The notes under the pieces: generated by a model
The model's database searches: none
Seen by the model: only the letters and a program-made list of their open reading frames with translations
Told to the model about the DNA's origin: nothing
Program-made: the position numbers and the translations under genes
Source: Verrucomicrobiota bacterium
GTDB taxonomy: Bacteria; Verrucomicrobiota; Lentisphaeria; JABSQK01; JAJFLO01
Direction of reading: 5' to 3'
DNA length: 64,000 bases
NCBI GenBank assembly: GCA_021772635.1
Contig: JAJFLP010000075.1
Span: forward strand, 750 to 64,749
Shown: in pieces, positions 1 to 64,000 of the stretch
Layout of the letters: each line of letters opens with the position of its first letter
How positions within the stretch are numbered: position 1 is the first letter of the stretch

Positions 1-230
1 TCTTCCAGTTCCAGCCGATCAAGGCTCCGAAAGGCCTTCCGCAAAAGCATATCGCTAACCCGAGCGAACCTGCTTGTCAAGGTTTCGAATGCATCGAACT
101 CTTCGTCGGTTAGATTCTCTAGATCCGTTATCACGGAACATTGTCCATAGGATCGATGCAACCATTTTTCACCTTCATCCAGTTTTGATAAAGAGTCGAC
201 TAATAAGGTAATGAATTCGCTCTGTGTCAT
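1..230 (-). CDS. HEPN-type (nucleotidyltransferase substrate-binding) toxin/partner, runs off the left edge
   Basis: Manual translation from ATG at 230: MTQSEFITLLVDSLSKLDEGEKWLHRSY...DAFETLTSRFARVSDMLLRKAFRSLDRLELE; its ATG overlaps the stop of the upstream MNT gene (ATGA coupling). Confidence 0.7.
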   Translation of the reverse strand, partial: MTQSEFITLLVDSLSKLDEGEKWLHRSYGQCSVITDLENLTDEEFDAFETLTSRFARVSDMLLRKAFRSLDRLELE

Positions 231-508
231 AATTTTATACCCTCCGACTCCGCAATTGATACTAACGCATTATTCTTATCACTAGGCAGGATGATGTCAA
301 TTTTTTGCGGCCCCAGTCGATCCATTAGCTTTAATTTGATAGATCTGCGTTCGTTTAGCCCAATTAACTTGGACTTAACGAGTAAATCGATATCGCCACC
401 ACGTTTATTGTCATCAACCCGGGAGCCGAAAAGAAAAACTTCTGCATCAGGATCAAAGCTGGAGATAGCTTCCGTAATAACGCCTTTTTGTTCCTGCGAT
501 AATCTCAT
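227..508 (-). CDS. Minimal nucleotidyltransferase (MNT) antitoxin
   Basis: 93 aa with FLFGSRV..GGDIDLLV (GS...DxD) motif. Confidence 0.85.
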   Translation of the reverse strand: MRLSQEQKGVITEAISSFDPDAEVFLFGSRVDDNKRGGDIDLLVKSKLIGLNERRSIKLKLMDRLGPQKIDIILPSDKNNALVSIAESEGIKL

Positions 509-553
509 GTTATTTGCCGGACAAGAATTAGTGTGAATAATAGAGTAGGTAGG

Positions 554-952
554 CTAGGGCGCTAATACAATTAATCCGGGAACATACTGAAAATGCTCGT
601 CATAAGACACGAGGCGGGCTCCTAACTCCAGAGTTGCCGCAGCAATCCAAATGTCATTTGTCGGGATTGGTGTGCCATTTGTCTTTAGCGAACGTACAAG
701 GATTCCATATCTCTCTGCGGTATCACGATCGACATCTACGATCCGAACACCTGTAAGTTTCAGAAATTCATTGAACTCAGCAACGTTTTTATCGAATTTA
801 GAGCCGAGTTGGAAACCTGCATAGAGTTCGCCAACCGCGACGGCCGGTAGAAACACTAAATCTGCCGTTTCAACCAGATTCGTAAGTTCACCTGGTTTAC
901 GAAATAATTTCGTATAACCGTTTGTATCAAGTACTAACCTCATTAGCGCCAA
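554..952 (-). CDS. vapC: PIN-domain VapC toxin
   Basis: LVLDTN, VGELY, PIPTNDIWIAA, LVSYDEHF acidic PIN motifs. Confidence 0.9.
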   Translation of the reverse strand: MALMRLVLDTNGYTKLFRKPGELTNLVETADLVFLPAVAVGELYAGFQLGSKFDKNVAEFNEFLKLTGVRIVDVDRDTAERYGILVRSLKTNGTPIPTNDIWIAAATLELGARLVSYDEHFQYVPGLIVLAP

Positions 953-1215
953 ATTTCCTCATCGATTACTTCGAATATTGCCATATTTCGTTCGAATTCC
1001 TTCTCATCGCTCCGGCTCCAGCGTCCTGCTAAAGAACTGAGATCTCGTTTAATACTTCCGGTTTCCTCAAGACCAAGCCCTTTCTCAAGTACTTTTATAA
1101 CAGTCTTATTAAGACTTTGCTGATTCTCGCCAGCCAATTTCCGCAGTCCATTCTCCACCGGAGCGGGGATCTTTCTTAATGTTAGTTGATTCATTTTATG
1201 CCTCCAATTTGACAT
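943..1215 (-). CDS. Ribbon-helix-helix antitoxin (FitA/VapB-like); likely start MNQLTLR
   Basis: QLTLRKIP..L..LA.....SLN pattern; overlaps vapC start. Confidence 0.75.
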   Translation of the reverse strand: MSNWRHKMNQLTLRKIPAPVENGLRKLAGENQQSLNKTVIKVLEKGLGLEETGSIKRDLSSLAGRWSRSDEKEFERNMAIFEVIDEEIWR

Positions 1216-1220
1216 TACTT

Positions 1221-1253
1221 ATTGCATTCAATGTAATCTTAATTGCATCAATG
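1221..1253. promoter_or_regulatory. Palindromic operator upstream of vapBC
   Basis: ATTGCATT-C-AATGTAAT at 1221-1237 plus a partial copy ATTGCATCAATG at 1242-1253. Confidence 0.5.
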
Positions 1254-1285
1254 TCAATTATACCGAACGTCTTCAGGTTTTAAAC

Positions 1286-1494
1286 CCGGCGTTCTGCTGG
1301 CTAGCCTGATCTATGCATAAAGTTTCTACTGCGAGCATGTATCAGGCCTAATATAAATGAGTTACAAAGAACGGACGACCTTGAAATATTTCAATATTTC
1401 TTCAGCCGTACAACCTTCGTAACTCATTGATCTCAGGCCAGCTACAAGCGCTCGTAACGAAATTGATGCATAGACCAGGCTAGCAGAATGCCGG
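1286..1494. repeat. ~210-bp foldback (nested inverted repeat) element
   Basis: Outer arms ...ctagcctgatctatgcat / atgcatagaccaggctag...; inner arms aatgagttacaaag / cttcgtaactcatt. Confidence 0.65.
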
Positions 1495-1779
1495 TAAAAA
1501 ATATTGTTTCCACCGCGGCGGATTTCGCTAGGCTCAACACAGATCTTAGGTGATCAGTAAAAGTTGTCTCTCTCCGCACCAGCGGAGTCTCGGTCATCCG
1601 GACCGCATTCTCGGAGTCCGCTTATGCGGAGAGTCCGTCCATACGGACCAAAAATTGTACTGCTTGCAGTATAAATTAGCAAGGGAATGTGATATGGCGG
1701 ATGGGGAGCGGGGAAGGCGTGACAGGATGGAAAATAGGACAATCGTATAAACAAGAAGCAGGTACAAATTAAATGCAGT

Positions 1780-2250
1780 CTAGGGACTAGGGGATGGTGC
1801 GCTTAAAGTGCCCGCGTTGAGTTTGTCCTCAAGAAAAGTAATATCATCAGCGTCTTTGTCCCGAGCCACCGTTCGTTTACACGCCAATAAATCCTCGCCA
1901 CAGTCACAGAAAACCTGAAGTTCATTCTCGTCCCTATGCGTGACGCGACGCTTCTCCGCTTCGTCGAACTCCGGTAGTCCGATCGGCGCCAAATGAAATT
2001 GCAGCACTCCCCAGTTCGTCTGATATGTCTGTACGAAATTCTGACCTTTCGGACCTAATCTTATAACGGGGATATCGATAACATCTTCGAGGACGCGATT
2101 GATTAAGGTAAGATTTTCGAGATCATTTCTGGGGATATAGAAGTCCCAATCCATCGTGAATCTCGGAAACCCTTCCAAACGTACTGCTTGTCCGCCTATC
2201 ACGAGGTATCGGACGTTATGCTGGTTAAAAAGGTCAATTACCGGCTCCAC
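1780..2250 (-). CDS. Nucleotidyltransferase (DUF6036-like), putative TA component
   Basis: YLVIGGQAV...RFTMDWDF (GG...DxD) and C-terminal K....RDKDADD motif. Confidence 0.75.
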   Translation of the reverse strand: MEPVIDLFNQHNVRYLVIGGQAVRLEGFPRFTMDWDFYIPRNDLENLTLINRVLEDVIDIPVIRLGPKGQNFVQTYQTNWGVLQFHLAPIGLPEFDEAEKRRVTHRDENELQVFCDCGEDLLACKRTVARDKDADDITFLEDKLNAGTLSAPSPSP

Positions 2251-2432
2251 TTAGCACCACCGGATCGAATTAATTTTTTAATAATCTGAGATTTCCACGC
2301 GTTCATCTCTGCATACGAATTGAACTTCTGCGGGCTGAATTTTGGGATATTCGTTATTTTGGGTAATGCGTAGACTTTTCCCTCCGAAGCCCAAATCTTT
2401 AATTTTGCCTGATAATCGTCGGATATCTTCAT
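2238..2432 (-). CDS. Small hypothetical partner protein (64 aa, MKISDD...)
   Basis: Overlaps the start of the NTase gene; internal ATG at 2432 within ORF 2238..2549. Confidence 0.55.
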   Translation of the reverse strand: MKISDDYQAKLKIWASEGKVYALPKITNIPKFSPQKFNSYAEMNAWKSQIIKKLIRSGGAKWSR

Positions 2433-2811
2433 ATTCAACTTCCTAACCCAATTGATTTGCTGTCGAAGGAACGGATTGCCTCTTCTAAAGTTAGCCGAAT
2501 TTAATTTGATCACAATCGCTTGTCCGAAAACAAAAATGAACGGATACACTGCAAGCAGTACAGTTTTTTGCCAGCTTTGAATTCGTTACTAAGGTTTATG
2601 TTGAGCCTAGCGAAATCCGCCGCGGTGGAAAAGATATTTCGGAAGCCCGATGGAAACAAAGGAGAAACATTGGGGTCGTACTCGTTTATTATATATAACT
2701 ACTTATAAATAAACATTTAATATTGAGTTTAAGACCGGAGATAACGTGTGGCTTGTCAAAGATTAGCCGTGGCAAATACGGAGCGGGAGAATTGGAAAGA
2801 CTAAAAGCAGA

Positions 2812-2940
2812 TTTTCACCATGAAGGACATGAAGGTCACGAAGAGAAAGACGAAACGATAAAAATTAACCGCGGAGGGCGCTAAGTACGCAGAGGGATAA
2901 AACTAGAAATGTACGTTTTTCACCATGAAGGACATGAAGG
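2812..2940 (+). repeat. Nonamer-type repeats with a 24-bp direct repeat
   Basis: ttttcaccatgaaggacatgaagg at 2812-2835 and 2917-2940, with accgcggagggcgctaagtacgcagag between them. Confidence 0.7.
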
Positions 2941-3157
2941 GAAAGAATCGGAAATACGGGAGGTGATTTTCTTATTTACTATTCCCTGCCTTCTCATCTT
3001 CGTGCGGAGCAGGGGACAGTCGTCGGGGAGCGGGGATGGTAGTAAGGAGATAATATAAACGGAAAGAAAATTGGCTCCGGTCCCGACCTCCGCAGGGAGT
3101 CGGGAGATTCGAATTCGCCGCGGCGAATTAACAGCCGCCTTTTAGGAGGATTAAAAA

Positions 3158-3232
3158 TGGCTCCGGCAGTTGGATTCGAACCAACGACCAAGTGGTTAAC
3201 AGCCACCTACTCTACCGCTGAGCTATGCCGGA
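3158..3232 (-). tRNA. tRNA-Asn(GTT)
   Basis: TCCGGCA..GCTCAGCGGTAGAGT..GGTGG-CTGTTAA-CCACT..GTTGG-TTCGAAT-CCAAC-TGCCGGA-GCCA cloverleaf, 75 nt with encoded CCA. Confidence 0.97.
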
Positions 3233-3308
3233 ACCTGAAATTCAGAATAAGATCGATTATTTTAATGGGCGCCGATGATAATGCAAACTCATCGCCCTAT
3301 AAATTCTT

Positions 3309-3800
3309 CTAATTTTCACGTGCAGACTTCAAGCAACTTAAGATTAATCCGTAGAAGCTGTTGCCGCTGCTATTTTGATAACACCACCCTAAGTGAGTAG
3401 CGCATCCGGCGCAGCACACAATCGTCCAGGAATACGCTGGAAACCATGTCCATTCTTCGGTTGCTTCGCCAAAGCCTTGAACACCGGTTGCGTTACTAAA
3501 ACAACCTATCTCATAATCGACACCTTCCGGATTGCTAAAGCTGTGCACGTGCTTGCCTGTTATAGCGGTTCGCTGCCTCTCGGAGGTAATGGCTTGACTG
3601 CAACTCACGCAGAGTAATTCGTTATCCTCCAATTCAACGTGATCTAAATCTTGTTCGCGAACCAGTACCCTGCGGCTTTTCCCATTGGCAGAGTCAAGAA
3701 AGACAGCAAGCCGTTGGATACTTAAAAGATGGGAGACTCGGAGACAATTGGCACACCTGGTTAACGGATGTCCCAGATCAGTTGAAAATGTGACTGTCAT
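3309..3800 (-). CDS. Cereblon-like (CULT/Yippee fold) protein; true start probably downstream of 3800
   Basis: Two CxxC (CVSC, CAGC), HSFSNPEG, EWTWFPAYSW and HLGWCY thalidomide-binding-domain motifs. Confidence 0.85.
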   Translation of the reverse strand: MTVTFSTDLGHPLTRCANCLRVSHLLSIQRLAVFLDSANGKSRRVLVREQDLDHVELEDNELLCVSCSQAITSERQRTAITGKHVHSFSNPEGVDYEIGCFSNATGVQGFGEATEEWTWFPAYSWTIVCCAGCATHLGWCYQNSSGNSFYGLILSCLKSAREN

Positions 3801-3931
3801 GACGGGTATATCAGAAAAAGGTGTGCATTTGTTGCGGTATCACTACCGAAAGTATTGGAGTCACTGAGCAAGGCAGTAGCAGCCGTATTGGCGTAAGGGA
3901 GTCGTGGAGTGGTGGGTTAAGGATGCGCACG

Positions 3932-4066
3932 TCAGCCGTCTTCGTATACGGTATTACTTTCTTTGAGAACTAAACTGTCAACCCAATCGCCAGAATTACG
4001 CTTTACTTCAAGCCGTTCTACCAACTTCAATAGGCCGTTTTCTATTTTATACTCCAGTTCTTCACG
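3932..4066 (-). pseudogene. 3' remnant of a four-helix-bundle (TIGR02436-like) gene
   Basis: Manual translation ELEYKIENGLLKLVERLEVKRNSGDWVDSLVLKESNTVYEDG*; no ATG and an in-frame stop upstream. Family resemblance from memory only. Confidence 0.5.
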
Positions 4067-4086
4067 ACCGCGTAAATCGCTTCAAT

Positions 4087-5325
4087 TTAGATCAACGCAT
4101 AAACACTCTCTTCCCCAGTTTTCACATCTATCAGCTTAATATTATCCAGTGATTCCTGTAACAACCCCGGAACATCCAGCAGTGCTTCCTCGTCGATAAT
4201 TCGTTTAAGTTTAGCACCGGTCGACGGGGACTTCGGAGCAAAGACGGTGCAGCTATCAGGACAGTTCTCCTCCGACACATATAATGTGTTTATACTTTTT
4301 GCTATCCGAATGGTCTCGAGTTTGTCCATACCGACCAGGGGGCGTAATATCAGCATATCGGTTGCCTTCCCGATGGTATCCATGTTTCTAATGGTCTGAC
4401 TCGCGACCTGACCGACGGCATCGCCGCTCACCAAGGCCTGCGCCCCCAGCGAATGCGCGACAGCCTCTGCGATTCGGATCATCATTCTACGGTAAAGGAT
4501 TGTCCGGAACTTCTCCGTACAATTGTCGCGAACTGCTTTTTGGACCGGGACCAAATTGCAGGCTAAGAACTTCCCAGGCCGCTGATATTGATTTAGTATC
4601 TGAATGATCCGCCCGACTTTTGAAATCGACTCGGCATTGGTATACGGATAACTGTGGAAGGTGAGAAAATTCAGCGGGCACCCCCGCTTCATAGTCAGAT
4701 AACAGGCAACCGGGGAGTCAATGCCGCCGGAAAGCAACGCCAGAGCCGGGCCGTTACAGCCGCTTGGAAGCCCACCGGGGCCCGGGGTGTGGTCATAAAA
4801 TATAAAACTCCAGTCGTCTCGCACTTCGACGCCTACAGTTAAGTCAGCATGATTCAAATCGACGGTCATATTTTGGTATTTTGCAAGGAGCTGTTCCGCG
4901 AAATGGATCTCTAGTGCATTGGAAGTAAGCGGGAAGTTCTTATCGCTACGGCGTGCGCGCATGCGATAGCGAATGGTGTCGCCGTCGCGGCAGGCGCTAT
5001 TAAAACGCTCGTACACATCCGGGAAGGTCGCCAGCACGCATTTCTCTATCTCCGGCAGGGTGGAATCAACGATGATCCCCGGCGAAAACGACGCGAGTCC
5101 AAAAACTTTCGGAAGCCTCGCCTGGATGATCGATAATTCATCCTGGGTTAAGACCTTAAAATTCGAAATATGTAGTACAACGCGCCCCCGTTCCTGAATT
5201 ATTTTTATCGAACCGAGTTCCTTTAGTGCATGTCTTATCCCTTCTATAAACAAGGCTTCGAAATATCGGCGATTACCGCCTTTCAACGCGATTTCGTTGT
5301 ACCGGCACATTACTGAGTTAAACAT
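4087..5325 (-). CDS. thiI: tRNA 4-thiouridine synthase ThiI (THUMP + PP-loop, no rhodanese domain)
   Basis: RYNEIALKGGNR, THUMP region, LLSGGIDSPVA, GQVASQT. Confidence 0.92.
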   Translation of the reverse strand: MFNSVMCRYNEIALKGGNRRYFEALFIEGIRHALKELGSIKIIQERGRVVLHISNFKVLTQDELSIIQARLPKVFGLASFSPGIIVDSTLPEIEKCVLATFPDVYERFNSACRDGDTIRYRMRARRSDKNFPLTSNALEIHFAEQLLAKYQNMTVDLNHADLTVGVEVRDDWSFIFYDHTPGPGGLPSGCNGPALALLSGGIDSPVACYLTMKRGCPLNFLTFHSYPYTNAESISKVGRIIQILNQYQRPGKFLACNLVPVQKAVRDNCTEKFRTILYRRMMIRIAEAVAHSLGAQALVSGDAVGQVASQTIRNMDTIGKATDMLILRPLVGMDKLETIRIAKSINTLYVSEENCPDSCTVFAPKSPSTGAKLKRIIDEEALLDVPGLLQESLDNIKLIDVKTGEESVYALI

Positions 5326-5353
5326 GGTTTTATGTCCGAGTTAAGTGATTTAT

Positions 5354-5571
5354 GTTGCGTGTTGCGTGTTGCGTGATTCGTATTACGTGTTGCGTGATTC
5401 GTATTGCGTGGTACGTGTTGCGTTTGGAATATTACGTATTTACTGATGAGCACAGCACTGTGGTAAGATGGATATGATCAGAGAATTTCTATTTTCCCTA
5501 CATTCAATATTTTCCTCGCAACACGTAACACGCATCACGTAACACGGAATACGCATCACGCAACACGTTTC
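5354..5571. repeat. Inverted pair of degenerate 7-mer tandem arrays (GTTGCGT-like / ACGCAAC-like), empty
   Basis: ~12 in-phase units at 5354-5437 and ~8 complementary units at 5516-5571; 78-bp spacer. Confidence 0.85.
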
Positions 5572-6202
5572 AATCCTTATGTATCATTGGGACGAACCTA
5601 ACAGGTAAGGTACTGGTCTCGATGATCTTACCATTAGTTTTGTGCAATAAGAGTAGTCGCTGGTCAGCAGTCCCTACCGGGACGACGATCCGCCCTCCAT
5701 CAGCTAATTGATCGATCAACTGCCGCGGTACTGACTCGGGTGCGCATGTGACAATGATCCCCTGATACGGACCCTCTTCAGACCAGCCGGCATACCCGTC
5801 ACCGGTCTTTATGTACACGTTGCTATAGTTAAGCTTTTCTAACACGTTGGCGGCATGATCAGCGAGTTGAGGGACAACTTCCACCGAGTACACATCGCGG
5901 CAAATGCACGCGAGAATTGCGGTTTGATAACCTGATCCCGTCCCAATCTCAAGTACCGTGTCGCTGGGTTCCAGTTTTAAGAGCTCAGTCATATATGCAA
6001 CAATAAACGGCTGCGAAATCGTCTGTCCAAACCCTATTTGAGTCGGGTGATCGCCGTAAACGGCAGCGTCCGATTCGGTTCCTCTTGGCATAAAAAAATG
6101 CCGGGGAACCGTTTCCATTGCCGCTAGAATAGCGGTGTTCTTGACACCGTATTCCCGCACCTGACGCACCATCCTGAGGCGCCTCTCGGTAAAATCAGCC
6201 AT
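5570..6202 (-). CDS. pcm: Protein-L-isoaspartate O-methyltransferase
   Basis: VPRHFF, GQTISQPFIVAYM, VLEIGTGSGYQTA; probable start MADFTERR at 6202 (ORF extension to 6418 runs through a repeat). Confidence 0.93.
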   Translation of the reverse strand: MADFTERRLRMVRQVREYGVKNTAILAAMETVPRHFFMPRGTESDAAVYGDHPTQIGFGQTISQPFIVAYMTELLKLEPSDTVLEIGTGSGYQTAILACICRDVYSVEVVPQLADHAANVLEKLNYSNVYIKTGDGYAGWSEEGPYQGIIVTCAPESVPRQLIDQLADGGRIVVPVGTADQRLLLLHKTNGKIIETSTLPVRFVPMIHKD

Positions 6203-6239
6203 TTTTGTCATTGCTCCGATAATAAATAAGCCTCCTCTG

Positions 6240-6378
6240 AAACTTCGTGGATTTTCGATTGATGATTTTAGATTCCAGATTTTGTTCTGTCGGAAATTGA
6301 CCAAAAAACTATGGATGAACCCGTTTCGTATTGTAAAATGTGGGTTAAAAAGGAAACCCACTGGTGGACTCCCTTGAA
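6240..6378 (+). repeat. Dispersed ~140-bp element, family B copy 1
   Basis: Core 6263-6378 matches the reverse complement of 13481-13597 with 4 mismatches by eye; ends in CCCAC-TG-GTGG. Confidence 0.9.
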
Positions 6379-6419
6379 CGACGGCGATCATGTTATCATA
6401 AGAAGATATAAGATGCAAT

Positions 6420-6511
6420 TATACTAACTCCAGTCAGGTTTTCGACAAGTTCTCTAAAATCTTTGCCTACGGTCACAAGAGATCGTCGAAAATTCGACTG
6501 CTTGCAGTCTA
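6420..6511 (+). mobile_element. 92-bp MITE-like element, family A (diverged)
   Basis: tatact...caggttttcga...gaaaattcGACTGCTTGCAGTCta; same length as the copies at 19713 and 38943. Confidence 0.55.
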
Positions 6512-6652
6512 GTTAACACTTCAACCGAAAGTATATTAGTCCCGCAAAACGCTCGACGGTTTCGATTCAGATTTCAACAGCCTATTGGTCACCCCATCGC
6601 ATCATGTTCAAGGTTTATACCAACAATCACGGAGTAGCGTAGAATTATCGGA

Positions 6653-7408
6653 ATGAATGAGAATCCTATTGTATTAATTGTCGACAATAGTGCGGAAGTT
6701 CGCGGAACGATGCGGGAGCTGCTTGTCGATCAGAATCTGGAGATCTACGAAGCCGCGGATGGCAAAGGCGCGCTAGTTAAAATTGAGAAGATTAACCCCG
6801 ATCTCGTGTGTCTGGATGCGGAGCTCCCGACTCTCGACGGGGAAGCTGCGCTCCGGAAAATCCGGGAGAAATATGATCCAGCTGAGCTGCCGGTAATTAT
6901 GATTGCCGGCGACAAGGGCGAGATTACCCTGAAGAAGTTTAGTATTCTCGGTTGCCAGGGGTATATAGTTAAACCGTTTGATGCTCAGAAAGTTATCCTG
7001 GAAATAAACACAATTCTGAACAGACCATTGCCTTCAGGTCGGTCACGGGTTCATCCGGAATCACTGCGACTGGCAAATGATTTACTGGGGCGTCTCGGTA
7101 ACGTTTTCAGGGATAGATTCTTAGCGATTGTCGCAAATCTTTTGACCATACGCTACGCCGCTTTAGATACAGCAATTACACCGACCGAGGCTGCGATAAG
7201 CGAAGAGGTCGTTCGAAAACTTGAGCATTACATCCGAGTGCAGGATTGCCGGGAATATCTAATCCACAAGATTAGCCGCATCCCGGACGCCGATCACCAA
7301 ACCTTCCTAGACGAATACTATAAATTAGCCTGCGACGTCGCTTCGCGAATCTATAACGACAAAGACGCGTTCAAGGAATTTATCGAAGCGTATATACTTA
7401 AGAAGTGA
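6653..7408 (+). CDS. Response regulator: CheY-like receiver plus unrecognised C-terminal domain
   Basis: VLIVDN, DLVCLDAELP (phospho-Asp), YIVKPF. Confidence 0.8.
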   Translation: MNENPIVLIVDNSAEVRGTMRELLVDQNLEIYEAADGKGALVKIEKINPDLVCLDAELPTLDGEAALRKIREKYDPAELPVIMIAGDKGEITLKKFSILGCQGYIVKPFDAQKVILEINTILNRPLPSGRSRVHPESLRLANDLLGRLGNVFRDRFLAIVANLLTIRYAALDTAITPTEAAISEEVVRKLEHYIRVQDCREYLIHKISRIPDADHQTFLDEYYKLACDVASRIYNDKDAFKEFIEAYILKK

Positions 7409-7413
7409 GGAGT

Positions 7414-7573
7414 GTAGCGTGAAGAGTGTTGCGTAGAAGATAACGATGGGGAACAGGACACACGACATGAAAAGGAACACCTGCAGGTAAGTGTCAATCT
7501 ATTAAATTCAGTTGGCGAATCACGTAACACAGACCACGCAACACGAACCACGCAACACGAACCACGTAACACG
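7414..7573. repeat. Second inverted pair of 7-mer arrays, empty
   Basis: 3 units at 7414-7434 (gtagcgt gaagagt gttgcgt) and ~8 units at 7515-7573 (acgtaac/acgcaac/acgaacc); 80-bp spacer. Confidence 0.7.
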
Positions 7574-7830
7574 TCGAGAATTGATGCATGATGTAGGCTG
7601 GGGTTATCAGATTCATGAAGAGTAGAGAAAAAACTACGAGATAAACATTGACGATTTCGATTTCGATGGCGATTCCGACGTCATCTGAGGCAAGTTGAGG
7701 TTACGAGTACGAAGATAGAATACTAAACACGATACAGGCATCGACGGTAACGATTTAGACAACGACCTTTGCCAAGAGATTACGAGGACGGGTACGATTA
7801 AGCGTACTAAAATAGGAAACGAGACACTGA

Positions 7831-9762
7831 ATGAAATCCTTTTATATAACGACACCGATATACTACGTAAACGATAAGCCGCATATCGGGCATGCGTATA
7901 CGACTATCCTGGCAGACGTTCTCGCGCGCTACCATCGATTGCTTGATGTCCCTACGTTTTTTCTAACGGGTACAGACGAGCACGGACAGAAGGTTGCGGA
8001 AGCAGCCAAAGCGAAAGGGATTGAACCGATTGAGCAGTGCGAGACGACAGTCGTCCGGTTTAGGGAATTGTGGGAAAAGCTGGAGATAACGAATGACGAT
8101 TTTATCCGAACAACGGAGGATCGGCATAAACGCGTGGTGCAGGAAATTCTGCAGCGGCTCTATGATGACGGAGAAATCTATAAGGCGAACTACGAAGGAT
8201 CGTATTGCACGCCGTGCGAACGATTCTATACGGATAAGGATCTAGTCGAGGGACGCTGTCCGGAGTGTAATCGCGATGTAGACACTATCATTGAGCCGAA
8301 TTATTTCTTCCGAATGGGCAAAGAGCAGGAATGGCTCATCGAGTACATAGATAATCACCCGGAGTTTATTCAACCGGCGCATCGTCGAAACGAGACCCTG
8401 GGGTTCCTGCGAAAACCGCTCGGTGACCTCTGCATCTCGCGACCTAAATCCCGATTATCGTGGGGCATAGAACTGCCGTTTGATAAAGATTACGTGTGTT
8501 ATGTCTGGTTCGATGCGTTGATTAATTATATCGGTGTGCCCGGTTACGGCAGTGACGATAGCAGGTTTTCAAAGTTTTGGCCGGCTACGTATCATTTGAT
8601 CGGCAAAGATATACTCACCACACACACGGTTTATTGGCCGATCATGTTAAAGGCGATTGGGATTGACCTTCCGCAAACGATTTTCGCGCACGGCTGGTGG
8701 CTGGTGGGTAAGGATAAAATGGGGAAATCGCTCGGGAATGTCGTCGATCCTATGAAGATGTGCGACGATTACGGAATCGACGCGTTTCGATACTTTTTAC
8801 TCGCAGAAATGACGCCGGGTAATGATGCCAGTTTTACGGATAAAGCATTTATCGACCGCTACAATACAGACCTGGCCGATAACCTTGGGAACATGTTGAA
8901 TCGGGCGGTGAAACTTATCCATCGATATTTCGACGGGCGAATTCCAGAAGCCGGTCCCGAAGAAGATGTAGATGCGCAGCTCAAATCCGTGACATTCGCC
9001 GCGGTTGAACAAATGACGGACGCGCTTGGGTCGATGAAACTGGACCGCGGATTGGACGCAGCGATGGGCGTTGTAAAGGAGTGTAATCGCTACTTTGAGC
9101 AAACGGCCCCATGGATCCTCGCAAAGGAGAAGAATACAGAGCGACTGGGGACAGTCCTTTATACAGCGGCGGAGTCGTTACGCATCGTGTCTGGCCTGTT
9201 ATTTCCAATCATGCCCACGAAAATGGCGGCAATGCGCGAAGTACTGGGATTAGGCGAAGACAAGGCGACACCAAAACTCGCGGATCTAAGTCGGTGGGCA
9301 GTACTCGAGTCTGGAACTAAGATCCAGGATCTGCACTCGTTATTTCCACGAATTGAGACACAGAAAAACGAAAGTAATCCGACGAAAAAGAATAAGGATA
9401 AACATAAAATGAATGATGGGAAAGATGCGCCCGACTTGGGAGTTATCGATATCAGTGATGTAGGGAAGGTTAAGCTAAAGACCGCAAAGATCATCGTGGC
9501 TGAGAAAATCGAAGGCGCCGATCGGATCTTGAGGCTTGAAATAATGGTCGGGTCCGAGCAAAGACAAATCATCGCCGGGATCGCGCAGTACTATTCTCCA
9601 GAAGAGCTGATCGGGAAAACGATCGTGGTGGTAACCAATCTAAAGCCAGCTACGATTCGCGGTGTTGAGTCGAACGGCATGCTCCTGGCCGCTAAAGATA
9701 AGGACGGATTGCATCTTATCACCGCCGACGGCAACTGTGAAAGCGGTGCGGAAGTAGGGTGA
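7831..9762 (+). CDS. metG: Methionine--tRNA ligase with C-terminal tRNA-binding domain
   Basis: ITTPIYYVNDKPHIGHAY, Zn knuckle, KMGKSLGN, C-terminal NLKPATIRGVESNGMLL. Confidence 0.97.
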   Translation: MKSFYITTPIYYVNDKPHIGHAYTTILADVLARYHRLLDVPTFFLTGTDEHGQKVAEAAKAKGIEPIEQCETTVVRFRELWEKLEITNDDFIRTTEDRHKRVVQEILQRLYDDGEIYKANYEGSYCTPCERFYTDKDLVEGRCPECNRDVDTIIEPNYFFRMGKEQEWLIEYIDNHPEFIQPAHRRNETLGFLRKPLGDLCISRPKSRLSWGIELPFDKDYVCYVWFDALINYIGVPGYGSDDSRFSKFWPATYHLIGKDILTTHTVYWPIMLKAIGIDLPQTIFAHGWWLVGKDKMGKSLGNVVDPMKMCDDYGIDAFRYFLLAEMTPGNDASFTDKAFIDRYNTDLADNLGNMLNRAVKLIHRYFDGRIPEAGPEEDVDAQLKSVTFAAVEQMTDALGSMKLDRGLDAAMGVVKECNRYFEQTAPWILAKEKNTERLGTVLYTAAESLRIVSGLLFPIMPTKMAAMREVLGLGEDKATPKLADLSRWAVLESGTKIQDLHSLFPRIETQKNESNPTKKNKDKHKMNDGKDAPDLGVIDISDVGKVKLKTAKIIVAEKIEGADRILRLEIMVGSEQRQIIAGIAQYYSPEELIGKTIVVVTNLKPATIRGVESNGMLLAAKDKDGLHLITADGNCESGAEVG

Positions 9763-9980
9763 TTTTGTATTGCCTGTTACGGGTTGCGTATTACGTGAGC
9801 GGGTGCTGTCCCGCCTTACGCGGAAGTCTTGAGTTATCCGGACCGCTTAGGCGCAAAGGTCGAATCTTGGGTGTTAATGTGGCATGAGAGTCCCGCTAAC
9901 GAATCAGAGCAGCAATCCGCCGACCTCTTTTTTCGGCCTCCTGCTAATATATAACGAAACTTTGCAGCGACGAAGCGAAG

Positions 9981-10065
9981 GTAGGAGGCAGCTCCTGCTG
10001 GCGATGTTTCTTATTTTGGTACTGCTACGAAAAATATATTATCGCGAGCAGGAGCTCCCTCCTAC
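9981..10065. repeat. GTAG-type REP doublet (REPIN-like)
   Basis: gtaggaggcagctcctgctggcgat versus reverse complement of 10041-10065 gtaggagggagctcctgctcgcgat (2 mismatches in 25). Confidence 0.8.
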
Positions 10066-10195
10066 ATTGTCAACAGCCTCTAAATCGTTTAAATTTCGAG
10101 GGATATGCATAACCGGGACGGTCATGGCAAATTGTCCCTGTCCGCGTTCCAGTTTCCTCGTATTCTCGACAACTTTACTGTATCGAAATATATTA

Positions 10196-10210
10196 GTTCC
10201 AAAATGGAAC
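10196..10210. promoter_or_regulatory. Palindromic TA operator
   Basis: GTTCCA-AAA-TGGAAC, 16 bp upstream of the antitoxin start. Confidence 0.55.
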
Positions 10211-10226
10211 CATATCGGAGTTTCCC

Positions 10227-10469
10227 ATGCCTAGTATAACCGTAAAAAATATACCTGATAAAGTATATGCAGATCTAAAGGAATCCGCAGCAGCCAATCA
10301 TCGGAGTATTAATAGCCAAATAATTGTGTGCTTAGAGCAAGCGTTTTGCTGCCGTAAAGTTGATGTCGAACGCGTAATACGCGACGCACGGGAAATTCGA
10401 GAGCACACGAGGCGCTGCGCAATTTCCGATGAGGAAATTAATGAAGCGAAGAACTACGGACGACCATGA
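10227..10469 (+). CDS. FitA/Arc-like RHH antitoxin
   Basis: MPSITVKNIPD..Y..LK..AAANHRSIN. Confidence 0.85.
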   Translation: MPSITVKNIPDKVYADLKESAAANHRSINSQIIVCLEQAFCCRKVDVERVIRDAREIREHTRRCAISDEEINEAKNYGRP

Positions 10470-10873
10470 TCGTCGTTGATACCAACGTAATCGTATATTT
10501 CTACTTAGAAAGCGACATGTCGATCCATGCTGAGTCTGCATACCGAAAGGATCCGAATTGGAGCGCACCAGCGCTTTGGCGCAGTGAGTTTAGAAACGTT
10601 CTCTCTATTTGTTTACGAAATCGTCGAATGCCGCGGGCTGCTGCTCAGACAATTGTTGATAGAGCGGAGACGCTGATGCAGAACCATGACTTCCAAATCC
10701 CGTCGGCGAAAGTCTTAAGTTTAGTTGCTAACAGCAAATGCTCTGCATACGATTGTGAGTTTGTGGCGTTGGCCCGGGATTTAAGGGTCCCGCTGGTGAC
10801 AGTTGATAAATTAATCCTTCGGGAGTTTTCAAAAGTAGCAATTAATTTAGTGGATTTCGTCAACGATAATTAA
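10466..10873 (+). CDS. vapC: PIN-domain VapC toxin
   Basis: MIVVDTNV, SEFRNVL, SAYDCEFVALA, LVTVD; 4-bp overlap with the antitoxin. Confidence 0.9.
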   Translation: MIVVDTNVIVYFYLESDMSIHAESAYRKDPNWSAPALWRSEFRNVLSICLRNRRMPRAAAQTIVDRAETLMQNHDFQIPSAKVLSLVANSKCSAYDCEFVALARDLRVPLVTVDKLILREFSKVAINLVDFVNDN

Positions 10874-11039
10874 GAGAAAGATTGGCGTTGGTTATTCGTT
10901 ATTTGTCGCTTAATAACTCCGTACGAGCGCGAGAGTCTCGGTTATCAATACGGCTTATGCGGGATAACACGGACCACGAATCACGCAATACGTAACAGGC
11001 TTCACCAAGTCCGCCTTCACTCACGAAATAGGTACAGCT

Positions 11040-11876
11040 ATGCAAAAATACGGCATAATTGGTTGGCCGGTAGAGCATTCTTTGTCTCCGAAGATGCAAC
11101 AAGCTGCATTTGATGAACTTCGCATCGAAGCGACATACGACCTATTGCCGGTCGAGCCTTCAAATCTCGAAAATAAGGTCGAAGAGCTAAAGACGGCAGG
11201 GTACTCTGGATGGAATGTTACAGTCCCGCATAAGAGCGCTATTCTCCCGTTTCTTGATGTTATCGATCCGGCGGCCGCAGCTGGTGAGAGCGTTAATACG
11301 GTCGTAAACAGGGGAGGGGAGTTACACGGATTTTCGACGGATGGCTATGGCCTGGAGATGGCGGTAAAGGAAGCGTTTAATCTGGAAATCGAGGGAAATA
11401 GATTCTTATTCTGGGGAACAGGCGGAGCGGCACAGGCAGCCACGACCCACTTTGCTTTGCGGGATGCAGCAGCCATCACTCTGGTCAATCGCACCCATAA
11501 CAAAGCTGTATCCCTGAAGATGAGATTAGAGCAGCTCTCGAGTGGATGTGAGATTAGCGCCCTGCAGCGATCAGAATCGGAGAGATTGAAAGAATGCCTC
11601 ACCTCAGTGGACGTTGTGATTCAGTGCACGTCGATTGGATTGCGCCCCGATGATTCCATTTCAATGCCTCTAGACCTCCTGCCTCGGCACACGAAGATCG
11701 TCGATATGATTTATAACGAAACTGAATTATTGCGGCAGGCGAAAGCGTTTGGTCACGACGCCGTCAATGGTAGTCGTATGCTCCTTCATCAGGGAGCGAA
11801 AGCATTCCGCCTATGGACGGAAAAAGATGCGCCTGTCGAGGTTATGCAGAATGCGCTGAAGGCTGTCTCGAGCTAG
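11040..11876 (+). CDS. aroE: Shikimate dehydrogenase
   Basis: GWPVEHSLSP, NVTVPHK, VNT, STDGYG, GTGGAA, MLLHQGA. Confidence 0.95.
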   Translation: MQKYGIIGWPVEHSLSPKMQQAAFDELRIEATYDLLPVEPSNLENKVEELKTAGYSGWNVTVPHKSAILPFLDVIDPAAAAGESVNTVVNRGGELHGFSTDGYGLEMAVKEAFNLEIEGNRFLFWGTGGAAQAATTHFALRDAAAITLVNRTHNKAVSLKMRLEQLSSGCEISALQRSESERLKECLTSVDVVIQCTSIGLRPDDSISMPLDLLPRHTKIVDMIYNETELLRQAKAFGHDAVNGSRMLLHQGAKAFRLWTEKDAPVEVMQNALKAVSS

Positions 11877-11886
11877 ACTTAGCGGT

Positions 11887-13314
11887 TTACTTCCTACCAG
11901 GCTTCTTCGACGTACTGACCTTAGCGTTGCTCGCGTTTTTCTTAGTTTTTTCTTTTCGCAATTGCTCAGCACAGAACTCTTTGTAGTCGTCGATTTCGCG
12001 AACGGCAGGGTGAACGTCATAAGAGGCGCATTCAGAGGTGTCTGTCAATATCGCGCCGCTATCGAGTAGTTCGCTGGCGAAATTACGTGCAGCGATTACA
12101 CCGTCAGGGCTTACATCTTGATTCGCTAAAAACTCGCCACGCTTCGTTTGATCGATCCGAAAGATTAGTGGATAAAAGACTTCGTGCGGAATTAAAAGCT
12201 TTTCGTAGTACGCGGAAAGACGTTTCATAGCAACGTCAGCGCTGCTCCTATCGATCTTTCGCTTACCTGAGATTCGCGCCGCACGCTGTGCGTAGTTCAC
12301 CAGCGACATTAAATCACGTGGATTTCCGCCGGACATCGTAGCAAGGTCCTGCAGTACCGACGTTGATTCAAATGTCTTCTTAACGTCCGCACGTTTTCCG
12401 ATGAGTTCTAAGAGTCCTTTCACTCCCGCCTTTCCCTCCTTGCCTGTCGAATCACGCAAATTCGCCAGTGGCAGCGTAAAGGTATGTTCAAAATGATTGC
12501 TTATGTGCAACGGCGGAACGTTGAGGGCCATTGGCGCCGTCGCAACGTGATGAACTCTAAGGGACTTGAGAATATCCGCGCTGTCGAAGAAAATACGGCG
12601 GGCGGCGGCATGAGACATATGATCAAGGTTATCCTGCAGAATCACGAGGTCCGGCTTCCGGTCGATCCGCGTGAGGGTCGCTCGGGCATCGTCGAGAAGC
12701 AGGTTCACGTGGTATACAAACTCTTCGGTATAACTGTGAAGTCGCTCCCGCATATTTTGTCGATGCGTTGAACTTGCAGCCATTTTGGATTTAATTCGAT
12801 TGAGTATCTGAATCGTCGTCCAGTAAAACCCATACTCTGCCTGAAGGTCCGTCCCGGATTCAGACCTGATTTCTTCCTTAACAACTTCGACGTCGTCGAA
12901 ACTCCGTCGTGAAATCCAATCGGTAAATGCGATCACAACATTCGAATCTAAAGGCCAGCGTTCAATAGAGTATTGGCGGATCAGATTCTCGACGAGCCAA
13001 ACGAGAAGATCAAGAATATCACAGTCACGGAGAACGTGATTTGAGATGGGGAAATACAAAGGTGTGAACCGATCGCCGAGCTCGTGGCCTAGGCGTCGTA
13101 ACTCTGTTGTTTTCCCTGATCCGCGATAGCCGCATAAGACGATCTTTGCGAAGCGGCCAGCCGCAGCGTCGCTATCCCGTATCTGGAGGCGAAGCTGTTG
13201 TAACTCATCGGAGCCGCGAGCAGCGGTCAGGTCATGGTATTTTTCATCGTCCGGTGCGAGAGGGGCGCGGTCGAAGCAGGAAGAGATCTCGCTCAATTGT
13301 TTGGCTACTTTCAT
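11887..13314 (-). CDS. P-loop ATPase of unknown function
   Basis: Walker A GYRGSGKT, Walker B-like VILQDNLD, SGGNPRDL. Confidence 0.75.
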   Translation of the reverse strand: MKVAKQLSEISSCFDRAPLAPDDEKYHDLTAARGSDELQQLRLQIRDSDAAAGRFAKIVLCGYRGSGKTTELRRLGHELGDRFTPLYFPISNHVLRDCDILDLLVWLVENLIRQYSIERWPLDSNVVIAFTDWISRRSFDDVEVVKEEIRSESGTDLQAEYGFYWTTIQILNRIKSKMAASSTHRQNMRERLHSYTEEFVYHVNLLLDDARATLTRIDRKPDLVILQDNLDHMSHAAARRIFFDSADILKSLRVHHVATAPMALNVPPLHISNHFEHTFTLPLANLRDSTGKEGKAGVKGLLELIGKRADVKKTFESTSVLQDLATMSGGNPRDLMSLVNYAQRAARISGKRKIDRSSADVAMKRLSAYYEKLLIPHEVFYPLIFRIDQTKRGEFLANQDVSPDGVIAARNFASELLDSGAILTDTSECASYDVHPAVREIDDYKEFCAEQLRKEKTKKNASNAKVSTSKKPGRK

Positions 13315-13480
13315 ATGAATCCGGAAGGCGACTAGGGTTTGATTGTAACGAAAGTTTTCGAGGGCGATTCGCCGAGCCCGTTCTGGGTCTCTGTTATTCC
13401 AAAAGGAAACAGGTTTTCGGCGAAGTTAATGTGGGAGGCGCTGTCTCCCACATTAAGAAGAGCCTCAAACTCGTTGAAGA

Positions 13481-13621
13481 TTCAAGGGTGCCCACCAGTG
13501 GGGTTCCTTTTTAACCCACATTTTACAATACGAAACGGGTTCATCCATAGTTTTTGGGTCAATTTCCGACAGAACAAAATCTGGAATCTAAAATCATAAA
13601 TCTAAAATTCGTCCAAGTTTC
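13481..13621 (-). repeat. Family B copy 2 (inverted relative to 6240-6378)
   Basis: Near-identity to the reverse complement of 6240-6378. Confidence 0.9.
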
Positions 13622-13682
13622 AAGGGAGCAACCGTCCAGGCCGTACCGACCCGGTTAATATAATAGGAAACTCAGGTTAAGG

Positions 13683-13773
13683 CACGCTGAAGCGTGAACT
13701 CCAACGGGGGACCTTAACAACACTAATCTTTTCGTATGCAAGTAGCACCCGTTGGAGTTCACACTTTAGTGTG
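13683..13773. repeat. REP doublet (REPIN-like)
   Basis: cacgctgaagcgtgaactccaacggg versus reverse complement of 13748-13773 cacactaaagtgtgaactccaacggg; 3 mismatches in 26, two of them compensatory. Confidence 0.8.
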
Positions 13774-13843
13774 TCAAAATGACGAAGTTTCAAGGGAAAC
13801 TATAGTTATCGATCTCAATCGTTTCTGACGCAAGTGACAGGCG

Positions 13844-15538
13844 CTATTGCTTCTTCGCTATCTTCGACCACGAGTCTCGCAGCGCTACGGTGCGGTTAAA
13901 GATTAGATTCCCGGGACTCGAATCATTGTCAACGCAAAAGTACCCCTGCCGTTCGAATTGATATTTATCGCCGGGGACCGCGTCTCGAGTGCTGGGCTCA
14001 ACTTTGCACGGCTTGAGGACAGTCAGTGACTCCGGATTCATCAAGTCGGTGTAGTTATCCGGATTCTCGGAACCTAGCGGATTCTCATCTGTGAAAAGGC
14101 GATCATACAGACGAACCTCAGCATTGAGAGCGTGTGCCACTGAAACCCAGTGGATCGTTCCTTTTACTTTACGACCATCCGGCGAAGAGCCACCACGGGT
14201 TTCCGGGTCGTACGTACACCGCAATTCCACAATTTCGCCGGTGTCCGGATCTTTGATTGCGTCGACGCATGTGATGTAATAACCGTATCTGAGACGAACT
14301 TCGCGGCCGGGACCAAGTCGAAAAAATTTCTTCGGCGGATCCTCAAGAAAATCATCGCGTTCAATATAGATCTCGCGTGAAAAGAAGACACTCCGTGTCC
14401 CCATTTCCGGGTCCTCCGGGTTATTAATGGCGTCCAGTTCATCAACCTCACCTTCCGGGTAATTCTCGATCACGACGCGCAGTGGATCTAATACAGCCAT
14501 AACACGCTGCGATTTCTTGTTGAGATCTTCACGCACACAATGCTCAAGCAACGCAATATCCGTGAGGCTATTGAACTTAGTCACACCGATCCGTTCACAG
14601 AAGTTTCGTATCGCAGCCGGCGTATAACCGCGGCGGCGCAGCCCTGAAATCGTAGGCATTCGCGGATCGTCCCATCCGTCTACATGTCCCTCCGCCACAA
14701 GCTCCAGGAGCCTACGTTTACTCATCATAGTATAGCCCAAGTTGAGACGTGCAAACTCAATCTGTTGGGGATGACACTCGACATTCAGTTGGTCAAGAAA
14801 CCAGTCGTACAAGGGCCGGTGGATCTCGAATTCCAAGGTGCATATTGAGTGCGTAATCCCTTCGATTGAGTCAGACACGCAATGCGCAAAATCGTACATC
14901 GGGTAAATGCACCAGGCATCGCCTGTCCGGTGATGAGTCGCTCGACGGATACGATAAACGACCGGATCCCGCATATGTACATTCGGATCGGCCATATTGA
15001 TTTTGGCACGCAACACGTACGCCCCGTCGTCAAACTCCCCCGCGCGCATTTTCTGGAATAGCTCAAGGTTCTCTGAAATCGATCTATCCCGGCACGGACT
15101 ATCTTTCCCAGGCTCTTTCAGGGTGCCACGGTATGGGCGAAATTCTTCTTCGGATAAATCGCAAACGTAGGCCTTCCCGGATTCGATTAGTTGTACCGCA
15201 TAGTTGTAGAGCTTCTCGAAATAGTCGGAAGCGTAGTAAAGCCGATCTTCCCAATCGAATCCAAGCCAGTGGACGTCTTCGATTATCGACTCTATGTACT
15301 CCGTGTCTTCGGTGACTGGATTAGTGTCGTCAAATCGTAAATTACACAAACGACCTGCCTCCTCTTTGGCGATTCCGAAATTCAGGCAAATCGACTTGGC
15401 GTGTCCGATGTGAAGATAGCCGTTTGGTTCCGGAGGGAACCTGGTATGAACTCGGCCGTTATTCTTATTCACAGCAAGATCTGCAGCTATAATATCTCGA
15501 ATGAAGTTAGTAGGGGCTTGTGATTCTGTATTCGGCAT
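13844..15538 (-). CDS. glnS: Glutamine--tRNA ligase
   Basis: [41 protein letters not shown]. Confidence 0.98.
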
Positions 15539-15627
15539 AATAAGATTCTCGTATTCAACTTAGGCAGACGCCAGTTATGATTATAATTGCATTCAATGCA
15601 ATGTTATGAGATAGTGAATTGTGTTTA

Positions 15628-15732
15628 ATCAACTTCCTCGGGGCAAGCCCGCGAGGCATGAGAGACTCTTATAGCTTTACTACGTTCGTGCTGGAAAACA
15701 GAACGGAGAATTAAACCCACTGGTGGGATTAA
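15628..15732 (+). repeat. ~100-bp element with cctcg..gcaag..cgagg hairpin and a family B end
   Basis: Homologous to the reverse complement of 51243-51338; both end in aaacccactggtgggattaa. Confidence 0.75.
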
Positions 15733-15839
15733 AATGAAGCACTGAACGTATTATTAATGTCAAAGAATTCAAGCCTGAAGTCTACTGCTTCGAATCCATC
15801 GAAACATCGTCATCAAAACCGATTGACTGAGATATATCT

Positions 15840-17429
15840 ATGCAAACACGCGTTCGATTCGCACCGTCACCAACCGGCCAGGTACATATAGGCAATATTC
15901 GTACGGCGATTTTTAATTGGCTTTACGCCCGTCATACGGGCGGGAAATTTTTATTGAGAATCGAGGATACTGACCGTGAACGATCGACTTCAGAGGCAGT
16001 AACACAGTTGCTGGCTGAACTCTCGTGGCTCGGGCTGGATTTCGATGATACGCCCTTATACCAAAGCTCGCGCCTCGCCGAGCATGTGGAACACTCTAAG
16101 AGTTTAGTCGACTGCGGTCACGCGTATCCCTACAAGAAAGGGGAGGGCGGTGAAGTGGTTTTATTTAGAATACCGTGGAACGCCGACTCCTTTCCGAATA
16201 TTCGGGATTGCCAGTCAGCCTCAATCGCCCTGCATCCTGACGTGCCTGTAAGAATAAACGCCAATGGACTTTCCTACGCTCAAGTGAGTAAGAAAGGAAA
16301 ACCTATGCCAACAGAATCGTGTCTGGCCGGATTTCGCGAATTGGAAATCTACGACACGGATCGGGCTAAGATCTTCAGTCTGGAACCTGTTGTAGACGAA
16401 ATTTTAGCAGGCGGACAAACGGTGTCACTCGAGAATGTATCTGAAATGACATTTTTACGGAGAGAAGTTTATTTCAATGATCTTATTAAGGGTGAACTAT
16501 CAAAACCACTTGATAGCATGAAAGACCTGGTAATCGTCCGCAGCGACGGCACCCCGGTTTTTCATCTGGCCAACGTCGTCGACGACTGCCACCAGAACAT
16601 TACCCATATTATCCGCGGCGACGATCACATTGAGAACACGTATCGTCACGTATTACTTTTTCAAGCGCTCGGCGCCGCCCCCCCTACATACGCCCATCTC
16701 CCGATGATCATTAACGCCCAGGGGAAACCGTATAGCAAGCGGGATGGAGATGCTTATCTGGGTGAATTCCGTGACAACGGTTATCTTGCGGATGCGGTTC
16801 TTAACTATCTGACCCTTTTGGGGTGGTCTCCGGGCGAGGATCTTGAGAAGATGAATCGCGGTGAACTTATCGAGCGTTTTACCCTGGATCGTGTTCAAAG
16901 TTCACCTGCGCAGATGGATATCAATAAGCTTCAGCATATGAACGGGCTGTATATTCCTGAGCTCGGTGAAGCCGATTTCATTCAAGAGGTGAGGGCGGTT
17001 GTAAAAAACGAGCCCTGGGGTAAGGACGTCGATTCCAACTACTTCTCCGCGGTCGCGCGTCTTATGCAGAGTCGGACAAAGCTCTATTCGCAAGCGAAGG
17101 AGTGGGGATATTTCTTTGAGGAGGACATCAGCTTTGATGAGAAATTCGTGAGGAAACACTTACAGAAACCAGGTATCGCAGAGGCGCTGCTTGAGATCGG
17201 AGAGTCACTGAGGTCAACGCCGTTCGAACTTCCATCGATTGAGCAAGCGATTCACGACGTGACCGATAAGCGTGATATCAAGCAAGGCAAACTCAATATG
17301 CCATTGCGAATCGCTTTAACCGGTGTTCCGACAGGCGCTGGAATTTACGAGATCATCTTGCTGTTAGGCGAAGAAACTGTACTCAGACGACTAAATCACG
17401 CGATCACTGTTTTATGTACTTCAGGTTAG
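15840..17429 (+). CDS. gltX: Glutamate--tRNA ligase with ~95-aa insertion
   Basis: RFAPSPTG.HIGN, LRIEDTD, IIRGDDH, KPYSKR, PLRIALTG. Confidence 0.95.
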   Translation: MQTRVRFAPSPTGQVHIGNIRTAIFNWLYARHTGGKFLLRIEDTDRERSTSEAVTQLLAELSWLGLDFDDTPLYQSSRLAEHVEHSKSLVDCGHAYPYKKGEGGEVVLFRIPWNADSFPNIRDCQSASIALHPDVPVRINANGLSYAQVSKKGKPMPTESCLAGFRELEIYDTDRAKIFSLEPVVDEILAGGQTVSLENVSEMTFLRREVYFNDLIKGELSKPLDSMKDLVIVRSDGTPVFHLANVVDDCHQNITHIIRGDDHIENTYRHVLLFQALGAAPPTYAHLPMIINAQGKPYSKRDGDAYLGEFRDNGYLADAVLNYLTLLGWSPGEDLEKMNRGELIERFTLDRVQSSPAQMDINKLQHMNGLYIPELGEADFIQEVRAVVKNEPWGKDVDSNYFSAVARLMQSRTKLYSQAKEWGYFFEEDISFDEKFVRKHLQKPGIAEALLEIGESLRSTPFELPSIEQAIHDVTDKRDIKQGKLNMPLRIALTGVPTGAGIYEIILLLGEETVLRRLNHAITVLCTSG

Positions 17430-17462
17430 TACATCTCATAATCGATGGACTGCTGGCCGATC

Positions 17463-17940
17463 CTATGCGTTCGGACCGACCGTGTTGAGTTCGTCCCGCA
17501 CCGCTTTGCCGATTGAGTCGCGGGTATATGGCTTCGAAAGATAGGTCGCGGCGCCAAGTGCCTGAGCTTCTTTCACTCGATCGCTTTCCGAGTATCCGCT
17601 GGCAATAACGCATTTCTGCCCCGGATTTTTTTACGACTTCCCGAACAGTTCAAAATCCCTGTCCCCGTGTCTAAAATTCCGAGTTTGCAGTATTCTCCCG
17701 GTCCAATAACGTCGTATCCCTTTATTCGGATTCTTAACTACTACCCGCTCTGTTATGATTGTCAGTGCGCCACTGGTCTCCATCGCCTCAATCGCGTTTA
17801 TGACAAGGTTTATTATCGCCTGAGATAGATGTGTTGGAGAGCCCTCGATCGCCCCAAGTTCGGCGTCGAGTTCCAGCTTGAGTTCGATTTTTGGAAATCG
17901 TGATCGTAATTCCTTGTAGCTGCGAGAATTTTCAGAAAAC
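17463..17940 (-). pseudogene. Frameshifted, internally deleted hybrid histidine kinase (HATPase_c + receiver)
   Basis: Manual translation across three frames: HLSQAIINLVINAIEAM (N box); GEYCKLGILDTGTGI (G1 box); NPGQKCVIASGYSESDRVKEAQALGAATYLSKPY (receiver C-terminal half). Confidence 0.75.
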
Positions 17941-17996
17941 GAGCAGTTTGCATTTTCACCTGCTACCCTATGGGAATTGATCCGTGTACTCTTTTT

Positions 17997-18150
17997 TCGA
18001 AATCGAAATCGAAATCGAAATCGGGATCGTTCCTCCTTGTTCCTTGGCTATAAGCAACTGACTCGCACGAAAACTAAACAACGATTCGTCGTCGCCAAGG
18101 CTATGTCGCAACAGGTTTTCGATAGCGATTTCGATTTCGACTCCGATTGG
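17997..18150. repeat. Inverted pair of 6-mer arrays (ATCGAA / TTCGAT)
   Basis: cgaaatcgaaatcgaaatcgaaatcggg and ttcgatagcgatttcgatttcgactccgat. Confidence 0.75.
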
Positions 18151-18210
18151 TCGTCCCACGGGCTCTTCTTCGATGGGATGGTTGTGATCCGCTTCTCAAC
18201 TTCGTGCAGC

Positions 18211-18312
18211 TCCTGACTGCGTGGGTGTTTTTTTACTCAGGTGCCGGCCGAGCTACTTTTGACTCACCAGATCAACACGAATCGGCTATTTCAGCGCAGA
18301 AACTAGGCTATT
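18211..18312 (+). repeat. Truncated copy of the TIR element at 56964-57098
   Basis: Shares tcctgactgcgt.ggtgtttttttactcag...gagctacttttgactc.ccagatcaacacgaatcggctatttcag with 57001-57086. Confidence 0.8.
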
Positions 18313-18482
18313 CCATGCCCTGCGACGTATGTCGAATTGGAGATTGAAACCCGCAATGGAATTCGAGAATAGTTTCCCACAAGTTATTAACAGGCGGGGA
18401 TTAAAAGTTATTAACAGGATAGCTTAACTCTCTGCGCTGTAATACCTAACAAGCCTCAGGAATCAATATTCCGGACATACAA

Positions 18483-18510
18483 AGTATACATAAGATATAT
18501 TATGCGACGT
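18483..18510 (-). other. Candidate dif (XerCD) site
   Basis: Minus strand ACGTCGCATAA-TATATC-TTATGTATACT, 11-6-11 layout, versus E. coli dif GGTGCGCATAA-TGTATA-TTATGTTAAAT. Confidence 0.6.
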
Positions 18511-18885
18511 GCAATTCGGTAATAAATTAGTTAGAGGTATGCTTGCGGGTGAATTTTGGCGGGGTTAATAAAACGGGCTACGTATTTCTACTTACAGAGT
18601 CTCTCTAAAAAAAAGCTGCTCTCTGGTGAGACCTTTTCGGAAAGGCTTTATCTAGACCCTGTTCGAAAAGGTAGCGCGGCCCGCATTGGGTGGTAGTGCA
18701 TGCCGATCCAAGGCGAAGATGCCCGGTATCCGTCCCAATCCTTTGGGCGCGGCCTCCTTCGCCGAGTTTTCGCTATTTTGATGTGAATCCGATGCTTTGG
18801 CATCGAATATCTCACCAAAATAGCGAAAAAATCATCCGAAATAGGCAGGCGTGCGGACCACGGATACCTTTCGAACCGGATCTAT

Positions 18886-19536
18886 CTAATCCATGGATGG
18901 ACTTTTATACTCGAAGGAATAGCCTCTGGTCTCTTCAGAATTAGGCAACAGACACCCGATCGTTTCGTATACTCCGACAAATACCCGGCTCGGGTAATAC
19001 CAAAGTCGCTTACTGTAGGGTTGGTAATAAAGTCTTTTTTTCATGACAAAAGGGATTCGAACCGGGAAATCCAGCACGATTCCGGCAATATTGCGAACCC
19101 CGCGTTTAAATTTTGCACTAATTGGTACGTGTAGTGAATTGAAAGGAATATCGTGAAAAAGGCCTTTGTCATAGGCGTATTCGCCGTCAAATGGAACGCC
19201 AATGCCATAATTATCTTCCGGGTTAGCAGTCCAGAAACCAGCCAGTTGGTAAGCGCCCATATAAGTCCGTCCGAGCGTAAAAGTCACACCTCTCGAGAAT
19301 CCCCATACGGTTCCAACGGTTCTTGAAACTGCTGGCCGACCTTCATCAATATAAAAACTCCGATCATACCCCTTTTTGATCTGCATAGGGAGCTCTACCC
19401 ATCCGGTAATAATATTGACAAAGCCAAATGTTCCTTTGTCTGCCATTCCGTTTAGTACACTTTCGTCTGCACCATACAGGTTAAATCCGACCACGATTAA
19501 GAAGAAGGTAGTTATCTTTAGGCTTCGCAGCGTCAT
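18886..19536 (-). CDS. Secreted protein with two TIGR04073-like (exosortase-associated) repeats
   Basis: Signal peptide; DKGTFGFVNIITGWVELP and a second unit KFKRGVRNIAGIVLDFP. Confidence 0.55.
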   Translation of the reverse strand: MTLRSLKITTFFLIVVGFNLYGADESVLNGMADKGTFGFVNIITGWVELPMQIKKGYDRSFYIDEGRPAVSRTVGTVWGFSRGVTFTLGRTYMGAYQLAGFWTANPEDNYGIGVPFDGEYAYDKGLFHDIPFNSLHVPISAKFKRGVRNIAGIVLDFPVRIPFVMKKRLYYQPYSKRLWYYPSRVFVGVYETIGCLLPNSEETRGYSFEYKSPSMD

Positions 19537-19712
19537 GAGACATCCTTACTATGTTAGAGGCTTAAGGTTTCCGCCGTCGCTCAAACTAATACTCGTAGTT
19601 AAGGCGAGACAGGCACGGGTCACGGTTCCGGGGTTAAGTTAAAAAGCTGAGAAGCTTGTCTTCACGCGGTTTCGTAATAATTTAGGCACATCCATCTGGA
19701 TCTGGCGTTTAG

Positions 19713-19804
19713 TATACCGAACGTCTTCAGGTTTTCGAATTATCGTCCGGCATCCTATACGTGGATATTTCAAGTCGTCCAAGAATTGTACCGCTTGCGG
19801 TATA
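19713..19804 (+). mobile_element. 92-bp MITE-like element, family A
   Basis: TATACC...GGTATA ends with internal TACCGC-TT-GCGGTA hairpin; homologous to 38943-39034 (minus). Confidence 0.75.
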
Positions 19805-19891
19805 GTATACCCTTGAATAATTGGATAATATACTGATCGCCTTGGAGTTTTCGACCCGTAGTTCTGCTGTCAAGCAGAACTGCGAGGTTTA

Positions 19892-19992
19892 TATGCCGAA
19901 CGTCTTCATCCCGCATACGGGACGAAATATTGTTCGATATCCCTTGGGTAATGGATTCAAAGTCGGCCGAAAATTGTACTGCTTGCAGTATA
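19892..19992 (+). mobile_element. Family A element, second nearby copy
   Basis: gccgaacgtcttc...aagtcggccgaaaattgTACTGCTTGCAGTAta. Confidence 0.6.
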
Positions 19993-20080
19993 AATATCGT
20001 TCGGAATCTCTTCCTTAATAAATAAAAGTCAATATAAGTTTGACTGCCTGCAGTCTAACATAATAATTCGTACTTTTCTA

Positions 20081-20959
20081 ATGTCTTCCATCATAAATAC
20101 ATCGAGAATTGCTATCGTAGGCCTTGGACAGCTCGGCGGGTCACTGGTAAAACGCATCCACGAGATTTCCTGCACCGGGCTTTACGCGGTATCCCGGAAC
20201 AAGGCCAGCATCCAGGAGTTGATCGATCAGGAGATCATTGATGCGGCGAGCACAGATGCAGAGGATGTTCTTCCGGTCGCTGACATAACCTTTATCTGTC
20301 TTCCGCTCACAGCGTCTGTGGAATTTGTAAGAGAGAATCTCAAGCATTTTCGCCCGGGCAGCATTGTTACGGACGTGGGGAGTGTCAAAGGCGCTATTGT
20401 TCGTGACTTGCGTGGTATGCTGGTAGAGAACGGCGTTTACTTCATTGGTGGACATCCGATGGCAGGTTCAGAGAAATCGGGATTAGCGAACAGCCGGTCT
20501 GACTTGTACAAAGATACGATTGTATTCTTAACGCCCACCCCTGAAGACGAGCCGATGGCGATAGATCTGCTTCGTGATTTTTGGCGGGACATCGGAGCTT
20601 GCCCAATTGAGGTGGGCGCGGATGTGCACGATAAGGCACTTTCACGATGTAGTCATGTATTGCATTTAATGGCGGCATCCGCAGTAAAGCTTGTTTTAGA
20701 AAGTGGCGACACGGAGACCCAGAGAATCGCATGCGCCGGCGGCTTTCGGGATCTGACAAGAATCGCGATGAGTGACCCGGAAATGTGGACAGATATTGCG
20801 CGATGCAACCAGGAGCAAGTCGCTGAAGCCCTCGGAGCGTTACAAGCTGAGATCGGCAATGTTCAGACGATGCTGGCAAATAATAACTGGGAAGCTATCT
20901 CAACCTATCTAAAATCAGCTAAAGCCCTTCGGGAAGACTGGCAAAATAGCAAGTACTAG
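20081..20959 (+). CDS. tyrA: Prephenate/arogenate dehydrogenase
   Basis: IVGLGQLGGS, TDVGSVK, GGHPMAGSE, HD..L...SH, GGFRDLTRIA. Confidence 0.9.
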   Translation: MSSIINTSRIAIVGLGQLGGSLVKRIHEISCTGLYAVSRNKASIQELIDQEIIDAASTDAEDVLPVADITFICLPLTASVEFVRENLKHFRPGSIVTDVGSVKGAIVRDLRGMLVENGVYFIGGHPMAGSEKSGLANSRSDLYKDTIVFLTPTPEDEPMAIDLLRDFWRDIGACPIEVGADVHDKALSRCSHVLHLMAASAVKLVLESGDTETQRIACAGGFRDLTRIAMSDPEMWTDIARCNQEQVAEALGALQAEIGNVQTMLANNNWEAISTYLKSAKALREDWQNSKY

Positions 20960-20980
20960 TGCAAAGAGAAGAGAAGGTAT

Positions 20981-21409
20981 ATGTCAGAAGACAGTAATTA
21001 CGTAAAAAACTTATCGTTGCTGAAGACGAGCAAGGCAGAGTATCCACAAACGCCGGACGCTGCGATTCTGGAAACATTCGACAATCGATTCGGTTGCCGT
21101 GACTATTGGGTCACATTCGACTGTCCAGAGTTTACTGCGCGATGCCCGGTCACGGATCAGCCGGACTTTGGATCTATCACGATTCGGTACGTCCCGGATA
21201 GGAAGTGTATCGAAAGCAAATCCTTGAAATTTTATCTATACGCTTTTCGAAACCATAACACCTTTCAGGAAGAGGCTGTAAATCGAATTCTGGAGGACCT
21301 GGTCGCTGCCTGCTCACCACGAGAGGCAATCGTTGAGGGGACCTTCAAGCCAAGAGGTGGAATCGGGATTTCGGTAACTGCGACACATAATAATGACTCT
21401 GCTCAATGA
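20981..21409 (+). CDS. queF: NADPH-dependent preQ0 reductase (short type)
   Basis: EFTARCPVTDQPDFG, CIESKSLKFYL, PRGGI. Confidence 0.95.
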   Translation: MSEDSNYVKNLSLLKTSKAEYPQTPDAAILETFDNRFGCRDYWVTFDCPEFTARCPVTDQPDFGSITIRYVPDRKCIESKSLKFYLYAFRNHNTFQEEAVNRILEDLVAACSPREAIVEGTFKPRGGIGISVTATHNNDSAQ

Positions 21410-22232
21410 CGTACTGAATGACGCTCGACGCTATCTTGAGGAACGCGAGATTACAGATGCGGACTCCGACAGCGGATGGTTGATTGCAGATATACTGGGG
21501 CTTCATCGAGCAGAATTATTCTGTTACCCCAAGCGTCCCGTATCCGACTCTGAGCAACAGAGGATTGCCGGTTTTCTCAAGCGCCGCGGACTTGGGGAGC
21601 CCGTTCAATATATAATAGGTTCTACGACATTCTTTAACAGCGAAATCCTTGTCGGCCCGGGCGTTCTCATTCCGAGGCCGGAAACTGAGGTTCTGGTCGA
21701 GATCGGGTTGCGGCTATATGAGGGTAAAGGTGACATCCTTGATGTTTGCACCGGATCCGGCGCAATCGTCTTTGCCTTAGCCGCAGAACTCCCCGGCTGC
21801 CCTGCCCTTGTAGGCACTGATATTTCCAAGGCCGCGTTGTCGTGGGCGCAAAAGAATTTGGGCCGGATTCGTGATAAACGGTTGGCGTTCCTCGAGGGAA
21901 ATTTATTCGAGCCGGTTGGCGGCCGAAAATTCAACTTAATTACTGCGAATCCACCCTATGTGTCAGCCTCAGAATATAACGAACTACCAAGTAACATACG
22001 CGATCATGAGCCGAGGGAAGCATTGCATTCGGCTTTGGGTGGATTACAGGTGTTTACCAGCATAGCAGACGAAGGTCGCCGCCATCTAAACCGCGGCGGC
22101 TGGTTAGTGTGTGAAATCGGCGAAGCACAAGGCCGTAGAGCTTTGGAAATTTGTGGGGCCAGTGCCTGGCGGAATTGCGAAGTAGTCAAAGATCTTAATG
22201 GGAAAGACCGTATTGTTATAGCCCAGAACTGA
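21393..22232 (+). CDS. prmC: Release factor glutamine methyltransferase
   Basis: GEPVQYIIG, LIPRPETE, LDVCTGSGAI, ANPPYV. Confidence 0.95.
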   Translation: MTLLNDVLNDARRYLEEREITDADSDSGWLIADILGLHRAELFCYPKRPVSDSEQQRIAGFLKRRGLGEPVQYIIGSTTFFNSEILVGPGVLIPRPETEVLVEIGLRLYEGKGDILDVCTGSGAIVFALAAELPGCPALVGTDISKAALSWAQKNLGRIRDKRLAFLEGNLFEPVGGRKFNLITANPPYVSASEYNELPSNIRDHEPREALHSALGGLQVFTSIADEGRRHLNRGGWLVCEIGEAQGRRALEICGASAWRNCEVVKDLNGKDRIVIAQN

Positions 22233-22262
22233 TCGCCCTCACCTACTTCGGCCGTTTTCACC

Positions 22263-22461
22263 TAGTGTGGTGTCCCATAACGCATCGTCGTTTCACGCCA
22301 ATGTCTGCTGAACGCCAAAAGACGCTCGCTTTTGCAGTTGCGAAAGATACGTGCGGCCCCGGGGGCGATTCAACGACGGATCCACGCCCTATAAGTTTAG
22401 TAACTCCACGGATTTCGAAGACTGTTTTCTGGTAACTGTGGCGAAGGTGATCGCTACACTG
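22263..22461. mobile_element. IS-end-like remnant
   Basis: tagtgtggtgtcccataa ... gatcgctacactg imperfect inverted ends; related end tagtgtagcgtcccacaa at 30329-30346. Confidence 0.35.
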
Positions 22462-22503
22462 AAAGAATAAATTCCCTCAATAATTAAAGCATAGACGCCG
22501 TCC

Positions 22504-23328
22504 ATGAAACTAACCTCGACATCAGAATTCGTTCATCGAATCGTATTCATAGTCTTAGTAGCACTCTCGTCTCCAACTCTGATCGCTGATGTAACGCAAC
22601 CGGAACTATCCACGTCGAAAACAGCCGATACTGACGAGAAAATCGGTCACGTCGAACGTAAACTCATGGAAAAGATCTCGATCCTGGAAAACCGATTGGC
22701 TGAACAAGAAAAAAGGCTTCGAAAGATAGAGAAGCAAACCGAGATCAGGGACAAGACAGCGTTGGAGAGAGAAGCAGCGTTAGTACTTCGTTCAATCGCT
22801 TCGTCAGTAAAGAAAGCGGATTTTTCCACCGCCAGAAAACAACTTGCAACCCTGATGAAAGAGTATGGGGCAACGCAGGCGATGTCACGAGCGTATCGTT
22901 ATCAGCGGGAGTTTTTAGCGATCGGGAAAGATGCTCCCAAAGATTTTCGCGTCGAGAAATGGTTTCAAGGCGAGCACGAACCGAATCTGACTGGAGATCA
23001 CGTTTCGGTTCTATTTTTCTGGGAAGTCTGGTGTCCGCATTGCCGTCGTGAGATGCCGAAGATCGATGATCTGTATCTCAACAATAAAGCCGACGGCCTG
23101 AATGTTATTGCTATTACAAAGGTAAATAAATCTGCGACCGACGAGAAGGTTGAAGAATTCATCGGCAACGAGGGGATTCAGGTTCCGATACTGAAAGAAG
23201 ATGGTTCGCTTAGCCGGGGCTTTTTCGTTTCCGGGGTTCCCGCAGCCGCTGTCGTCAAGGGCGGAAAAATAATCTGGCGCGGGCACCCGATGATGCTATC
23301 GGAAGCACTGGTAAAAAGCTGGTTATAA
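22504..23328 (+). CDS. Exported TlpA-like thiol-disulfide oxidoreductase with N-terminal coiled coil
   Basis: Signal/TM segment, coiled coil, FFWEVWCPHC, cis-Pro GVP. Confidence 0.8.
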   Translation: MKLTSTSEFVHRIVFIVLVALSSPTLIADVTQPELSTSKTADTDEKIGHVERKLMEKISILENRLAEQEKRLRKIEKQTEIRDKTALEREAALVLRSIASSVKKADFSTARKQLATLMKEYGATQAMSRAYRYQREFLAIGKDAPKDFRVEKWFQGEHEPNLTGDHVSVLFFWEVWCPHCRREMPKIDDLYLNNKADGLNVIAITKVNKSATDEKVEEFIGNEGIQVPILKEDGSLSRGFFVSGVPAAAVVKGGKIIWRGHPMMLSEALVKSWL

Positions 23329-23512
23329 CGAACAAATCTGTATGACTCCTTCTGGTCAACGCCAATAAAAAAATGGAAAGCGAATTCTTTAGCAAAGTTC
23401 CCAAAAAAATCACTGGCTTCCAGTCTGTAACCGTTTGACAATGATTTGATAGTGATTATCGTTTATACCCTTTCTGAAAATCCCCGAAACATCAACGGAT
23501 AGGATTTAATAC

Positions 23513-23588
23513 GACCCCATCGTCTAGAGGCCTAGGACACCGGGTTTTCATCCCGGCAACACGGGTTCGACTCCCGTTGGGGTCACCA
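23513..23588 (+). tRNA. tRNA-Glu(TTC)
   Basis: GACCCCA..GTCTAGAGGCCTAGGAC..CCGGG-TTTTCAT-CCCGG..ACGGG-TTCGACT-CCCGT-TGGGGTC-ACCA, 76 nt. Confidence 0.97.
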
Positions 23589-23606
23589 TTTTCGCGGCGC
23601 TCGCAG

Positions 23607-24095
23607 TCAGAGTTTATCATCTGTTTCGAGTAAACCGCAGAGAATACTGACTGCCGATGATTCTAACTCTATTACGCTCCGAATTGCCCGCACAACGTTA
23701 ACATCAACTCCCAACTGCTGCGCCGTGCATTCTACCGCCAACTTCTCCTCGTTGTGGTATTGCCCGTCCGCACCCGAAGCTTTAATCGAATCGTATAAGA
23801 GTGCGCGCACGCAGTTGCCGGAAATATTGGCGGATTTCAATCGCGTTACCAATTCGAAAAGATCTGCGTGACGCCAATCGAATCCTGATATCTGTTTTAC
23901 GATTTCATCTGAACCGCCCAAGCTTACGACCTTATCTACGACATACTCCATCTCTTCCTCGGTGACCTTTCCGTCCGCGCCAGCGATCGTTAACACTGCG
24001 GATGCATAGGTTATCAGTATTTCGTCACTAAACTTTTCTGTACTATCCAGAACATTTGCGTGTCCTGTTAGTTCAATCGTCTTAATCTCACCCAT
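23607..24095 (-). CDS. TerB-family protein
   Basis: Duplicated A.ADG....EE motif (IAGADGKVTEEE; SGADGQYHNEE); start MGEIKT. Confidence 0.75.
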   Translation of the reverse strand: MGEIKTIELTGHANVLDSTEKFSDEILITYASAVLTIAGADGKVTEEEMEYVVDKVVSLGGSDEIVKQISGFDWRHADLFELVTRLKSANISGNCVRALLYDSIKASGADGQYHNEEKLAVECTAQQLGVDVNVVRAIRSVIELESSAVSILCGLLETDDKL

Positions 24096-24240
24096 ATTTC
24101 TGCCCCGATTTAGATAGACCACAAGCAATCGAATTTTCGATCCGTCAATTACGAAAGACACTCGAAAATATTTCCACGGAACTCTATTCTACCCGAATTA
24201 TCGCTACAATGCAACGAATATCACATGAGCATCAATGAAT

Positions 24241-24669
24241 TTATATTTCACGATACCCGAGTACAACCAAGACGCAAGGACCATTGGCGATAACCCGCAT
24301 TCCATTATCTTCAGCCGACCGAATTGCGCCCGCACTTTCTGCCCCGGGCTGCATCCAAATATTGATTGCCCCGATGACTTTACACTCTTCAACGATCCGT
24401 TCTGTTACACTTGGCGGAGTAATAATAGAGACACTTAGAACTCTTTCAGGCAGTGAGGTTAAGTCAGGATACGCGCGGCACCCTTCTATTTGATTATCAA
24501 GCGGATGAATAGGATACGCCTGATACCCGTTCTGGAGATAGCAGCGCAGTACTTTGTTGCCGTATTTGTCTCGATTCGCCGACGCACCGACCACCGCAAA
24601 TGGCGGTCCATCAGCCAGAAAGACTTCTATTTTCTCCTTATCAGTCACTCCCCTCCCCCCCCCCTCCAA
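24241..24669 (-). CDS. CoA-binding protein (YccU-like)
   Basis: AVVGASANRDKYG, IWMQPGA, GPCVLV. Confidence 0.85.
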   Translation of the reverse strand: MEGGGRGVTDKEKIEVFLADGPPFAVVGASANRDKYGNKVLRCYLQNGYQAYPIHPLDNQIEGCRAYPDLTSLPERVLSVSIITPPSVTERIVEECKVIGAINIWMQPGAESAGAIRSAEDNGMRVIANGPCVLVVLGYREI

Positions 24670-24760
24670 AATATCAACGCCTGCTCCTCATTTCTGGATG
24701 CAGGATAAAAGTTTTTGTTGTGAAACTCTAAATAAGCGCGAGTACGAATACCTTTTTCTC

Positions 24761-27058
24761 TCACAGCCAATTGCCGATCAGTAAATAGGGGCCCCAATAC
24801 GCCGGATGCCGGAAACGTCGCTGAGAAAGAACGCTTTTTTGTGCGCTTTGAAGGGCTTTCGCTTTTGAAATACCTGGATCCTTTTGAAGTTGGCGATAGA
24901 ACTCGGTTATTACCAATTTCGTCGCTTCGTCGCTGACGTACCATAATGTCGCGATAGCGCCCCGCGCTCCGGATTTCACCGCTATCCCCGCGAGTCCAAG
25001 CGCAGACCTCTCATCACCCACAGCCGTCCGGCAAGCGCTGAGTGTTAACAACTCAATTGGGTTATCACGAAATTGCCCGAGTTTTATCAAAGACTCAAGC
25101 TCATCCATTGTTATTTTCTTGTCATGTGCCAGCAGATAAGTTTTTTTGGGGTTGCGGTCAAATTCCGCGTGCGTGGCGAAGTGAACGATCCCATAGGGGA
25201 TATTTCTTAGAGCGTTGTAAACGTTTGTTGCCGTAAAGTCTTCGTCCATCAGCAAATCGCCCGTGAGCACATCGTTGATCGATTTCAACTCCTCCGGAAC
25301 GCTCGGTAATGCCGCGTGCCCCTGTACACTTTTGGAAAGACCGCCCAGCAGAGTCTTTAAATTGTCGCGGTCAATCGGCTTCGGGTCAGTGAGTTTGAGA
25401 CCCGGCGTGGTGGCGATCGCAAACTTTTGGATGAGATAATTCTCGCCGTCATGTAAGGTTGGGAACGGGATCAATCTTAGAACACCATCGGGAATTATCA
25501 CCAAAGTATCTACGTTCTGCGCCTTTAGTTCTTCTTCGAGTGGCCCGATGATCCAGCTATAGAGCTTTTGAGCCGCGTACATGTAGCGTTTGGAAGAGCG
25601 TTTTTGCAGTTCTTTTCTAAACGCGAGAACTTCGGTTTTTACGGCATCAGCGTCGACGTCGACACTGAATCGAAGAATATTGTCTTGAGAAATAAGTAAT
25701 GTCACTAACTTATTTTTCAGGATTATGGGATAAACGATCGAGGCATCGACGTTTTGTTGATCCAACCGTATCTGCTGCGCCTGGAGTGCAGCAACACATT
25801 GATCTTGAAAATAGTTCTCGAGTTCCGCAGTTTTGAGTAGTTCTACGGTGTCCAACGCGCGCCGGAGAAAATGCTGTTCAGTGGTCTCCTGGTCAGCAAT
25901 AATAGACTGTCCGATATAAATACTCGCCAGTTCGTAGTACACAGGCTTCACCTTTCGCTCAAACGATTCAGGCAGGTGCCGAACACCTACCGTGAGTTCG
26001 TTGCGAATCGGGGTCAACGTGGCAATCGCGTTACTATACGCTGCGATCGCCTCATCCGTTCTTCCCGTGGCTCTAAGTAATCGCCCGGATTGCCAGTACC
26101 ATTGATACAGGATCTCCGGATTATCCCCCTGAGAAGCCGCAAATAACGCGATATTAGTCAGCTGAAACGCCTCATTATATCTTCCGTCGATCTCGTATAG
26201 GTGGGCCAGATATCCGTTTGCGTAGGATCTGAGGCGCGCGTTAGGAAGCTGCAACGCAATCCTATCTGCCGCACTGAACGAGCTCGCGGCCAATGATTTC
26301 AGCTTCCGCGTTTCCACGTCGCCGACCCCGCTCTTGTAAATTTCAAATGCCTGCAGGCCAACGGATAAGAGCAGTGACGCTTTCATATAGTTATTCGGGA
26401 CCGATTTCAGGAATTGAGCGGAATCGACCACCGCCGTCGTTGCCAGATCCAGGTCTCCGGCGTTCAAAGCTGCGATTGCAAGATTGAGGAGAACGGTCGC
26501 AATGAACTCCGAGTTATCCAGCTCTCGAGCGAGAGCGACAGATTCGCGGTAACACTCCATCGCCAACGGCCAGTCATCGACGACCATCGCAATATTACCT
26601 GAGTTATTCAGCGCAAGGGACAGAAGGTTTTCATCCCCAAAATTCCGCGCCTCGTTCAGAACGAAATTTCCGATTTTACTCCCTTCGTCATGCCGTCCCG
26701 TAGCAATAAAGAAATCGGCCAGTCTAACAAGCACCAGAAGGTAATGGCCGGCATCTGCTAAGCCCTCGCCAATGGTGCGCGCTTCATTCAAGGAGGAATA
26801 TGTTTTTTCGTGGTGTCCCAGATTCTGGTGTGCAGATGCTTTTAGTAGTAACCCGTCGCATTTCTTGTTGGGGTCGGATTCCAGCGGTAAATTTTTATCC
26901 AGAATTCTGATGGTCGCGGCAAAATTACCGGCGGTATCCAGTTCTTGAGCTTCGACCAGCCAATCTCCGTTTGCCTCCGCGACGACAGGTGTAGCTGTAG
27001 AAAACACCATCGAAGTAAGAAAGGCAGCCATCCATGGCCAAAAACATCTGGTAATCAT
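24761..27058 (-). CDS. TPR + CHAT (caspase-like) domain protein, probably exported
   Basis: TPR-like repeats; IIPDGVLRLIPF, VHFATHA (His) and LTLSACRTA (Cys), PAYWGPY; signal-like N-terminus MITRCFW. Confidence 0.9.
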   Translation of the reverse strand: MITRCFWPWMAAFLTSMVFSTATPVVAEANGDWLVEAQELDTAGNFAATIRILDKNLPLESDPNKKCDGLLLKASAHQNLGHHEKTYSSLNEARTIGEGLADAGHYLLVLVRLADFFIATGRHDEGSKIGNFVLNEARNFGDENLLSLALNNSGNIAMVVDDWPLAMECYRESVALARELDNSEFIATVLLNLAIAALNAGDLDLATTAVVDSAQFLKSVPNNYMKASLLLSVGLQAFEIYKSGVGDVETRKLKSLAASSFSAADRIALQLPNARLRSYANGYLAHLYEIDGRYNEAFQLTNIALFAASQGDNPEILYQWYWQSGRLLRATGRTDEAIAAYSNAIATLTPIRNELTVGVRHLPESFERKVKPVYYELASIYIGQSIIADQETTEQHFLRRALDTVELLKTAELENYFQDQCVAALQAQQIRLDQQNVDASIVYPIILKNKLVTLLISQDNILRFSVDVDADAVKTEVLAFRKELQKRSSKRYMYAAQKLYSWIIGPLEEELKAQNVDTLVIIPDGVLRLIPFPTLHDGENYLIQKFAIATTPGLKLTDPKPIDRDNLKTLLGGLSKSVQGHAALPSVPEELKSINDVLTGDLLMDEDFTATNVYNALRNIPYGIVHFATHAEFDRNPKKTYLLAHDKKITMDELESLIKLGQFRDNPIELLTLSACRTAVGDERSALGLAGIAVKSGARGAIATLWYVSDEATKLVITEFYRQLQKDPGISKAKALQSAQKSVLSQRRFRHPAYWGPYLLIGNWL

Positions 27059-27245
27059 TACGCCCACACCTGCGGTGGCTTTCGATATAGACAGCAAGCA
27101 GTGGAATTTTCGAGGATCTCTTGTCACGGCAGGCAAAGATTTTGAAAAACTTGTCGACGTGAGTCGCGCTCTATAACGTCGCGCACGCGAAAACCTGACT
27201 GGAGTTGGTATAACAGAGGGGCAGTTCAGCATCTCTCGAATGTCC

Positions 27246-28898
27246 TTAGAAAATATTTACGCCGATTTCGAAATGAATTCCGTCATCCTGAAGATCGTGT
27301 TCGTCGTCTCCCGTCAGCTTTCGCAATGCGTGCCCCACGTACAACTCCGCATGTAAGGATTTTCCCGGGAACCATCGAAATCCCACACCGACACTTCCTA
27401 TATCCGGCGGCTCACTGGAACCGCTGCCGTCGTCCCAACTCACGCCATAGTCACTAAATAATGCTAACTGAACCCGGCCGTCAACGGGGCTCCGACTGAC
27501 TCCAGGGAGTTTAACGACGCCAACTGGCAGCCTAAATTCGAGACCGAACAGGAAACCGTTGTCCCGGGTTAACTCGTTTTCACGATACCCCCGAACCGTG
27601 TCGCGACCGCCGATCGGGAACTTTTCCAATGGCAACAACTCATTACTCGACAATCGCAGGGCGCCGCGCGCGAGGATCTCACTGTTACGAAAATGAAGTC
27701 TGTGAAGGCTCTGAAACTGGGTTAACCAAGTGGTAAATTCGCCATCCGGCGCATTCTTTTGAATCGTCGCATCTAAAGCGTTTATGCCAACATTAAGTTG
27801 AGAGCGACAGGTCACTACACGGGCCTCAGTTCTATCAATCCACTCCCCTCCAATACCCAAAACAGAAACGCGGCTAACGCCGTTAACGACTCCTTGCGAA
27901 AAAGAAAAGGGCTGACCCAATAGAAACGTTTCACTTTTCTTTCGTTCCGCAGTTAAAGTCAACGCGAACTCTTTAGAACCCCGCCGTAGTAGCGGGTGCC
28001 GCAGTTCGATTCCATACGTATCGGTATCACTGTCAATATCCAGATCGTCGAAATCTCTGGTGATAACGGTCGAATCATTCGCTTGATATCTGAAGGTAAG
28101 GGTCGTATCGCTACGGGTCACTGGTATCGTCAGAAATACGCTGTAGTCGTCAAGTCCCTCCGTTAACCCGTAACTTCCGCCAAGCACCTCTCCCCAGCCA
28201 GTGATATTTTTGTATGCCGCCCCCAGCTCTCCGCGATAACTCCCGATACTCGGTGATCGGTGGTTATTGAAAACGAAATTACTCGAAATGGGGTCCGCTT
28301 CCTCGGTTGTCACCCTAAGCACACTTTCTCCGAGTTTCATACCGGGGGACAACTGTGTATCGACGCGCTTAATCAGAGAATTTTGCTGGAGCCTGCGAAG
28401 AGGTTCCTGTAGCTCAATCACATTTAACGGGGTGTTAATCCCGTCCTCAATCCGACTACGGATAAACCTTTCGCGCAAGCGACCATTCGTCCTAATTTGA
28501 ATAGAGCTCAGGGCCCCTTCGATTATTTGAAATTCAACGCGCCCATCCGTTATTTTCTGATCAGGGAGAAGGGCGCCAGATGTTAGATACCCCTTGTCAA
28601 TATAGAGGTTTGTGATTTCATTCTTGAGCTCAAATAAATCTCTGGAGTTAAGTTCTCGACCGATAAATCGCGTCGTAACAACGAATATTTCCTCGTCGGA
28701 GATTACGGTGTTCCCGCGAATGATAAACTCGTCAACAACCACATGCTCCAACCCGGACAATTGCCCCTCCGGCACTGTAACTGGGGGAAGGGCTAAATTA
28801 TTCGCTTCAGCGTTAATAACCGTTGTGTACATAACCGCAAAAATGGCCAGTCTAATGCTGACTAATGTGAGAATTGCCGTCGAAGTTTTACGATGCAT
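27246..28898 (-). CDS. ShlB/FhaC/HecB two-partner secretion outer-membrane protein (TpsB)
   Basis: POTRA (FIIRGNTVIS, YIDKGYLTS), VRGYRE, C-terminal GIHFEIGVNIF. Confidence 0.9.
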   Translation of the reverse strand: MHRKTSTAILTLVSIRLAIFAVMYTTVINAEANNLALPPVTVPEGQLSGLEHVVVDEFIIRGNTVISDEEIFVVTTRFIGRELNSRDLFELKNEITNLYIDKGYLTSGALLPDQKITDGRVEFQIIEGALSSIQIRTNGRLRERFIRSRIEDGINTPLNVIELQEPLRRLQQNSLIKRVDTQLSPGMKLGESVLRVTTEEADPISSNFVFNNHRSPSIGSYRGELGAAYKNITGWGEVLGGSYGLTEGLDDYSVFLTIPVTRSDTTLTFRYQANDSTVITRDFDDLDIDSDTDTYGIELRHPLLRRGSKEFALTLTAERKKSETFLLGQPFSFSQGVVNGVSRVSVLGIGGEWIDRTEARVVTCRSQLNVGINALDATIQKNAPDGEFTTWLTQFQSLHRLHFRNSEILARGALRLSSNELLPLEKFPIGGRDTVRGYRENELTRDNGFLFGLEFRLPVGVVKLPGVSRSPVDGRVQLALFSDYGVSWDDGSGSSEPPDIGSVGVGFRWFPGKSLHAELYVGHALRKLTGDDEHDLQDDGIHFEIGVNIF

Positions 28899-28964
28899 TA
28901 ATCATTCTTTCACGTTCAAAAAGGGGTCGTGCGCATACGCTGGGCGGGGGAGGAGCGGATTTAA

Positions 28965-30230
28965 TCAAGCAAGATCACCATCCTTATACAGTTTAGCGAG
29001 GGTACAGTCTTCTTCACGGTTCAGAAAATTCGGGTGTTCTTCACCCACTACGACTTGTGTGCCGAGGTGTTCATCGTTGGAAAAAACAAGAATATCCCGT
29101 GGATTTGCCAAGTCTATTGTTTGTGGAGAATGCGTAACCATGATTACCTGACCGTAGTGAATCGAATGAAGTGTACGAACTACCAGCTCCAGATTCAGCG
29201 GGTGTAAATTATTTTCAGGGTGCTCGATTACACAAATGGGTTGATGCTCGGGGATATAGGCAAGGCTCGTCAATACCAGTAAACGCAATATCCCTTCCGA
29301 AAGTACCCCGGATGGCAACTCTAAACCGTCGGCGTACCGAAACCGGAAGTTCAGGTGGCTATCCTCATCTTGTTTTTCGATGATGATATCCTCCAGATCC
29401 GGCACTGCAGTTTGTACGACCATCAACCAGTCTTTGTATTTGTCCGGCGCGTCGACCTTAAGGCGTTGAAGGGCGGCTGGCAGCGATGCGCCGTATTCCA
29501 TAGAAAGACATTCTTCGCCGAACCGACTTAACTGGCGCATCGTCGAGCTGTCGAGTTTGAATTGAAATAGTTTGTTCGTCAAGCGCTCTACAAACCAGCT
29601 GGACACCGGAAAATCTCTCTCATTCTCGACGATGTAGCTTAGAATCGTTTTGTGAGGATTTCGTGTCGGTGGAAGCAAATAGTCATCCGCAAGCAGCGCG
29701 TTGCTGTCGCCAAAGTGTTGCTCAGTATAAATACGGAGCTCCGGATCACAGTAATCGGAGATCAAGTTTTTATGTATATAAACGTGATTCTCAATAAACA
29801 ATGTCTCCGGAATCTCCCGTACACCAAACTCGATATCGCTTTCAACCAGGCCGCCACGATCTATCAGGGTTAATTGTTCATTTAAGATCTGCACGTCCGT
29901 CCTATCCGGATCAAGGCCGATCGCAATTTCGTAGCGAACTGTATCATAGTTAGGTGATTTTTCAGGGGTCTGAAGATCTTCTGGAATCCGCGATTCCACG
30001 GCCAGTTCGAAGGAATCGGTCTGCTGCCGCCAGATTAAGTCATGAAAATATTCAGTGCGCTCCCCAATGGCCGTTGCTAAGTCGGCCGACATGGTTCTGC
30101 CGAGAATTGACAGGATATCAAGGAAATTGGATTTGCCGCTGGCATTGGCACCGATCAGAATTTGAAAAGGTTTGAGAGGTTGTTTGATATAGCGGATGCT
30201 GCGGAAATTAAGTGCCTCAATTGAAGTTAT
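28965..30230 (-). CDS. ABC/AAA_21-type ATPase resembling the MADS defence ATPase MAD3
   Basis: MITSIEALNFR, GANASGKS, LSEGILRLL, VIEHPENNLHP, VTHSP; likely start MITSIE. Confidence 0.7.
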   Translation of the reverse strand: MTSIEALNFRSIRYIKQPLKPFQILIGANASGKSNFLDILSILGRTMSADLATAIGERTEYFHDLIWRQQTDSFELAVESRIPEDLQTPEKSPNYDTVRYEIAIGLDPDRTDVQILNEQLTLIDRGGLVESDIEFGVREIPETLFIENHVYIHKNLISDYCDPELRIYTEQHFGDSNALLADDYLLPPTRNPHKTILSYIVENERDFPVSSWFVERLTNKLFQFKLDSSTMRQLSRFGEECLSMEYGASLPAALQRLKVDAPDKYKDWLMVVQTAVPDLEDIIIEKQDEDSHLNFRFRYADGLELPSGVLSEGILRLLVLTSLAYIPEHQPICVIEHPENNLHPLNLELVVRTLHSIHYGQVIMVTHSPQTIDLANPRDILVFSNDEHLGTQVVVGEEHPNFLNREEDCTLAKLYKDGDLA

Positions 30231-30359
30231 CATTTTTCTACTCCATCCTATTATTGTAACGCATTGCAGCTTCACTTCCGGGCGACGTTGAAATTATATA
30301 ACTCGCGTGTTAGATTCAGCCCCCAATCTAGTGTAGCGTCCCACAAAGCGAACATTCCG

Positions 30360-30447
30360 ATTCGTAATCGTACTCGTAATCATAATCTTTCTAGTTTTTC
30401 GAGGTGAGATTTAGAAAGAGATTACGATTATGAGTACGAGCACGAAG
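30360..30447. repeat. Inverted pair of 6-mer arrays
   Basis: cgtaatcgtactcgtaatcataatctttcta / tagaaagagattacgattatgagtacgagcacg. Confidence 0.65.
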
Positions 30448-30582
30448 AAAATCCAACGAAAAGTTCGCTGGAATTGGGACTCGTTGCAAACGCGCACCGT
30501 AATTTTCAATAAAGCTAGGCCCCTTAAACTACTAAAGCTATCGGGATACCGCAAGTTGCGGTTGATTTTGAGAAAACGAAGA

Positions 30583-32232
30583 ATGATTAAAACATCCCAA
30601 ACCAATTTAAGCAGTTGCGCTGCCTGGTGGGAACCGAACGGATCGCTCCCCTCCACCTCCGACAAGGTTTTGCGCGAGAGGCTACTTACGATTAATGAAC
30701 CTGTTGTCATCGTTGAAGACGGCGGTAGCCAGTCGCTAGCATCGGGAGGCGTCACTCGATTGGGAGAAACCGTTGTGAAGGAAAAGGGGTTCCCGATCGT
30801 CGGGTACGCGCATCCAATTGCTCCGGGACTTCTTGGCGATCCATCGTTCTGCAGGGATTATGGACTTAGATACCCATACGTTTCGGGCGCAATGGCGAAC
30901 GGGATTGGATCTGCTGACATCGTCGAGGAAATGGGGAACGCAGGTATGCTCGGTTTCTTCGGCGCCGCAGGATTGCCCCTCGGCTTGATAGAAACGGCGA
31001 TAGATCGAATTACAAAATCATTGGAGGACAAACCGTACGGCTTCAATCTAATCCACAGCCCTAATGAGCCGGAACTTGAAAACGCCATAGTCGCCTTATA
31101 TCTCGACCGAGGCGTTCGGCTGGTTGAAGCCTCGGCTTATCTCGGCCTCACACTTCCGGTGATCCGCTATCGCGTTTCCGGAATCCACCAGGATTCAACT
31201 GGCAGGATAGTGACACCGAATCGGATCATCGCGAAGGTCTCACGAATCGAAGTCGCTTCGAAATTCCTGGCGCCCCCTCCTGAGCCAATGTTAAACCAAC
31301 TCGTCGCAGCCGGCGATATCACCCTGGACCAGGCGCGGCTCGCATCGAAGATACCCGTGGCGCAGGACATAACCGTCGAGGCCGATTCCGGCGGGCATAC
31401 CGACAATCAGCAGGCAGTGACCTTGCTGCCGACAATGACTGCGCTTCGCGATCGCCTTCAAGCGGAACATAACTATGAGGTCCAGCTCAGGGTTGGGGCT
31501 GGAGGAGGCGTGGCGACTCCAGCATCTGCGGCCGCATTTTTCTCTATGGGCGCTGCGTATATTGTGACTGGAACGATCAATCAGTGCTCAATAGAAGCGG
31601 GTACATCTGATACAGTCCGCGAGATGCTGGCACAGGCGCAGCAGGCGGATATAACCATGGCCCCGGCTGCGGACATGTTCGAAATGGGCGTCCAGGTCCA
31701 GGTTCTCAAGCGTGGTACGATGTTTGCAATGCGAGGCGCCCGGCTGTATGATATTTACCGGTCTTGCGATGGTCTTGACAGTATACCTCTTGCAGAGCGA
31801 TCGGTTCTCGAGAAGACAATTTTTCGGGCGCCGCTTGAAACAATATGGGAGCAAACGAAGGCCTTTTTTCAAGATCGTGATCCGGCTCAGGTCACAAGAG
31901 CGGAGTCCGATAAAAAACACCGAATGGCACTGGTTTTTCGGTGGTATCTCGGACAATCATCGAACTGGGCGAACACAGGCGAGCCATCAAGAAAAATTGA
32001 CTACCAAATTTGGTGTGGCCCCGCAATGGGCGCTTTTAACGAATGGGTCAAGGGGACCTTCCTCGAGGATTACCAGAACCGGAAAGTCGCCACCATCGCG
32101 TTCAATATACTATACGGAACGGCCGTGCAACTGCGCCTGAATTCACTTAAGAACCAGGGCGTTTCGATTTCGGGCGGTACTTGTACGATTCAGCCGCGGC
32201 CAGTCGCAGAGATTAAGGAATACTTCGAGTGA
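30583..32232 (+). CDS. pfaD: PUFA synthase enoyl reductase PfaD
   Basis: SGAMANGI, EASAY, EADSGGHTDN, DMFEMG, DYQIWCGPAMGAFN; likely start MIKTSQ at 30583. Confidence 0.95.
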   Translation: MIKTSQTNLSSCAAWWEPNGSLPSTSDKVLRERLLTINEPVVIVEDGGSQSLASGGVTRLGETVVKEKGFPIVGYAHPIAPGLLGDPSFCRDYGLRYPYVSGAMANGIGSADIVEEMGNAGMLGFFGAAGLPLGLIETAIDRITKSLEDKPYGFNLIHSPNEPELENAIVALYLDRGVRLVEASAYLGLTLPVIRYRVSGIHQDSTGRIVTPNRIIAKVSRIEVASKFLAPPPEPMLNQLVAAGDITLDQARLASKIPVAQDITVEADSGGHTDNQQAVTLLPTMTALRDRLQAEHNYEVQLRVGAGGGVATPASAAAFFSMGAAYIVTGTINQCSIEAGTSDTVREMLAQAQQADITMAPAADMFEMGVQVQVLKRGTMFAMRGARLYDIYRSCDGLDSIPLAERSVLEKTIFRAPLETIWEQTKAFFQDRDPAQVTRAESDKKHRMALVFRWYLGQSSNWANTGEPSRKIDYQIWCGPAMGAFNEWVKGTFLEDYQNRKVATIAFNILYGTAVQLRLNSLKNQGVSISGGTCTIQPRPVAEIKEYFE

Positions 32233-35200
32233 CAGAGTCAGACTCAGAGACAATTGTGAAAAAGAAAATGATTCGCCCGACCCCGATCGCGATCGTCGGA
32301 ATGGGTTGCATGTTCCCGAAAGCCAACGATCCGGAAGTGTATTGGGCGAATATAAACAACTGCGTCGATGGCATTACAGGAATTCCGGAAACCCACTGGC
32401 GTCCCGAGGACTATTATAACGCAGATCCCGCGGCACGGGATCAAACATATGCGAAGCGCGGCGGGTTCATTGAACCGATTCAATTTAACCCAATGGAATA
32501 CGGCATTTCCCCTCGCGACCTGGAAGCGATCGACACGACGCAGCTTCTCGGACTGGTCGTCGCCAAACAAGCACTTAAAGATGCGGGATACGATGAAGAT
32601 AGCGATTTCGACCGAAGCAGAACCAGCGTCATACTAGGGGTAACCGGCGCTCTCGAACTCGTTGTTACCCTATCTGCACGTTTAGGACACCCGAACTGGC
32701 GTAACGCGTTGAAAGACGCCGGTGTTGACCCGCAATTGGCGGCGGATGTGATGGCAAGGATTTCAGACTCGTACGTCGATTGGCAGGAGAACTCGTTCCC
32801 TGGATTACTCGGAAACGTCGTTGCCGGCCGCATTGCGAACCGGCTGAACTTGGGCGGGACGAATTGTGTGGTTGATGCTGCCTGCGCAAGCTCTCTGACA
32901 GCGATGCACTTAGCGAGCCTTGAACTGTCATCCGGCCGCAATGATATCGTCGTAACCGGCGGTATGGATACGTTCAATGATATCTTCATGTACATGTGTT
33001 TCAGTAAAACCCCCGCACTTTCGCCAACGGGTGATTCTAAGCCGTTCGACCATGAAGCCGACGGCACAATTCTGGGCGAAGGTATCGGCGTTGTAGTGCT
33101 GAAGCGTCTTGAGGATGCGCAACGTGATAACGATAGAATATACTCCGTAATTCGGGGTGTAGGCTCCTCAAGCGACGGAAAAGGCGACGCGGTTTACGCG
33201 CCGAGCAGTGAGGGCCAAACTCGCGCCCTTCGCCAAGCCTACGAACTTGCGGACATTTCCCCTGACACGATTGAACTTGTCGAAGCGCATGGCACCGGGA
33301 CCAAGGTGGGAGATGCAATCGAAGCTCGTGCGCTTTCGGACTTGTACAGAGAATCAGGACGCGCCGATACATGGTGTGCATTAGGATCAGTGAAGTCACA
33401 GATCGGGCACACGAAAGCGGCCGCCGGCATTGCGGGCCTGATAAAAGCTTCACTGGCGCTTTACCATAAAGTTCTTCCGCCCACAATGAAAGTAACGCGA
33501 CCGCTGGAGGTCGTTCAAGGGAACGGCTCGCCTTTCTACCTGAATACGACTAAACGCCCCTGGATGCCGTCCATAGAACACCCGCGTCGCGCGGGAGTGA
33601 GTTCCTTCGGGTTCGGTGGAAGTAATTTTCACTGCGTGCTCGAAGAAGCGGACGATCGGAAACCGTGTGTTGATTGGGATGGAGAAATCCAACTTCTCGT
33701 TTTTACCGGCGATAGCCGCGCGGAAATATCCGGTAAACTTGATAATTGGCTTGGGTACGATGAGCCGTGGCGCGCGTTCAGGCATAAAGCTGCTGAGAGT
33801 CGGCGTGCCTATGACGGCGATGATAACTGTCGCCTTATATTCGTCGTTCAGAAAGGGGCGTCAAACCTTGCGAAATCGATAGGACAAGCAAAGAAGATCC
33901 TTGATGACAATAGTTCAGGAGAGCACTGGAGCACCCCGGATGGGGTCTACTTCGGCACTGGCGTCAGTGATGGGCAAATAGGCGTACTCTTCCCCGGGCA
34001 GGGATCGCAGTATGTCGGCATGTTTCGCGATCTCGCGTGTCACTTCCCGCAAATGCAAGAAGCGCTTGCGGCCGCTAACGCAGTCTTTTCCGAGCACGAA
34101 GCAGCCCAGTCTGGCAAACGATTAACAGATATCATTTTCCCGTTTCCGGAATTTGACGATGACGAGATAACGAAGAACGAGTCTGCACTGCGTGATACCC
34201 GCGTCGCTCAGCCGGCAATCGGTGCGGTCTGTATGGGACTGTTCTCTATACTTCAGGACTTTGGACTTAAACCCCATACTGTCGCGGGACACAGTTACGG
34301 GGAACTACCCGCGCTGTGCGCGTCCGGAAGATTCGGGGCAACCACTCTACACGCGCTATCGAACCTGCGCGGACAGCTAATGGCGGCGAAACACAGTTAC
34401 AAGGGAACGATGCTCGCGGTGAAGGCCTCCGGCGATCAGGTATTGAAATTAATAAAATCAGCGGGCCTCGACCTTGTGGTCGCCAACAAAAATGGACCCG
34501 AGCAAATCGTGCTTTCCGGCGCAGAGAAAGTGATCGACAAAGCAGCGGGACTATTTTCCCAGATGGGAATCGGCCATAAGCTTCTAAAGGTATCATCTGC
34601 ATTCCACAGTGCGTGGGTTTCACATGCCCGCGAGCCATTCTCAGACGCACTTCAGAAAATTAAATTTTCCGCGGCCAAAATACCTGTCTACGCAAATAGC
34701 ACCGCGCAACCGTACCCGAATCGAGCCTCACAGATTCGAGAACTTCTTGCCGGACAACTAGCACGACCGGTCGAGTTCATGGATCAGATCACCAATATGT
34801 ATGGTGCTGGAGTTCGCACGTTTGTTGAGGTTGGCCCGGGATATGGATTAACAGGACTGGTCTCGTCAATACTGAAGGGTAAGGATTTTACCGCTTTTGC
34901 AACTGATTCGTCAGCTGGCAAGCGCTCTGGATTCGTGGATCTCGGACGAACGCTTGCGCATTTGGCGTCCTTGGGAATTCCGGTGCAGTTAGATAAATGG
35001 GACAACATTGCGTTGCCTGACGACATCGGGACGAAACCAGGATTTGCTGTTTCCCTATGTGGCGCGAACTACGTAAATAAAGCAAGCCAGGCGAAAGAAG
35101 AACCCTTTGCAAAGTCATCCGCTGCAGCTCTAATGCTCACTGCCGATCCAACGAGACAGAGTGCCTCTGAAATTGCGGACAGACAAACATCGAATCCCAA

Positions 35201-38200
35201 CTCGAACGAGATCAACAGGCCTCGGGTTAAAACACCGTCAAACCCGGCACCAAGCCCAACTGTTCCAGACGGCGTCCCTGCCCTTGCCACTTCGGGAGCG
35301 GCGACCATGGCATCCAGTGATGCGTTGCGCATTACGCAGCAGAACATGCTGGCGCTTCAAAAACTGCAGACCGAAACAGCTAAACTCCATCAACAATTCC
35401 TCAACGGCCAGGAGCACGCTCACGAAAATATGCGGGTTTTAATACAGCAACAGCAGCAGATCCTTAGCGGCTCATACTCTTTTACTGAATCACCACGGGT
35501 AAATGTCCCTGATATCCCGATGTCGTTGGAAATGCCAGCGAATTCTGAAGCCGCGAAACCGTCTCACGATCCGACAAACGCAGTGTCGGATACAGAAGCC
35601 GTTTCGCCTCGTTCCGAAAAGCACGATGTCATCCTCACAGAGAATTCAGCACAGGCAGGTTATATCGAAAAAGTACTCTTGGAAATTGTTGCTGATAAAA
35701 CAGGATATCCCGAGGACATTCTGAATTTGGAGATGAACCTCGATGCCGATCTTGGAATTGACTCAATTAAACGTGTGGAGATCCTCTCGGCCCTCCAGGA
35801 AAGAATGCCCGAACTTCCACCAATCGGAGCCGAGCAGTTGGGCAGTATTCAGACATTAGAACAAATAGTGGAGTTCCTGCAAGTACCGAAGACGGCCGAC
35901 GCTGCGTCAGAGCTAGCGCACCTGGAATCTTCGGGACCGGCGCAGGATCTTATCGCATCTACCTTGCTCGAAGTTGTCGCCGATAAAACAGGGTATCCAC
36001 TGGATATTCTCACATTAGACATGGGACTGGACGCGGATTTGGGGATTGATTCAATCAAGCGCGTTGAGATATTGTCTGCTTTACAAGAACGATTACCTGG
36101 CACCCCGGGATTAGGTCCAGAACACCTCGGGCAAATCCAGACGTTGGCGCAGATTATTGAGTTTCTGCAAGTCGCCCCCACCCCTGTCACCACAGATAAT
36201 AACGCTGTGAGCAGTCAACCCAGTTCAGCGCGAGAGAAAATTGCGGCGACGCTTCTTGAAGTTGTCGCTGATAAAACCGGATATCCACTTGATATTCTTA
36301 CGCTTGAAATGGGATTGGACGCTGACTTAGGAATCGACTCAATCAAACGTGTAGAAATCCTCTCAGCGTTGCAAGAGCAACTCCTCGATACTCCATCTAT
36401 TGGCCCGGAGCATTTGGGACAACTTCAATCGCTCGAGGAAATTGTCGATTACCTATCCGCCAAGAACGGTGATTCCAGTACGGATGCGCCAACGTCGCCC
36501 CCCGTCAAGGCGGAGGGCCCGGTACGTAGCTTACAATCTACTCTCGATGACAGCGCGATTGACCGTCACATAATAGTAACTGAAAAACTCGAAATAGATT
36601 CGAATCGACAGAGATTCCAATTATCCGCCGGCGCAAGGATAATGATAACAGATGATGGCGCCGGATTAGCGAAGAAGCTGTTTAAGGAACTTAGAAGCGA
36701 AGGATACGATCCGGAGATTATAGGCATTGGTATAGCGAAAGATATCAAACCGCCGCCTTACCTGGACGGGCTCGTCATTCTAACCCCCCTGTCAGGCGCG
36801 GGCAACAACGGATACTTGAATGCGGCATTCTCCCTGATTAAACGATTTGGCCCCGCATTACGAGCAAGTGGCCAGAGTGGTGGAGCTCTTCTTGCAACGG
36901 TTTCTCGGCTTGACGGTGCCTTCGGTCTCCACAAATCCTTCAGTAAAAGTGACCCCATTTCGGGGGGACTGGCAGGGCTGTCCAAGACATTATTGCACGA
37001 ATGGCCTGAGGTCCACTGCAAAGCAATCGACCTTGACTCAAGTATCAGGATGACAGAAAAACTCGTAAAATCGATTGTGGAAGAGATTTTTACCGCCGGG
37101 CCGGTGGAAGTTGGAATATCCTCGAAAGGGCGAGTTACACTTTCACTTCTGAAGAAGCCACTGAACGGTAAAGCAAGCGGACTGAAGATTTCATCCGACG
37201 ACGTTATTCTCGTGTCCGGAGGAGCGCGGGGCGTTACCGCCGAAACAGCGTTATCTATTGCTAACGCATGGCAGGCGTCATTACTGTTGGTGGGGCGCAG
37301 CCCGGAGCCATCCCCGGAACCGGACTGGTTGGTACCGCTTGCCGATGAAGCGTCCATAAAGAAGGCTCTGCTCGGGCAATCGGAAACAAAAATAACGCCG
37401 AAAGAGATCAATGTTAAATTTCATTCGCTCATGGCGAATCGCGAGATACTCCGCAATCTAAAGCGTATAGAGGCGGCTGGGTCACGCGTCGTTTACCGGT
37501 CTTTGGATATTCGCGATCGAAAGGCGGTGCAATCGATGGTGGAAGAAGTCACGAAGACGATTGGAGAGATTACCGGATTAGTCCATGGAGCCGGCGTGAT
37601 TGCGGATAAGCGGATTGAAGACAAAACCGAAGAACAATTTAATCTTGTGTACTCCACAAAAGTAGAAGGTCAGCTTTCGCTCCTCGCTGCGCTCGAACAG
37701 AAAGACATAAAATTTATGGTGTTCTTTTCTTCGTCCACGGGTCGCTTCGGGCGTACGGGCCAAATCGATTATGCCGCGGCTAATGAGGTACTCAATAAGC
37801 TTGCTCAACAAGAGGCAAGGAATAGACCCGGTTGCCGTATTCTTTCACTGAATTGGGGGCCTTGGGCCGGCGGGATGGTTACACCGGCGCTAAAAGGTGT
37901 ATTCGAACGGGAAGGTGTAGGTCTTATTCCGCTGAAAGCGGGAAGCGACTATATGGTTAAAGAGCTATTAAGCGCGTCCAGTGAGATGCCTGTAGAGGTT
38001 GTCGTCGTCGCTGCAGGTTCAAGAATTCAGAGCACCTCAAATTCGCCTGCCGCAATTTCTTCCGCATATAAGCTTGTTGTCGAGGAGAACCTATCGCTTA
38101 CATCGCACACGTACCTTGCGTCGCATATTTTCGGCGGAGAAGCGGTACTGCCAATGTCCATTATGATAGAGTGGTTGGCGCACAGCGCTATGCACGGGAA

Positions 38201-38930
38201 CCCCGGCTTAAAATTCGCGGGTATCGACAATCTGGAAATCAATTCGAAATTGGCCTTAACCGAGGATGAGCAAATCGTTATCCGGCTAAAGTCAGCGAAT
38301 GCCAGAAAAGAAAACGACCACTATGTGGTCCCGATAATTCTGTGCCGCGTTAAGGGCGACCTGGAAATTATTCACGCCAAAGCCAATGTCATACTAACCA
38401 GCCAGTTAACTGAAGATTCGCTGCGGCTGGATGATTCGGGGTTCAAACCTTATTCTGGCCATCCGATTCCATATGACGGTACAACCCTGTTTCATGGCAA
38501 ACATTTCTTCGGAATTAAAGCAATTGAGCGCCTTGACGAGAACGGCTTCACCGCGAGATGTGGTGTGGCTCCTGCGCCGGCGAAGTGGATAACGAGTCCG
38601 CTACGTAACCGGTGGCTAGCCGATCCGCTGGTTTTAGATTGTGCATTTCAACTTATGATCGTTTGGGCTGTGGAGACGCAGGGAATACCATCCCTTCCGC
38701 TCTCGGTTAAATCTTATCGTCAGTTCACTAATAAATTTCCGGCTGACGGTTGTCGAATTACAGCAGCGATCACCGGAATCGACGGACCGAAAGCTACGGC
38801 TGAAATAGAGATCAGCGACAGTGATGGAATGTTAGTCGCACGTATTGAGGGTTACACCTGCATTCTCGACCCATCTTTGGCTGACGCTTTTCGGCAGAAC
38901 ACACTTACCCCCCTCCCCTGCGGAACTTAA
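32229..38930 (+). CDS. pfaA: PfaA-type iterative PKS: KS-AT-ACPx3-KR-DH
   Basis: DAACASS, EAHGTGT, GHTK; GHSYG; three LDADLGIDSIKRVEIL; SGGARGVTA and YAAAN; HIFGGEAVLP and DCAFQ. Confidence 0.95.
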   Translation: MTESDSETIVKKKMIRPTPIAIVGMGCMFPKANDPEVYWANINNCVDGITGIPETHWRPEDYYNADPAARDQTYAKRGGFIEPIQFNPMEYGISPRDLEAIDTTQLLGLVVAKQALKDAGYDEDSDFDRSRTSVILGVTGALELVVTLSARLGHPNWRNALKDAGVDPQLAADVMARISDSYVDWQENSFPGLLGNVVAGRIANRLNLGGTNCVVDAACASSLTAMHLASLELSSGRNDIVVTGGMDTFNDIFMYMCFSKTPALSPTGDSKPFDHEADGTILGEGIGVVVLKRLEDAQRDNDRIYSVIRGVGSSSDGKGDAVYAPSSEGQTRALRQAYELADISPDTIELVEAHGTGTKVGDAIEARALSDLYRESGRADTWCALGSVKSQIGHTKAAAGIAGLIKASLALYHKVLPPTMKVTRPLEVVQGNGSPFYLNTTKRPWMPSIEHPRRAGVSSFGFGGSNFHCVLEEADDRKPCVDWDGEIQLLVFTGDSRAEISGKLDNWLGYDEPWRAFRHKAAESRRAYDGDDNCRLIFVVQKGASNLAKSIGQAKKILDDNSSGEHWSTPDGVYFGTGVSDGQIGVLFPGQGSQYVGMFRDLACHFPQMQEALAAANAVFSEHEAAQSGKRLTDIIFPFPEFDDDEITKNESALRDTRVAQPAIGAVCMGLFSILQDFGLKPHTVAGHSYGELPALCASGRFGATTLHALSNLRGQLMAAKHSYKGTMLAVKASGDQVLKLIKSAGLDLVVANKNGPEQIVLSGAEKVIDKAAGLFSQMGIGHKLLKVSSAFHSAWVSHAREPFSDALQKIKFSAAKIPVYANSTAQPYPNRASQIRELLAGQLARPVEFMDQITNMYGAGVRTFVEVGPGYGLTGLVSSILKGKDFTAFATDSSAGKRSGFVDLGRTLAHLASLGIPVQLDKWDNIALPDDIGTKPGFAVSLCGANYVNKASQAKEEPFAKSSAAALMLTADPTRQSASEIADRQTSNPNSNEINRPRVKTPSNPAPSPTVPDGVPALATSGAATMASSDALRITQQNMLALQKLQTETAKLHQQFLNGQEHAHENMRVLIQQQQQILSGSYSFTESPRVNVPDIPMSLEMPANSEAAKPSHDPTNAVSDTEAVSPRSEKHDVILTENSAQAGYIEKVLLEIVADKTGYPEDILNLEMNLDADLGIDSIKRVEILSALQERMPELPPIGAEQLGSIQTLEQIVEFLQVPKTADAASELAHLESSGPAQDLIASTLLEVVADKTGYPLDILTLDMGLDADLGIDSIKRVEILSALQERLPGTPGLGPEHLGQIQTLAQIIEFLQVAPTPVTTDNNAVSSQPSSAREKIAATLLEVVADKTGYPLDILTLEMGLDADLGIDSIKRVEILSALQEQLLDTPSIGPEHLGQLQSLEEIVDYLSAKNGDSSTDAPTSPPVKAEGPVRSLQSTLDDSAIDRHIIVTEKLEIDSNRQRFQLSAGARIMITDDGAGLAKKLFKELRSEGYDPEIIGIGIAKDIKPPPYLDGLVILTPLSGAGNNGYLNAAFSLIKRFGPALRASGQSGGALLATVSRLDGAFGLHKSFSKSDPISGGLAGLSKTLLHEWPEVHCKAIDLDSSIRMTEKLVKSIVEEIFTAGPVEVGISSKGRVTLSLLKKPLNGKASGLKISSDDVILVSGGARGVTAETALSIANAWQASLLLVGRSPEPSPEPDWLVPLADEASIKKALLGQSETKITPKEINVKFHSLMANREILRNLKRIEAAGSRVVYRSLDIRDRKAVQSMVEEVTKTIGEITGLVHGAGVIADKRIEDKTEEQFNLVYSTKVEGQLSLLAALEQKDIKFMVFFSSSTGRFGRTGQIDYAAANEVLNKLAQQEARNRPGCRILSLNWGPWAGGMVTPALKGVFEREGVGLIPLKAGSDYMVKELLSASSEMPVEVVVVAAGSRIQSTSNSPAAISSAYKLVVEENLSLTSHTYLASHIFGGEAVLPMSIMIEWLAHSAMHGNPGLKFAGIDNLEINSKLALTEDEQIVIRLKSANARKENDHYVVPIILCRVKGDLEIIHAKANVILTSQLTEDSLRLDDSGFKPYSGHPIPYDGTTLFHGKHFFGIKAIERLDENGFTARCGVAPAPAKWITSPLRNRWLADPLVLDCAFQLMIVWAVETQGIPSLPLSVKSYRQFTNKFPADGCRITAAITGIDGPKATAEIEISDSDGMLVARIEGYTCILDPSLADAFRQNTLTPLPCGT

Positions 38931-38942
38931 AAAGATCAAAGT

Positions 38943-39034
38943 GATACCGCAAGCGGTACAATTTTTGGCCGACTTCAAACTATCACGCACGAGATGTCGA
39001 ACGATATTTCGAAAACCCGAAGGCGTTTGGTATA
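38943..39034 (-). mobile_element. 92-bp family A element between pfaA and pfaBC
   Basis: Reverse complement tataccaaacgccttcgggttttcgaaatatcg...aaaattgTACCGCTTGCGGTAtc. Confidence 0.75.
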
Positions 39035-39151
39035 ATATCGATAGTTTCTTGCAACATATAAATCCTGCTGTATACCCGTAAGCAGGCGCGCCAGGTGGTT
39101 CCCTTCTGAATAAGAACACCGACACACACACAACTTCAGGCATCTAAATAA

Positions 39152-42100
39152 ATGAATATTGACGAATCCATTGCTATCGTCGGAATCGGCGGGACGTTCC
39201 CGGACGCACCCACCCTTGATCGTTTTTGGGATCACATCGTCAGTGGACGTGACGTTTGTCGTGATGTGCCGAAAAATAGATGGAGTTGCGATCCTCAAGA
39301 CGTATATGATCCGACTGGTCCGCTGCCAGATAAAGTTTATTGTAAACGCGGGTGTTTTATAGAGGATTTTCGTTTCGACCTGTCCGGACTTGATGTCGAC
39401 CAGGACTGGCTTGAGCGCCTCGATCCGATGTATCATTTTATCCTGGATGCAGGTAAACAAGCGTTCAATGATGCCGTCATGTCCAGATTGGACCACTCAC
39501 GTGTAGGAGTAATAATTGGCAATATCGCATTGCCAACCCAGAAGTCTTCCGAAATAGCGGGTGATATTCTTGGACGGACATTCGCCGAAAAAGTATCTTT
39601 GGCACAAGGGGGGAATGGTTCGACTGATACCGCTGCGATCAATCGTTATGTCACCGGTCTTCCCGCCGGGTTGTTGGCGCGCGCATTGAATCTTCAAGGT
39701 GGCAACTTCACTCTGGATGCTGCCTGTGCATCATCGTTGTACGCTCTAAAACTCGCGGCTGACGAATTGAGATCGGGACGACTGGACGCCGTTCTCGCCG
39801 GCGGCTTATCGCGGCCGGACTGCTTGTATACGCAAATGGGTTTCTCACAGCTAAAGGCGTTATCGGTTACTGGACGCTGCTCGCCGTTTGATGAGAAAGG
39901 CGATGGACTCATAGTCGGTGAAGGCGCCGGCATTGTCGTTCTCAAAAGACTGCCAGATGCATTAAGCGATGGGGATAGGATCTACGGTGTTATACGCGGC
40001 ATCGGGCTTTCAAATGATGTTAAAGGAAATTTACTTGCGCCGGATACTGAGGGGCAACTGCGAGCAATGCAACCGGCATACGCAAAGTCAGGATGGAAGC
40101 CATCCGACGTCGACCTGATCGAATGCCACGCTACCGGCACGCCGGTGGGCGATGCGGTAGAATTCGAGAGTCTGCGTCAACTCTGGTCGGATAGCGACTT
40201 TGATCCGGGACAATGCGTAATCGGATCGGTCAAATCGAACGTCGGACACTTGCTTACCGGCGCCGGAGCGGCCGGGTTAATAAAAGTACTGCTTGCACTG
40301 AAGAACAAGTCACTACCCGCGACCGCGAATTTTGAACAAGCCAATTCCAAAGTGGATATGGCGAACTCGCCGTTTCGCGTGCTGCGATCAAGTGAAGCAT
40401 GGGAAGAGCCTGCGGGCGGACGTCCTCGGCGGGCGGCTGTGAGCGGCTTCGGGTTTGGCGGAATAAACGCCCATGTCCTTATCGAAGAATGGCCGCCGCA
40501 CTCACCCACTCGAAAACCCAAGCGCGCTAAATCCGGAGCACAAACCTCTAAAGCTGACATCGCAATAGTTGGGATGGACGCGTACGTCGGCCCGTGGACC
40601 AACCTTGACCTATTCCGGGACCGGGTATTAGGAGGAGGCACCGGAGAACCCTCTGCAAAAGATCGTGCTTGGTGGGGATCGGCAGATAGTAAATGGTTCA
40701 GGAATAAAGGGCTGACGCGCGAGAGTCTAAAAGGCTATTTTATCGACAACTTTGAAATGCCGCTGCGCCAGTTTCGAATACCTCCTAAGGAACTGGAGCA
40801 AATGCTGCCGCAGCAGCTTCTTATGCTCCTTGTAGCCTTGCGCGCACTCGAAGACGCTGCGTACGATAAAGAAGGCGGACTACGGGCTAGCGTTTACATC
40901 GGCCTCGGCCTCGACTTATCTACTACCAATTATCACTTCCGCTGGTCCCTCATCAATAAAGCCCGAGAATGGGCCGATGCCAATGGTGGCAGATTAAACG
41001 CAAAGGTCGAAGCAGAATGGATTCGTGGCCTACGGGATTCAGCCGGCCCACCACTCTCCGCCGATCGGACCATGGGCGCGTTAGGAGGGATCGTTGCGAG
41101 TAGGATCGCCAGAGAGTTTCACTTCGGAGGGCCATGTCATACGATCTCATCGGAAGAAAGCTCGGGAATACGAGCCCTCGAGATCGCGGTTAGAGGATTA
41201 CAGAACTCTGAAATTGACCAGGCCTTGGTTGGCGCGGTTGATTTCGCGGGGGATATTCGATCGCTAATCGCAACCCATGAGGATCGGCCATTTTCGGCTG
41301 AAGGGGTTATTCGTCCGTTCGACATCCATTCGGATGGGACGATCCCGGGGGAAGGCGCGGTAGCATTGGTTCTAAAACGGGTCGAGGATGCCCGGCGAGA
41401 TGGCAATAAAATTTACGCGATAGTAAAAGGTATCGGTGCTGCGAGCGGCGGGCGTCCGAATGCCGTTATCCCAACAACTGAATCTTACTTACAAGCACTG
41501 GAGCGCGCTTATGCAGATGCTAATCTGGAGCCGTCACGGGTACAGTACATCGAGACTCACGGTAGTTCCGATCCTCAAGAAGACCGTATGGAAGCCGAAG
41601 CGCTGGCTGTATTCTTCCAGAACAACAACAAATCCGAGGCCGGACCGCGATATCTAGGCAGTGTGAAGGCCGACATCGGTCACACAGGAGCTGCTTCAGG
41701 ATTAGCATCAGTTGTGAAGGCCGCTGTCTGCCTCGACGCAACCGTGCTGCCGCCGATTAGAAACCTGACTAATTATCGGGACGAATTGGACGCCAGTGCC
41801 TTTAATCGCAATACTGCCCCGTCTCATTGGTTAAGAAATCGTATTGCCGGTCCCCGACGCGCCGGAATAAGCTCCTTCAGCGTCGATGGAACCTGCGCGC
41901 ATGTCGTATTGGAAGCCTGCGCACAATCAGATACTCGCTCTAATTTCTCCGCCGCGGGTCCCAAACCAATCTCAGTTGATAGAATTTTTGTCGTCGAAGG
42001 AGACGATACGGAATCGATTATCAAAGGGATAAATTCACTCCGCAAGGATCTGATAGTATCTCAAAATCGTGACTTTGGAGAACTTGCAGAGCACTGGTTC

Positions 42101-45100
42101 AACAGTACTGGAATGCGCCCCCGGGAAAAGCTCGGATTAGCCATCGTTTCGAGCGATATTTCTGAGACTATCGAGCTTCTGGATAAAACCAGAGTCAGCC
42201 TCGAAAAAGAGATTCCCGGCCAGGGTCTCCCCGAGCGGGTCTATTTCAATCCCAGTCCGCTGGGGAATACCGGAAAACTAGCTTTCGTCTTTCCGGGTTC
42301 CGGCACGTTCTTTCCCGAAATGGGTCGTGATTTGGCTCTAATGTGGCCGGAAGTCATGGAAGCGCTCGACAAGGACTGCAAACATCTTGCGGACCAATTC
42401 CCGGTCGTTCCGGCAGCCGACAGTAGTGTAGATGTAAAAGCGATGATTCTCGCCCAGGTATCACTCGGGTCATTAGTGACCGAGATTCTTGCCCAACATG
42501 GCGTAACCCCGGATGCAGCGATTGGCTATAGTCTTGGCGAGTCGGCAGCGATGTTCGCGCTTCGTGCGTGGACTGAACGGGACGAAGTGTTGGCTCGCCT
42601 AAACGAATCGACCCTGTTCACCGACGATTTAGCGGGAAATTATAACGCGGCACGAGAAACCTGGAAGTCCCGGAATAAACGAGGTATTTCATGGACTGTC
42701 GCTGTCGTCGACCGTTCCGCAGCCGCAATCAAAGAGGCACTAAACGCAACACCTCGTGTTTATCTGCTAATTATTAACACCCAGGAACAATGTGTAATTG
42801 GCGGTGATGACCATGCGGTAAGAACCTTCGTTAAGTCACTGAATTGTCACTTTACCCCAGTATCTGGCGTACCGTCGGTGCATTGTGAAGTTGTCAAGGT
42901 TGTCGAACAGGAATATCGGAACCTGCATCTCCTCAAGACAACCCCACCTTTGGGCGTTAAATTCTACGGTGCCGCGGTAACGACGGGTTACGTACCAACT
43001 CGCGAGAAGGTCGCGGACGCCATCGTCAATCAGGCGCTTTCAACGATCGATTTTCCATCAATGATTCAGTCCGCGTATGACGACGGGGTCAGAGTTTTTC
43101 TCGAGATCGGCCCGGGTCAATCCTGCAGTCGGATGATCTCCCGTATTTTGGGAGACAATGCGCACCTTGCATTTTCAGTGTGTGCTCCGGGAAAAGATAA
43201 CGTTTCCTTCATGCTCCAGGGACTTGGTCAGCTTATCGCCGAGAGAGTAAAAGTTGACTTATCCCCTTATTATCGAAAATTTTCGAACAGTACTGACGCT
43301 GTTGTCGCTCAGGTGAAAGTCCCGGCCCCGTCTATTAAAATACATACAGACGGGCCAGCATTCACCCCGCCACCTTTTCCCAATAGCAACGGCCAAGCGG
43401 TTCCAGACACGTTGATACCGACTTTACCCAGTCCGGCCCTTACCAGTGCCGGGGCACCTTTCAATATAGAACCGATTATCGCAGAGATGGCTGTCGCACA
43501 ACAAGCCAAGGCAGTAGCGCACGAGACATTCTTGCGCGTGTCCCGACAACTTTCCGATACACTTGCCGAAAATTTAAGCTTCCAAATGCAATTGGCAGAG
43601 CGTGCTACTCGATCAGGAGGAAGTGCGGTTGTTGACTCGGAGGTCACCTCATCTCCTGAGGCTGCCACGATAAAACGGGCTCTTGAGCCCCCCGCCTTCC
43701 CACGCGAACAATGCATGGAGCTTGCGATTGGCTCTCTTGGTGCGGTTCTCGGCCCCGAATTTGCGGAAATCGACCAGCACCCCACCCGCGTCCGCCTTCC
43801 AGGCGAACCGTTAATGCTCGTCGATAGAATTCTTGAAGTAGAGGGAACGCCTAAATCTATGACCTCAGGCCGGGTCGTAACGGAACATGACGTTCACCCG
43901 GGCGCATGGTATTTGGATAACGGCCGAATTCCGACATGTATCGCAGTTGAAGCGGGCCAGGCGGATTTATTCTTGTCCGGATATCTTGGCATCGATTTTG
44001 AGACAAAAGGACTGGCGGTTTATCGTCTTCTCGATGCGGACGTGACATTTCACGACGCCTTGCCGCAACCAGGCACCACTATTCGTTATGAAATCCGGAT
44101 CGACCACTTTTTCCGTCAAGGAGATACATATCTATTTCGCTTCAACTACGATGGAACGGTAAACGGCAAACAACTTATCACGATGCGGAACGGATGCGCG
44201 GGGTTTTTCACCGAGGCCGAACTGGCAGCAGGTCAGGGTATAGTTCAATCGAAGATCGACGAGAACCCTAAGAAACGTTCTCTCCCGACCGACTGGGTTG
44301 AACTTGTGCCACTGGAAACGACGATTTATAGCGACGAGCAGATTAATGCCCTCCGTAAAGGAGATCTTAAAGGATGTTTCGGATCGCTATTCGAGGGACT
44401 CCCGCTTACCGATCCTTTGACACTTCCCGAGGGACGAATGCAGTTGGTTGATCGCGTCCTGGAGCTGATACCGAACGGCGGGGACTTTGGCCTCGGCCTA
44501 ATTCGGGCGGAAGCTGATATCCACCCGGATGACTGGTTTTTAACCTGCCATTTTGTCGATGACATGGTCATGCCGGGGACGTTGATGTACGAATGCTGTT
44601 GCCATACTCTGCGAATCTTTTTGATGCGCTTAGGCTGGGTTTCCGATAAAAAAGACGGCGTATGGGAGCCGATTCCTGGCGTCATGAGTCGACTAAAATG
44701 CCGTGGACAGGTGAAACAGACGACAAAAAAAGTTGTGTACGAGATAATGGTAAAGGAACTCGGTTACCGACCAGCTCCGTACGCAATCGCTGACGCTTAT
44801 ATGTACAGCGACGGTAAGCGCATCGTTAAAATTTCAGATATGTGCTGTCAACTGACTGGTTTGACTAAGGATTATTTCACCCAACTATGGAATGGTCAAT
44901 CTACCTCTTCCGCCAAAAACATGGCGACTGCGCCACTGTACAGCTGTGATCAAATTTTAGAATTCGCGGTGGGTTCACCGTCTAAGGCGTTTGGCAACAG
45001 GTACAAGGTATTCGATAAAGATCGATTCATCGCGCGACTCCCGGGTCCACCATATCAGTTTTTACACCGGGTTACGAGGGTTGACGCCGAACCTTGGGTA

Positions 45101-46009
45101 ATCAAGGCAGGCGGCGTTATTGATTGCGAATTCGATGTCTCACCCGATGACTGGTACTTCACAGAAAATCAAGGCAGAATGCCATTCGCCATACTTCTTG
45201 AGGTCGCCCTGCAAACCTGTGGATGGTTTTCTGCGTATATGGGATCAGCGCTGGCAAGTGAAAAAAAGCTGCACTATCGAAACCTGGGTGGTGACGCGAC
45301 GCAGTATATGCCGGTAACGCCGGATATCGGGACACTCACGACGGCGACCAAGGTTACTGCAGTCGCCGACTCCGGAGGCATGCTTATACAGCATTTTGAA
45401 TTTGATATGCGCAGCGAAAGCGGCCGGGTCTACGCTGGAACAAGTTACTTCGGATTCTTCTCGGAATCTGCCCTCGCCGACCAACTCGGAGTACGTGATG
45501 CAAAGCGATACTCGCCAAGCGACGCGGAACTCGCACGTTCAACGTCATTCCCTTATCCGACGGGCGATCCCTATCCGTTGGATAAAATGCGGATGGTTGA
45601 TGAGATTACCGAATACATTGCGGACGGAGGCCCCGAGAAGCTCGGTTATATTCGAGGCAAAGCTTTGGTTAACGAGGATGCCTGGTTCTTCAAGGCCCAC
45701 TTCTATCAGGACCCTGTCTGGCCGGGTTCGTTGGGTTTGGAATCTATGTTGCAGCTGCTGCAGGTGTTCGCAACGAAACGCTGGGGAGGGGAAAAGGAAG
45801 TCAAACTGGAAACAATCGCCTGCGGCGAACCGCATCAGTGGATATACCGCGGTCAGATTTTACCGACGAACAAAGAAGTAACGGTCGATGCCGTAATTAC
45901 ACACGTGGACGATCAAAATAAAACCCTTCGGGCCGACGGTTTCCTGTCGCGTGATGGCCTAATTATATACGAGATAAAAAATTTAACATTAAAAGCCGAT
46001 ATATCTTAG
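39152..46009 (+). CDS. pfaBC: Fused PfaB/C: KS-CLF-AT-(DH'-DH)x2
   Basis: DAACASS/ECHATGT; CLF with SSEESS in place of the active Cys; GYSLG; CHFVDDMVMPG and AHFYQDPVWPG FabA-like DHs. Confidence 0.93.
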   Translation: MNIDESIAIVGIGGTFPDAPTLDRFWDHIVSGRDVCRDVPKNRWSCDPQDVYDPTGPLPDKVYCKRGCFIEDFRFDLSGLDVDQDWLERLDPMYHFILDAGKQAFNDAVMSRLDHSRVGVIIGNIALPTQKSSEIAGDILGRTFAEKVSLAQGGNGSTDTAAINRYVTGLPAGLLARALNLQGGNFTLDAACASSLYALKLAADELRSGRLDAVLAGGLSRPDCLYTQMGFSQLKALSVTGRCSPFDEKGDGLIVGEGAGIVVLKRLPDALSDGDRIYGVIRGIGLSNDVKGNLLAPDTEGQLRAMQPAYAKSGWKPSDVDLIECHATGTPVGDAVEFESLRQLWSDSDFDPGQCVIGSVKSNVGHLLTGAGAAGLIKVLLALKNKSLPATANFEQANSKVDMANSPFRVLRSSEAWEEPAGGRPRRAAVSGFGFGGINAHVLIEEWPPHSPTRKPKRAKSGAQTSKADIAIVGMDAYVGPWTNLDLFRDRVLGGGTGEPSAKDRAWWGSADSKWFRNKGLTRESLKGYFIDNFEMPLRQFRIPPKELEQMLPQQLLMLLVALRALEDAAYDKEGGLRASVYIGLGLDLSTTNYHFRWSLINKAREWADANGGRLNAKVEAEWIRGLRDSAGPPLSADRTMGALGGIVASRIAREFHFGGPCHTISSEESSGIRALEIAVRGLQNSEIDQALVGAVDFAGDIRSLIATHEDRPFSAEGVIRPFDIHSDGTIPGEGAVALVLKRVEDARRDGNKIYAIVKGIGAASGGRPNAVIPTTESYLQALERAYADANLEPSRVQYIETHGSSDPQEDRMEAEALAVFFQNNNKSEAGPRYLGSVKADIGHTGAASGLASVVKAAVCLDATVLPPIRNLTNYRDELDASAFNRNTAPSHWLRNRIAGPRRAGISSFSVDGTCAHVVLEACAQSDTRSNFSAAGPKPISVDRIFVVEGDDTESIIKGINSLRKDLIVSQNRDFGELAEHWFNSTGMRPREKLGLAIVSSDISETIELLDKTRVSLEKEIPGQGLPERVYFNPSPLGNTGKLAFVFPGSGTFFPEMGRDLALMWPEVMEALDKDCKHLADQFPVVPAADSSVDVKAMILAQVSLGSLVTEILAQHGVTPDAAIGYSLGESAAMFALRAWTERDEVLARLNESTLFTDDLAGNYNAARETWKSRNKRGISWTVAVVDRSAAAIKEALNATPRVYLLIINTQEQCVIGGDDHAVRTFVKSLNCHFTPVSGVPSVHCEVVKVVEQEYRNLHLLKTTPPLGVKFYGAAVTTGYVPTREKVADAIVNQALSTIDFPSMIQSAYDDGVRVFLEIGPGQSCSRMISRILGDNAHLAFSVCAPGKDNVSFMLQGLGQLIAERVKVDLSPYYRKFSNSTDAVVAQVKVPAPSIKIHTDGPAFTPPPFPNSNGQAVPDTLIPTLPSPALTSAGAPFNIEPIIAEMAVAQQAKAVAHETFLRVSRQLSDTLAENLSFQMQLAERATRSGGSAVVDSEVTSSPEAATIKRALEPPAFPREQCMELAIGSLGAVLGPEFAEIDQHPTRVRLPGEPLMLVDRILEVEGTPKSMTSGRVVTEHDVHPGAWYLDNGRIPTCIAVEAGQADLFLSGYLGIDFETKGLAVYRLLDADVTFHDALPQPGTTIRYEIRIDHFFRQGDTYLFRFNYDGTVNGKQLITMRNGCAGFFTEAELAAGQGIVQSKIDENPKKRSLPTDWVELVPLETTIYSDEQINALRKGDLKGCFGSLFEGLPLTDPLTLPEGRMQLVDRVLELIPNGGDFGLGLIRAEADIHPDDWFLTCHFVDDMVMPGTLMYECCCHTLRIFLMRLGWVSDKKDGVWEPIPGVMSRLKCRGQVKQTTKKVVYEIMVKELGYRPAPYAIADAYMYSDGKRIVKISDMCCQLTGLTKDYFTQLWNGQSTSSAKNMATAPLYSCDQILEFAVGSPSKAFGNRYKVFDKDRFIARLPGPPYQFLHRVTRVDAEPWVIKAGGVIDCEFDVSPDDWYFTENQGRMPFAILLEVALQTCGWFSAYMGSALASEKKLHYRNLGGDATQYMPVTPDIGTLTTATKVTAVADSGGMLIQHFEFDMRSESGRVYAGTSYFGFFSESALADQLGVRDAKRYSPSDAELARSTSFPYPTGDPYPLDKMRMVDEITEYIADGGPEKLGYIRGKALVNEDAWFFKAHFYQDPVWPGSLGLESMLQLLQVFATKRWGGEKEVKLETIACGEPHQWIYRGQILPTNKEVTVDAVITHVDDQNKTLRADGFLSRDGLIIYEIKNLTLKADIS

Positions 46010-46147
46010 CTCGGAAACCTTAGTGCCCGATCAAATAAATAGCGATTAGTTTCGACAAAGCGGTTGTAATTAGCACGATTATAGGTTACATTCAACCCAG
46101 TACCAGCGTCCTTTTTTCTACAACTAAGCGGAACCCGGAGAATAACA

Positions 46148-46909
46148 ATGATAGCTAAAAGCGTAAAAATAGTCATAATGTTCCTTGTCATCGGCAGCTT
46201 ATCCTCGTCTGCTAACGCCGCGAACTTTGCTTTCAATTTTGTCAATACAGTGCAGCAGCAAAACAATGCGGGGGACTCTCTTGATCCGATTACAACCGCC
46301 ACCCTTAACTGGTCAACAGACTTGGAGCAGTATAATACTGACGGTGGTACGGGCACAACAAATATAGTCTCACCGGCTGGCGCTGTAAGCTATCCCATAG
46401 GGCCAGCTTATCCAAATCCAATCACCCACGCAAACGTTGATCTTACTAAAAAAGCTGTCCACGGAAAGTTTACCTTCGACGCTACCGCGGCGAATAAGGA
46501 TTCAACGACCGTTGAGTTTTTTATTTCCGATCCGTACAAAGCGGGCGGGCACCAGCTCTTCGTCGCAACCCAACTTGATAATCCGTCGTCAGGGATTATA
46601 CAGGTTGTCGATATCTCAGGCAACGTCTTTTTCTATCCCGGAAGTGCCGGGGTCGGGGTGTTTAACACCGACCCGGGTGCCTTTGCCCCTAAGCATCAAC
46701 TATCCTCAGATAGCGGTAACGTGGTCTGGCTCGCCTTGCCAGGTGCAATAACACTTTCGTCGTCGCAGGTAACATTGCTTGCACAGGTTGGGAATATTCC
46801 GGAGCCAAGAAACGTTCTTCTTTTTACGACCTTTCTGGGGGTCGCAGTGATGCTTCACAGAAAGAAACGTCAGGGATCTGTCCTCGTCGAAGAAGAAATA
46901 GCTGCATAA
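46148..46909 (+). CDS. PEP-CTERM sorting-domain surface protein
   Basis: Signal peptide; C-terminal IPEP + TM + HRKKR. Confidence 0.9.
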   Translation: MIAKSVKIVIMFLVIGSLSSSANAANFAFNFVNTVQQQNNAGDSLDPITTATLNWSTDLEQYNTDGGTGTTNIVSPAGAVSYPIGPAYPNPITHANVDLTKKAVHGKFTFDATAANKDSTTVEFFISDPYKAGGHQLFVATQLDNPSSGIIQVVDISGNVFFYPGSAGVGVFNTDPGAFAPKHQLSSDSGNVVWLALPGAITLSSSQVTLLAQVGNIPEPRNVLLFTTFLGVAVMLHRKKRQGSVLVEEEIAA

Positions 46910-46946
46910 ACTCAGTTGTTACGATATTTTTTTTCTTACTAACCGG

Positions 46947-46983
46947 CGCGCTTAAGAGATTTACTTCTCTTAAGCGCGTTTTT
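46947..46983 (+). terminator. Rho-independent terminator
   Basis: 13-bp stem cgcgcttaagaga/tctcttaagcgcg followed by TTTTT. Confidence 0.85.
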
Positions 46984-47115
46984 GCTGTTCAGCCTCTCCG
47001 CAGTGACTCTCGATCCTGCATCAACGCCCGTCTCCGACCCCAAACGACACATTGACTAGATCGGCGAGTAGAGCCGAATATTTTCAAATCTTAACCGTCG
47101 ACCGTATAAATATTC

Positions 47116-49227
47116 CTATTTTAATCTGGATTTCACCTTGTACCGCAGTTCCTCCACACCCGGCGTCTTGAGATCTACCCCCTCCAGCAAACTATCCGCA
47201 ATTGTAAATGATCGTTTAGCGTTTTCGTGGTCATCAAGACTGAGCTGAACTTCGCCGAGGCGGTAATATAGGGCAGGAATACCAGGCGTCGTCAAAATCG
47301 CCTTCTCCAGTATTTGCAATGCACGGCCATACTCTCCGCGCGAATATAGAGCGAGTGCAAGAGTGTCGGCGATGTTATAATGGCCGGAACTCTCTTTGTA
47401 GAGATTCTCAGCAATTTGATATCCTTCTCCCGCGTTTCCCGGGCGCTTCGATGCGATCAGTGCCATAGCGAGATTGTTTCTAAAATGAGGTTCATTCGGT
47501 ATTTTCACTAAAGCACGCCGATAACTGGCGATAGCCGAATCATAGTCGCCAACGGCTGAGAAGGTAGTCCCAAGATAAACATCAGCTAACCATGAATTCG
47601 GTTCGATTTCTGCCGCCTCCTCATATACGGAGATTGCGGTTTCGTAGTCTTTTAACTTGAAAAAAACTTCTGCTTTTAGGAGTGTCATAGAAAAATCGCC
47701 TGGATTTTTAGCCAGAACTATTCCTATGGAGTCGAGAGCAAGATTGTATTTCTCCAATCCAATATAGCCACTGATCAGAAAGCGTCTTGCGCGGTCATGA
47801 TCAACATTTGGCATACTTAAGACCTTTTTACAGTGAATTACAGCCATCCGGTAGCTTTGTCTCTTGAGATAGATATATGCTAATAATGAGTAACTTCTAG
47901 CGTCGTCCGGTGTTTCGTTAACCTGTCGAGTAAGAAGTTCTATCGCCTTCTCTGCTAGATCGCGATTGATCAAATGGCGAGCAATTTGGTACTTGATCCT
48001 TTTCTCGTTCGGAAACGTTCGAATAATTTCCTCGAACGCACTTTCTGCAGCGTCGAACTCTCCTTGCCTGAGCAGCATGTCTGCCCGACAGACCAGTGCG
48101 CGGAGATTCATGGGATCTTGCCGCAGCGCCAGTTTTATGTGTTCCGAGGCCTCCTCCCAATTGGAGTTTGTGATCGCTATGTAAGCAAGTCCAAGATGCG
48201 CATCTATGTAGTTCGGATTTATATCAACAGCCTTAGCATAATTGATAGTTGCAAGTTCGAATTCCCTAAGAAGGTGAAACGCTCTTGCCGCCAATTCAAG
48301 TTGCTCAGGATTGTCATTGGGTAGCATTGCTACAGTCGTCTTCAGTAAAGTTAGTGCCTCATCGGTTCGAGGTTCCCGTATCAGACAGTGCACAATAATG
48401 AGATTTGCTTCCGAATGATCCGGAATCGCATTCAATACCGCATTCGCTTGCTCAAACGCTATGTTTGCCTGGTCAAGCTCAAGTGCTGCGTGTGCAAATT
48501 CGAGGCGAGCCTCCCAATAGTCGGGTTTCATCCGAATCACATCCTCGAATTTACTAAGCGCAGTACGGTAGTCTTTAAGCGCAACGAGGCATCGCGCCAT
48601 CTCCAAGTGTACTTGCGCATCTCCCGGCGTGTGTTCGGCAGCCTTGCGGTATGCTACTATCGCTTTCAGGTATTCTTCATTTTCGAACAGGTTCTGAGCA
48701 TGCGCAAGATAGCCCGCAACAACCCGTTCGTGTCTTACCCCCGAAGTTCGAGCAAAATGGAAGACGGCAAATAAAATCATAGACCAAGACATTAACAGGA
48801 ATATTCCGACACCGACAAGTCGATAGGTAGGAGGCCTCCAGTAATGATGTTTTTTAATTATCGTCGCAAGGCAGCACGCGTCGCGAGAACCAACAGACTC
48901 CCAATGAGCATCCGGACAGAATGTCTTGAATATAAATAGACTCTGATATTTCTTGCCGGGCCTACATGCATGCGCGCCGCGAATCGTTGTTGAGGTAAGA
49001 CATTTGTAGGGAGATGTTTTAGTCTTGATACCGACAGTTTTCTTCGCCGTTCTTATCGCTAGCCATGAAATGCCCTTAATATAATGGAAGGATAAAAGTA
49101 GAAAGTCGGCGGGCAACCGACAAATTACGACGATTACGTAGAGCAGAGCTTTTAGTATCCTATGCACTATCCGAACCGGGACGAATAACAGTTTTAATGA
49201 CCTATGTTTTATCGACTTATCTGCCAT
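47116..49227 (-). CDS. Membrane-anchored TPR-repeat protein (PrsT-like, exosortase-associated)
   Basis: One TM segment followed by many TPR repeats; directly downstream of the exosortase. Confidence 0.75.
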   Translation of the reverse strand: MADKSIKHRSLKLLFVPVRIVHRILKALLYVIVVICRLPADFLLLSFHYIKGISWLAIRTAKKTVGIKTKTSPYKCLTSTTIRGAHACRPGKKYQSLFIFKTFCPDAHWESVGSRDACCLATIIKKHHYWRPPTYRLVGVGIFLLMSWSMILFAVFHFARTSGVRHERVVAGYLAHAQNLFENEEYLKAIVAYRKAAEHTPGDAQVHLEMARCLVALKDYRTALSKFEDVIRMKPDYWEARLEFAHAALELDQANIAFEQANAVLNAIPDHSEANLIIVHCLIREPRTDEALTLLKTTVAMLPNDNPEQLELAARAFHLLREFELATINYAKAVDINPNYIDAHLGLAYIAITNSNWEEASEHIKLALRQDPMNLRALVCRADMLLRQGEFDAAESAFEEIIRTFPNEKRIKYQIARHLINRDLAEKAIELLTRQVNETPDDARSYSLLAYIYLKRQSYRMAVIHCKKVLSMPNVDHDRARRFLISGYIGLEKYNLALDSIGIVLAKNPGDFSMTLLKAEVFFKLKDYETAISVYEEAAEIEPNSWLADVYLGTTFSAVGDYDSAIASYRRALVKIPNEPHFRNNLAMALIASKRPGNAGEGYQIAENLYKESSGHYNIADTLALALYSRGEYGRALQILEKAILTTPGIPALYYRLGEVQLSLDDHENAKRSFTIADSLLEGVDLKTPGVEELRYKVKSRLK

Positions 49228-49296
49228 AGTCTGATCCTTGACTTGGAAATAGTTACGCTACAATTGCAGAATTTTCGGCAACCCCACTTGCAACCA

Positions 49297-49410
49297 GATA
49301 CCCAACGCGTTCGCTCCGCATGAGCATTCCGCACTATCGGGATCGCACATACTGCGGGAAGAGTCCGTCCAGACAAACCGATCTTCGAAAAATCGACTGC
49401 CTGCAGTCTA
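49297..49410 (+). mobile_element. Family A element variant with internal insert
   Basis: gatacccaacgcgttc...ctccgcatgagc...gaaaaatcGACTGCCTGCAGTCta. Confidence 0.5.
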
Positions 49411-51057
49411 ATTAATACCGAATTCCGGGAGAATCGGCGCGATTTCTTCGACAAACTCCAGTGCAACACTCTTTGCTAAATCGTGTGACTTCGATGACTT
49501 AACGATTACCGCCACCAGGTACTGCGGCTTAACGTTTGAAGATGCGGGTTCGTTCCAGGACTGTCGCAACAAAGAGAATAGCTTGACCGGGTTGTACCTT
49601 ACGTTCGGCATGTTTTCGTCCTCTTTCCTGAACCAGAATATGACGAACTCATCACGCCCTGATTTCCGAAACAAACGAAGCGCTACGGATTCGGCAGGTA
49701 TGGATTCCAACTTTATATCTGAGGCAAATTCCTCCACTTTCGTGTATCCCCACGCAGGAAAACATTCATCCGGATGGTGTACGGAAACGCCTGTCAGCGG
49801 AACCGGATCCCCGGGTTGACGTATAAAATTCCTGGCTTCCCAATACATAATCCGTAATTCGATGGCATCACTGCTGTCACTCTCGTAGATGCGCATTAAG
49901 TAGTCGTTTGGTCTGAGTATCTCCTGAAGGTCCGACGTTAACTCAATGTCTTCAACCCCACGGTGAGACCCGATATTGTCCGGAAATTCCACCAGAAGCT
50001 TCCTCTCCGTATCCGATTCTACAACATCCGCTAACGCATAGTGATCGGTGACGGTGATATTGGCGATAGTCCCGACGGATAGCATAGCAGCGACCATTAA
50101 CATCAAGATCAGTTTCTTTCGCGTTGGAACACCCAAAATGGGGCCTGGCACAACTGGCTGCACCGCCGATATCTGCTCAGTCTCATGCGTAAATAAACAC
50201 GCCAGCCCCGTCACCATCCCCAGCCCTCCGACGAATGCGAACCAGCCACATAGCTCATGACGCCAGCCCTCCGCGAAATGAGCCCCAAACCATAAGACAA
50301 GGAGCCCTGTTGCGACAATCCGGATCGTATTCATGAAAATTGATATCGGTATCGCCAGTATACATATCAGGATTGTTTCGAACCGACCAGTTCTCTTAAC
50401 ATAAGCAATTAGAACGGATGCAGCGATGAGCATCCAAAACGATTGAATGCCGCTGCATGCATCGTCCACACCGAGAGAGGCTGTTGTGAAATGGAGGATA
50501 TTCCCTTCACGATAAACCAGCATTCCAAGCATACCAAAAACCTGCTCTGATATAACTGATACAAGGGTTCTTAATTTCGTCGTAAGAATCTGGGTAAATG
50601 AGCTGGGAAATGGTATGGCGAAGAAAAAGTACACTATTGGGAAAGCAAAAACTCGAAGAGTTGCAAGCCCCCCACAAACGACATAGCAACCGACCACACA
50701 AAACAATATTCCTATTGACAATATAAAGCCGCCCCGAAATAATGAAATAAACAAAGCGATATAATACCAATAACCTACGATCAGAATCAAAATACCCAGT
50801 AGTAGAATCGGTATCCCCAGCCATGACGCAGAAAACGAGTCCCGGCGAGAAGAAATCCATAGCTCATAGGTCGCGTACGCCGATACTATCGGCACCAGGA
50901 ATCCATGCGAATAGCTATCGACATTATTATAAACGGCACCTAACAAACGTAGCGACGGCCAACAAAACGCCAGTAGCAGTAGCACATTTATTGCGATACC
51001 GGCAAGGAGAAGCTGTGATTTCCTATCTGCAGATTGATCTAGAGTTTCAGCTTCCAT
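49408..51057 (-). CDS. Exosortase fused to an EpsI-like domain
   Basis: YSHGFLVP, VDDACSG (Cys), NTIRI (Arg), RHELCG (His); C-terminal VSVHHPDECFPAWG. Confidence 0.92.
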   Translation of the reverse strand: MEAETLDQSADRKSQLLLAGIAINVLLLLAFCWPSLRLLGAVYNNVDSYSHGFLVPIVSAYATYELWISSRRDSFSASWLGIPILLLGILILIVGYWYYIALFISLFRGGFILSIGILFCVVGCYVVCGGLATLRVFAFPIVYFFFAIPFPSSFTQILTTKLRTLVSVISEQVFGMLGMLVYREGNILHFTTASLGVDDACSGIQSFWMLIAASVLIAYVKRTGRFETILICILAIPISIFMNTIRIVATGLLVLWFGAHFAEGWRHELCGWFAFVGGLGMVTGLACLFTHETEQISAVQPVVPGPILGVPTRKKLILMLMVAAMLSVGTIANITVTDHYALADVVESDTERKLLVEFPDNIGSHRGVEDIELTSDLQEILRPNDYLMRIYESDSSDAIELRIMYWEARNFIRQPGDPVPLTGVSVHHPDECFPAWGYTKVEEFASDIKLESIPAESVALRLFRKSGRDEFVIFWFRKEDENMPNVRYNPVKLFSLLRQSWNEPASSNVKPQYLVAVIVKSSKSHDLAKSVALEFVEEIAPILPEFGIN

Positions 51058-51242
51058 TTGGGGCGACTCGCAAAAACACGGGAATTAGTTTCTAAAATAC
51101 TATCAATGGGGGCTATCGGTGAAGAATCGATAATTTACTCACCAGCACAGTATTGGATACGGATATAGGTCGGTCCAACTGCCCCGAGAGTATCGCTACT
51201 ATATGCTAATATGAGATAGAAATAAAGATTACCGACGCCAAC

Positions 51243-51338
51243 TTAATCCCACCAGTGGGTTTATTTCCCGACGCTTACGTCGTTAGTAAAGTTCTAAGAG
51301 TCTTTCATACCTCGCGGACTTGCCGCGAGGCAGTTGAT
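51243..51338 (-). repeat. Copy of the 15628-15732 element
   Basis: Shared ends and hairpin. Confidence 0.75.
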
Positions 51339-51584
51339 TTAGTCGATCCTGAAAAAGTATTGGGCCACTAGACACCTTTAAAGGGCGAAACCGACACAAA
51401 ACGGATGAGTTTTGTGCGGCTCTGCCTTAAAGATGTTGATACTGGATGCCTGATTCTGGAGACTAGCTGGAAGCTGCTTTCTTTATCCGGCATCTAGCTA
51501 TACGCTGTTCGAAAAGGTCGGACGGCTGAAATCCGCAACCCTTTTCGAACAGGCTCTAGCCTGTAAATACAGACGAATCCTGAC

Positions 51585-52865
51585 ATGGCCGACAAATCAA
51601 AATCAAAATTCTGTACTTCGCGTGTCGAAGCACTACTAATCATGGGCGCACTGACCGGTGCCGCAGTAGTAATCCTGTCGATGCGGATCGATCGTATCAA
51701 GTTGAGCCCTGACTGCTACCTGTACGTTGATATGGCAGTTTCATGTTTACGTGGAGATCTATCGGGTGGACACCCTGCATTCGTAATACCCCCGCTGCAC
51801 ATTTGGATGCTCGGAATTCCAGGCTACTTCGGTTACTCCTTATTCGCATCAGGAATACTGATGTCAATGACATTTTTCGCGTTATCAGTCCCGGCGATTT
51901 ACATCGTGACCTCGCATTTCTTTGCACAGCGGGCCGCGTTCTACGCATGCCTTATATTTATTACCCATCCGGCTTTTACAAAGTACGGAGTTCAGCCGCT
52001 TCGCGAATCGTTGTTCACCTTTCTTGTATCTTACACCGTTTTGTTTCTTCACCTATATTTTCGCGAGCGTAAGTTATTTCTTGCGATTCTAGCCGGCCTC
52101 TTCGCAGGTGCTGCAAATTGCACGCGAATCGAAGGCTACGATCTGATCGCAGCAATGGTTATCCTGGGACTCGGTATGATGTGGAGTAAGAATGATACCC
52201 AACGATCGGTCGTAATCGGCTGTGTCGTCAGCATTATTACAGCAATACTTTTAACCGCGGCAGTATCGTTCTTCTCCAGCCAGTACAATTCGAGGTGGAC
52301 AGCAATGTCATATTTTGAGCGCGGATTCTCAAAAATTTCATCTAGATTAGTAAATGCGCCTAAAGAAGAAATTACATCCAAAAGCTCGCTCAAACATCCT
52401 AATAGAAACGGCATGCACAAATTTCAGAAAGCAGCCGTCGCCATGATTTATCCGTCAGTTATCGTCCTTGCGGCCATATATTTTTTATTCGGAAGACGCA
52501 GTGTCCATTGTGATACAATCCGGTTGTTGCTCGCATTATGTATTATTACTTTGATATTACGTTACGTAGCGATTTTATCACATCAACCATGCGTGAAACG
52601 TCATTTTCTTTTGGCAGCGTTTCCGTTAATTTACATAGCTGGTGAGGGCGCGGCAATGCTTGAACAAATGATAATTCGGATCTCCCGACAGCATTTGAGC
52701 AGGATTGCCGCAATCACTGTAGTGGCCGGTATAATACTAGCGGCTTCATTGCCGAAAACCTTTAAGAACCGAGCTTATATCGAAGACTACAAGGGACTAA
52801 CCTTGCTGACGGTATCCCGCCCGGGAATCGCGACTACTGAAGCACAATCGGCACGCGCGCAATAA
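51585..52865 (+). CDS. GT-C fold (PMT/ArnT-like) membrane glycosyltransferase
   Basis: SPDCYLY, PPL, LRESLF, TRIEG motifs; many TM helices. Confidence 0.65.
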   Translation: MADKSKSKFCTSRVEALLIMGALTGAAVVILSMRIDRIKLSPDCYLYVDMAVSCLRGDLSGGHPAFVIPPLHIWMLGIPGYFGYSLFASGILMSMTFFALSVPAIYIVTSHFFAQRAAFYACLIFITHPAFTKYGVQPLRESLFTFLVSYTVLFLHLYFRERKLFLAILAGLFAGAANCTRIEGYDLIAAMVILGLGMMWSKNDTQRSVVIGCVVSIITAILLTAAVSFFSSQYNSRWTAMSYFERGFSKISSRLVNAPKEEITSKSSLKHPNRNGMHKFQKAAVAMIYPSVIVLAAIYFLFGRRSVHCDTIRLLLALCIITLILRYVAILSHQPCVKRHFLLAAFPLIYIAGEGAAMLEQMIIRISRQHLSRIAAITVVAGIILAASLPKTFKNRAYIEDYKGLTLLTVSRPGIATTEAQSARAQ

Positions 52866-52895
52866 CCGAAGCAAGAGCTGGTAACGAAACATTTT

Positions 52896-54398
52896 ATGGC
52901 TAAAGAATTTACTAGTACTGATAAGGGTGATCGAATTAAGTGGTATTTAGATGAGGATCACTCAGCCCTGAAATCATTATTGCAGAACGATGAGTGGCGC
53001 CAACACGCCGAAATCGTCAAACAACAGATCAAGCGCCGTACAACCTTTCGGGTTACTCTCCCTGGCAATCACGAAACAATTTATATCAAACATGACCATC
53101 CAAGGTCATTAAGACATCGGTTAAAATCCGTATGGCGCTTAAAAGGTAAACATGAGTACGAGATCGCTCACGCGCTACAAACTCGCGGCGTCACAACTGT
53201 CCCTGTCATCGGTTGGGGAAAGAGAGGAACTGAAAGCTTCTTTATAACCGGGGTAGTTCCCGAAGCTTTAGATTTTTGGGAAATGTGGCAACGTTGCCGC
53301 GATGACCAGAACCGGCGCCGGCGATTTTTGGAGGAATTGACGAAATTTGTGACTTCTATGACGAATGCGGGAGTTCACCATCTCGATTTTCACTTTGGAA
53401 ACATCCTCGCACGAATCGATGAAACTCCTGTTTGGTTCTATCTTCTGGATTTTTCAAATATCGCAATGCTGCATCGTCTAACGACGTTTCAACGCAAACA
53501 ACTACTCGCCGGACTTTACAATCTACTCGAAGGACTGAGTCCTACTGAACAATTGAGTTTCTTCAGAGCGGCAGATCTGTGCGAGGCGATGGATGAAGTC
53601 GACCCAGTGGGGAAGGAGATTGTCTCACTGGTTGTGAAACATAGTTATCTACGCTGGTCGGGGCGCCGGCGCAAACTTGTTTCCCCGAGCAGCATGTGCG
53701 AGCGTCACAATACCAGTCAAGGCAAGTGGTTGCTGCGCTCGAAAATAAATTTGGAAACCGCAACAGCTGTTTTAGGCGAATACAACAAGGGAGCATCGAA
53801 TAAGGAGCAGCAGGCTGAGAGATTAATACACGTGGAATCTCAATCGTTCATAATCAAAGTATTCAATGGATCTAAGCGCAATACCGAACAATCCGGCGAT
53901 GAGAAATTTTGGTTGAAAAAAAATCGTCTTTCACTCTACGGCATTCAAATACTGGAGGCTGTTGCCTGGTTCCGCGCCGGTGACGACCGCCGGATCATCG
54001 TCATAGAGAGTCCAGATATCGTGCCGCTATATGAGCAGTTAGAACAGGTCGAACAAACCCAAAAGCGCACCCTACTCTATTCACTTGCCAAACTGATCGC
54101 CCGATTGCATAATTTCATGGTTTGGCAAGAAAATATGCGCCCCGATATGTTCGAGGTTCTCGCAGGTTCGCTAGAGAATGAATCACATGTTATTTTGCGG
54201 GAGTCAAAGGGTCTAAAATTCGAAATTTTCATCTCTCGGCAGAAGGTAACCGACGACCTATTTCAAATCTTAAGCCCTATGCCCGACGCAGTGAGTGAAA
54301 TCGATAAATACCGTTTCGTCAGTTACTACCGAAAGGCCACGTTTACCACGAAAGTCGAATGCCGGCAACTTACGACGTTTCTTAAACAACCCGGATAA
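52896..54398 (+). CDS. Kdo/WaaP-family kinase with a second, degenerate kinase domain
   Basis: IYIKH, VHHLDFHFGNIL, LLDF; second half FIIKVF...LHNFMVWQENMR. Confidence 0.75.
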   Translation: MAKEFTSTDKGDRIKWYLDEDHSALKSLLQNDEWRQHAEIVKQQIKRRTTFRVTLPGNHETIYIKHDHPRSLRHRLKSVWRLKGKHEYEIAHALQTRGVTTVPVIGWGKRGTESFFITGVVPEALDFWEMWQRCRDDQNRRRRFLEELTKFVTSMTNAGVHHLDFHFGNILARIDETPVWFYLLDFSNIAMLHRLTTFQRKQLLAGLYNLLEGLSPTEQLSFFRAADLCEAMDEVDPVGKEIVSLVVKHSYLRWSGRRRKLVSPSSMCERHNTSQGKWLLRSKINLETATAVLGEYNKGASNKEQQAERLIHVESQSFIIKVFNGSKRNTEQSGDEKFWLKKNRLSLYGIQILEAVAWFRAGDDRRIIVIESPDIVPLYEQLEQVEQTQKRTLLYSLAKLIARLHNFMVWQENMRPDMFEVLAGSLENESHVILRESKGLKFEIFISRQKVTDDLFQILSPMPDAVSEIDKYRFVSYYRKATFTTKVECRQLTTFLKQPG

Positions 54399-54412
54399 AT
54401 ATCTTAAACTTA

Positions 54413-55342
54413 ATGAAAAAACGTATCAGCAATATCGTATTCACGAAAAATCGGCCTCTGCAATTGGACGCTTATCTAGAGAGCTTACACAATTGTCTTC
54501 CTCCCGATAGGATCCAGACGTACGTCCTGTACAAAGAAGAGCTATTTAGCAGTACGTATCGGTCCGTATTCCGAAAGTATGAGGGCTGTATCGTCGTTGA
54601 AGAGTCAGATTTCTATCGTGACGTTCTCAAGGTCATTGATGCAGTCGATACTGAATTTATTCTGTTCGGTGTCGATGATGTCGTTTACTTTGACTCGGTC
54701 GATATCGCGGTAATTGAAGAAATATTCTCAGTACACAGCGATGATATCTTCGGCTTTTCATTCCGGCTTGGGCCGGACAGTCTACGCCACGCAGGTGACG
54801 ATATTCAAAGCTCAGAAATTCTCGGACAAGAGGTTTGGAAAGTTCCCTGGAAGGCGGGAGAATCTCCGCATTCCCGGTACCCATTCGAGTTGCAGGCAAC
54901 GGTGTATCGGACAGAATTGGTACGGAGAATCATGGCGAATTGTTGTTCTAGAAGTGCCGTTGCAGATAGATTACTTACGCCTGATTCGGCCCTGATCCGT
55001 CTTCTAAGTCATTTATATTCAACGCGATCTATAATGAAATCGTTCGGGTATTTCTTCAGCCCGAATACGTTTGAGTCCTGGAACTGCCGCTGGTGCCGTG
55101 AACATCCGGAGAGCCTGCCAACGTCGCTCTATTTTCAAAAACTCTGCACCAGCGCTATCCAGGTGAATATGGTAAATACTTCGACCGACAACACGTTTGA
55201 TGCATCCGGAAAGCAGTATACAGTCGAGTCGCTGAACGAACGGTACCAGGACGGATATCGATTCGATATCGATTGGTTAAGAAAGAACAGACCAACCGAA
55301 CCGCACAGTGGCGAGGAATACTTCAAGTTATCAAAGCGTTGA
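54413..55342 (+). CDS. Putative GT-A fold glycosyltransferase-like protein
   Basis: FTKNRPLQLD and FGVDDVVYF; LPS locus context. Confidence 0.45.
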   Translation: MKKRISNIVFTKNRPLQLDAYLESLHNCLPPDRIQTYVLYKEELFSSTYRSVFRKYEGCIVVEESDFYRDVLKVIDAVDTEFILFGVDDVVYFDSVDIAVIEEIFSVHSDDIFGFSFRLGPDSLRHAGDDIQSSEILGQEVWKVPWKAGESPHSRYPFELQATVYRTELVRRIMANCCSRSAVADRLLTPDSALIRLLSHLYSTRSIMKSFGYFFSPNTFESWNCRWCREHPESLPTSLYFQKLCTSAIQVNMVNTSTDNTFDASGKQYTVESLNERYQDGYRFDIDWLRKNRPTEPHSGEEYFKLSKR

Positions 55343-55486
55343 GACCTATTATCTAACCGTCTCGAATAGGTGCGGACATTTAAGCCAATTCGTCGATGGG
55401 GAGGTGTGACCGCGAATTGTGGTAATCGGGTTACGGTCGCAGAAATAATGCGCTCCCAAATAGGACAACGCGATGCACTTACGGGA

Positions 55487-56734
55487 CTAATTTTGAGTAT
55501 TCTTGCGTCCTGCTATAGCATCGTTGACGCTTGACGGGGATATCAGATTTCTCGTAAAAATCGAGGAAACCAGCGTCTTTGCAAAATAGTCAGAGAAGGC
55601 TGGAGAGTAATGGACTTTATCAATATAATTCGGCCCTGCCCTGCCTTCTTGAATATCAGCGCACCAGATAAAATCGTTACCTAACGGATTTTCTTCCAAT
55701 AGTTTAGCGAAGTATCCGTATCCCTGCCGCCCGTACCCATGCGCTTCAAATTTTCGCCTAAGAAAAGGATTATTTTTGAGGTCATATTTGTAGCCTGGAT
55801 GCGGTTGCCAGACGAAAATGGGGATCACTCCGTACTCCGCTGCAACCAACCGAATGAACTTTATATTTCTCAGGTATCGATGAATAACGAAATCGAAAAA
55901 GTCTGTATCTGAGAATCGACTTGAGTCGAGATCCGAGTCTATTATCTCGATCGGCGTTACTTTATGCTTCTTTGTTCGAAAGGATTTTATAAAGTACTCG
56001 ACGGATCGTGCTGCCGTATGAACGGGAAGTAATTTTATAAGATCCGAGACATCTACTTTTGTTCGTTTACTGAAGCTATCATTAACGTGCTCAGCAATCT
56101 CATCGTCGATGCCGGTAAAACAAAAATCATTGAGTCCGTCAATAAACACCGCCACATCTGGAATTATATCTTTTTGCAGGAGATCGAAAAAGAGTATCCG
56201 CTCCCGAGACGACAAATAATAGCCGCACCCCAAATTGTACACCCGGATATTCGTTGTCTTTATCTCGTCTGATAAGTACCCCTGAATACAAGACGGCAGG
56301 GTTTCGTCGTCGGAGACACCGTACCCGAAGGTCGTCGACCCTCCGAATACGAAAATATTGAAATCGGCCTGATTTGGCGGCCAAGGTCCCTGGTTACGAG
56401 ACCTGCGGACACCGTCTTCGCTTACATTGACGAACTTTCCTTCTATGGGTGCCTCTGCATAATTCGTATACTCACGATATCGGTATGGGCGTTCCCAACA
56501 CTCTTTTAGCAAAGTATTTATTTCCTCATAATCCATGCCCTCGTAAACCTCCAGGAGCTTTTCGGCACCATATTTCTTAGTCACGGGATTAACCGGCTCG
56601 CTTACCAATCGAACCCCGTAGTTGACCAACATGACGAACAGATTGATAGCAACAAATAGAACGACCATATTCGCCATGGAAATCGCAGTAATCTTGTAGC
56701 CGCTGATAAATCTTGAAATCCATCTTCTGCTCAT
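55487..56734 (-). CDS. SGNH/GDSL hydrolase-like protein with N-terminal TM
   Basis: VFGGSTTFG, FIDGLND, YIDKVHY. Confidence 0.8.
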   Translation of the reverse strand: MSRRWISRFISGYKITAISMANMVVLFVAINLFVMLVNYGVRLVSEPVNPVTKKYGAEKLLEVYEGMDYEEINTLLKECWERPYRYREYTNYAEAPIEGKFVNVSEDGVRRSRNQGPWPPNQADFNIFVFGGSTTFGYGVSDDETLPSCIQGYLSDEIKTTNIRVYNLGCGYYLSSRERILFFDLLQKDIIPDVAVFIDGLNDFCFTGIDDEIAEHVNDSFSKRTKVDVSDLIKLLPVHTAARSVEYFIKSFRTKKHKVTPIEIIDSDLDSSRFSDTDFFDFVIHRYLRNIKFIRLVAAEYGVIPIFVWQPHPGYKYDLKNNPFLRRKFEAHGYGRQGYGYFAKLLEENPLGNDFIWCADIQEGRAGPNYIDKVHYSPAFSDYFAKTLVSSIFTRNLISPSSVNDAIAGRKNTQN

Positions 56735-56865
56735 TCTTAGGTCTTCCTGGTAAACTATTTATTTTCTTGTGGCTTTTCTATCGAATGGATAGTTCAGACG
56801 GGCAACCGCGTACAGGGTTGTTACTCTAGGTTATTTCACATTATCATCGATTATACTGCATGCAG

Positions 56866-56901
56866 TATAAAATGTGGGTTAAAAACGAAACCCACTGGTG
56901 G
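56866..56901 (+). repeat. Family B right end fused to a family A hairpin
   Basis: TACTGCATGCAGTA (56854-56867) followed by taaaatgtgggttaaaaacgaaacccactggtggg. Confidence 0.7.
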
Positions 56902-56963
56902 GCTCCTCTACAAGAAGTATTCAAAACGTTACTGGAAAAATCATAACTCTGCATAATACTAAC

Positions 56964-57098
56964 TAGTTCTTGTCCTGAAATAGAAAAGTAACGCGGTCAT
57001 TCCTGACTGCGTAGGTGTTTTTTTACTCAGCCAAGAATGACCGAGCTACTTTTGACTCGCCAGATCAACACGAATCGGCTATTTCAGGACAAGAACTA
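56964..57098. mobile_element. 135-bp MITE with 20-bp perfect terminal inverted repeats
   Basis: tagttcttgtcctgaaatag / ctatttcaggacaagaacta. Confidence 0.75.
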
Positions 57099-57173
57099 AT
57101 TAGGCTATTCGATTATATTTCACGAGCAGTAAACCGAGCAAAATTCCAGTAGTAAAATAACTTTGGTCAAACT

Positions 57174-57920
57174 ATGTCTAAAGTCCTAAGACGGTGGAAA
57201 CGCCCACTTATCCGATCAAAATTCTTTTCGGGATTAGCGAAATATCCGAGGTACATCGCGGATATACTTAAATATCGGCGGATGACCGGTGCGGAGCCCA
57301 TCATGTTTCGGGATACCTACCCGATATTATTTGACCGCACAGCGAAAACAAAGATCGACGCTCATTACTTCTATCAAGGGGTCTGGGCGTACAAGAAAAT
57401 TCACAGTCAGAATCCGGAAGTGCATGTTGACGTAGGATCGAATGTTACCTTCATAGGCTTATTAACGGCGATAACGCCGGTTCAATTCGTAGATATTCGG
57501 CCACTCGATGTCAGTCAATTGGCGAATTTCGAAAACGTTAGCGGAAGTATTCTGGATTTACCGTACGACGATAACTCGATTAAATCACTCTCATGCTTGC
57601 ACGTTGCAGAGCACATCGGGCTTGGACGCTATGGCGACCCACTAGACCCCCTCGGAACTAAAAAAGCGGCGGCGGAATTGACTCGATGCCTGGCACCAGG
57701 CGGGAATCTCTATTTCTCGGTACCCGTTGGTAAACCGCGGATATGCTTTAATGCCCATAGAATTCACGCGCCAAATCAAATCATCGAATATTTCAACGGG
57801 CTTAAATTAGCCGAGCTGTCCGGCGCCGACGACAAAAAGAATTTTTCCGAGAATATTGACTTACAAGATCTTGAAAACTCTGAATACGCCTGCGGTATGT
57901 TTCACTTCACCAAGGAATAG
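57174..57920 (+). CDS. DUF268-like SAM-dependent methyltransferase
   Basis: HVDVGS, SLSCLHVAEHIGLGRYGDPLDP. Confidence 0.75.
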   Translation: MSKVLRRWKRPLIRSKFFSGLAKYPRYIADILKYRRMTGAEPIMFRDTYPILFDRTAKTKIDAHYFYQGVWAYKKIHSQNPEVHVDVGSNVTFIGLLTAITPVQFVDIRPLDVSQLANFENVSGSILDLPYDDNSIKSLSCLHVAEHIGLGRYGDPLDPLGTKKAAAELTRCLAPGGNLYFSVPVGKPRICFNAHRIHAPNQIIEYFNGLKLAELSGADDKKNFSENIDLQDLENSEYACGMFHFTKE

Positions 57921-58140
57921 AACTGCGCATTGCCCGGGAGCCAATCGTCGACTCGGTAGATACAGGATTCGTGGTCTCGAATAATAACATTCATCCAGTA
58001 CATTCAACCGTCTCACGTCAACAAGCGTCAAGAAATCACCCCGAGACAATTGGGCGAATATGACGCAACAGTGTTTTAGGATACGGAGTACTGCGGCCTA
58101 TTGAGATGCTTTTTTCAAAGAGAGTGCCCAACGAGTGGGG

Positions 58141-59244
58141 TCAAAGCTCTTTTGCAACGATATCTAGAATCTGCCTTACACGGTGGGTAAAAGTATGTTG
58201 TTTCCGCCCGCGCTCAAACCCGGCAGTGGCGATCCGCTCCCTCTCATTATCGTGCGTAACATAGAATTTTAATTTCTCCCGAAGGTCGCCAATCTCCCCA
58301 TATTCGAACGTCACAATTTCCTTGCCAATCTCGAACAATTCTTCCAGTTCCGGTGAGTACTCGTTCAGCCCCATCGCCCGGCCGCCAACGGCTTGGAAAA
58401 GTCGCCCTTTTGGCTGATAGAATAAGCCGCTCCTGTCAATCGGATAAGTCGGCAAAGCAGCCTTAAACGTTTCCTCCCACACTCCCCGCAGTCGAACCAT
58501 TCCGAAATGAATTTTACTGCGGTTGATTACCTTGCATTTCTCCAGCTCGTCGGCAGGATTCATCCATCCACACTTCCAAACGGGAAGTTTTTGCAATAAT
58601 CCTCGGCGCTTAGGTGATCGGATGAATTTTTCGAGAGTCCATGGCAATAATGGAATGCCCATCGGCCTGTTAATACACATCATTGCCCGTCTCCCGTATC
58701 GTGAAAGTTCCTTCATATATGGCCAATACATGTCGGTAATGTACCGAGGGCCCAATTGTCCGATATAAGAGACATCAAAATCACGGGGTAACCCAAGGTC
58801 ATTGTATACCGCATCATTAAATGCAGGAGGAATGAACGCAGATTTGGTCTTCCAGAACGGTTTCATATTGTTATCCTGGCTGAACCAATAATCAAAGAAC
58901 CCCGTGGAATCTATGATACTCGTTCCTTTATCCGGATCGAATACACCGTTCGGATCCTCGAAGAACCAGTTTATGACGGGTACCGGGTGAAAGTCCTCTA
59001 AGTATTGTGCGACTTTTATTATTAAATGGTGCTTTTGTACGTAACCAAAAATAAGGTCCGGTCGAAAACTTGAAACAGCCTGCTTGAAGGATTCAAGGGT
59101 TGCAGACTCCACATTCAGTTCGTGTGTAGGATATCCTAGACTGTCAATCACGGCTGGAACACAATCGAATGCATATTGGAATTTATATGCACCGACGACC
59201 GCATCCGTTAGGATAAGTATTCGCGTATCAGGGGTAATCTTCAT
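58141..59244 (-). CDS. CgeB-like (Glyco_trans_1_2) glycosyltransferase
   Basis: WFFEDP, DVSYIG, KGRLFQ, LEELFEIGKEIV, HTFTHRV. Confidence 0.7.
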   Translation of the reverse strand: MKITPDTRILILTDAVVGAYKFQYAFDCVPAVIDSLGYPTHELNVESATLESFKQAVSSFRPDLIFGYVQKHHLIIKVAQYLEDFHPVPVINWFFEDPNGVFDPDKGTSIIDSTGFFDYWFSQDNNMKPFWKTKSAFIPPAFNDAVYNDLGLPRDFDVSYIGQLGPRYITDMYWPYMKELSRYGRRAMMCINRPMGIPLLPWTLEKFIRSPKRRGLLQKLPVWKCGWMNPADELEKCKVINRSKIHFGMVRLRGVWEETFKAALPTYPIDRSGLFYQPKGRLFQAVGGRAMGLNEYSPELEELFEIGKEIVTFEYGEIGDLREKLKFYVTHDNERERIATAGFERGRKQHTFTHRVRQILDIVAKEL

Positions 59245-59445
59245 GGTCAGTGATTAGGAACTCCATCTGTGTCGTTCTTGGATCCCGGCGATGCGAGCGG
59301 TAAAGGGATAGAGTTTGGACGCTGTTCGATTCGTAGCAAGCCATTACGGAGTGTAGCTATACCAAACGCCTGGTCGAAAACTCGAAGGCGTTCGGTAGAG
59401 AAGCCCGGCGTTGCCCAGTCGGCAAAGGATAAAATCGAGTAAATA

Positions 59446-61287
59446 CTACGCAAATTGCTTCTGATACAACTCTTTATACTTTCCCTCCTGGGCGAGTAGC
59501 TCATCATGCGTCCCTTGTTCGGCGATGCGCCCACTTTCCATGACGAATATACGGTGCGCATGCTGAACTGTCGTAATTCGATGGGCGATGGCGAAGACAG
59601 TGCGATCGCACATAAGACGGTCCAGGGCCTCGCGAATAAGCTGCTCAGTCGCTGTGTCCAGAGAACTTGTGGCTTCGTCCAGGATAAGAATTTCCGAGTT
59701 TCTTAAGATAGCCCTCGCGATAGAAATCCTTTGTTGTTCGCCGCCGCTCAATCGAAACCCCTTATCTCCGACTATACGATCATAACCTTCCGGTTCGGCA
59801 ATTATGAACTCATGCGCATTCGCCTTCCTGGCTGCTTCCACGATGCTTTCCTCACTGGCTCCGGGAGACCCATACGAAATATTATTAGCCACAGTATCGT
59901 TGAAGAGTATCGTCTGTTGCGAAACGATGCCGATCATCGACCGTAACGATGCGATTTCAATCTCACGCAAATCTACGCCATCTAAGGTAATCGCCCCGGT
60001 GTTGGGATCGTAAAAACGCGCTAAAAGATTGGCCAAAGTCGATTTGCCAGCGCCAGTTTCCCCTACTATCGCTGTCAGTTTTCCCTTGGGAATATCCATC
60101 GAGATGCTCTCAAAAAGTGGTATCCCGTTATCTTCGTAGGAAAACGAAACGTCGTTGAATGAAATCTTATCGGAAAACTGGCCGCATTTAATGGCGTTGG
60201 GGGACTCTTTGATCGCGGTATCCAAGGCGATCGTCTCGAATATTCTGTCCGCTGCTGCCGCGCTGCGCTGAATTTGATTGTTAATTTTCGCCAGCCTCTT
60301 CATAGGTGGATAAGCAAGCATCAGTGCCCCTACCATCGGTAGAATCTGACTCAACGGAATCCCCTGTACATAACAAAAAACAATAAAACAGCAAACGCAC
60401 ATGACCGATACCAATTCCATTAGCGGCGCCATCAGTAACTCCGCCTTCAATGCGTTTATCACCTGGCGAAAATACATTGTCGTTATCTTATAGAACTTCT
60501 CCTCTTCGTATGCCTCCATATTGTATGCTTTGACAACGCGTATTCCGGTAAAATTCTCGTGCATGCAACTGACCAGCTCAGAGATTCGTTCCAGCGCGTT
60601 TTTAGTAAAGCCCTTTATCTTCCGGCCAAGAATGATGATCGGAAAAATACACAGTGGCATCACGATAAAGATTGCAAGTGACAAAGAGTGAATCTGATTC
60701 CGTATCGAAAAGACTATCACAAACGATATGGCGGCGATTATTTCTATAGGCGCTCTAGTGATTTCTGACGTTGTCATCGAAACGGCGCGCTCAACAGTCA
60801 GCGTGTCATTTACGCAGCGGCTGATTAACTCGCCCACATCCTGTTTGCTATAAAACTTTAAAGATTGTCTTTGGAGGCAGGAAAATAACTTGTTGCGCAA
60901 ATCGAGTATGACCTTTCCTCCGACCCAGCGCATACAATATCTATTGACGTAGGTGGCGATCGACTTCAACAGTATGCAAAGCGGTAATCCCATTATGCTC
61001 AACAGTACAAACTGCCATGTCATTTTATTGTCACTTGTTTCCAGGGGAATGTCGAATCTTTCGGCTATTTTAGAAATTTTCCCGTAACTCGACATCGACC
61101 GATCAGCACCGGACTTGTCAATCTCTTTTTTCTCGAACGGCTGGATCAATGCCGGCGAAAAATGCAGGACGCCGAACAACGAAGCGCCGGAAACGAATCC
61201 GGCAGCGATTCCGATAGCAAGCCGTCTTCGGTACGGTTTCGTGTACCCAAGTAACTTGCCGTAGGTTTTTAACGTGCTGCTATGCAA
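59446..61287 (-). CDS. msbA: MsbA-like ABC exporter (TM + NBD)
   Basis: GETGAGKST, LSGGEQQR, ILDEATSSLD, AHR. Confidence 0.8.
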   Translation of the reverse strand: MHSSTLKTYGKLLGYTKPYRRRLAIGIAAGFVSGASLFGVLHFSPALIQPFEKKEIDKSGADRSMSSYGKISKIAERFDIPLETSDNKMTWQFVLLSIMGLPLCILLKSIATYVNRYCMRWVGGKVILDLRNKLFSCLQRQSLKFYSKQDVGELISRCVNDTLTVERAVSMTTSEITRAPIEIIAAISFVIVFSIRNQIHSLSLAIFIVMPLCIFPIIILGRKIKGFTKNALERISELVSCMHENFTGIRVVKAYNMEAYEEEKFYKITTMYFRQVINALKAELLMAPLMELVSVMCVCCFIVFCYVQGIPLSQILPMVGALMLAYPPMKRLAKINNQIQRSAAAADRIFETIALDTAIKESPNAIKCGQFSDKISFNDVSFSYEDNGIPLFESISMDIPKGKLTAIVGETGAGKSTLANLLARFYDPNTGAITLDGVDLREIEIASLRSMIGIVSQQTILFNDTVANNISYGSPGASEESIVEAARKANAHEFIIAEPEGYDRIVGDKGFRLSGGEQQRISIARAILRNSEILILDEATSSLDTATEQLIREALDRLMCDRTVFAIAHRITTVQHAHRIFVMESGRIAEQGTHDELLAQEGKYKELYQKQFA

Positions 61288-62095
61288 TTTTCTTCCTTTG
61301 TAACAGTTTATTCACCCGCGGCTCGATCAATGAATGGATCTCGGAAAAACGGTGTCCGAAGCACGTTGCGTAGAACGTTAGAAATTCGTTTCGGATTTGA
61401 GCTGAATACCCGTACTCGATTCCGCTTACGACGAAACGCGCCAGATCGCACGCTATGGACTTGTTATTGCAATGCCCGGCCCGATAATGTGCGGCGTCGA
61501 GGTCCGTAAACCAATAGCGTTCGCGATTATTATCGACGAGTATGTTACTCCATTTTAGATCGCCATGAATCGCCCCGCATTGATGGAAGATTGCCAGGTC
61601 TCGTGCGAAATTCTCCAGAAACCCCGTAGAGACCATTGCCTCAAATTCTTCGCGGTGGCGAGCGATAACACCAAGATTATCCGTTTCCCGCAGGGCTTCG
61701 CAACAGTAATAACTGACACCGATACGTCTTCCGACGCCATGCGTAAAATATCCGAAGGGTTGCGGGACCGGAATCGATTGATCGAGCAGCGCCCACGATA
61801 TTTTCCATACATTGCGTGCCCGATGCCGGCCTAAAAGCCCATAAATAATCCTAAAACCAGGTTTGTGCCGGAACTCCTTTATGAATACCTGCTGCGTCGT
61901 CGATCCATCAATATCTTTCAGGTCCGCGAATCCTGCTTTGATGTGCCTACCGGTTTTAACGTAGGAAACATCCTCCATCAAATCCGGCGGAACATGACCA
62001 TCATTCAGCCATTGTTCCAAACCGGACCCGGCGACTATTTCTCCCCGGATCCCATTCTGACCATAATATACGCTATTCGAGGCCGCCATTATCAC
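61280..62095 (-). CDS. Kdo/WaaP-family kinase
   Basis: VFIKEF, IHGDLKWSNIL, FTDLD. Confidence 0.8.
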   Translation of the reverse strand: MIMAASNSVYYGQNGIRGEIVAGSGLEQWLNDGHVPPDLMEDVSYVKTGRHIKAGFADLKDIDGSTTQQVFIKEFRHKPGFRIIYGLLGRHRARNVWKISWALLDQSIPVPQPFGYFTHGVGRRIGVSYYCCEALRETDNLGVIARHREEFEAMVSTGFLENFARDLAIFHQCGAIHGDLKWSNILVDNNRERYWFTDLDAAHYRAGHCNNKSIACDLARFVVSGIEYGYSAQIRNEFLTFYATCFGHRFSEIHSLIEPRVNKLLQRKKIA

Positions 62096-62916
62096 CCTTC
62101 CGCGTTCGCCGGCAAATGATCTTTATAAAGGGATTCTGCCCGACTGCGTACTTTCTCCCAGAATCCAGACTCACCTGCGATAACAGAGCGTAATGGTTTG
62201 TCGCTATACGTTTTCATAAACCGAAATAAGTCACGTGTCGTAAGTCCAATGTCCATGCTTGAAAAGTATAGGCTTCCCAGGTCTTTAACAATCCACCGCT
62301 CGGGGGTGCGACTACGGAGTTGAACACGATGCAGGTCTATTAAACAAATTCGTAAATTCTCAGGGGCCCGCGAATAATCAGCTTCCTCAGTCACTGATCT
62401 CAGGAGAAAATGACAGAGGTAAAGATCTCGGTGATTGACGCCGTTTTCATGGAGTCGCCGCGCAATCGTCGCGACCTCGTCGATCAGCGCGCGCTTAAGG
62501 ATTGGACTTGGCTTGTTGGTAGGCCACCTGCCGCACAGTGTCTCAAGGCTGACACTTTTTCCGATATCGCGAGTAATTAGAAATGATTGACGGCGCCCGG
62601 GATTCAATCCCTCAACGCCAAATCCAACCGGGACCAGGGTATCGACGCCAATATCCTGAAGTCGCTTGATTGCCTGCCACTCGGTGCGAGCATCGATCAC
62701 GGGCAATTTAAGGCGCAGTAGGTTTTTGAATATCTCACCCCATCCAACTCCGCTATGGCACTTAATAAAATACCATTGATCCTCCAACCCAAACCGAAGG
62801 GTGTGCCGATTCGCCTTTCTCTTAAATACCTCTCCGTCTATGGCGAAAAAATCCGCCATAGTCTTAAACTCACTGAAGTACTTCTTGTCGTCGTCACATA
62901 TGTAGATCATAGTCAA
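62092..62916 (-). CDS. waaP: LPS heptose kinase WaaP
   Basis: YFIKCH, EWQAI..L, HRDLYLCHFL, LIDLHR, VKDLGSLYFS. Confidence 0.9.
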   Translation of the reverse strand: MTMIYICDDDKKYFSEFKTMADFFAIDGEVFKRKANRHTLRFGLEDQWYFIKCHSGVGWGEIFKNLLRLKLPVIDARTEWQAIKRLQDIGVDTLVPVGFGVEGLNPGRRQSFLITRDIGKSVSLETLCGRWPTNKPSPILKRALIDEVATIARRLHENGVNHRDLYLCHFLLRSVTEEADYSRAPENLRICLIDLHRVQLRSRTPERWIVKDLGSLYFSSMDIGLTTRDLFRFMKTYSDKPLRSVIAGESGFWEKVRSRAESLYKDHLPANAEG

Positions 62917-62933
62917 TACCGACGTTTCTTAGC

Positions 62934-63060
62934 AAACTTTGTGGATTTTCGATTTTTGATTGACGAATTGCGATTTTATTCTGCCGGTAATTGCCCGAAA
63001 AATTACGGTGAAAAAGTTTCGTTATATAGTAAATGGGTAAAAAGTAACCCACTGGTGGGC
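62934..63060 (+). repeat. Family B copy 3 (diverged)
   Basis: aaactttgtggattttcgatt...ctgccggtaattg...tgggtaaaaagtaacccactggtggg. Confidence 0.75.
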
Positions 63061-63187
63061 TGCTCTAAAACATGACAAAATATCACGCCTAAATAACGAA
63101 GATAACTATAAATCCAGATAACGGTCGCTTATTTTCATTCGACACCGAATGAATAATTCTAAGGCCTTAGAATATGGAACTACTTAA

Positions 63188-63312
63188 TTTACCGAAAGCC
63201 TTCGAGTTTTCGAAATCTCGTTCGAGATCTCTTACGCGAGCGGATAAAAGCTGTCTCCGCATAAGCGAGAGTCTCGGCCATCCGGACCAAAAATTGAACT
63301 GCTTGCAGTTTA
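63188..63312 (+). mobile_element. Family A element variant (~125 bp)
   Basis: ttaccgaaagccttcgagttttcgaaatctcgttcg...ggaccaaaaattgAACTGCTTGCAGTT. Confidence 0.6.
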
Positions 63313-63316
63313 GCCT

Positions 63317-64000
63317 ATGAAACTGCATATAATCACCAACAATCGGTTGCGGCCAAGCTTCCGGCAACGTATCGGCATACACCTGGATTTACTGCGTGAC
63401 AGTGATATCGAGTGTGACGTTACGGAACTTCCGCGGGGACTGCTGGCGAGACAGGCAATCTTCAGGAAAAGCACCGAGTACGATGCCGTACTTCTCCATA
63501 AGAAAAGAATTAATCCGGTCGAAGTACTGTTACTCAAACAATACGCTCAGAAAGTAATTTACGATTTCGACGATGCGGTGATGTTTAATTCGAAGGAACC
63601 GGATAGGGGTAGTCGTAAGCGGCAAAGCAGCTTCCAAAGAACCATTAAGATCGCCAACCTCGTGATCGCCGGAAACTCTTATCTTGCCGATCACGCACGG
63701 CGCTACAATCAACGCGTGGAAATATTGCCAACCGGATTAGATGTCGAAGGTTACCCAAAAAGACCGAGAAAATCTCTTGCGGACGAAGCTCCGCGAAACG
63801 ATAAGCTGCGAATAGTATGGATCGGCAGCGCAAGTACACTCCCGTACCTGTACGAAACAGGCGACGCATTAGAAGAACTTGGTCGACTTCATAAAAACCT
63901 GATACTTCGAATTATTTGCGATAAATTCTTTGATCTTGAGAATATAGAAGTAGAAAAGTGCCAATGGTCGTTGGACAACTATCTGGAGCTCCTAGCAGCT
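63317..64000 (+). CDS. GT4-family glycosyltransferase, runs off the right edge
   Basis: Manual translation MKLHIITNN...VIYDFDDAVM...VIAGNSYLA...ILPTGLD...IVWIGS. Confidence 0.85.
   Translation, partial: MKLHIITNNRLRPSFRQRIGIHLDLLRDSDIECDVTELPRGLLARQAIFRKSTEYDAVLLHKKRINPVEVLLLKQYAQKVIYDFDDAVMFNSKEPDRGSRKRQSSFQRTIKIANLVIAGNSYLADHARRYNQRVEILPTGLDVEGYPKRPRKSLADEAPRNDKLRIVWIGSASTLPYLYETGDALEELGRLHKNLILRIICDKFFDLENIEVEKCQWSLDNYLELLAA

What the first reader, a model, noticed from the sequence alone, without database searches (positions are those of the whole stretch)
1507..2631. Two-gene NTase module enclosed by perfect 33-bp inverted repeats, without a transposase
The arms at 1507-1539 and 2599-2631 are exact reverse complements, extend imperfectly on both sides, and contain a CCRCCGCGGYGG palindrome. 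They enclose 1.06 kb holding only a DUF6036-like nucleotidyltransferase and its 64-aa coupled partner. This looks like a non-autonomous cargo element (a REP doublet or MITE that captured a TA-like pair) or an invertible segment.
Basis: partly seen in the sequence, partly recalled or inferred. Interest (0 to 1): 0.7.

Follow-up and report, generated by a model that had tools for sequence, protein, structure and literature searches.

The report
Toxin-antitoxin pair flanked by dispersed repeats
A small toxin-antitoxin-like gene pair lies between two oppositely oriented copies of a short repeat that is scattered through this genome's intergenic DNA; the two copies share an identical 33-base patch, but nothing shows that the block moves as a unit, so it is a mildly curious and largely ordinary arrangement.

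Summary
1507-1539 and 2599-2631 are exact reverse complements (0 expected by chance). They enclose 1,059 nt holding only a 156-aa nucleotidyltransferase and an overlapping 64-aa upstream gene.

The arms are not transposon ends. Each lies inside one copy of a ~105-nt dispersed intergenic repeat: at least 8 full copies in the 64-kb window, and a diverged copy in another Lentisphaerales genome. The two flanking copies point towards each other. Outside the 33-mer they are only 62% identical, no closer than any two family members. The 33-mer is therefore a 25-31-nt extra patch sitting at the same internal position in both copies.

No target-site duplication, transposase, recombinase or further copy was found. 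None of 61 related gene pairs with enough flanking DNA has flanking inverted repeats.

The gene pair is a conserved module (the partner is present in 78 of 80 related loci). Its enzyme has a MenT1-like fold and an intact catalytic motif.

Best reading: a chromosomal MenAT1-like toxin-antitoxin operon bracketed by two inverted MITE/REP-like repeats, with a short patch copied between them or inserted into both. A mobile cargo element, an invertible switch or a functional site are not excluded, but nothing here supports them.

The parts
1507..1539 (+). Left copy of the perfect 33-mer. It is a 25-31-nt extra patch plus a few family-derived bases, and contains the imperfect 14-nt palindrome TCCACCGCGGCGGA.
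2599..2631 (-). Right copy of the perfect 33-mer, the exact reverse complement of 1507-1539.
1253..1677 (+). LEFT copy of the ~105-nt dispersed intergenic repeat. Its family-homologous pieces are 1253-1284, 1499-1569 and 1649-1677; two secondary insertions interrupt them.
   Evidence: nhmmer family profile E 6e-16 and 1e-4; alignments
1285..1494 (.). 210-nt palindromic MITE-like element inserted into the LEFT copy and flanked by the 4-nt direct repeat TAAA (1281-1284 and 1495-1498). No other copy in the window.
   Evidence: I1; z -7.9
1570..1648 (.). Insertion of about 76 nt made of small hairpins (TCCGC-N4-GCGGA type) in the LEFT copy. A related 35-nt insertion sits at the same position in the family copy at 63184-63316.
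1650..1673 (+). Conserved dyad motif AAAAATTGTACTGCTTGCAGTATA at the inner end of the LEFT copy. It forms the inner inverted repeat with 2545-2568.
2542..2698 (-). RIGHT copy of the dispersed repeat, in the opposite orientation. It carries its own 29-nt insertion at about 2654-2682.
   Evidence: nhmmer E 1.3e-21; alignments
2545..2568 (-). Conserved dyad motif at the inner end of the RIGHT copy.
1780..2250 (-). 156-aa nucleotidyltransferase, the putative toxin. It has a MenT1/TM1012-like fold, and the motif IGG-x13-DWD is invariant in homologues.
2238..2432 (-). 64-aa partner, the putative antitoxin. It overlaps the enzyme gene by 13 nt, is predicted to form two helices, and matches no known family.
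554..1215 (-). Neighbouring vapBC pair: a PIN toxin at 554-952 and a FitA-like RHH antitoxin at 943-1215. A sigma-70-like site lies at 1284-1257, on the outer end of the LEFT copy.
1..508 (-). Neighbouring MNT nucleotidyltransferase (227-508) and the start of a HepT-like partner gene that runs off the window.
3158..3232 (-). tRNA-Asn(GTT). The toxin-antitoxin islet lies downstream of its 3' end.

Best explanation
The locus is a chromosomal two-gene toxin-antitoxin-like operon, not a transposon. The genes are a 64-aa putative antitoxin and a 156-aa MenT1-like nucleotidyltransferase, the putative toxin. They sit in a small toxin-antitoxin islet downstream of tRNA-Asn, alongside MNT/HepT-like and VapBC pairs. 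The operon is bracketed by two oppositely oriented copies of a ~105-nt dispersed intergenic repeat of MITE/REP-like (Correia/ERIC-like) type that is scattered through this genome. The perfect 33-bp inverted repeat is a short extra patch of 25-31 nt that sits at the same internal position in just these two copies.

Shown here: the arms belong to the family; the two copies are otherwise as diverged as any two members; the gene pair does not need the arms.

Inferred: the patch was copied from one copy to its inverted neighbour 1 kb away by a homology-guided event (short-tract gene conversion or template switching between inverted repeats). A close alternative is listed as a rival: a small secondary insertion into both copies. 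Also inferred, from the enzyme's fold and motif: the enzyme would block growth by nucleotidylating a cellular target such as tRNA 3' ends, as MenT toxins do, and the small partner would bind and inhibit it.
For: Family membership. The inner motif TTGTACTGCTTGCAGTATA recurs at about 10 sites in the window. A family profile finds 8 full copies, at 1253-1677, 2542-2698, 6417-6515, 19707-19807, 19887-19995, 27085-27216, 38940-39038 and 63184-63316, plus fragments. The 5' end motif TATACCRAACGYCTTC has 10 matches against 1.6 expected. A diverged copy occurs in another Lentisphaerales MAG. The dyad motif keeps its pairing through compensatory changes at 2 positions, with 93.8% of cells paired.

The patch. 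LEFT and RIGHT share 95 of 133 aligned positions. Taking out the 33-mer leaves 62 of 100, against 63-73% between other subfamily members and 55-64% for RIGHT against them. The 6 other copies lack the segment.

A second pair of neighbouring inverted family pieces (59374-59397 / 63190-63213, 96% over 24 nt) also share a variant. This suggests that neighbouring copies exchange or duplicate sequence.

The arms are not part of the module. Among 61 metagenomic loci with at least 200 nt on each side, the longest exact flanking inverted repeat is 8-14 nt, against 33 here. In L010 the pair is packed between housekeeping genes with 37-nt and 29-nt spacers.

The module. The partner is encoded just upstream in 78 of 80 loci. 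G19, G20, D34 and D36 are invariant. The AF2 model has pLDDT 91. Foldseek gives TM1012 (E 1e-5) and MenT1 (TM 0.71-0.72). MenA1 is a 68-aa antitoxin encoded upstream of menT1 and lacks a DNA-binding domain (PMC10435456).
Against: The rest of the source genome could not be searched, so it is unknown whether the 33-mer or the whole block has other copies. The window's own contig is not searchable in the collections, since its arms were not returned. No close relative exists (the best ThiI homologue is 61% identical), so no empty-site comparison was possible. A copying event between repeats 1 kb apart with only 2-10 nt of flanking identity is unproven. The alignment at the patch boundaries is ambiguous (25 or 31 nt). 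Perfect conservation of 33 nt within 62%-identical flanks is also what selection on a functional site would give. Toxicity of the enzyme and neutralisation by the partner are untested, and the protein does not match the MenT Pfam family (DUF1814) by sequence.
Confidence: 0.5

Rival explanations
1. The 25-31-nt patch is itself a small REP-like mobile insertion. It contains the imperfect palindrome TCCACCGCGGCGGA. It entered the same target position (after GAAATATYKTT) of two different family copies independently, and their inverted orientation is a coincidence of how the host copies lie.
For: The boundary between perfect identity and diverged flanks is sharp and coincides with the indel. Family copies have clearly been targets of other small hairpin insertions at recurrent positions: 76 nt in LEFT and 35 nt in the 63184 copy at the same site, 33 nt in the 27085 copy, 14 nt in the 19887 copy, and the 210-nt element with a TAAA duplication. 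The patch has the same orientation relative to its host copy in both arms.
Against: The window holds only these two copies, 1 kb apart, and none in the other 6 full family copies that have the same target sequence. The 22-nt core is absent from the genome, metagenome and viral collections. The pattern TCCGC-N4-GCGGA is not enriched in the window (4 found against 2.9 expected). No RAYT or IS200/IS605-type gene was seen in 37 ORFs scanned.
Confidence: 0.2
2. The block is, or once was, a non-autonomous composite mobile element. Two inverted MITE-like copies, with their TATACC-type ends outermost (about 1256 and 2698), mobilise the toxin-antitoxin pair in trans. This resembles a mobile insertion cassette or a MITE-flanked composite.
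For: The geometry fits. The stronger terminal motif TATACCRAACG is outermost on both sides. A 42-nt mini-palindrome at 59358-59399 is built from two such termini, which suggests they act as terminal inverted repeats. Toxin-antitoxin pairs are common passengers (general knowledge). Transposase-less cassettes with inverted-repeat ends are known (for example PMC5444012).
Against: No target-site duplication beyond trivial TA/ATAT strings that are part of the family sequence. The two copies are 62% identical outside the patch, and both are interrupted by secondary insertions, so they are old and decayed. There is no second copy of the block anywhere searched. No cognate transposase is in the window. 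The 61 related gene pairs lack arms. GC content of the module (0.458) matches its surroundings (0.44).
Confidence: 0.12
3. The two 33-mers are a functional pair of cis-sites kept identical by selection. They could be operators bound by a regulator (with DNA looping around the operon), or the two halves of a long-range RNA stem that encloses the toxin-antitoxin mRNA and makes it a substrate for a double-strand-specific RNase.
For: A perfect 33-nt run within flanks that are 62% identical is very unlikely under uniform drift (about 0.62^33, roughly 1e-7; inference). The right site lies 167-199 nt upstream of the start codon of the 64-aa gene. The left site lies 241-273 nt downstream of the enzyme's stop codon.
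Against: The partner has no recognisable DNA-binding fold: two helices, pLDDT 69, and its closest analogue MenA1 lacks one. None of the 61 related modules has such sites. The 33-mer has no notable self-structure (z about 0). No sigma-70-like site was found upstream of the right arm on the coding strand, so it is not known that a transcript spans both arms.
Confidence: 0.1
4. The 1,059-nt segment is an invertible DNA switch flipped by a site-specific recombinase acting on the 33-bp repeats.
For: A perfect inverted repeat of about 30 bp flanking about 1 kb is the usual geometry of invertons (general knowledge).
Against: No recombinase or invertase domain was found in 37 ORFs scanned across the window. 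Inversion would carry the whole operon and its upstream region together, which gives no obvious on/off logic. The only independent assembly (Logan SRR15505516) is fragmentary, and its contig covers 1649-2624 in the same arrangement.
Confidence: 0.05

Closest known systems
MenAT1 (Rv0078B/Rv0078A) nucleotidyltransferase toxin-antitoxin system of Mycobacterium tuberculosis
   Same: A very small protein (64 aa here, 68 aa for MenA1) is encoded immediately upstream of a compact nucleotidyltransferase. The predicted fold superposes on MenT1 (TM 0.71-0.72). The catalytic motif hGG-x13-DhDh is intact. The partner is predicted to be two helices joined by a loop, with no DNA-binding domain (compare PMC10435456).
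   Different: Only about 20% identity. There is no hit to the DUF1814/AbiEii family, only a sub-threshold DUF6036 hit. The partner shows no detectable sequence similarity to anything named. Activity, target and toxicity are untested.
TM1012 (PDB 2ewr/2fcl), putative nucleotidyltransferase of Thermotoga maritima, and Pfam DUF6036
   Same: Best structural match (E 1e-5, same length, TM 0.68), and the only Pfam family hit (E 2e-4).
   Different: 14% identity. The Pfam score of 21.7 bits is below the gathering cut-off of 23.6. The function of TM1012 is itself unknown.
Mobile insertion cassettes and MITE-flanked composites (transposase-less segments bounded by IS-type inverted repeats and carrying passenger genes)
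   Same: An inverted-repeat-bounded segment of about 1.1-1.4 kb with two passenger genes and no transposase.
   Different: No target-site duplication, a single copy, arms that are old diverged members of a dispersed repeat, and no cognate IS identified.
REPINs (REP doublets forming hairpins; Bertels and Rainey 2011, PMC3116915)
   Same: Two inverted copies of a short repeat that contains an imperfect palindrome. The host family's dyad motif shows compensatory changes, as REP hairpins do.
   Different: REPINs are about 70-110 bp units present in tens to hundreds of copies. Here the copies are 1,059 nt apart with genes between them, the 33-mer has two copies in 64 kb, and no RAYT gene was seen.
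Correia/ERIC-type dispersed intergenic repeats (about 100-150 nt, short terminal inverted repeats, intergenic; recalled from general knowledge, not tested)
   Same: The host family is about 105 nt, intergenic, occurs in both orientations and in tandem, has TATAC...GTATA ends, is a target of nested insertions, and has at least 8 full copies in 64 kb.
   Different: Copies are only 47-84% identical, the terminal repeats are weak (about 7 of 11), no target duplication was shown, and there is no sequence relation to those families.

Membership tests
Non-autonomous transposable element with cargo (MIC / cargo MITE) | Terminal inverted repeats | tested here: met
   33 nt exact and 51 nt at 90%. However, these repeats are internal to larger repeat copies rather than terminal.
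Non-autonomous transposable element with cargo (MIC / cargo MITE) | Target-site duplication directly outside the repeats | tested here: not met
   The only candidates are ATATT (1501-1505 / 2634-2638), which is part of the palindromic family sequence GAAATAT, and TATA strings at the outer ends.
Non-autonomous transposable element with cargo (MIC / cargo MITE) | Further copies or presence/absence polymorphism | tested here: not met
   Two copies of the 33-mer in the window. The 22-nt core is absent from the genome, metagenome and viral collections, and there is no plasmid match. The rest of the source genome could not be tested.
Non-autonomous transposable element with cargo (MIC / cargo MITE) | A cognate autonomous element with the same ends | not testable with these tools
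   No transposase domain in 37 ORFs of the window. The remainder of the genome is unavailable.
REP / REPIN | Short imperfect palindrome present in many copies per genome | tested here: inconclusive
   The palindrome TCCACCGCGGCGGA is present, but there are only 2 copies in 64 kb, and the generic pattern is not enriched (4 found against 2.9 expected).
REP / REPIN | Inverted doublet with a short spacer (unit of about 70-110 bp) | tested here: not met
   The spacer is 1,059 nt and contains two genes. REPIN sizes are from PMC3116915.
Invertible DNA switch | Nearby site-specific recombinase | tested here: not met
   None among the 37 ORFs scanned across the window.
Invertible DNA switch | Both orientations present in reads | not testable with these tools
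   Only assembled Logan contigs were available, and they break within or near the arms.
MenT/MenA-type nucleotidyltransferase toxin-antitoxin system | Nucleotidyltransferase fold with an intact hG[GS]-x9-13-Dh[DE]h motif | tested here: met
   IGG-x13-DWD, with G19, G20, D34 and D36 invariant in 49 sequences. Foldseek match to MenT1 at TM 0.71-0.72.
MenT/MenA-type nucleotidyltransferase toxin-antitoxin system | Sequence membership in DUF1814/AbiEii (PF08843) | tested here: not met
   No hit at E <= 0.1; only DUF6036 at E 2e-4, below its cut-off.
MenT/MenA-type nucleotidyltransferase toxin-antitoxin system | Conserved adjacent antitoxin gene | tested here: met
   A partner of 64-70 aa overlaps the enzyme gene in 78 of 80 loci. 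The other 2 loci are cut off upstream of the enzyme gene.
MenT/MenA-type nucleotidyltransferase toxin-antitoxin system | Toxicity of the enzyme and neutralisation by the partner | not testable with these tools
   Needs expression and rescue assays.
Dispersed intergenic repeat (MITE / Correia / ERIC-like): the host family of the arms | Many similar copies in intergenic DNA, in both orientations | tested here: met
   8 full copies plus fragments in 64 kb, and the terminal motif occurs 10 times against 1.6 expected.
Dispersed intergenic repeat (MITE / Correia / ERIC-like): the host family of the arms | Terminal inverted repeats and target duplication | tested here: inconclusive
   The ends TATACCGAACG and TATACTGCAAG match at about 7 of 11. 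A mini-palindrome made of two 5' ends lies at 59358-59399. No target duplication beyond TA was seen.

The most novel reading that the evidence does not exclude
The two arms are a working pair. Either they are the ends of a composite, transposase-less cassette in which two inverted MITE-like repeats carry a MenT-like toxin-antitoxin module around the genome. Or they are a selected pair of sites (a DNA loop or a long-range RNA stem) that gates expression of the toxin operon, which would explain why 33 nt stay perfect while the rest of both repeats has drifted to 62% identity.
Probability: 0.12. Interest if true: 0.6.

Novelty: new member of a known kind. Interest (0 to 1): 0.3.

Why it matters
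There are three modest points.

(1) The gene pair belongs to a large, uncharacterised family: 189 word-index hits, and 275 metagenomic stretches that encode a relative. The family is a DUF6036-like nucleotidyltransferase coupled to a strictly conserved 64-aa partner. Its fold links it to MenT1-type tRNA-modifying toxins, which makes it a cheap and well-defined candidate for a toxicity/rescue assay and a tRNA 3'-end assay.

(2) The window shows a previously undescribed ~105-nt dispersed intergenic repeat in an uncultured Lentisphaerota-like lineage. The repeat carries nested secondary insertions, and neighbouring inverted copies share private variants. This is useful material for studying how such repeats evolve.

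(3) It is a cautionary case for scans. A perfect inverted repeat around a gene pair can arise from two old dispersed repeats plus a short shared patch, without being a transposon or an inverton.

Tried and rejected
1. Abundant REP. The 33-mer has only 2 copies in the window. Its 22-nt core has 0 hits in the genome, metagenome and viral collections.

2. Known RNA. Rfam finds only tRNA-Asn in 1-6000.

3. Known plasmid or mobile DNA. No blastn match of 1250-2700 in PLSDB.

4. Arms as a feature of the gene family. Rejected with 5 loci and then 61 loci.

5. The dyad motif as an intrinsic terminator (hairpin plus T-run on the opposite strand). The position fits at 3 sites: after the enzyme gene, after the gene ending at 38930, and in L018. 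But the RNA hairpin is weak (-5 to -7 kcal/mol, z about 0), the scan finds no terminator, and most copies have no gene to terminate. Kept only as a weak possibility.

6. The motif as a sigma-70 or sigma-54 promoter. The hexamer spacing does not fit (by inspection of the sequences).

7. Integron attC reading of the hairpins. No R'/R'' core sites, and the spacing is wrong (by inspection of the sequence).

8. Direct repeat 1703-1717 / 3025-3039 as att sites. Local alignment score 25, against a shuffle mean of 20 and maximum of 30, so not significant.

9. Empty-site comparison through ThiI relatives. The closest is 61% identical, which is too distant.

10. Searching for the arms as spurious small ORFs in 1.84 billion representative proteins. 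Only unrelated repetitive proteins were returned.

11. Logan contigs of SRR15505516. They are fragmentary and break at 1328, 1649 and 2624, so they say nothing about orientation.
Full report
OBSERVATION. The sequence is as described. 1507-1539 on the + strand and 2599-2631 on the - strand are the same 33-mer, TTTCCACCGCGGCGGATTTCGCTAGGCTCAACA. Even with 3 mismatches allowed the window holds only these two copies, and 100 shuffles give none. The repeat extends imperfectly to 1499-1549 / 2589-2639 (51 nt, 90%). The CCRCCGCGGYGG palindrome is there, but on its own it is not beyond chance. The 1,059 nt between the arms contain two ORFs on the - strand, 2238-2432 (64 aa) and 1780-2250 (156 aa), overlapping by 13 nt. 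There is a second, inner inverted repeat at 1650-1673 / 2545-2568. There is a 76-nt hairpin-rich insertion in the left arm only, at 1570-1648. A 210-nt palindromic element abuts the left arm (1285-1494). Both arms have relatives elsewhere in the window.

THE GENES. The 156-aa protein hits only Pfam DUF6036, below threshold (E 2e-4), and nothing in NCBIfam or PADLOC. It has many homologues at 55-64% identity and nothing closer. G19, G20, D34 and D36 are invariant, forming the nucleotidyltransferase motif IGG-x13-DWD. An AlphaFold model built on 49 sequences is confident (pLDDT 91). Its best PDB matches are the putative nucleotidyltransferase TM1012 (E 1e-5), the M. tuberculosis toxin MenT1 alone and in the MenAT1 complex (TM 0.71-0.72, 20% identity), then LnuA, ANT(2'')-Ia and MenT3.

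The 64-aa protein matches no family. It is about 50% identical to the small ORF upstream of the enzyme gene in every related locus examined, and it is present in 78 of 80 metagenomic loci; the other two are cut off upstream of the enzyme gene. It is predicted as two helices joined by a long loop, at modest confidence. [quoted passage not shown] So the pair works most like MenAT1. It is not a sequence member of the MenT family (DUF1814), and its activity is untested.

The neighbours on the same strand are a vapBC pair (554-1215) and an MNT nucleotidyltransferase with a HepT-like partner (1-508 and beyond). tRNA-Asn lies at 3158-3232. The rest of the window is core chromosome: ThiI, PCMT, MetRS, GlnRS/GluRS, shikimate and prephenate dehydrogenases and others. 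No transposase or recombinase domain was found in 37 ORFs scanned. ThiI relatives are Lentisphaeria/Victivallales-like, and the closest is only 61% identical. The organism therefore has no close sequenced relative.

WHAT THE ARMS ARE. The inner motif TTGTACTGCTTGCAGTATA recurs at about 10 places in the window. When these sites are lined up, about 85 nt upstream are also homologous. The consensus unit is TATACCGAACGYCTTCRGGTTTTCGAAATATCGTTCGAYATC - variable centre - GATAGTTTCAAAGTCGGCCAAAAA - TTGTACYGCTTGCRGTATA. A profile built from these copies finds 8 full copies: 1253-1284 plus 1499-1677 (+), 2542-2698 (-), 6417-6515 (+), 19707-19807 (+), 19887-19995 (+), 27085-27216 (-), 38940-39038 (-) and 63184-63316 (+). 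It also finds several fragments. The 5' terminal motif occurs 10 times against 1.6 expected.

The copies are intergenic, lie in both orientations relative to neighbouring genes, and are once in tandem (19707-20059). Pairwise identity is 47-84%. The terminal dyad keeps its symmetry through compensatory changes at two positions, with 93.8% of cells paired. No other part of the unit has a conserved fold. A degenerate scan of reference genomes returned two hits in one uncultured Lentisphaerales MAG. One of them is a near-full diverged unit, so the family is lineage-wide and old.

The family looks like a MITE/REP-type dispersed repeat: TATAC...GTATA ends, a 42-nt mini-palindrome made of two 5' ends at 59358-59399, and nested secondary insertions. 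I could not show target duplications or a transposase for it. Reading the dyad as an intrinsic terminator fits three sites by position, but the RNA hairpin is weak and the terminator scan is negative. I do not rely on that reading.

Both arms are full members of this family and point towards each other. The LEFT copy is interrupted by the 210-nt palindromic element, which carries a TAAA duplication, and by the 76-nt hairpin cluster. The RIGHT copy has its own 29-nt insertion at about 2654-2682.

WHAT THE 33-MER IS. In the family alignment, LEFT and RIGHT carry an extra segment in the variable centre that the other six copies lack. It is 25 nt or 31 nt long, depending on how the ambiguous boundary is aligned. 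The perfect 33-mer is this segment plus a few family-derived bases. Outside it the two copies match at 62 of 100 aligned positions. That is no better than RIGHT against other members (55-64%), and lower than LEFT against them (68-72%). Mismatches begin at the first base beyond the 33-mer on the inner side (1540) and at the two bases beyond it on the outer side (1505-1506).

The two copies are therefore not recent duplicates of one another, and uniform drift cannot leave 33 perfect bases (about 0.62^33; inference). Three processes could give this pattern: homology-guided copying of a short patch between the two neighbouring inverted copies; independent insertion of a small element into the same position of both; or selection on a functional site. 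A second pair of neighbouring inverted family fragments (59374-59397 / 63190-63213, 96%) also share a private variant. This mildly favours local exchange. I cannot separate the three without the rest of the genome.

There is no target-site duplication. The only flanking direct strings are ATATT, which is part of the palindromic family sequence, and TATA runs. The 22-nt core of the 33-mer is absent from the reference-genome, metagenome and viral collections, and the block has no plasmid match. The window's own contig is not searchable there, so these scans say nothing about the remainder of the source genome.

The gene pair occurs without arms. Five loci were inspected. In 61 metagenomic loci with at least 200 nt on each side, the longest exact flanking inverted repeat is 8-14 nt, against 33 here. 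In one genome the pair is wedged between housekeeping genes with spacers of about 30 nt (L010). The only independent assembly of this organism (Logan SRR15505516) is fragmentary. One contig covers 1649-2624 and is collinear with the window, and it ends inside the right arm. The module's GC content (0.458) matches its surroundings.

MECHANISM. The most likely reading is a resident MenAT1-like toxin-antitoxin operon. In that model the 64-aa protein binds and blocks the nucleotidyltransferase; when freed, the enzyme would nucleotidylate a cellular target such as tRNA 3' ends. This is inferred from fold, motif and gene order only. The operon lies between two old, oppositely oriented copies of a dispersed intergenic repeat. 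The LEFT copy is simply the spacer between this operon and vapBC, and its outer end carries the best sigma-70-like site in front of vapB (TTTAAA-16-TATAAT, 1284-1257). The perfect 33-bp repeat is a by-product: a short shared patch. The rivals (mini-insertion, decayed composite cassette, functional site pair, inverton) are ranked in the report sections, each with the result that would decide it.

COMPARISON AND VERDICT. The arrangement resembles mobile insertion cassettes and REPINs in outline but fails their defining tests: no target duplication, no copy number, wrong spacing, and no cognate enzyme. The gene pair resembles MenAT1 in fold and architecture but is not a sequence member. Novelty is that of a new member of known kinds. 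Interest is low to moderate (0.3). It lies mainly in the uncharacterised but widespread nucleotidyltransferase/64-aa module and in the undescribed repeat family.

Noticed in passing
window 1285-1494: A 210-nt near-perfect palindromic element (DNA fold z -7.9 for 1280-1700) flanked by the 4-nt direct repeat TAAA. It is inserted at the GGTTTT|CGAAA hot spot of the LEFT family copy and looks like a true MITE insertion. No other copy in the window.
   Followed up: partly
window 1570-1648 and 63254-63290: Clusters of small hairpins (TCCGC-N4-GCGGA type) are inserted at the same position of two family copies. The Logan contig L001 from SRR15505516 starts exactly at 1649, the end of the insertion, which could reflect a presence/absence polymorphism.
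   Followed up: partly
window 3067-3166: A 14-nt near-duplicate of the tRNA-Asn 3' end (AAAATTGGCTCCGG at 3067-3080, AAAAATGGCTCCGG at 3153-3166) lies 86 nt from it. An 18-nt perfect palindrome, AATTCGCCGCGGCGAATT, sits at 3112-3129 between them. This may be a remnant att site of an integrated islet, or a tRNA terminator.
   Followed up: no
window 2812-2842 and 2917-2947: A direct repeat, TTTTCACCATGAAGGACATGAAGG, lies inside two tiny His/Glu-rich ORFs (…FHHEGHEGHEE… and MYVFHHEGHEGKE…) between the right arm and tRNA-Asn. Meaning unknown.
   Followed up: no
window 5353-5568: Inverted arrays of heptamer-like repeats (GTGTTGC / GTGATTC / GTATTAC) form arms of 40-50 nt at 84-90% with about 100 nt between them, in the thiI-pcm intergenic region.
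   Followed up: no
window 17997-18148: Inverted arrays of TCGAAA repeats (arms of 24-29 nt, 85-92%, about 95 nt apart).
   Followed up: no
window 59358-59399 and 63190-63213: A 42-nt mini-palindrome is built from two 5' termini of the dispersed repeat. One arm is 96% complementary to the 5' end of the full copy at 63184, and together they bracket a three-gene cluster on the - strand (an ABC transporter and neighbours).
   Followed up: partly
window 19707-20059: Two full family copies and one partial copy of the ~105-nt repeat lie in direct tandem, upstream of the prephenate dehydrogenase gene (20081).
   Followed up: partly
window 56851-56869 and 56959-57103: A perfectly palindromic variant of the family dyad (TTATACTGCATGCAGTATAA) stands alone. 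Next to it is a separate 25-nt, 96% inverted repeat with a 95-nt loop.
   Followed up: no
window 10466-10873; 28965-30275; 32229-46009: There is a second PIN-domain gene, an AAA_21/AAA_15 ATPase (OLD/AbiEii-associated type), and two giant ORFs of 2,233 and 2,285 aa that I did not annotate.
   Followed up: no
L018 1669-1746 and L020 866-961 (uncultured Lentisphaerales MAG CAZTTH01): The motif AAAATTCGACTGCTTGCAGTCTA is identical to that of the window copy at 6493, although the genomes share no other DNA similarity. Either the dyad is under strong constraint or it spreads between lineages.
   Followed up: partly

What the first reader, a model, noticed from the sequence alone, without database searches (positions are those of the whole stretch)
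5354..11000. Inverted heptamer-array pairs at gene 3' ends: two empty, one loaded with a TA module
Three pairs of degenerate 7-bp tandem arrays share one polarity (GTTGCGT-type left arm, ACGCAAC-type right arm). Each abuts an upstream stop codon: it overlaps the pcm stop, lies 6 bp after the response regulator stop, or lies 7 bp after the metG stop. Two pairs have nearly equal spacers (78 and 80 bp). The third encloses ~1.16 kb holding a REP doublet and vapBC, wedged between metG and aroE. This filled-versus-empty pattern suggests a repeat-bracketed cassette system that inserts just 3' of genes and exchanges cargo, with no recombinase in the window. Parallel 6-mer pairs occur at 17997-18150 and 30360-30447.
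Basis: partly seen in the sequence, partly recalled or inferred. Interest (0 to 1): 0.7.

Follow-up and report, generated by a model that had tools for sequence, protein, structure and literature searches.

The report
Heptamer-repeat hairpins; one split by toxin-antitoxin
Three gene junctions carry long imperfect hairpins built from tandem 7-base repeats, a poorly understood but already described kind of intergenic repeat. One hairpin was split by an inserted toxin-antitoxin module, and nothing shows a dedicated cassette-exchange system.

Summary
Six arms of CGT-phased 7-nt arrays (unit CGT-G-[T/A/G]-T-N) lie at 5351-11000 and nowhere else in the 64 kb. They form three inverted pairs, all with the GT-type arm on the left and the AC-type arm on the right. 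Each pair starts 1-7 nt after a stop codon (pcm, response regulator, metG).

These are hairpin-forming heptanucleotide repeat arrays. The closest precedents are cyanobacterial STRR hairpins between hupS and hupL and the convergent GGGAATC pairs of Xanthomonas.

The same unit family is abundant in GC-rich metagenome contigs. The one contig I could place is Chloroflexi. There polarity is GT-left to AC-right in 49 pairs against 7, and the hairpins abut stop codons, often inside operons.

The two nearest relatives keep response regulator-metG-aroE synteny but have neither arrays nor vapBC. So vapBC is an insertion, and pair 3 is one former hairpin split by 1.17 kb.

The insert is bounded by direct copies of a different, REP-like repeat. 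VapC homologues elsewhere have no flanking arrays. In the metagenome loci, arrays flank ordinary genes in every orientation combination.

One independent parallel exists: hicAB sits in a secA-trm112 array that is empty in an 88%-identical relative.

Verdict: an insertion-prone repeat hairpin, not a demonstrated cassette system.

The parts
5351..5427 (.). Pair 1, GT-type arm: 10 units (GTTGCGT, GATTCGT, ATTRCGT...), with a 21-nt super-period. It ends 27 nt before the thiI start codon (5325, minus strand).
5424..5516 (.). Pair 1 spacer, 93 nt, AT-rich. No similarity to the other spacers or to anything else in the window.
5512..5568 (.). Pair 1, AC-type arm: 7 units. It ends 1-2 nt from the pcm stop codon (5570-5572, minus strand).
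   Evidence: RNA fold z = -7.5
4087..5325 (-). thiI (ThiI, THUMP), the gene downstream of pair 1.
5570..6202 (-). pcm (protein-L-isoaspartate O-methyltransferase). The likely start is the ATG at 6202; the listed ORF runs to 6418.
6653..7408 (+). Receiver-domain response regulator; stop at 7406-7408.
7405..7440 (.). Pair 2, decayed GT-type arm: period 14, only 2-3 recognisable units.
   Evidence: below threshold
7516..7574 (.). Pair 2, AC-type arm: 6-8 units with a 14-nt super-period. It lies 256 nt upstream of the metG start.
7831..9762 (+). metG (methionyl-tRNA synthetase).
9766..9800 (.). Pair 3, GT-type arm: 3-4 units. Outer stem GCCTGTTACG at 9772-9781.
9819..9853 (+). REP-like repeat, copy A. 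Same family as 1555-1660 and 63225-63300. Lies just inside the left arm.
   Evidence: 0 of 300-500 shuffles reach the score
9854..10226 (+). Non-coding part of the insert: a 28-nt inverted repeat (9978-10005 / 10041-10068), a sigma-70-like promoter (10166-10194) and a palindrome (10194-10212) ahead of vapB. ORF 9884-10234 has no Pfam hit.
10227..10469 (+). vapB antitoxin (FitA-like ribbon-helix-helix).
10466..10873 (+). vapC toxin (PIN domain); overlaps vapB by 4 nt.
10928..10961 (+). REP-like repeat, copy B, direct relative to copy A. Lies just inside the right arm.
10965..11000 (.). Pair 3, AC-type arm: 4-5 units. Outer stem CGTAACAGGC at 10991-11000, about 40 nt before the aroE start.
11040..11876 (+). 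aroE (shikimate dehydrogenase).
17997..18148 (.). Hexamer pair (TCGAAA)4.5 / (TTTCGA)5.3 with a 93-nt spacer, next to a frameshifted gene remnant. Same architecture, different unit.
30362..30447 (.). Hexamer pair (TCGTAA-type) between divergent genes. The right arm overlaps the ATG at 30430.

Best explanation
What it is: the three pairs are fast-evolving extragenic palindromes whose arms are degenerate heptanucleotide simple-sequence arrays (unit CGT-G-[T/A/G]-T-N).

How it most likely works: each pair is transcribed with its neighbours (pcm-thiI, response regulator-metG, metG-aroE). The GU-rich array begins 1-7 nt after the stop codon and pairs with the AC-rich array downstream to give a long bulged stem. 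This is the role proposed for cyanobacterial STRR hairpins and E. coli REP/BIME elements. Such a stem behind a stop codon would shield the upstream cistron from 3'-to-5' decay and partly uncouple it from the next cistron.

How it changes: arms grow and shrink in blocks of 1-3 units by slippage. They stay matched through inverted duplication or gene conversion, and they decay when not maintained, as in the pair 2 left arm.

Pair 3: it was an ordinary member with a spacer of about 70 nt. A 1.1-kb segment carrying vapBC with its own promoter entered that spacer, most likely by recombination at a REP-like repeat that now flanks the insert as direct copies. The heptamer arms were bystanders, at most making the site fragile.

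Shown: anatomy, non-randomness, placement, polarity, turnover among relatives, and that vapBC is an insertion.

Inferred: transcription of the arrays, an RNA-level effect, the slippage and gene-conversion dynamics, and the insertion route.
For: - Arrays are real and confined to 5351-11000.
- Pair 1 arms mirror each other unit by unit and fold at -86 to -93 kcal/mol.
- Super-periods of 21 and 14 nt match better than period 7.
- All three pairs start 1-7 nt after a stop codon in co-directional gene pairs.
- In 45 hairpins of the same unit family from metagenome loci, contexts are tandem 22, convergent 7, divergent 2. The hairpin starts 0-20 nt after the upstream stop. Polarity is 49:7.
- Turnover at the secA-trm112 junction: strains with an identical SecA protein differ by a 36-nt indel that removes one arm, and orthologues at 83-90% identity carry different arm lengths.
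- Relatives L202 and L203 have the same synteny without arrays or TA.
- The reconstructed empty pair 3 folds well, z = -5.3.
- Direct REP-like copies bound the insert. vapBC has its own promoter-like site.
- Heptamer-armed hairpins with other units occur in other PVC metagenome-assembled genomes. In L031 two copies carry an A-run before and a T-run after, like bidirectional terminators.
- Literature: 7-bp STRR arrays form hairpins between hupS and hupL and are proposed to raise transcript stability or couple translation (PMC2670836). Xanthomonas has 70-75 convergent heptamer pairs per genome (PMC4692102). REPs near stop codons affect ribosomes and mRNA (PMC12306157).
Against: - No expression data exist for these arrays.
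- None of the window's hairpins is followed by a U-tract.
- The sense-strand RNA is not more stable than the antisense. Antisense is the more stable in 17 of 24 cases, p = 0.04. So nothing singles out RNA over DNA as the active form.
- Many Chloroflexi hairpins end only 8-30 nt before the next start codon, which excludes full termination there.
- Pair 2 no longer folds convincingly.
- One hexamer pair sits in a divergent promoter region.
- The same unit in two phyla, together with the strong polarity, could mean sequence-specific recognition rather than structure alone.
- The function of the whole repeat class is unknown in the literature.
Confidence: 0.5

Rival explanations
1. Cassette or landing-pad system. 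The heptamer pairs are recombination sites. Small modules such as TA pairs are inserted between or inside the arms and can move between pairs, either through an unidentified hairpin- or repeat-directed recombinase or by homologous exchange between arrays.
For: - vapBC is absent from the syntenic site in relatives.
- Pair 3 arms are in register across the cargo.
- Independent parallel: hicAB sits inside the secA-trm112 array of L165, where L215 has an intact empty hairpin.
- Polarity is uniform.
- Both loaded pairs hold TA modules.
- REPs are known insertion targets for IS elements (PMC1525189).
Against: - The cargo is bounded by direct copies of a different repeat.
- In L165 the insertion lies within the AC arm, not the loop.
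- Closest VapBC homologues have no arrays.
- A second PIN module in the window has none.
- Arrays flank ordinary genes in all orientation combinations.
- No recombinase was found in the window.
- Only two loaded cases were found, and there is no baseline for insertion into array-free gaps.
Confidence: 0.13
2. DNA-level element. The arrays are phased binding sites for a sequence-specific DNA-binding protein (nucleoid-associated, a regulator or RHH-type), or they act as cruciform or non-B DNA that affects replication or recombination. Any RNA hairpin is incidental.
For: - There is no sense-strand advantage in RNA folding, so complementarity is symmetric as expected for DNA.
- 21 nt is two helical turns.
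- The same unit profile appears in a 48% GC genome and in 60-67% GC contigs.
- Polarity is strong.
- From my own knowledge, not tested here: RHH proteins such as omega of pSM19035 bind arrays of heptads.
Against: - There is no candidate protein.
- Units are highly degenerate, and arm lengths vary from 3 to 45 units.
- Arrays are missing from close relatives.
- Placement follows stop codons rather than promoters.
- The metagenome set was seeded with the window's own heptamers, so its similarity is partly built in.
Confidence: 0.15
3. Functionless by-product. The arrays are selfish or neutral products of slippage and template switching, tolerated only in gaps after stop codons, with no role for the cell.
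For: - Rapid gain, loss and decay.
- Absence from relatives without visible consequence.
- Heptanucleotide repeats are the commonest long simple-sequence repeats in many prokaryotes and were attributed to polymerase slippage (as cited in PMC4679880).
Against: - The 49:7 polarity and the near-absence from divergent gaps are not expected from neutral slippage alone.
- The last AC units next to the ribosome-binding site of trm112 persist across orthologues at 83-90% SecA identity.
- L031 copies share identical arms, which means dispersal of whole units.
Confidence: 0.2

Closest known systems
Cyanobacterial STRR heptanucleotide arrays that form hairpins, e.g. between hupS and hupL (PMC2670836; Mazel et al. 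1990 from my own knowledge)
   Same: Tandem 7-nt units in intergenic or intercistronic gaps. Opposed arrays can fold into a hairpin. Proposed roles are transcript stability, translational coupling and pausing. Function unproven.
   Different: The unit sequence differs (CGTGTTG-type against CCCCAGT and others). The host phyla differ (a PVC-like genome and Chloroflexi). The window's pairs have 75-93-nt spacers. Strict polarity and TA insertion are not reported for STRR.
Convergent GGGAATC heptamer repeat pairs of Xanthomonas (Rehm et al. 2015, PMC4692102)
   Same: Degenerate heptamer arrays of 2-26 units. There are 70-75 cases per genome of two arrays close together on opposite strands, noted as potential stem-loops or cruciforms. 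They are intergenic and transcribed.
   Different: Those units are G-tract repeats that form G-quadruplexes. The units here have no G runs. Enclosed cargo was not described there.
TAACTGA direct heptamer repeats of Beggiatoaceae, Cyanobacteria and Bacteroidetes (MacGregor 2015, PMC4679880)
   Same: One heptamer family shared by unrelated phyla. Arrays are intergenic and orientation-biased relative to genes. A post-transcriptional role is proposed.
   Different: Those are almost all direct repeats placed just upstream of start codons, with only one inverted case. Here the arrays are inverted pairs placed just after stop codons.
REP/BIME extragenic palindromes of enterobacteria and pseudomonads (PMC12306157, PMC1525189)
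   Same: Dispersed imperfect palindromes at gene 3' ends and inside operons. They affect mRNA decay and ribosomes near stop codons, and they are known hot spots for insertion of mobile DNA.
   Different: REPs are single 20-40-nt palindromes, not tandem arrays, and are linked to RAYT transposases. No such gene was seen here.
Integron gene cassettes with attC sites
   Same: Cargo, often TA modules, bracketed by imperfect inverted repeats whose 7-nt cores (GTTRRRY / RYYYAAC) resemble GTTGCGT / ACGCAAC.
   Different: No integrase was found. The cores are single sites, not arrays. The heptamer misses the consensus at one position. There is no complete attC after the cargo and no cassette array. vapBC has its own promoter.

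Membership tests
Heptanucleotide long simple-sequence repeat (STRR-type) arrays | Head-to-tail 7-nt units, at least 3 copies, degenerate | tested here: met
   TRF period 7 with 7-10 copies; in-phase CGT runs of 4-10 units.
Heptanucleotide long simple-sequence repeat (STRR-type) arrays | Intergenic, several loci with one unit family | tested here: met
   Six arms in three gaps. None lies inside a Pfam-supported gene. The genome-wide count could not be tested.
Heptanucleotide long simple-sequence repeat (STRR-type) arrays | Copy-number variation between close strains | tested here: inconclusive
   The only other copy of the window's locus is identical (L081). Variation is seen in the Chloroflexi secA-trm112 series, including a 36-nt arm indel between strains with an identical SecA protein.
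Convergent heptamer pairs (Xanthomonas type) | Two arrays of one unit on opposite strands, close together | tested here: met
   Arms are 75-93 nt apart in pairs 1 and 2. There are 49 such pairs in the metagenome loci.
Convergent heptamer pairs (Xanthomonas type) | G-tract units able to form G-quadruplexes | tested here: not met
   The units CGTGTTG, CGTGATT and the like contain no G run of 3 or more.
REP/BIME | Imperfect palindrome in extragenic space at 3' ends or within operons | tested here: met
REP/BIME | Single short (20-40 nt) palindromic unit | tested here: not met
   Arms are 25-77 nt long and are built of tandem units. The whole elements span 170-220 nt.
REP/BIME | Associated RAYT (IS200/IS605-like) transposase | tested here: inconclusive
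   No transposase or integrase domain in 40 window proteins scanned. The rest of the genome was not available.
MITE | Terminal inverted repeats plus target-site duplication | tested here: not met
   Inverted arms are present, but no duplicated flank is visible at any of the three pairs on reading the sequence.
Integron cassette / attC | IntI integrase, attC with GTTRRRY / RYYYAAC cores, cassette array | tested here: not met
   No integrase found. GTTGCGT departs from GTTRRRY at position 5. The cores are arrays, not single sites. No complete attC follows vapC.
Rho-independent terminator | Short GC-rich stem followed by a U-tract | tested here: not met
   The consensus scan finds no terminator formed by the two arms of any pair. 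The only hit there lies within the pair 1 left arm. No Rfam family matches at E of 1 or below.
Type II vapBC toxin-antitoxin (the cargo) | Small RHH antitoxin gene overlapping a PIN toxin gene, with its own promoter | tested here: met
   FitA-like RHH at 3.7e-12 and PIN at 5.4e-9, with a 4-nt overlap. A promoter-like site lies at 10166-10194. Homologous pairs occur in L206-L210.

The most novel reading that the evidence does not exclude
Heptamer-array hairpins are preferred landing pads for small mobile modules, TA pairs in particular, in at least two phyla. The arrays supply either a fragile hairpin or shared homology, so that a module bracketed by a GT-type and an AC-type array can be dropped into, or swapped between, any hairpin of the same family without a dedicated integrase.
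Probability: 0.12. Interest if true: 0.7.

Novelty: new member of a known kind. Interest (0 to 1): 0.4.

Why it matters
Heptanucleotide arrays are reported as the commonest long simple-sequence repeats in many prokaryotes, yet their function is unknown. Here one unit family, CGTGNTN, appears with a strict arm polarity and stop-codon placement in a PVC-like genome and in Chloroflexi. It turns over between near-identical strains, which gives a clean comparative handle on the class. The two filled-versus-empty cases suggest that such hairpins are soft spots where TA modules settle next to essential genes (metG, secA). That is worth a population-scale test. It does not yet amount to a new mobile-element mechanism.

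Tried and rejected
1. Rfam, at gathering thresholds on the whole window and at E of 1 or below on 5200-11200, gave only two tRNAs.
2. Orthologous junctions in 80 GTDB species genomes: MetG is at most 65% identical there, and there is no synteny except thiI or GlnRS on single loci, so no empty-site test was possible. It was solved through protein hits P0002 and P0004.
3. The idea that vapBC travels with heptamer arms was rejected. Homologues at 58-59% VapC identity in L206-L210 have no arrays.
4. A sense-strand G-U bias, as a signature of an RNA-level role, was not found. The trend runs the other way.
5. The idea that the AC array is a leader directly upstream of the ribosome-binding site holds at secA-trm112. 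Elsewhere solo arrays split 10 GT to 9 AC in sense orientation, and two virus-labelled contigs have a GT-type array before the binding site. I dropped it as a general rule.
6. Phage carriage: only 2 of 9 viral-contig pattern hits are real arrays.
7. Similarity between spacers, or between the cargo interior and the rest of the window, was not found beyond the REP-like copies.
8. Integron attC, MITE, intrinsic-terminator and G-quadruplex readings each fail a defining feature (see the membership test).
9. RHH heptad operators (WATCACW, recalled from memory): only a minority of units contain ATCAC. No test was possible.
10. Literature search for the unit sequence itself returned only unrelated sequence (primer-like) matches. 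No paper links heptameric repeats with Chloroflexi.


Full report
**1. The observation**

Reading 5000-11400 and running TRF shows period-7 arrays at these places:
- 5353-5423: 10 copies of a GTTGCGT-type unit.
- 5517-5568: 7 copies of an ACGCAAC-type unit.
- 7405-7440: period 14, weak.
- 7516-7574: 8 copies.

Exact CGT or ACG trinucleotides recurring every 7 nt form runs of 10, 7, 6 and 4 units. In the whole 64 kb, such runs occur only at these sites and at 10969-10992.

A degenerate-unit scan gives 20 windows scoring at least 26/28, against 0.02 in shuffles. All are in the named arms. The pair-3 left arm (9766-9800) appears at 25/28. The pair-2 left arm falls below that.

Pair 1 arms are 84-90% complementary over 39-51 nt. 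They mirror each other's order of variant units (GTTGCGT, GATKCGT, ATTMCGT, twice). The 21-nt and 14-nt super-periods match better than period 7.

Pair 3 arms are in register across 1177 nt and end in a perfect 10-bp outer stem: GCCTGTTACG at 9772-9781 and CGTAACAGGC at 10991-11000.

All three pairs read GT-type on the left and AC-type on the right. Because each is an inverted repeat, this holds on both strands, so the polarity is a real property.

Each pair begins 1-7 nt after the stop codon of pcm, the response regulator or metG.

- The spacers are 93 and 75 nt, not 78 and 80.
- The pair 1 right arm abuts the pcm stop rather than overlapping it.
- Pair 2 no longer folds better than shuffles (z = -1.85), whereas pair 1 does (z = -7.5).
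- The second hexamer pair lies between divergent genes.

**2. Surroundings**

Pfam identifies thiI, pcm, a receiver-only response regulator, metG, a FitA-like RHH antitoxin overlapping a PIN toxin, aroE and an AAA protein. No transposase or integrase domain was found in 40 window proteins. The two roughly 2250-aa ORFs were not scanned.

Rfam finds nothing but two tRNAs. No pair carries a U-tract.

vapB is preceded by a promoter-like site (10166-10194) and a palindrome, so the module looks self-contained.

**3. Whose genome, and what relatives show**

MetG is at most 65-69% identical to anything in the collections. The best hits are Lentisphaeria, Victivallales and Kiritimatiellia metagenome-assembled genomes.

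The two closest relatives could be fetched:
- L202 (69%) keeps pcm, response regulator, metG and aroE in order. The response regulator-metG gap is 20 nt and the metG-aroE gap is 137 nt.
- L203 (67%) has a 302-nt metG-aroE gap.

Neither has heptamer arrays or a TA module. So both the arrays and vapBC were added in the window's lineage. The only other copy of the locus (L081) is identical, and it breaks inside the pair 2 right arm.

**4. The same architecture elsewhere**

Other PVC genomes carry period-7 inverted pairs built from other units:
- L031 has four copies of (GAACGTC)n / (GACGTTC)n. Two of them share an identical 40-nt arm but differ by a 21-nt insertion in the spacer. Two are framed by an A-run and a T-run, like bidirectional terminators.
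- L013 has (CCCAACG)8 directly after the metG stop, with its partner 107 nt away and the opposite polarity.

Of these, 89 have CGT-phased arrays of at least 4 units, up to 45 units. Most are 55-70% GC.

The typical form is (CGTGTTG/CGTGGTG)n, an 8-30-nt loop, then (CACGCAA/CACGCAC)n. The unit profile equals the window's. This is partly built in, because the scan was seeded with the window's own heptamers.

One such contig, L165, is Chloroflexi by its SecA. The others were not placed taxonomically.

Polarity is GT-to-AC in 49 pairs against 7.

With a crude gene caller, 45 hairpins fall in these contexts: tandem 22, convergent 7, divergent 2. They start 0-20 nt after the upstream stop and often end only 8-30 nt before the next start.

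**5. The cassette idea**

For the idea:
- vapBC is an insertion (section 3).
- Removing the cargo and one flanking repeat copy restores a hairpin of -58.6 kcal/mol, z = -5.3, with a spacer of about 70 nt like pairs 1 and 2.
- In L165 a hicA-hicB pair (Pfam) lies between a GT array that follows the secA stop and an AC array that precedes trm112.
- SecA orthologues at 83-90% identity have secA-trm112 adjacent. L215 carries an intact empty hairpin there: (CGTGATT)3, 26 nt, (CACGNAN)7, then AGGAGG and ATG.

Against the idea:
- In L165 the insert sits inside the AC arm, which is duplicated around it, not in the loop.
- In the window, the insert is bounded by direct copies (9819-9853 and 10928-10961; 0 of 500 shuffles) of a different dispersed REP-like repeat, also present at 1555-1660 and 63225-63300. 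This points to recombination at that repeat.
- The closest VapBC homologues (58-59% VapC identity, including Anaerolineae) in L206-L210 have no such arrays.
- A second PIN module at 554-952 has none.
- In the metagenome loci, successive gaps carry arrays in all combinations: GT..AC about 10, AC..GT about 12, GT..GT about 12, AC..AC about 9.
- The genes between those arrays are ordinary: FlpD plus ferredoxin, ThiS, a CsoR-like repressor, SnoaL, a response regulator and a DNA-alkylation repair enzyme.

The defensible statement is that these hairpins are insertion-prone gaps. They are not shown to be recombination sites of a cassette system.

**6. How it most likely works**

The placement immediately behind stop codons, the rarity in divergent gaps, the operon-internal positions and the strong stems match what is proposed for two known classes:
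- 7-bp STRR hairpins between hupS and hupL, linked to transcript stability, translational coupling or pausing (PMC2670836).
- REP elements, which can stall ribosomes just upstream of stop codons, leading to mRNA cleavage (PMC12306157).

I therefore favour a transcribed, REP-like intercistronic hairpin that is resized by slippage (super-periods; arm indels between strains).

This is an inference, and several things weigh against it:
- Sense RNAs fold no better than antisense; antisense is more stable in 17 of 24 cases.
- There is no U-tract.
- Recurrence of the same unit in two phyla leaves room for a sequence-specific DNA- or RNA-binding factor.

A neutral by-product remains possible, but it explains the polarity and placement poorly.

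**7. Comparison and novelty**

Paired convergent heptamer arrays are documented in Xanthomonas, at 70-75 pairs per genome (PMC4692102). Heptamer arrays shared across phyla are documented for TAACTGA (PMC4679880). REPs are known insertion targets (PMC1525189).

The present elements fail the defining features of REP (a single short palindrome), MITE (target-site duplication), attC (integrase, single cores), intrinsic terminators (U-tract) and G-quadruplex repeats.

They are best filed as a new member (new unit family, new phyla) of the known but unexplained class of hairpin-forming heptanucleotide repeat arrays. No paper in the searchable library mentions this unit.

The recurring TA insertion is the one element that could turn out to be new. 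Two cases do not establish it.

Noticed in passing
window 1555-1660, 63225-63300, 9819-9853, 10928-10961: A dispersed REP-like family (about GCTGTCNCCGCNTAAGCGAGAGTCTCGGYCATCCGGACC). Two direct copies bound the vapBC insert. Another copy lies about 340 nt upstream of the second PIN module.
   Followed up: partly
window 1655-1685, 19785-19815, 19970-20000, 38940-38970, 56850-56875, 63285-63315; L202 12015-12045: A palindromic family AAAATTGTACTGCTTGCAGTATAAAT, often next to CAGGTTTTCGAC...GTCGAAAA. It also fills the metG-aroE gap of the 69% relative, so the family is shared between the two lineages.
   Followed up: no
window 6250-6372, 13490-13612, 62940-63065 (also 15715, 51245, 56875): A roughly 125-nt repeated element. 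One end is the palindrome AACCCACTGGTGGG and the other is a degenerate GATTTTN heptamer array. Copies occur in both orientations upstream of genes.
   Followed up: no
window 227-1215 (minus strand): A second toxin-antitoxin-like cluster: a nucleotidyltransferase (227-508), a PIN toxin (554-952) and a small overlapping ORF (943-1215). It has no heptamer arrays.
   Followed up: partly
window 17430-18160: About 530 nt of broken reading frames on the minus strand, which look like a gene remnant. This is followed by the hexamer pair (TCGAAA)/(TTTCGA) with a 93-nt spacer, the same spacer length as pair 1.
   Followed up: no
window 24761-30275 and 30430-46009: A CHAT protease, a ShlB/FhaC-type transporter and an AAA_21 ATPase lie on the minus strand. 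On the plus strand a PfaD-like gene is followed by two roughly 2250-aa ORFs, which look like a polyunsaturated fatty acid or polyketide synthase cluster (not scanned).
   Followed up: no
L081 (= window 7537-13519): An independent short-read assembly of the same locus is identical. It breaks exactly inside the pair 2 right arm and inside the CCCACTGGTGGG element, so these repeats fragment assemblies.
   Followed up: yes
L031 1436-1551, 4399-4501, 5651-5775, 19123-19155: A Lentisphaerae metagenome-assembled genome carries four copies of a heptamer-armed hairpin with a different unit. Two copies have identical arms and different spacers. Two have an A-run before and a T-run after, like bidirectional terminators.
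   Followed up: partly
L211/L212 versus L213/L214, secA-trm112 gap: Chloroflexi strains with an identical SecA protein differ by a 36-nt indel that removes one arm of an (AAACGTA)/(TTTACGT) pair.
   Followed up: partly
L206 851-916: A period-9 inverted array pair (AACGGATTG / ATCCGTTCA) and a separate AGTTGCA heptamer array (11078-11112) on a contig that carries a VapBC homologue. Inverted array pairs are therefore not limited to 7-nt units.
   Followed up: no

Follow-up and report, generated by a model that had tools for sequence, protein, structure and literature searches.

The closest described relatives of the operon studied here are the Type I pfa clusters of Shulse & Allen (2011), which occur in Geobacter spp., Desulfuromonas acetoxidans, Pelobacter propionicus and Gemmata obscuriglobus, and which were proposed to supply an olefin precursor (PMC3098273). 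In Geobacter bemidjiensis, the genes pfaD, pfaA, pfaBC, oleABCD and pfaE lie in tandem, and the species makes C31:9 (PMC4882568). The Pfa-Ole pairing has been tied in published work to the C31:9 hydrocarbon hentriacontanonaene (PMC4882568, PMC6463001), with 16:4 passing from the Pfa ACPs directly to OleA (PMC6463001), and marine gammaproteobacterial Pfa systems also feed OleABCD to give C31:9 (PMC6463001). The original description of C31:9 in strains of Geobacter and of PVC bacteria (Sukovich et al. 2010) is cited here through PMC3098273, PMC4882568 and PMC6463001. None of the Type I synthases has been reconstituted, and their product assignment in the cited literature is based on co-occurrence and one C31:9-producing Geobacter. 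Genes for Ole proteins are present in Lentisphaerae MAGs (PMC10176705).

Organization of the pfa operon

The window, i.e. the whole 64 kb stretch of DNA analysed, carries on its plus strand three intact and co-directional genes, pfaD, pfaA and pfaBC, with the domain set PfaD (ER) / PfaA (KS-MAT-3xACP-KR-DH) / fused PfaBC (KS-CLF-AT-DH2) and about 15.2 kb (5067 codons) of uninterrupted coding sequence. The following features were annotated.

30583-32232, + strand: pfaD, FMN-type trans enoyl reductase, 549 aa (TIGR02814, 639 bits, cut-off 449)
32229-38930, + strand: pfaA, 2233 aa, GTG start, KS-MAT-ACPx3-KR-DH (PKS type) (TIGR02813, 1617 bits, cut-off 1010; Pfam domains)
32283-33494, + strand: PfaA KS, aa 19-422, C219/H354/H394 (domain and motif scan)
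33987-34838, + strand: PfaA malonyl-CoA:ACP transacylase, aa 587-870, GHSYG with S689 (fabD-like, 189 bits)
35673-36464, + strand: PfaA three tandem ACPs with a 96-aa period, LGIDS at S1178, S1274 and S1370 (PP-binding domains and motif)
37206-37868, + strand: PfaA ketoreductase, aa 1660-1880, Y1848 (domain and motif scan)
38055-38861, + strand: PfaA PKS-type dehydratase (PS-DH), aa 1943-2211, H1966xxxGxxxxP and D2137xxxQ (domain and motif scan)
38931-39151, + strand: pfaA/pfaBC spacer, 221 nt, with a promoter-like site TCGAAA-16-TG-TATAAT at 39009-39036 (consensus match only)
39152-46009, + strand: pfaBC fusion, 2285 aa, KS-CLF-AT(PfaB type)-DH'-DH-DH'-DH, no AGPAT (domain scans)
39164-40336, + strand: PfaC-type KS, aa 5-395, C192/H326/H366 (41% identity to the Moritella PfaC KS)
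40559-41743, + strand: chain-length-factor domain, aa ~470-864 (alignment to the KS-CLF crystal structure 6riw, E 2.3e-134)
42284-43126, + strand: PfaB-type AT, aa 1045-1325, GYSLG with Y1126-S1127, and H1244 (S. baltica PfaB 9ry8, E 4.5e-32)
43793-44833, + strand: first pseudo-DH/FabA-type DH pair, aa 1548-1894, H1800 in HFVDDMVMPG (domain and motif scan)
45035-45994, + strand: second pseudo-DH/FabA-type DH pair, aa 1962-2281, H2183 in HFYQDPVWPG (domain and motif scan)

PfaD belongs to the trans enoyl reductase family typical of Pfa-type synthases, and its best solved structure was that of Shewanella PfaD (4yx6, E 1.5e-164). The longest pfaD ORF opens at 30430 (600 aa), position 30583 corresponding to its Met52. 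Since relatives are 548-552 aa long and their alignment begins only at residues 55-66 of the 600-aa ORF, the start at 30583, which an earlier sequence-only reading had chosen, is the better one. The start of pfaA overlaps the pfaD stop by 4 nt, and the identical overlap was seen in two relatives (L081 and L086).

PfaA has the KS-MAT, tandem ACPs and KR expected of a Pfa-type synthase; its three ACPs fall inside the range of 1-7 ACP motifs counted per relative. The pfaA/pfaBC spacer measured -4 to 103 nt in relatives with called genes, as compared to 221 nt in the window; a search for RNA elements, in this spacer and elsewhere in the window, gave only two tRNAs.

In PfaBC, Pfam domains comprised a KS, a second KS-like domain (CLF), an AT and four FabA-like stretches. 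The KS-CLF didomain aligned with Moritella PfaC 6riw over residues 5-864, and its second KS is inactive, the active-site Cys being replaced by Glu669 as in Moritella PfaC. In the AT, a Tyr next to the catalytic Ser and a Ser-His dyad, as in PfaB-type acyltransferases, were identified: Y1126-S1127 and H1244 align with Y456-S457 and H573 of PfaB 9ry8 (PMC12895367), while the Gln partner of the Tyr was not clearly aligned, and the match to the pfaB_fam model TIGR02816 (117 bits) stayed under its cut-off of 144. Each of the two FabA-type DH is preceded by a pseudo-DH that does not have the His. The Pfam scan gave no PlsC/AGPAT match in PfaBC, which stops about 5 residues past DH2. Every catalytic residue checked in PfaA and PfaBC was conserved. 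Profile scans and residue checks bore out what had been read from the sequence on the domains present, the number of ACPs (three) and the integrity of the motifs.

Host and assembly

MetRS, encoded at 7831-9762, had its best named matches in Lentisphaeria, Victivallales and Lentisphaerota (61-64% identity), and by this marker the host belongs among Lentisphaerota-like PVC bacteria, in agreement with the PVC host suspected beforehand. The G+C content of the pfa cluster is higher than that of its surroundings, with the excess at codon positions 1 and 2. The GC3 of the cluster (0.52-0.58) is like that of the host genes (0.51 +/- 0.03), and the raised G+C was therefore rejected as evidence of recent horizontal transfer. 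The cluster and its downstream junction were reproduced in a second, independent assembly (L089, Logan SRR15505516), which rules out an assembly chimera at the junction of pfaBC and the following gene for a PEP-CTERM-like protein.

Comparison with known Pfa systems

The PfaBC search returned 7662 matches at E≤1e-20, the best 120 of which were 2246-2423 aa long, and about 115 of these 120 had 50-56% identity across the full length. Named sources among the best 120 included Gemmataceae, Planctomycetes, Verrucomicrobiota, Elusimicrobiota, Geobacter, Geotalea and Malonomonas; full-length equivalents occur in Planctomycetota, Verrucomicrobiota, Acidobacteriota, Desulfobacterota and others. Identity peaked at 56% among the best 120 of the 7662 matches, and on sequence comparison PfaBC of this Lentisphaerota-like PVC host is deep-branching. 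The KS-CLF region was 55-61% identical to the best PfaBC matches as against 33-35% to the Moritella DHA synthase.

With Type I the window shares the gene order pfaD-pfaA-pfaBC and the KS-CLF-AT-DH2 fusion without AGPAT (PMC3098273), the fusion being clustered with pfaD and pfaA as defines a Type I cluster. The full-length identity of PfaBC to homologs from Geobacter and Geotalea was 51-52%, with 55-56% in the KS-CLF to Geobacter and Malonomonas, and 55-58% when Gemmataceae are included, although Type I was originally delimited on a PfaA KS tree with its own reference strains (PMC3098273). The complete pfaD-pfaA-pfaBC layout was found in 36 of 80 related loci, from many phyla. The window differs from the pfaD-pfaA-pfaBC-oleABCD-pfaE order of G. 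bemidjiensis in having no ole genes or PPTase alongside, the association with oleABCD being proposed for Type I and not part of its definition.

The myxobacterial Pfa1-Pfa2-Pfa3 enzymes (Aetherobacter, Minicystis, Sorangium), compared by description, have a like order of ER / KS-MAT-ACPn-KR-DH / KS-CLF-AT-DH (PMC8436480). However, Pfa3 carries a C-terminal AGPAT, described as the unique feature and chain-terminating step of these enzymes (PMC8436480), which PfaBC of the window does not have. The myxobacterial-like order proposed in the sequence-only reading is thus shared, but the closest match is the AGPAT-free Type I of Geobacter, Desulfuromonas, Pelobacter and Gemmata (PMC3098273). The marine gammaproteobacterial pfaABCDE systems (Shewanella, Moritella, Photobacterium; Types A/B) possess the same catalytic domain set and were the source of the best solved-structure matches, all Pfa components (Moritella PfaC KS-CLF 6riw, S. 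baltica PfaB 9ry8, Shewanella PfaD 4yx6). In Types A/B, pfaB and pfaC are separate, pfaD is last, PfaA has more ACPs, and the KS-CLF is 33-35% identical to that of the window, in which pfaD leads and the fused AT sits between CLF and DH; the layout is, as initially read, unlike that of Shewanella and Moritella. Type J of Planctomyces limnophilus (pfaD, then pfaA with KS-MAT-ACP3-KR) resembles the window in its PVC host, leading pfaD and three ACPs (PMC3098273), but has no pfaBC gene, which is complete in the window. Heterocyst-glycolipid and zeamine-type Pfa enzymes are distant relatives, judging from the complete set of Pfa domains (two pairs of FabA-type DH included), the 50-56% full-length Type I-like matches and the lack of NRPS/PKS or glycosyltransferase partners here, which is not a formal phylogenetic exclusion.

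Linkage to ole genes in related loci

The gene families recurring downstream of pfaBC in the 80 related loci were OleA, OleB, OleC and OleD, with scores of 626 bits to the olefin beta-lactone synthetase model (curated cut-off 850) and 426 bits to the 2-alkyl-3-oxoalkanoate reductase model (cut-off 580). Among the 61 related loci with at least 5.5 kb downstream of pfaBC, ole genes followed pfaBC directly in 46 and were not adjacent in 15. In seven of the eight closest homologs examined, oleA comes directly after pfaBC, and among the nine closest sequences, window included, the window is one of two exceptions. In a neighbour-joining tree, a distance tree without support values and with gene context known for only some tips, all members of the window's clade with known context (P0002, P0004, P0005, P0009, P0026) were oleA-adjacent; another relative, P0003, has the order pfaA-pfaBC-oleABCD-PPTase. 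The ole genes of the relatives point to a polyunsaturated precursor of a C31:9 olefin, and the earlier statement that the product is unpredictable was too pessimistic.

Within the window, Pfam and NCBIfam scans of 44 other ORFs (all others of at least 150 aa and ten of the shorter ones) revealed no PPTase, thioesterase or ole gene, and the ten short ORFs together with the unannotated longer ones gave no hotdog thioesterase or ACPS in Pfam or NCBIfam. The short and unannotated longer ORFs included toxin-antitoxin pairs, QueF and nucleotidyltransferases. When PPTase and OleA-D sequences from close relatives served as tblastn queries against the window, only noise was obtained, even at E≤10; remnants of ole or PPTase genes were thereby rejected, and a dedicated Sfp-type PPTase (pfaE) was not found within the 64 kb. 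The AGPAT, PPTase and thioesterase reported missing at first reading were accordingly missing from the window in these searches too. For this organism the Pfa-Ole link is presumptive, the window being devoid of ole genes and PPTase. The PPTase may lie elsewhere in the genome, as in myxobacteria, where it is encoded apart from the pfa cluster (PMC8436480).

Proposed function and alternative readings

With slightly more than even confidence, we read the operon as an iterative Pfa-type fatty acid/polyketide synthase of Type I layout which would make a polyunsaturated acyl-ACP for Ole, with ole genes and an Sfp-type PPTase located in this genome outside the 64 kb; expression of the operon is presumed. 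In this scheme the PfaA MAT would place malonyl units on the three ACPs, chain extension would fall to the KS of PfaA together with the KS-CLF pair of PfaBC, and KR, the PKS-type DH, the two FabA-type DH/isomerases and the trans-acting PfaD would decide in each cycle whether a cis double bond stays. The expected outcome is a methylene-interrupted polyunsaturated acyl-ACP made without oxygen, the PfaB-type AT presumably acting as a long-chain acyl transferase late in the pathway. Thioesterase or AGPAT would not be required, as in Type I synthases the OleA thiolase most likely takes the chain straight from the ACPs; OleA would join two 16:4n-3 chains head to head, and OleD, OleC and OleB would then turn its product into C31:9 hentriacontanonaene.

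A possible but rather doubtful alternative is a PUFA synthase independent of Ole, in which a C18-C22 chain would be offloaded by the PfaB-type AT to a soluble ACP, or hydrolysed, and end up in membrane phospholipids like the EPA or DHA of marine Gammaproteobacteria. It is consistent with the 64 kb empty of ole genes, with the quarter of related loci without adjacent ole genes, and with the Tyr-Ser and His dyad of the AT, as PfaB has been proposed to be the terminal or offloading acyltransferase (PMC12895367). The closest relatives are nevertheless ole-linked, and the KS-CLF is just 33-35% identical to a characterised DHA synthase; to our knowledge, long-chain PUFAs have not been reported in Type I organisms. 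That the operon is a stranded or silent remnant, out of use after its ole and PPTase partners were lost by rearrangement, appears improbable: the exceptional position of the window among its nine closest sequences would fit such a loss, but the coding sequence and checked catalytic residues are intact, GC3 resembles that of host genes, and in other organisms it is common for the PPTase and ole genes to be unlinked (PMC6463001, PMC8436480).

The exosortase and LPS-modification genes nearby had been taken as a hint of an envelope lipid. A product tied to the PEP-CTERM-like protein, exosortase and LPS-core genes, for instance a lipid anchor or modified outer-membrane lipid, is in our view very improbable. 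It is true that 139 nt past pfaBC, and on its strand, there begins a gene whose secreted product ends in a PEP-CTERM-like tail, with the only strong terminator (46945-46980) beyond it, and that an exosortase gene lies 3.4 kb downstream of pfaBC; yet the exosortase and TPR genes read in the opposite direction, and the recurrent neighbours of pfaBC are the ole genes. None of nine window neighbours (PEP-CTERM-like, TPR, exosortase, PMT_2-type glycosyltransferase, one Kdo/WaaP-type kinase, CHAT, ShlB, AAA ATPase and CoA-binding protein) recurred when the other related loci (L001-L088) were searched up to 10 kb from pfaBC. A conserved tie of the cluster to this neighbourhood was thus rejected, and the envelope-lipid hint is left without support. 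Equally little credence is given to an Ole-free Type I synthase of an anaerobic PVC (Lentisphaerota) lineage that would deliver a polyunsaturated chain to the envelope, maybe co-transcribed with the PEP-CTERM-like gene and maybe even serving the adjacent exosortase system.

Significance

Judged from its sequence relationships, the operon is an ordinary further member of the known and widespread Geobacter/Gemmata-type Pfa synthases, to which it adds a deep-branching, Lentisphaerota-associated representative; the finding opens no new question and defines no new system. Synthases of this type are presumed to provide polyunsaturated chains for bacterial C31:9 in anoxic and cold waters and sediments. 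The operon is slightly unusual in one trait only, in that it stands apart from ole and PPTase genes whereas its nearest relatives are flanked by them, and it could for that reason serve to test whether Type I synthases can work without Ole.

The Pfa operon and its catalytic residues

The genes pfaD, pfaA and pfaBC (ORF1–3) form a genuine, intact operon for a Pfa synthase, of a type that is published and widespread.

30430–32232 (likely start 30583), + strand: ORF1, pfaD, PfaD-family enoyl reductase (TIGR02814, 639 bits, cut-off 449)
32229–38930, + strand: ORF2, pfaA (TIGR02813, 1617 bits, cut-off 1010)
39152–46009, + strand: ORF3, pfaBC, with KS, a second KS-like domain, AT and four FabA-like stretches

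The best solved-structure relatives of ORF1 and of the ORF3 regions were all Pfa components, i.e. Shewanella PfaD for ORF1 (4yx6, E 1.5e-164), the Moritella marina PfaC KS-CLF for ORF3 residues 5–864 (6riw, E 1e-133), and Shewanella baltica PfaB for the ORF3 AT (9ry8, E 4.5e-32). PfaA comprises KS, AT, three PP-binding, KR and PKS-type DH domains. The three ACPs and the intact catalytic motifs of the sequence-only reading were found again at residue level, with all checked positions of PfaA and PfaBC in place. In PfaA these were C219/H354/H394 (KS), S689 (MAT), the LGIDS serines S1178, S1274 and S1370 (ACPs), Y1848 (KR), and H1966 with D2137 (DH). In PfaBC they were C192/H326/H366 (KS), Glu669 at the Cys position of the CLF as in Moritella, the PfaB-specific Tyr-Ser (Y1126-S1127) with H1244 (AT), and H1800 and H2183 of the FabA-type DH domains, each preceded by a His-less pseudo-DH. 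ORF3 stops a few residues past the second DH and is therefore without an AGPAT domain, as had been read initially.

For pfaD, the start first proposed (30583, Met52) was preferred, as the alignment of relatives, 548–552 aa in length, begins at residue 55–66. The 51 codons ahead of it (30430–30582) would specify a low-complexity, strongly basic peptide that relatives lack, and are probably an untranslated leader, not coding. The start of pfaA and the stop of pfaD share 4 nt, an overlap also seen in relatives. The pfaA/pfaBC spacer (38931–39151) is unusually long at 221 nt (−4 to 103 nt in relatives with called genes), and a promoter-like site with an extended −10 lies within it at 39009–39036 (10/12 matches). 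In a close relative (locus L091, 5046–5826), a nucleotidyltransferase/HEPN toxin-antitoxin pair is located between pfaA and pfaBC.

A second assembly from the same sample, independent of the first (L089), also contains the cluster and its downstream junction, and no sign of decay was seen in the cluster. Its raised G+C stems from codon positions 1 and 2, GC3 being host-like, and G+C by codon position gave no compositional sign of recent transfer.

Related PfaBC proteins and loci

The PfaBC search returned 7662 matches at E≤1e-20. The best 120 of these were 2246–2423 aa long, about 115 of them 50–56% identical over the full length, and included proteins from Gemmataceae, Planctomycetes, Verrucomicrobiota, Elusimicrobiota, Geobacter, Geotalea and Malonomonas; judged by these matches, the fused KS-CLF-AT-DH2 protein is common. 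With each species represented by a single genome, a scan yielded 80 loci, which span Planctomycetota, Phycisphaerae, Acidobacteriota, Desulfobacterota, Gammaproteobacteria, Nitrospirales, Hydrogenedentes and Limisphaerales, and the order pfaD, pfaA, pfaBC was complete in 36 of them. Since PfaA of related loci carries 1–7 ACP motifs, three ACPs are unremarkable.

Judged by pairwise identities, together with a single solved structure from Moritella, the KS-CLF region was 55–61% identical to Type I-like proteins (Type I being the cluster type of Geobacter and Gemmata, among others) and 33–35% identical to the characterised Moritella DHA synthase (KS 41%, CLF 28%). In a distance-based neighbour-joining tree of 190 PfaBC sequences, drawn without support values, the window's protein formed a small group with homologs P0009, P0016, P0002, P0004, P0005, P0057, P0026 and P0084. 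The gene order is the same in myxobacterial Pfa1-3, as proposed earlier; Pfa1-3, compared by description, is nevertheless distinguished by its AGPAT domain (PMC8436480), which PfaBC of the window lacks.

Genes downstream of pfaBC

When ORFs 3′ of pfaBC were clustered across the 80 loci, four recurrent families were obtained, with median offsets of 62, 1104, 2060 and 3820 nt: a FabH-like thiolase (PRK09258, 443 bits), a haloalkane-dehalogenase-like hydrolase, an enzyme matching the olefin beta-lactone synthetase model at 626 bits (cut-off 850) with a general fatty acid CoA ligase family as its top match (745 bits), and a 2-alkyl-3-oxoalkanoate reductase (426 bits, cut-off 580). Because of their order and identity, the families were assigned as OleA, OleB, OleC and OleD. 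Downstream sequence of 5.5 kb or more was available for 61 loci; in 46 of these, ole genes stood directly 3′ of pfaBC (27 all four, 9 oleBCD, 7 oleA only, 3 partial), and 15 had none.

Gene context was looked up for eight of the closest homologs. P0002, P0003 and P0008 had oleABCD after pfaBC, P0003 also a PPTase; P0009, whose contig stems from the same sequencing run as that of the window, had oleA, oleC and oleB; P0004, P0005 and P0026 had oleA alone; and only P0006 had no ole genes, in 1.1 kb of flank.

A subgroup of Phycisphaerae and other MAGs (L006, L012, L034, L044, L055, L070, L081, L086, L090) likewise carries oleA alone 3′ of pfaBC; if OleBCD are missing there, the predicted product would be a polyunsaturated ketone, not an olefin, unless oleBCD lie elsewhere. 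In Desulfosarcina/Desulfobacterales-type loci (L023, L035, L038, L040, L042, L047, L051, L077), oleBCD follow pfaBC without an adjacent oleA, and no pfaA or pfaD was found within up to 10 kb upstream; this is a different cluster arrangement of the same protein family.

The window operon departs from most of its nearest relatives in that pfaBC is not followed by oleA, and neither ole genes nor a PPTase gene occur in the 64 kb. Pfam or NCBIfam scans of 44 of the other window ORFs (all of at least 150 aa and ten of the shorter ones) revealed neither a PPTase, a thioesterase or an acyltransferase nor any ole gene, and tblastn of the window with OleA-D and PPTase of close relatives gave nothing at E≤10, in agreement with the initial reading that PPTase and thioesterase are absent from the window.

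Host and genomic surroundings

A probable PVC host, as supposed initially, is corroborated by the methionyl-tRNA synthetase (MetRS, 7831–9762), for which the nearest named sequences were from Lentisphaeria, Victivallales and Lentisphaerota (61–64%; top match overall 69%). The surrounding features were:

227–508: nucleotidyltransferase, paired with a small ORF at the edge of the window, toxin-antitoxin-like
554–1215 and 10227–10873: RHH antitoxin and PIN toxin, toxin-antitoxin-like pairs
5′ of the cluster, opposite strand: AAA_21 ATPase, with the ShlB/TpsB-type transporter and CHAT-TPR protein of the next row
24761–28898, − strand: ShlB/FhaC-type POTRA outer-membrane transporter (550 aa), directly followed by CHAT protease-like TPR protein (823 aa)
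46148–46909, + strand: secreted protein, 253 aa, PEP-CTERM-like tail (read by eye)
49408–51057, − strand: exosortase fused to EpsI-like domain (DUF3485); top subtype model XrtD (VPLPA-CTERM-specific), 227 bits, cut-off 400
52896–54398, 61280–62095 and 62092–62916: three Kdo/WaaP-family LPS kinase homologs, within 10 kb

The arrangement at 24761–28898 resembles a two-partner-secretion pair with CHAT cargo. The PEP-CTERM-like gene begins 139 nt 3′ of pfaBC on the same strand; its product ends in ...IPEPRNVLLFTTFLGVAVMLHRKKRQG, with IPEP, a hydrophobic helix and then RKKRQ, and no Pfam or NCBIfam model matches this tail. Of the terminator-like hairpins in the region, the strongest (15-bp stem) is 3′ of this gene, and read-through from the pfa operon into it is therefore possible. 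Farther on, the minus strand carries a TPR protein and the exosortase-EpsI fusion, the latter possibly of an exosortase subtype not yet described. LPS-core-type kinases, glycosyltransferases and an ABC exporter come next. With the MsbA-like exporter, glycosyltransferases and a methyltransferase accompanying the three kinases, the region looks like an LPS-core modification island adjoining the exosortase locus.

Product and role

To our knowledge, no characterised Type I synthase exists, and for this reason the product of the window's synthase is one that we infer. The hint of an envelope lipid, tied to the exosortase and LPS neighbours, gains slightly from the only strong plus-strand terminator (46945–46980) following the PEP-CTERM-like gene and not pfaBC; it found no comparative support, however, as the nine neighbours tested from the window were all absent from the other related loci (L001–L088).

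In Geobacter bemidjiensis, pfaD, A, BC, oleABCD and pfaE are in tandem and hentriacontanonaene (C31:9) is produced (PMC4882568, PMC3098273); in Shewanella, C31:9 requires the Pfa synthase, and OleA appears to draw the 16:4n-3 chain directly off the Pfa ACPs, so that a thioesterase is not needed (PMC6463001). ATs of the PfaB type act as long-chain acyl transferases at a late stage (PMC12895367). Lentisphaerae MAGs carrying ole genes have been described (PMC10176705). Partner genes placed elsewhere in the genome are seen in other organisms (PMC6463001, PMC8436480). We lean, by a little over even chances, to ole and PPTase partners located elsewhere in this genome; that the window's lineage uses its synthase without Ole, in a PUFA role, seems rather unlikely. 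The operon represents a new, Lentisphaerota-like host for a published Pfa type, its sole notable feature being the separation from the usual ole and PPTase partners.
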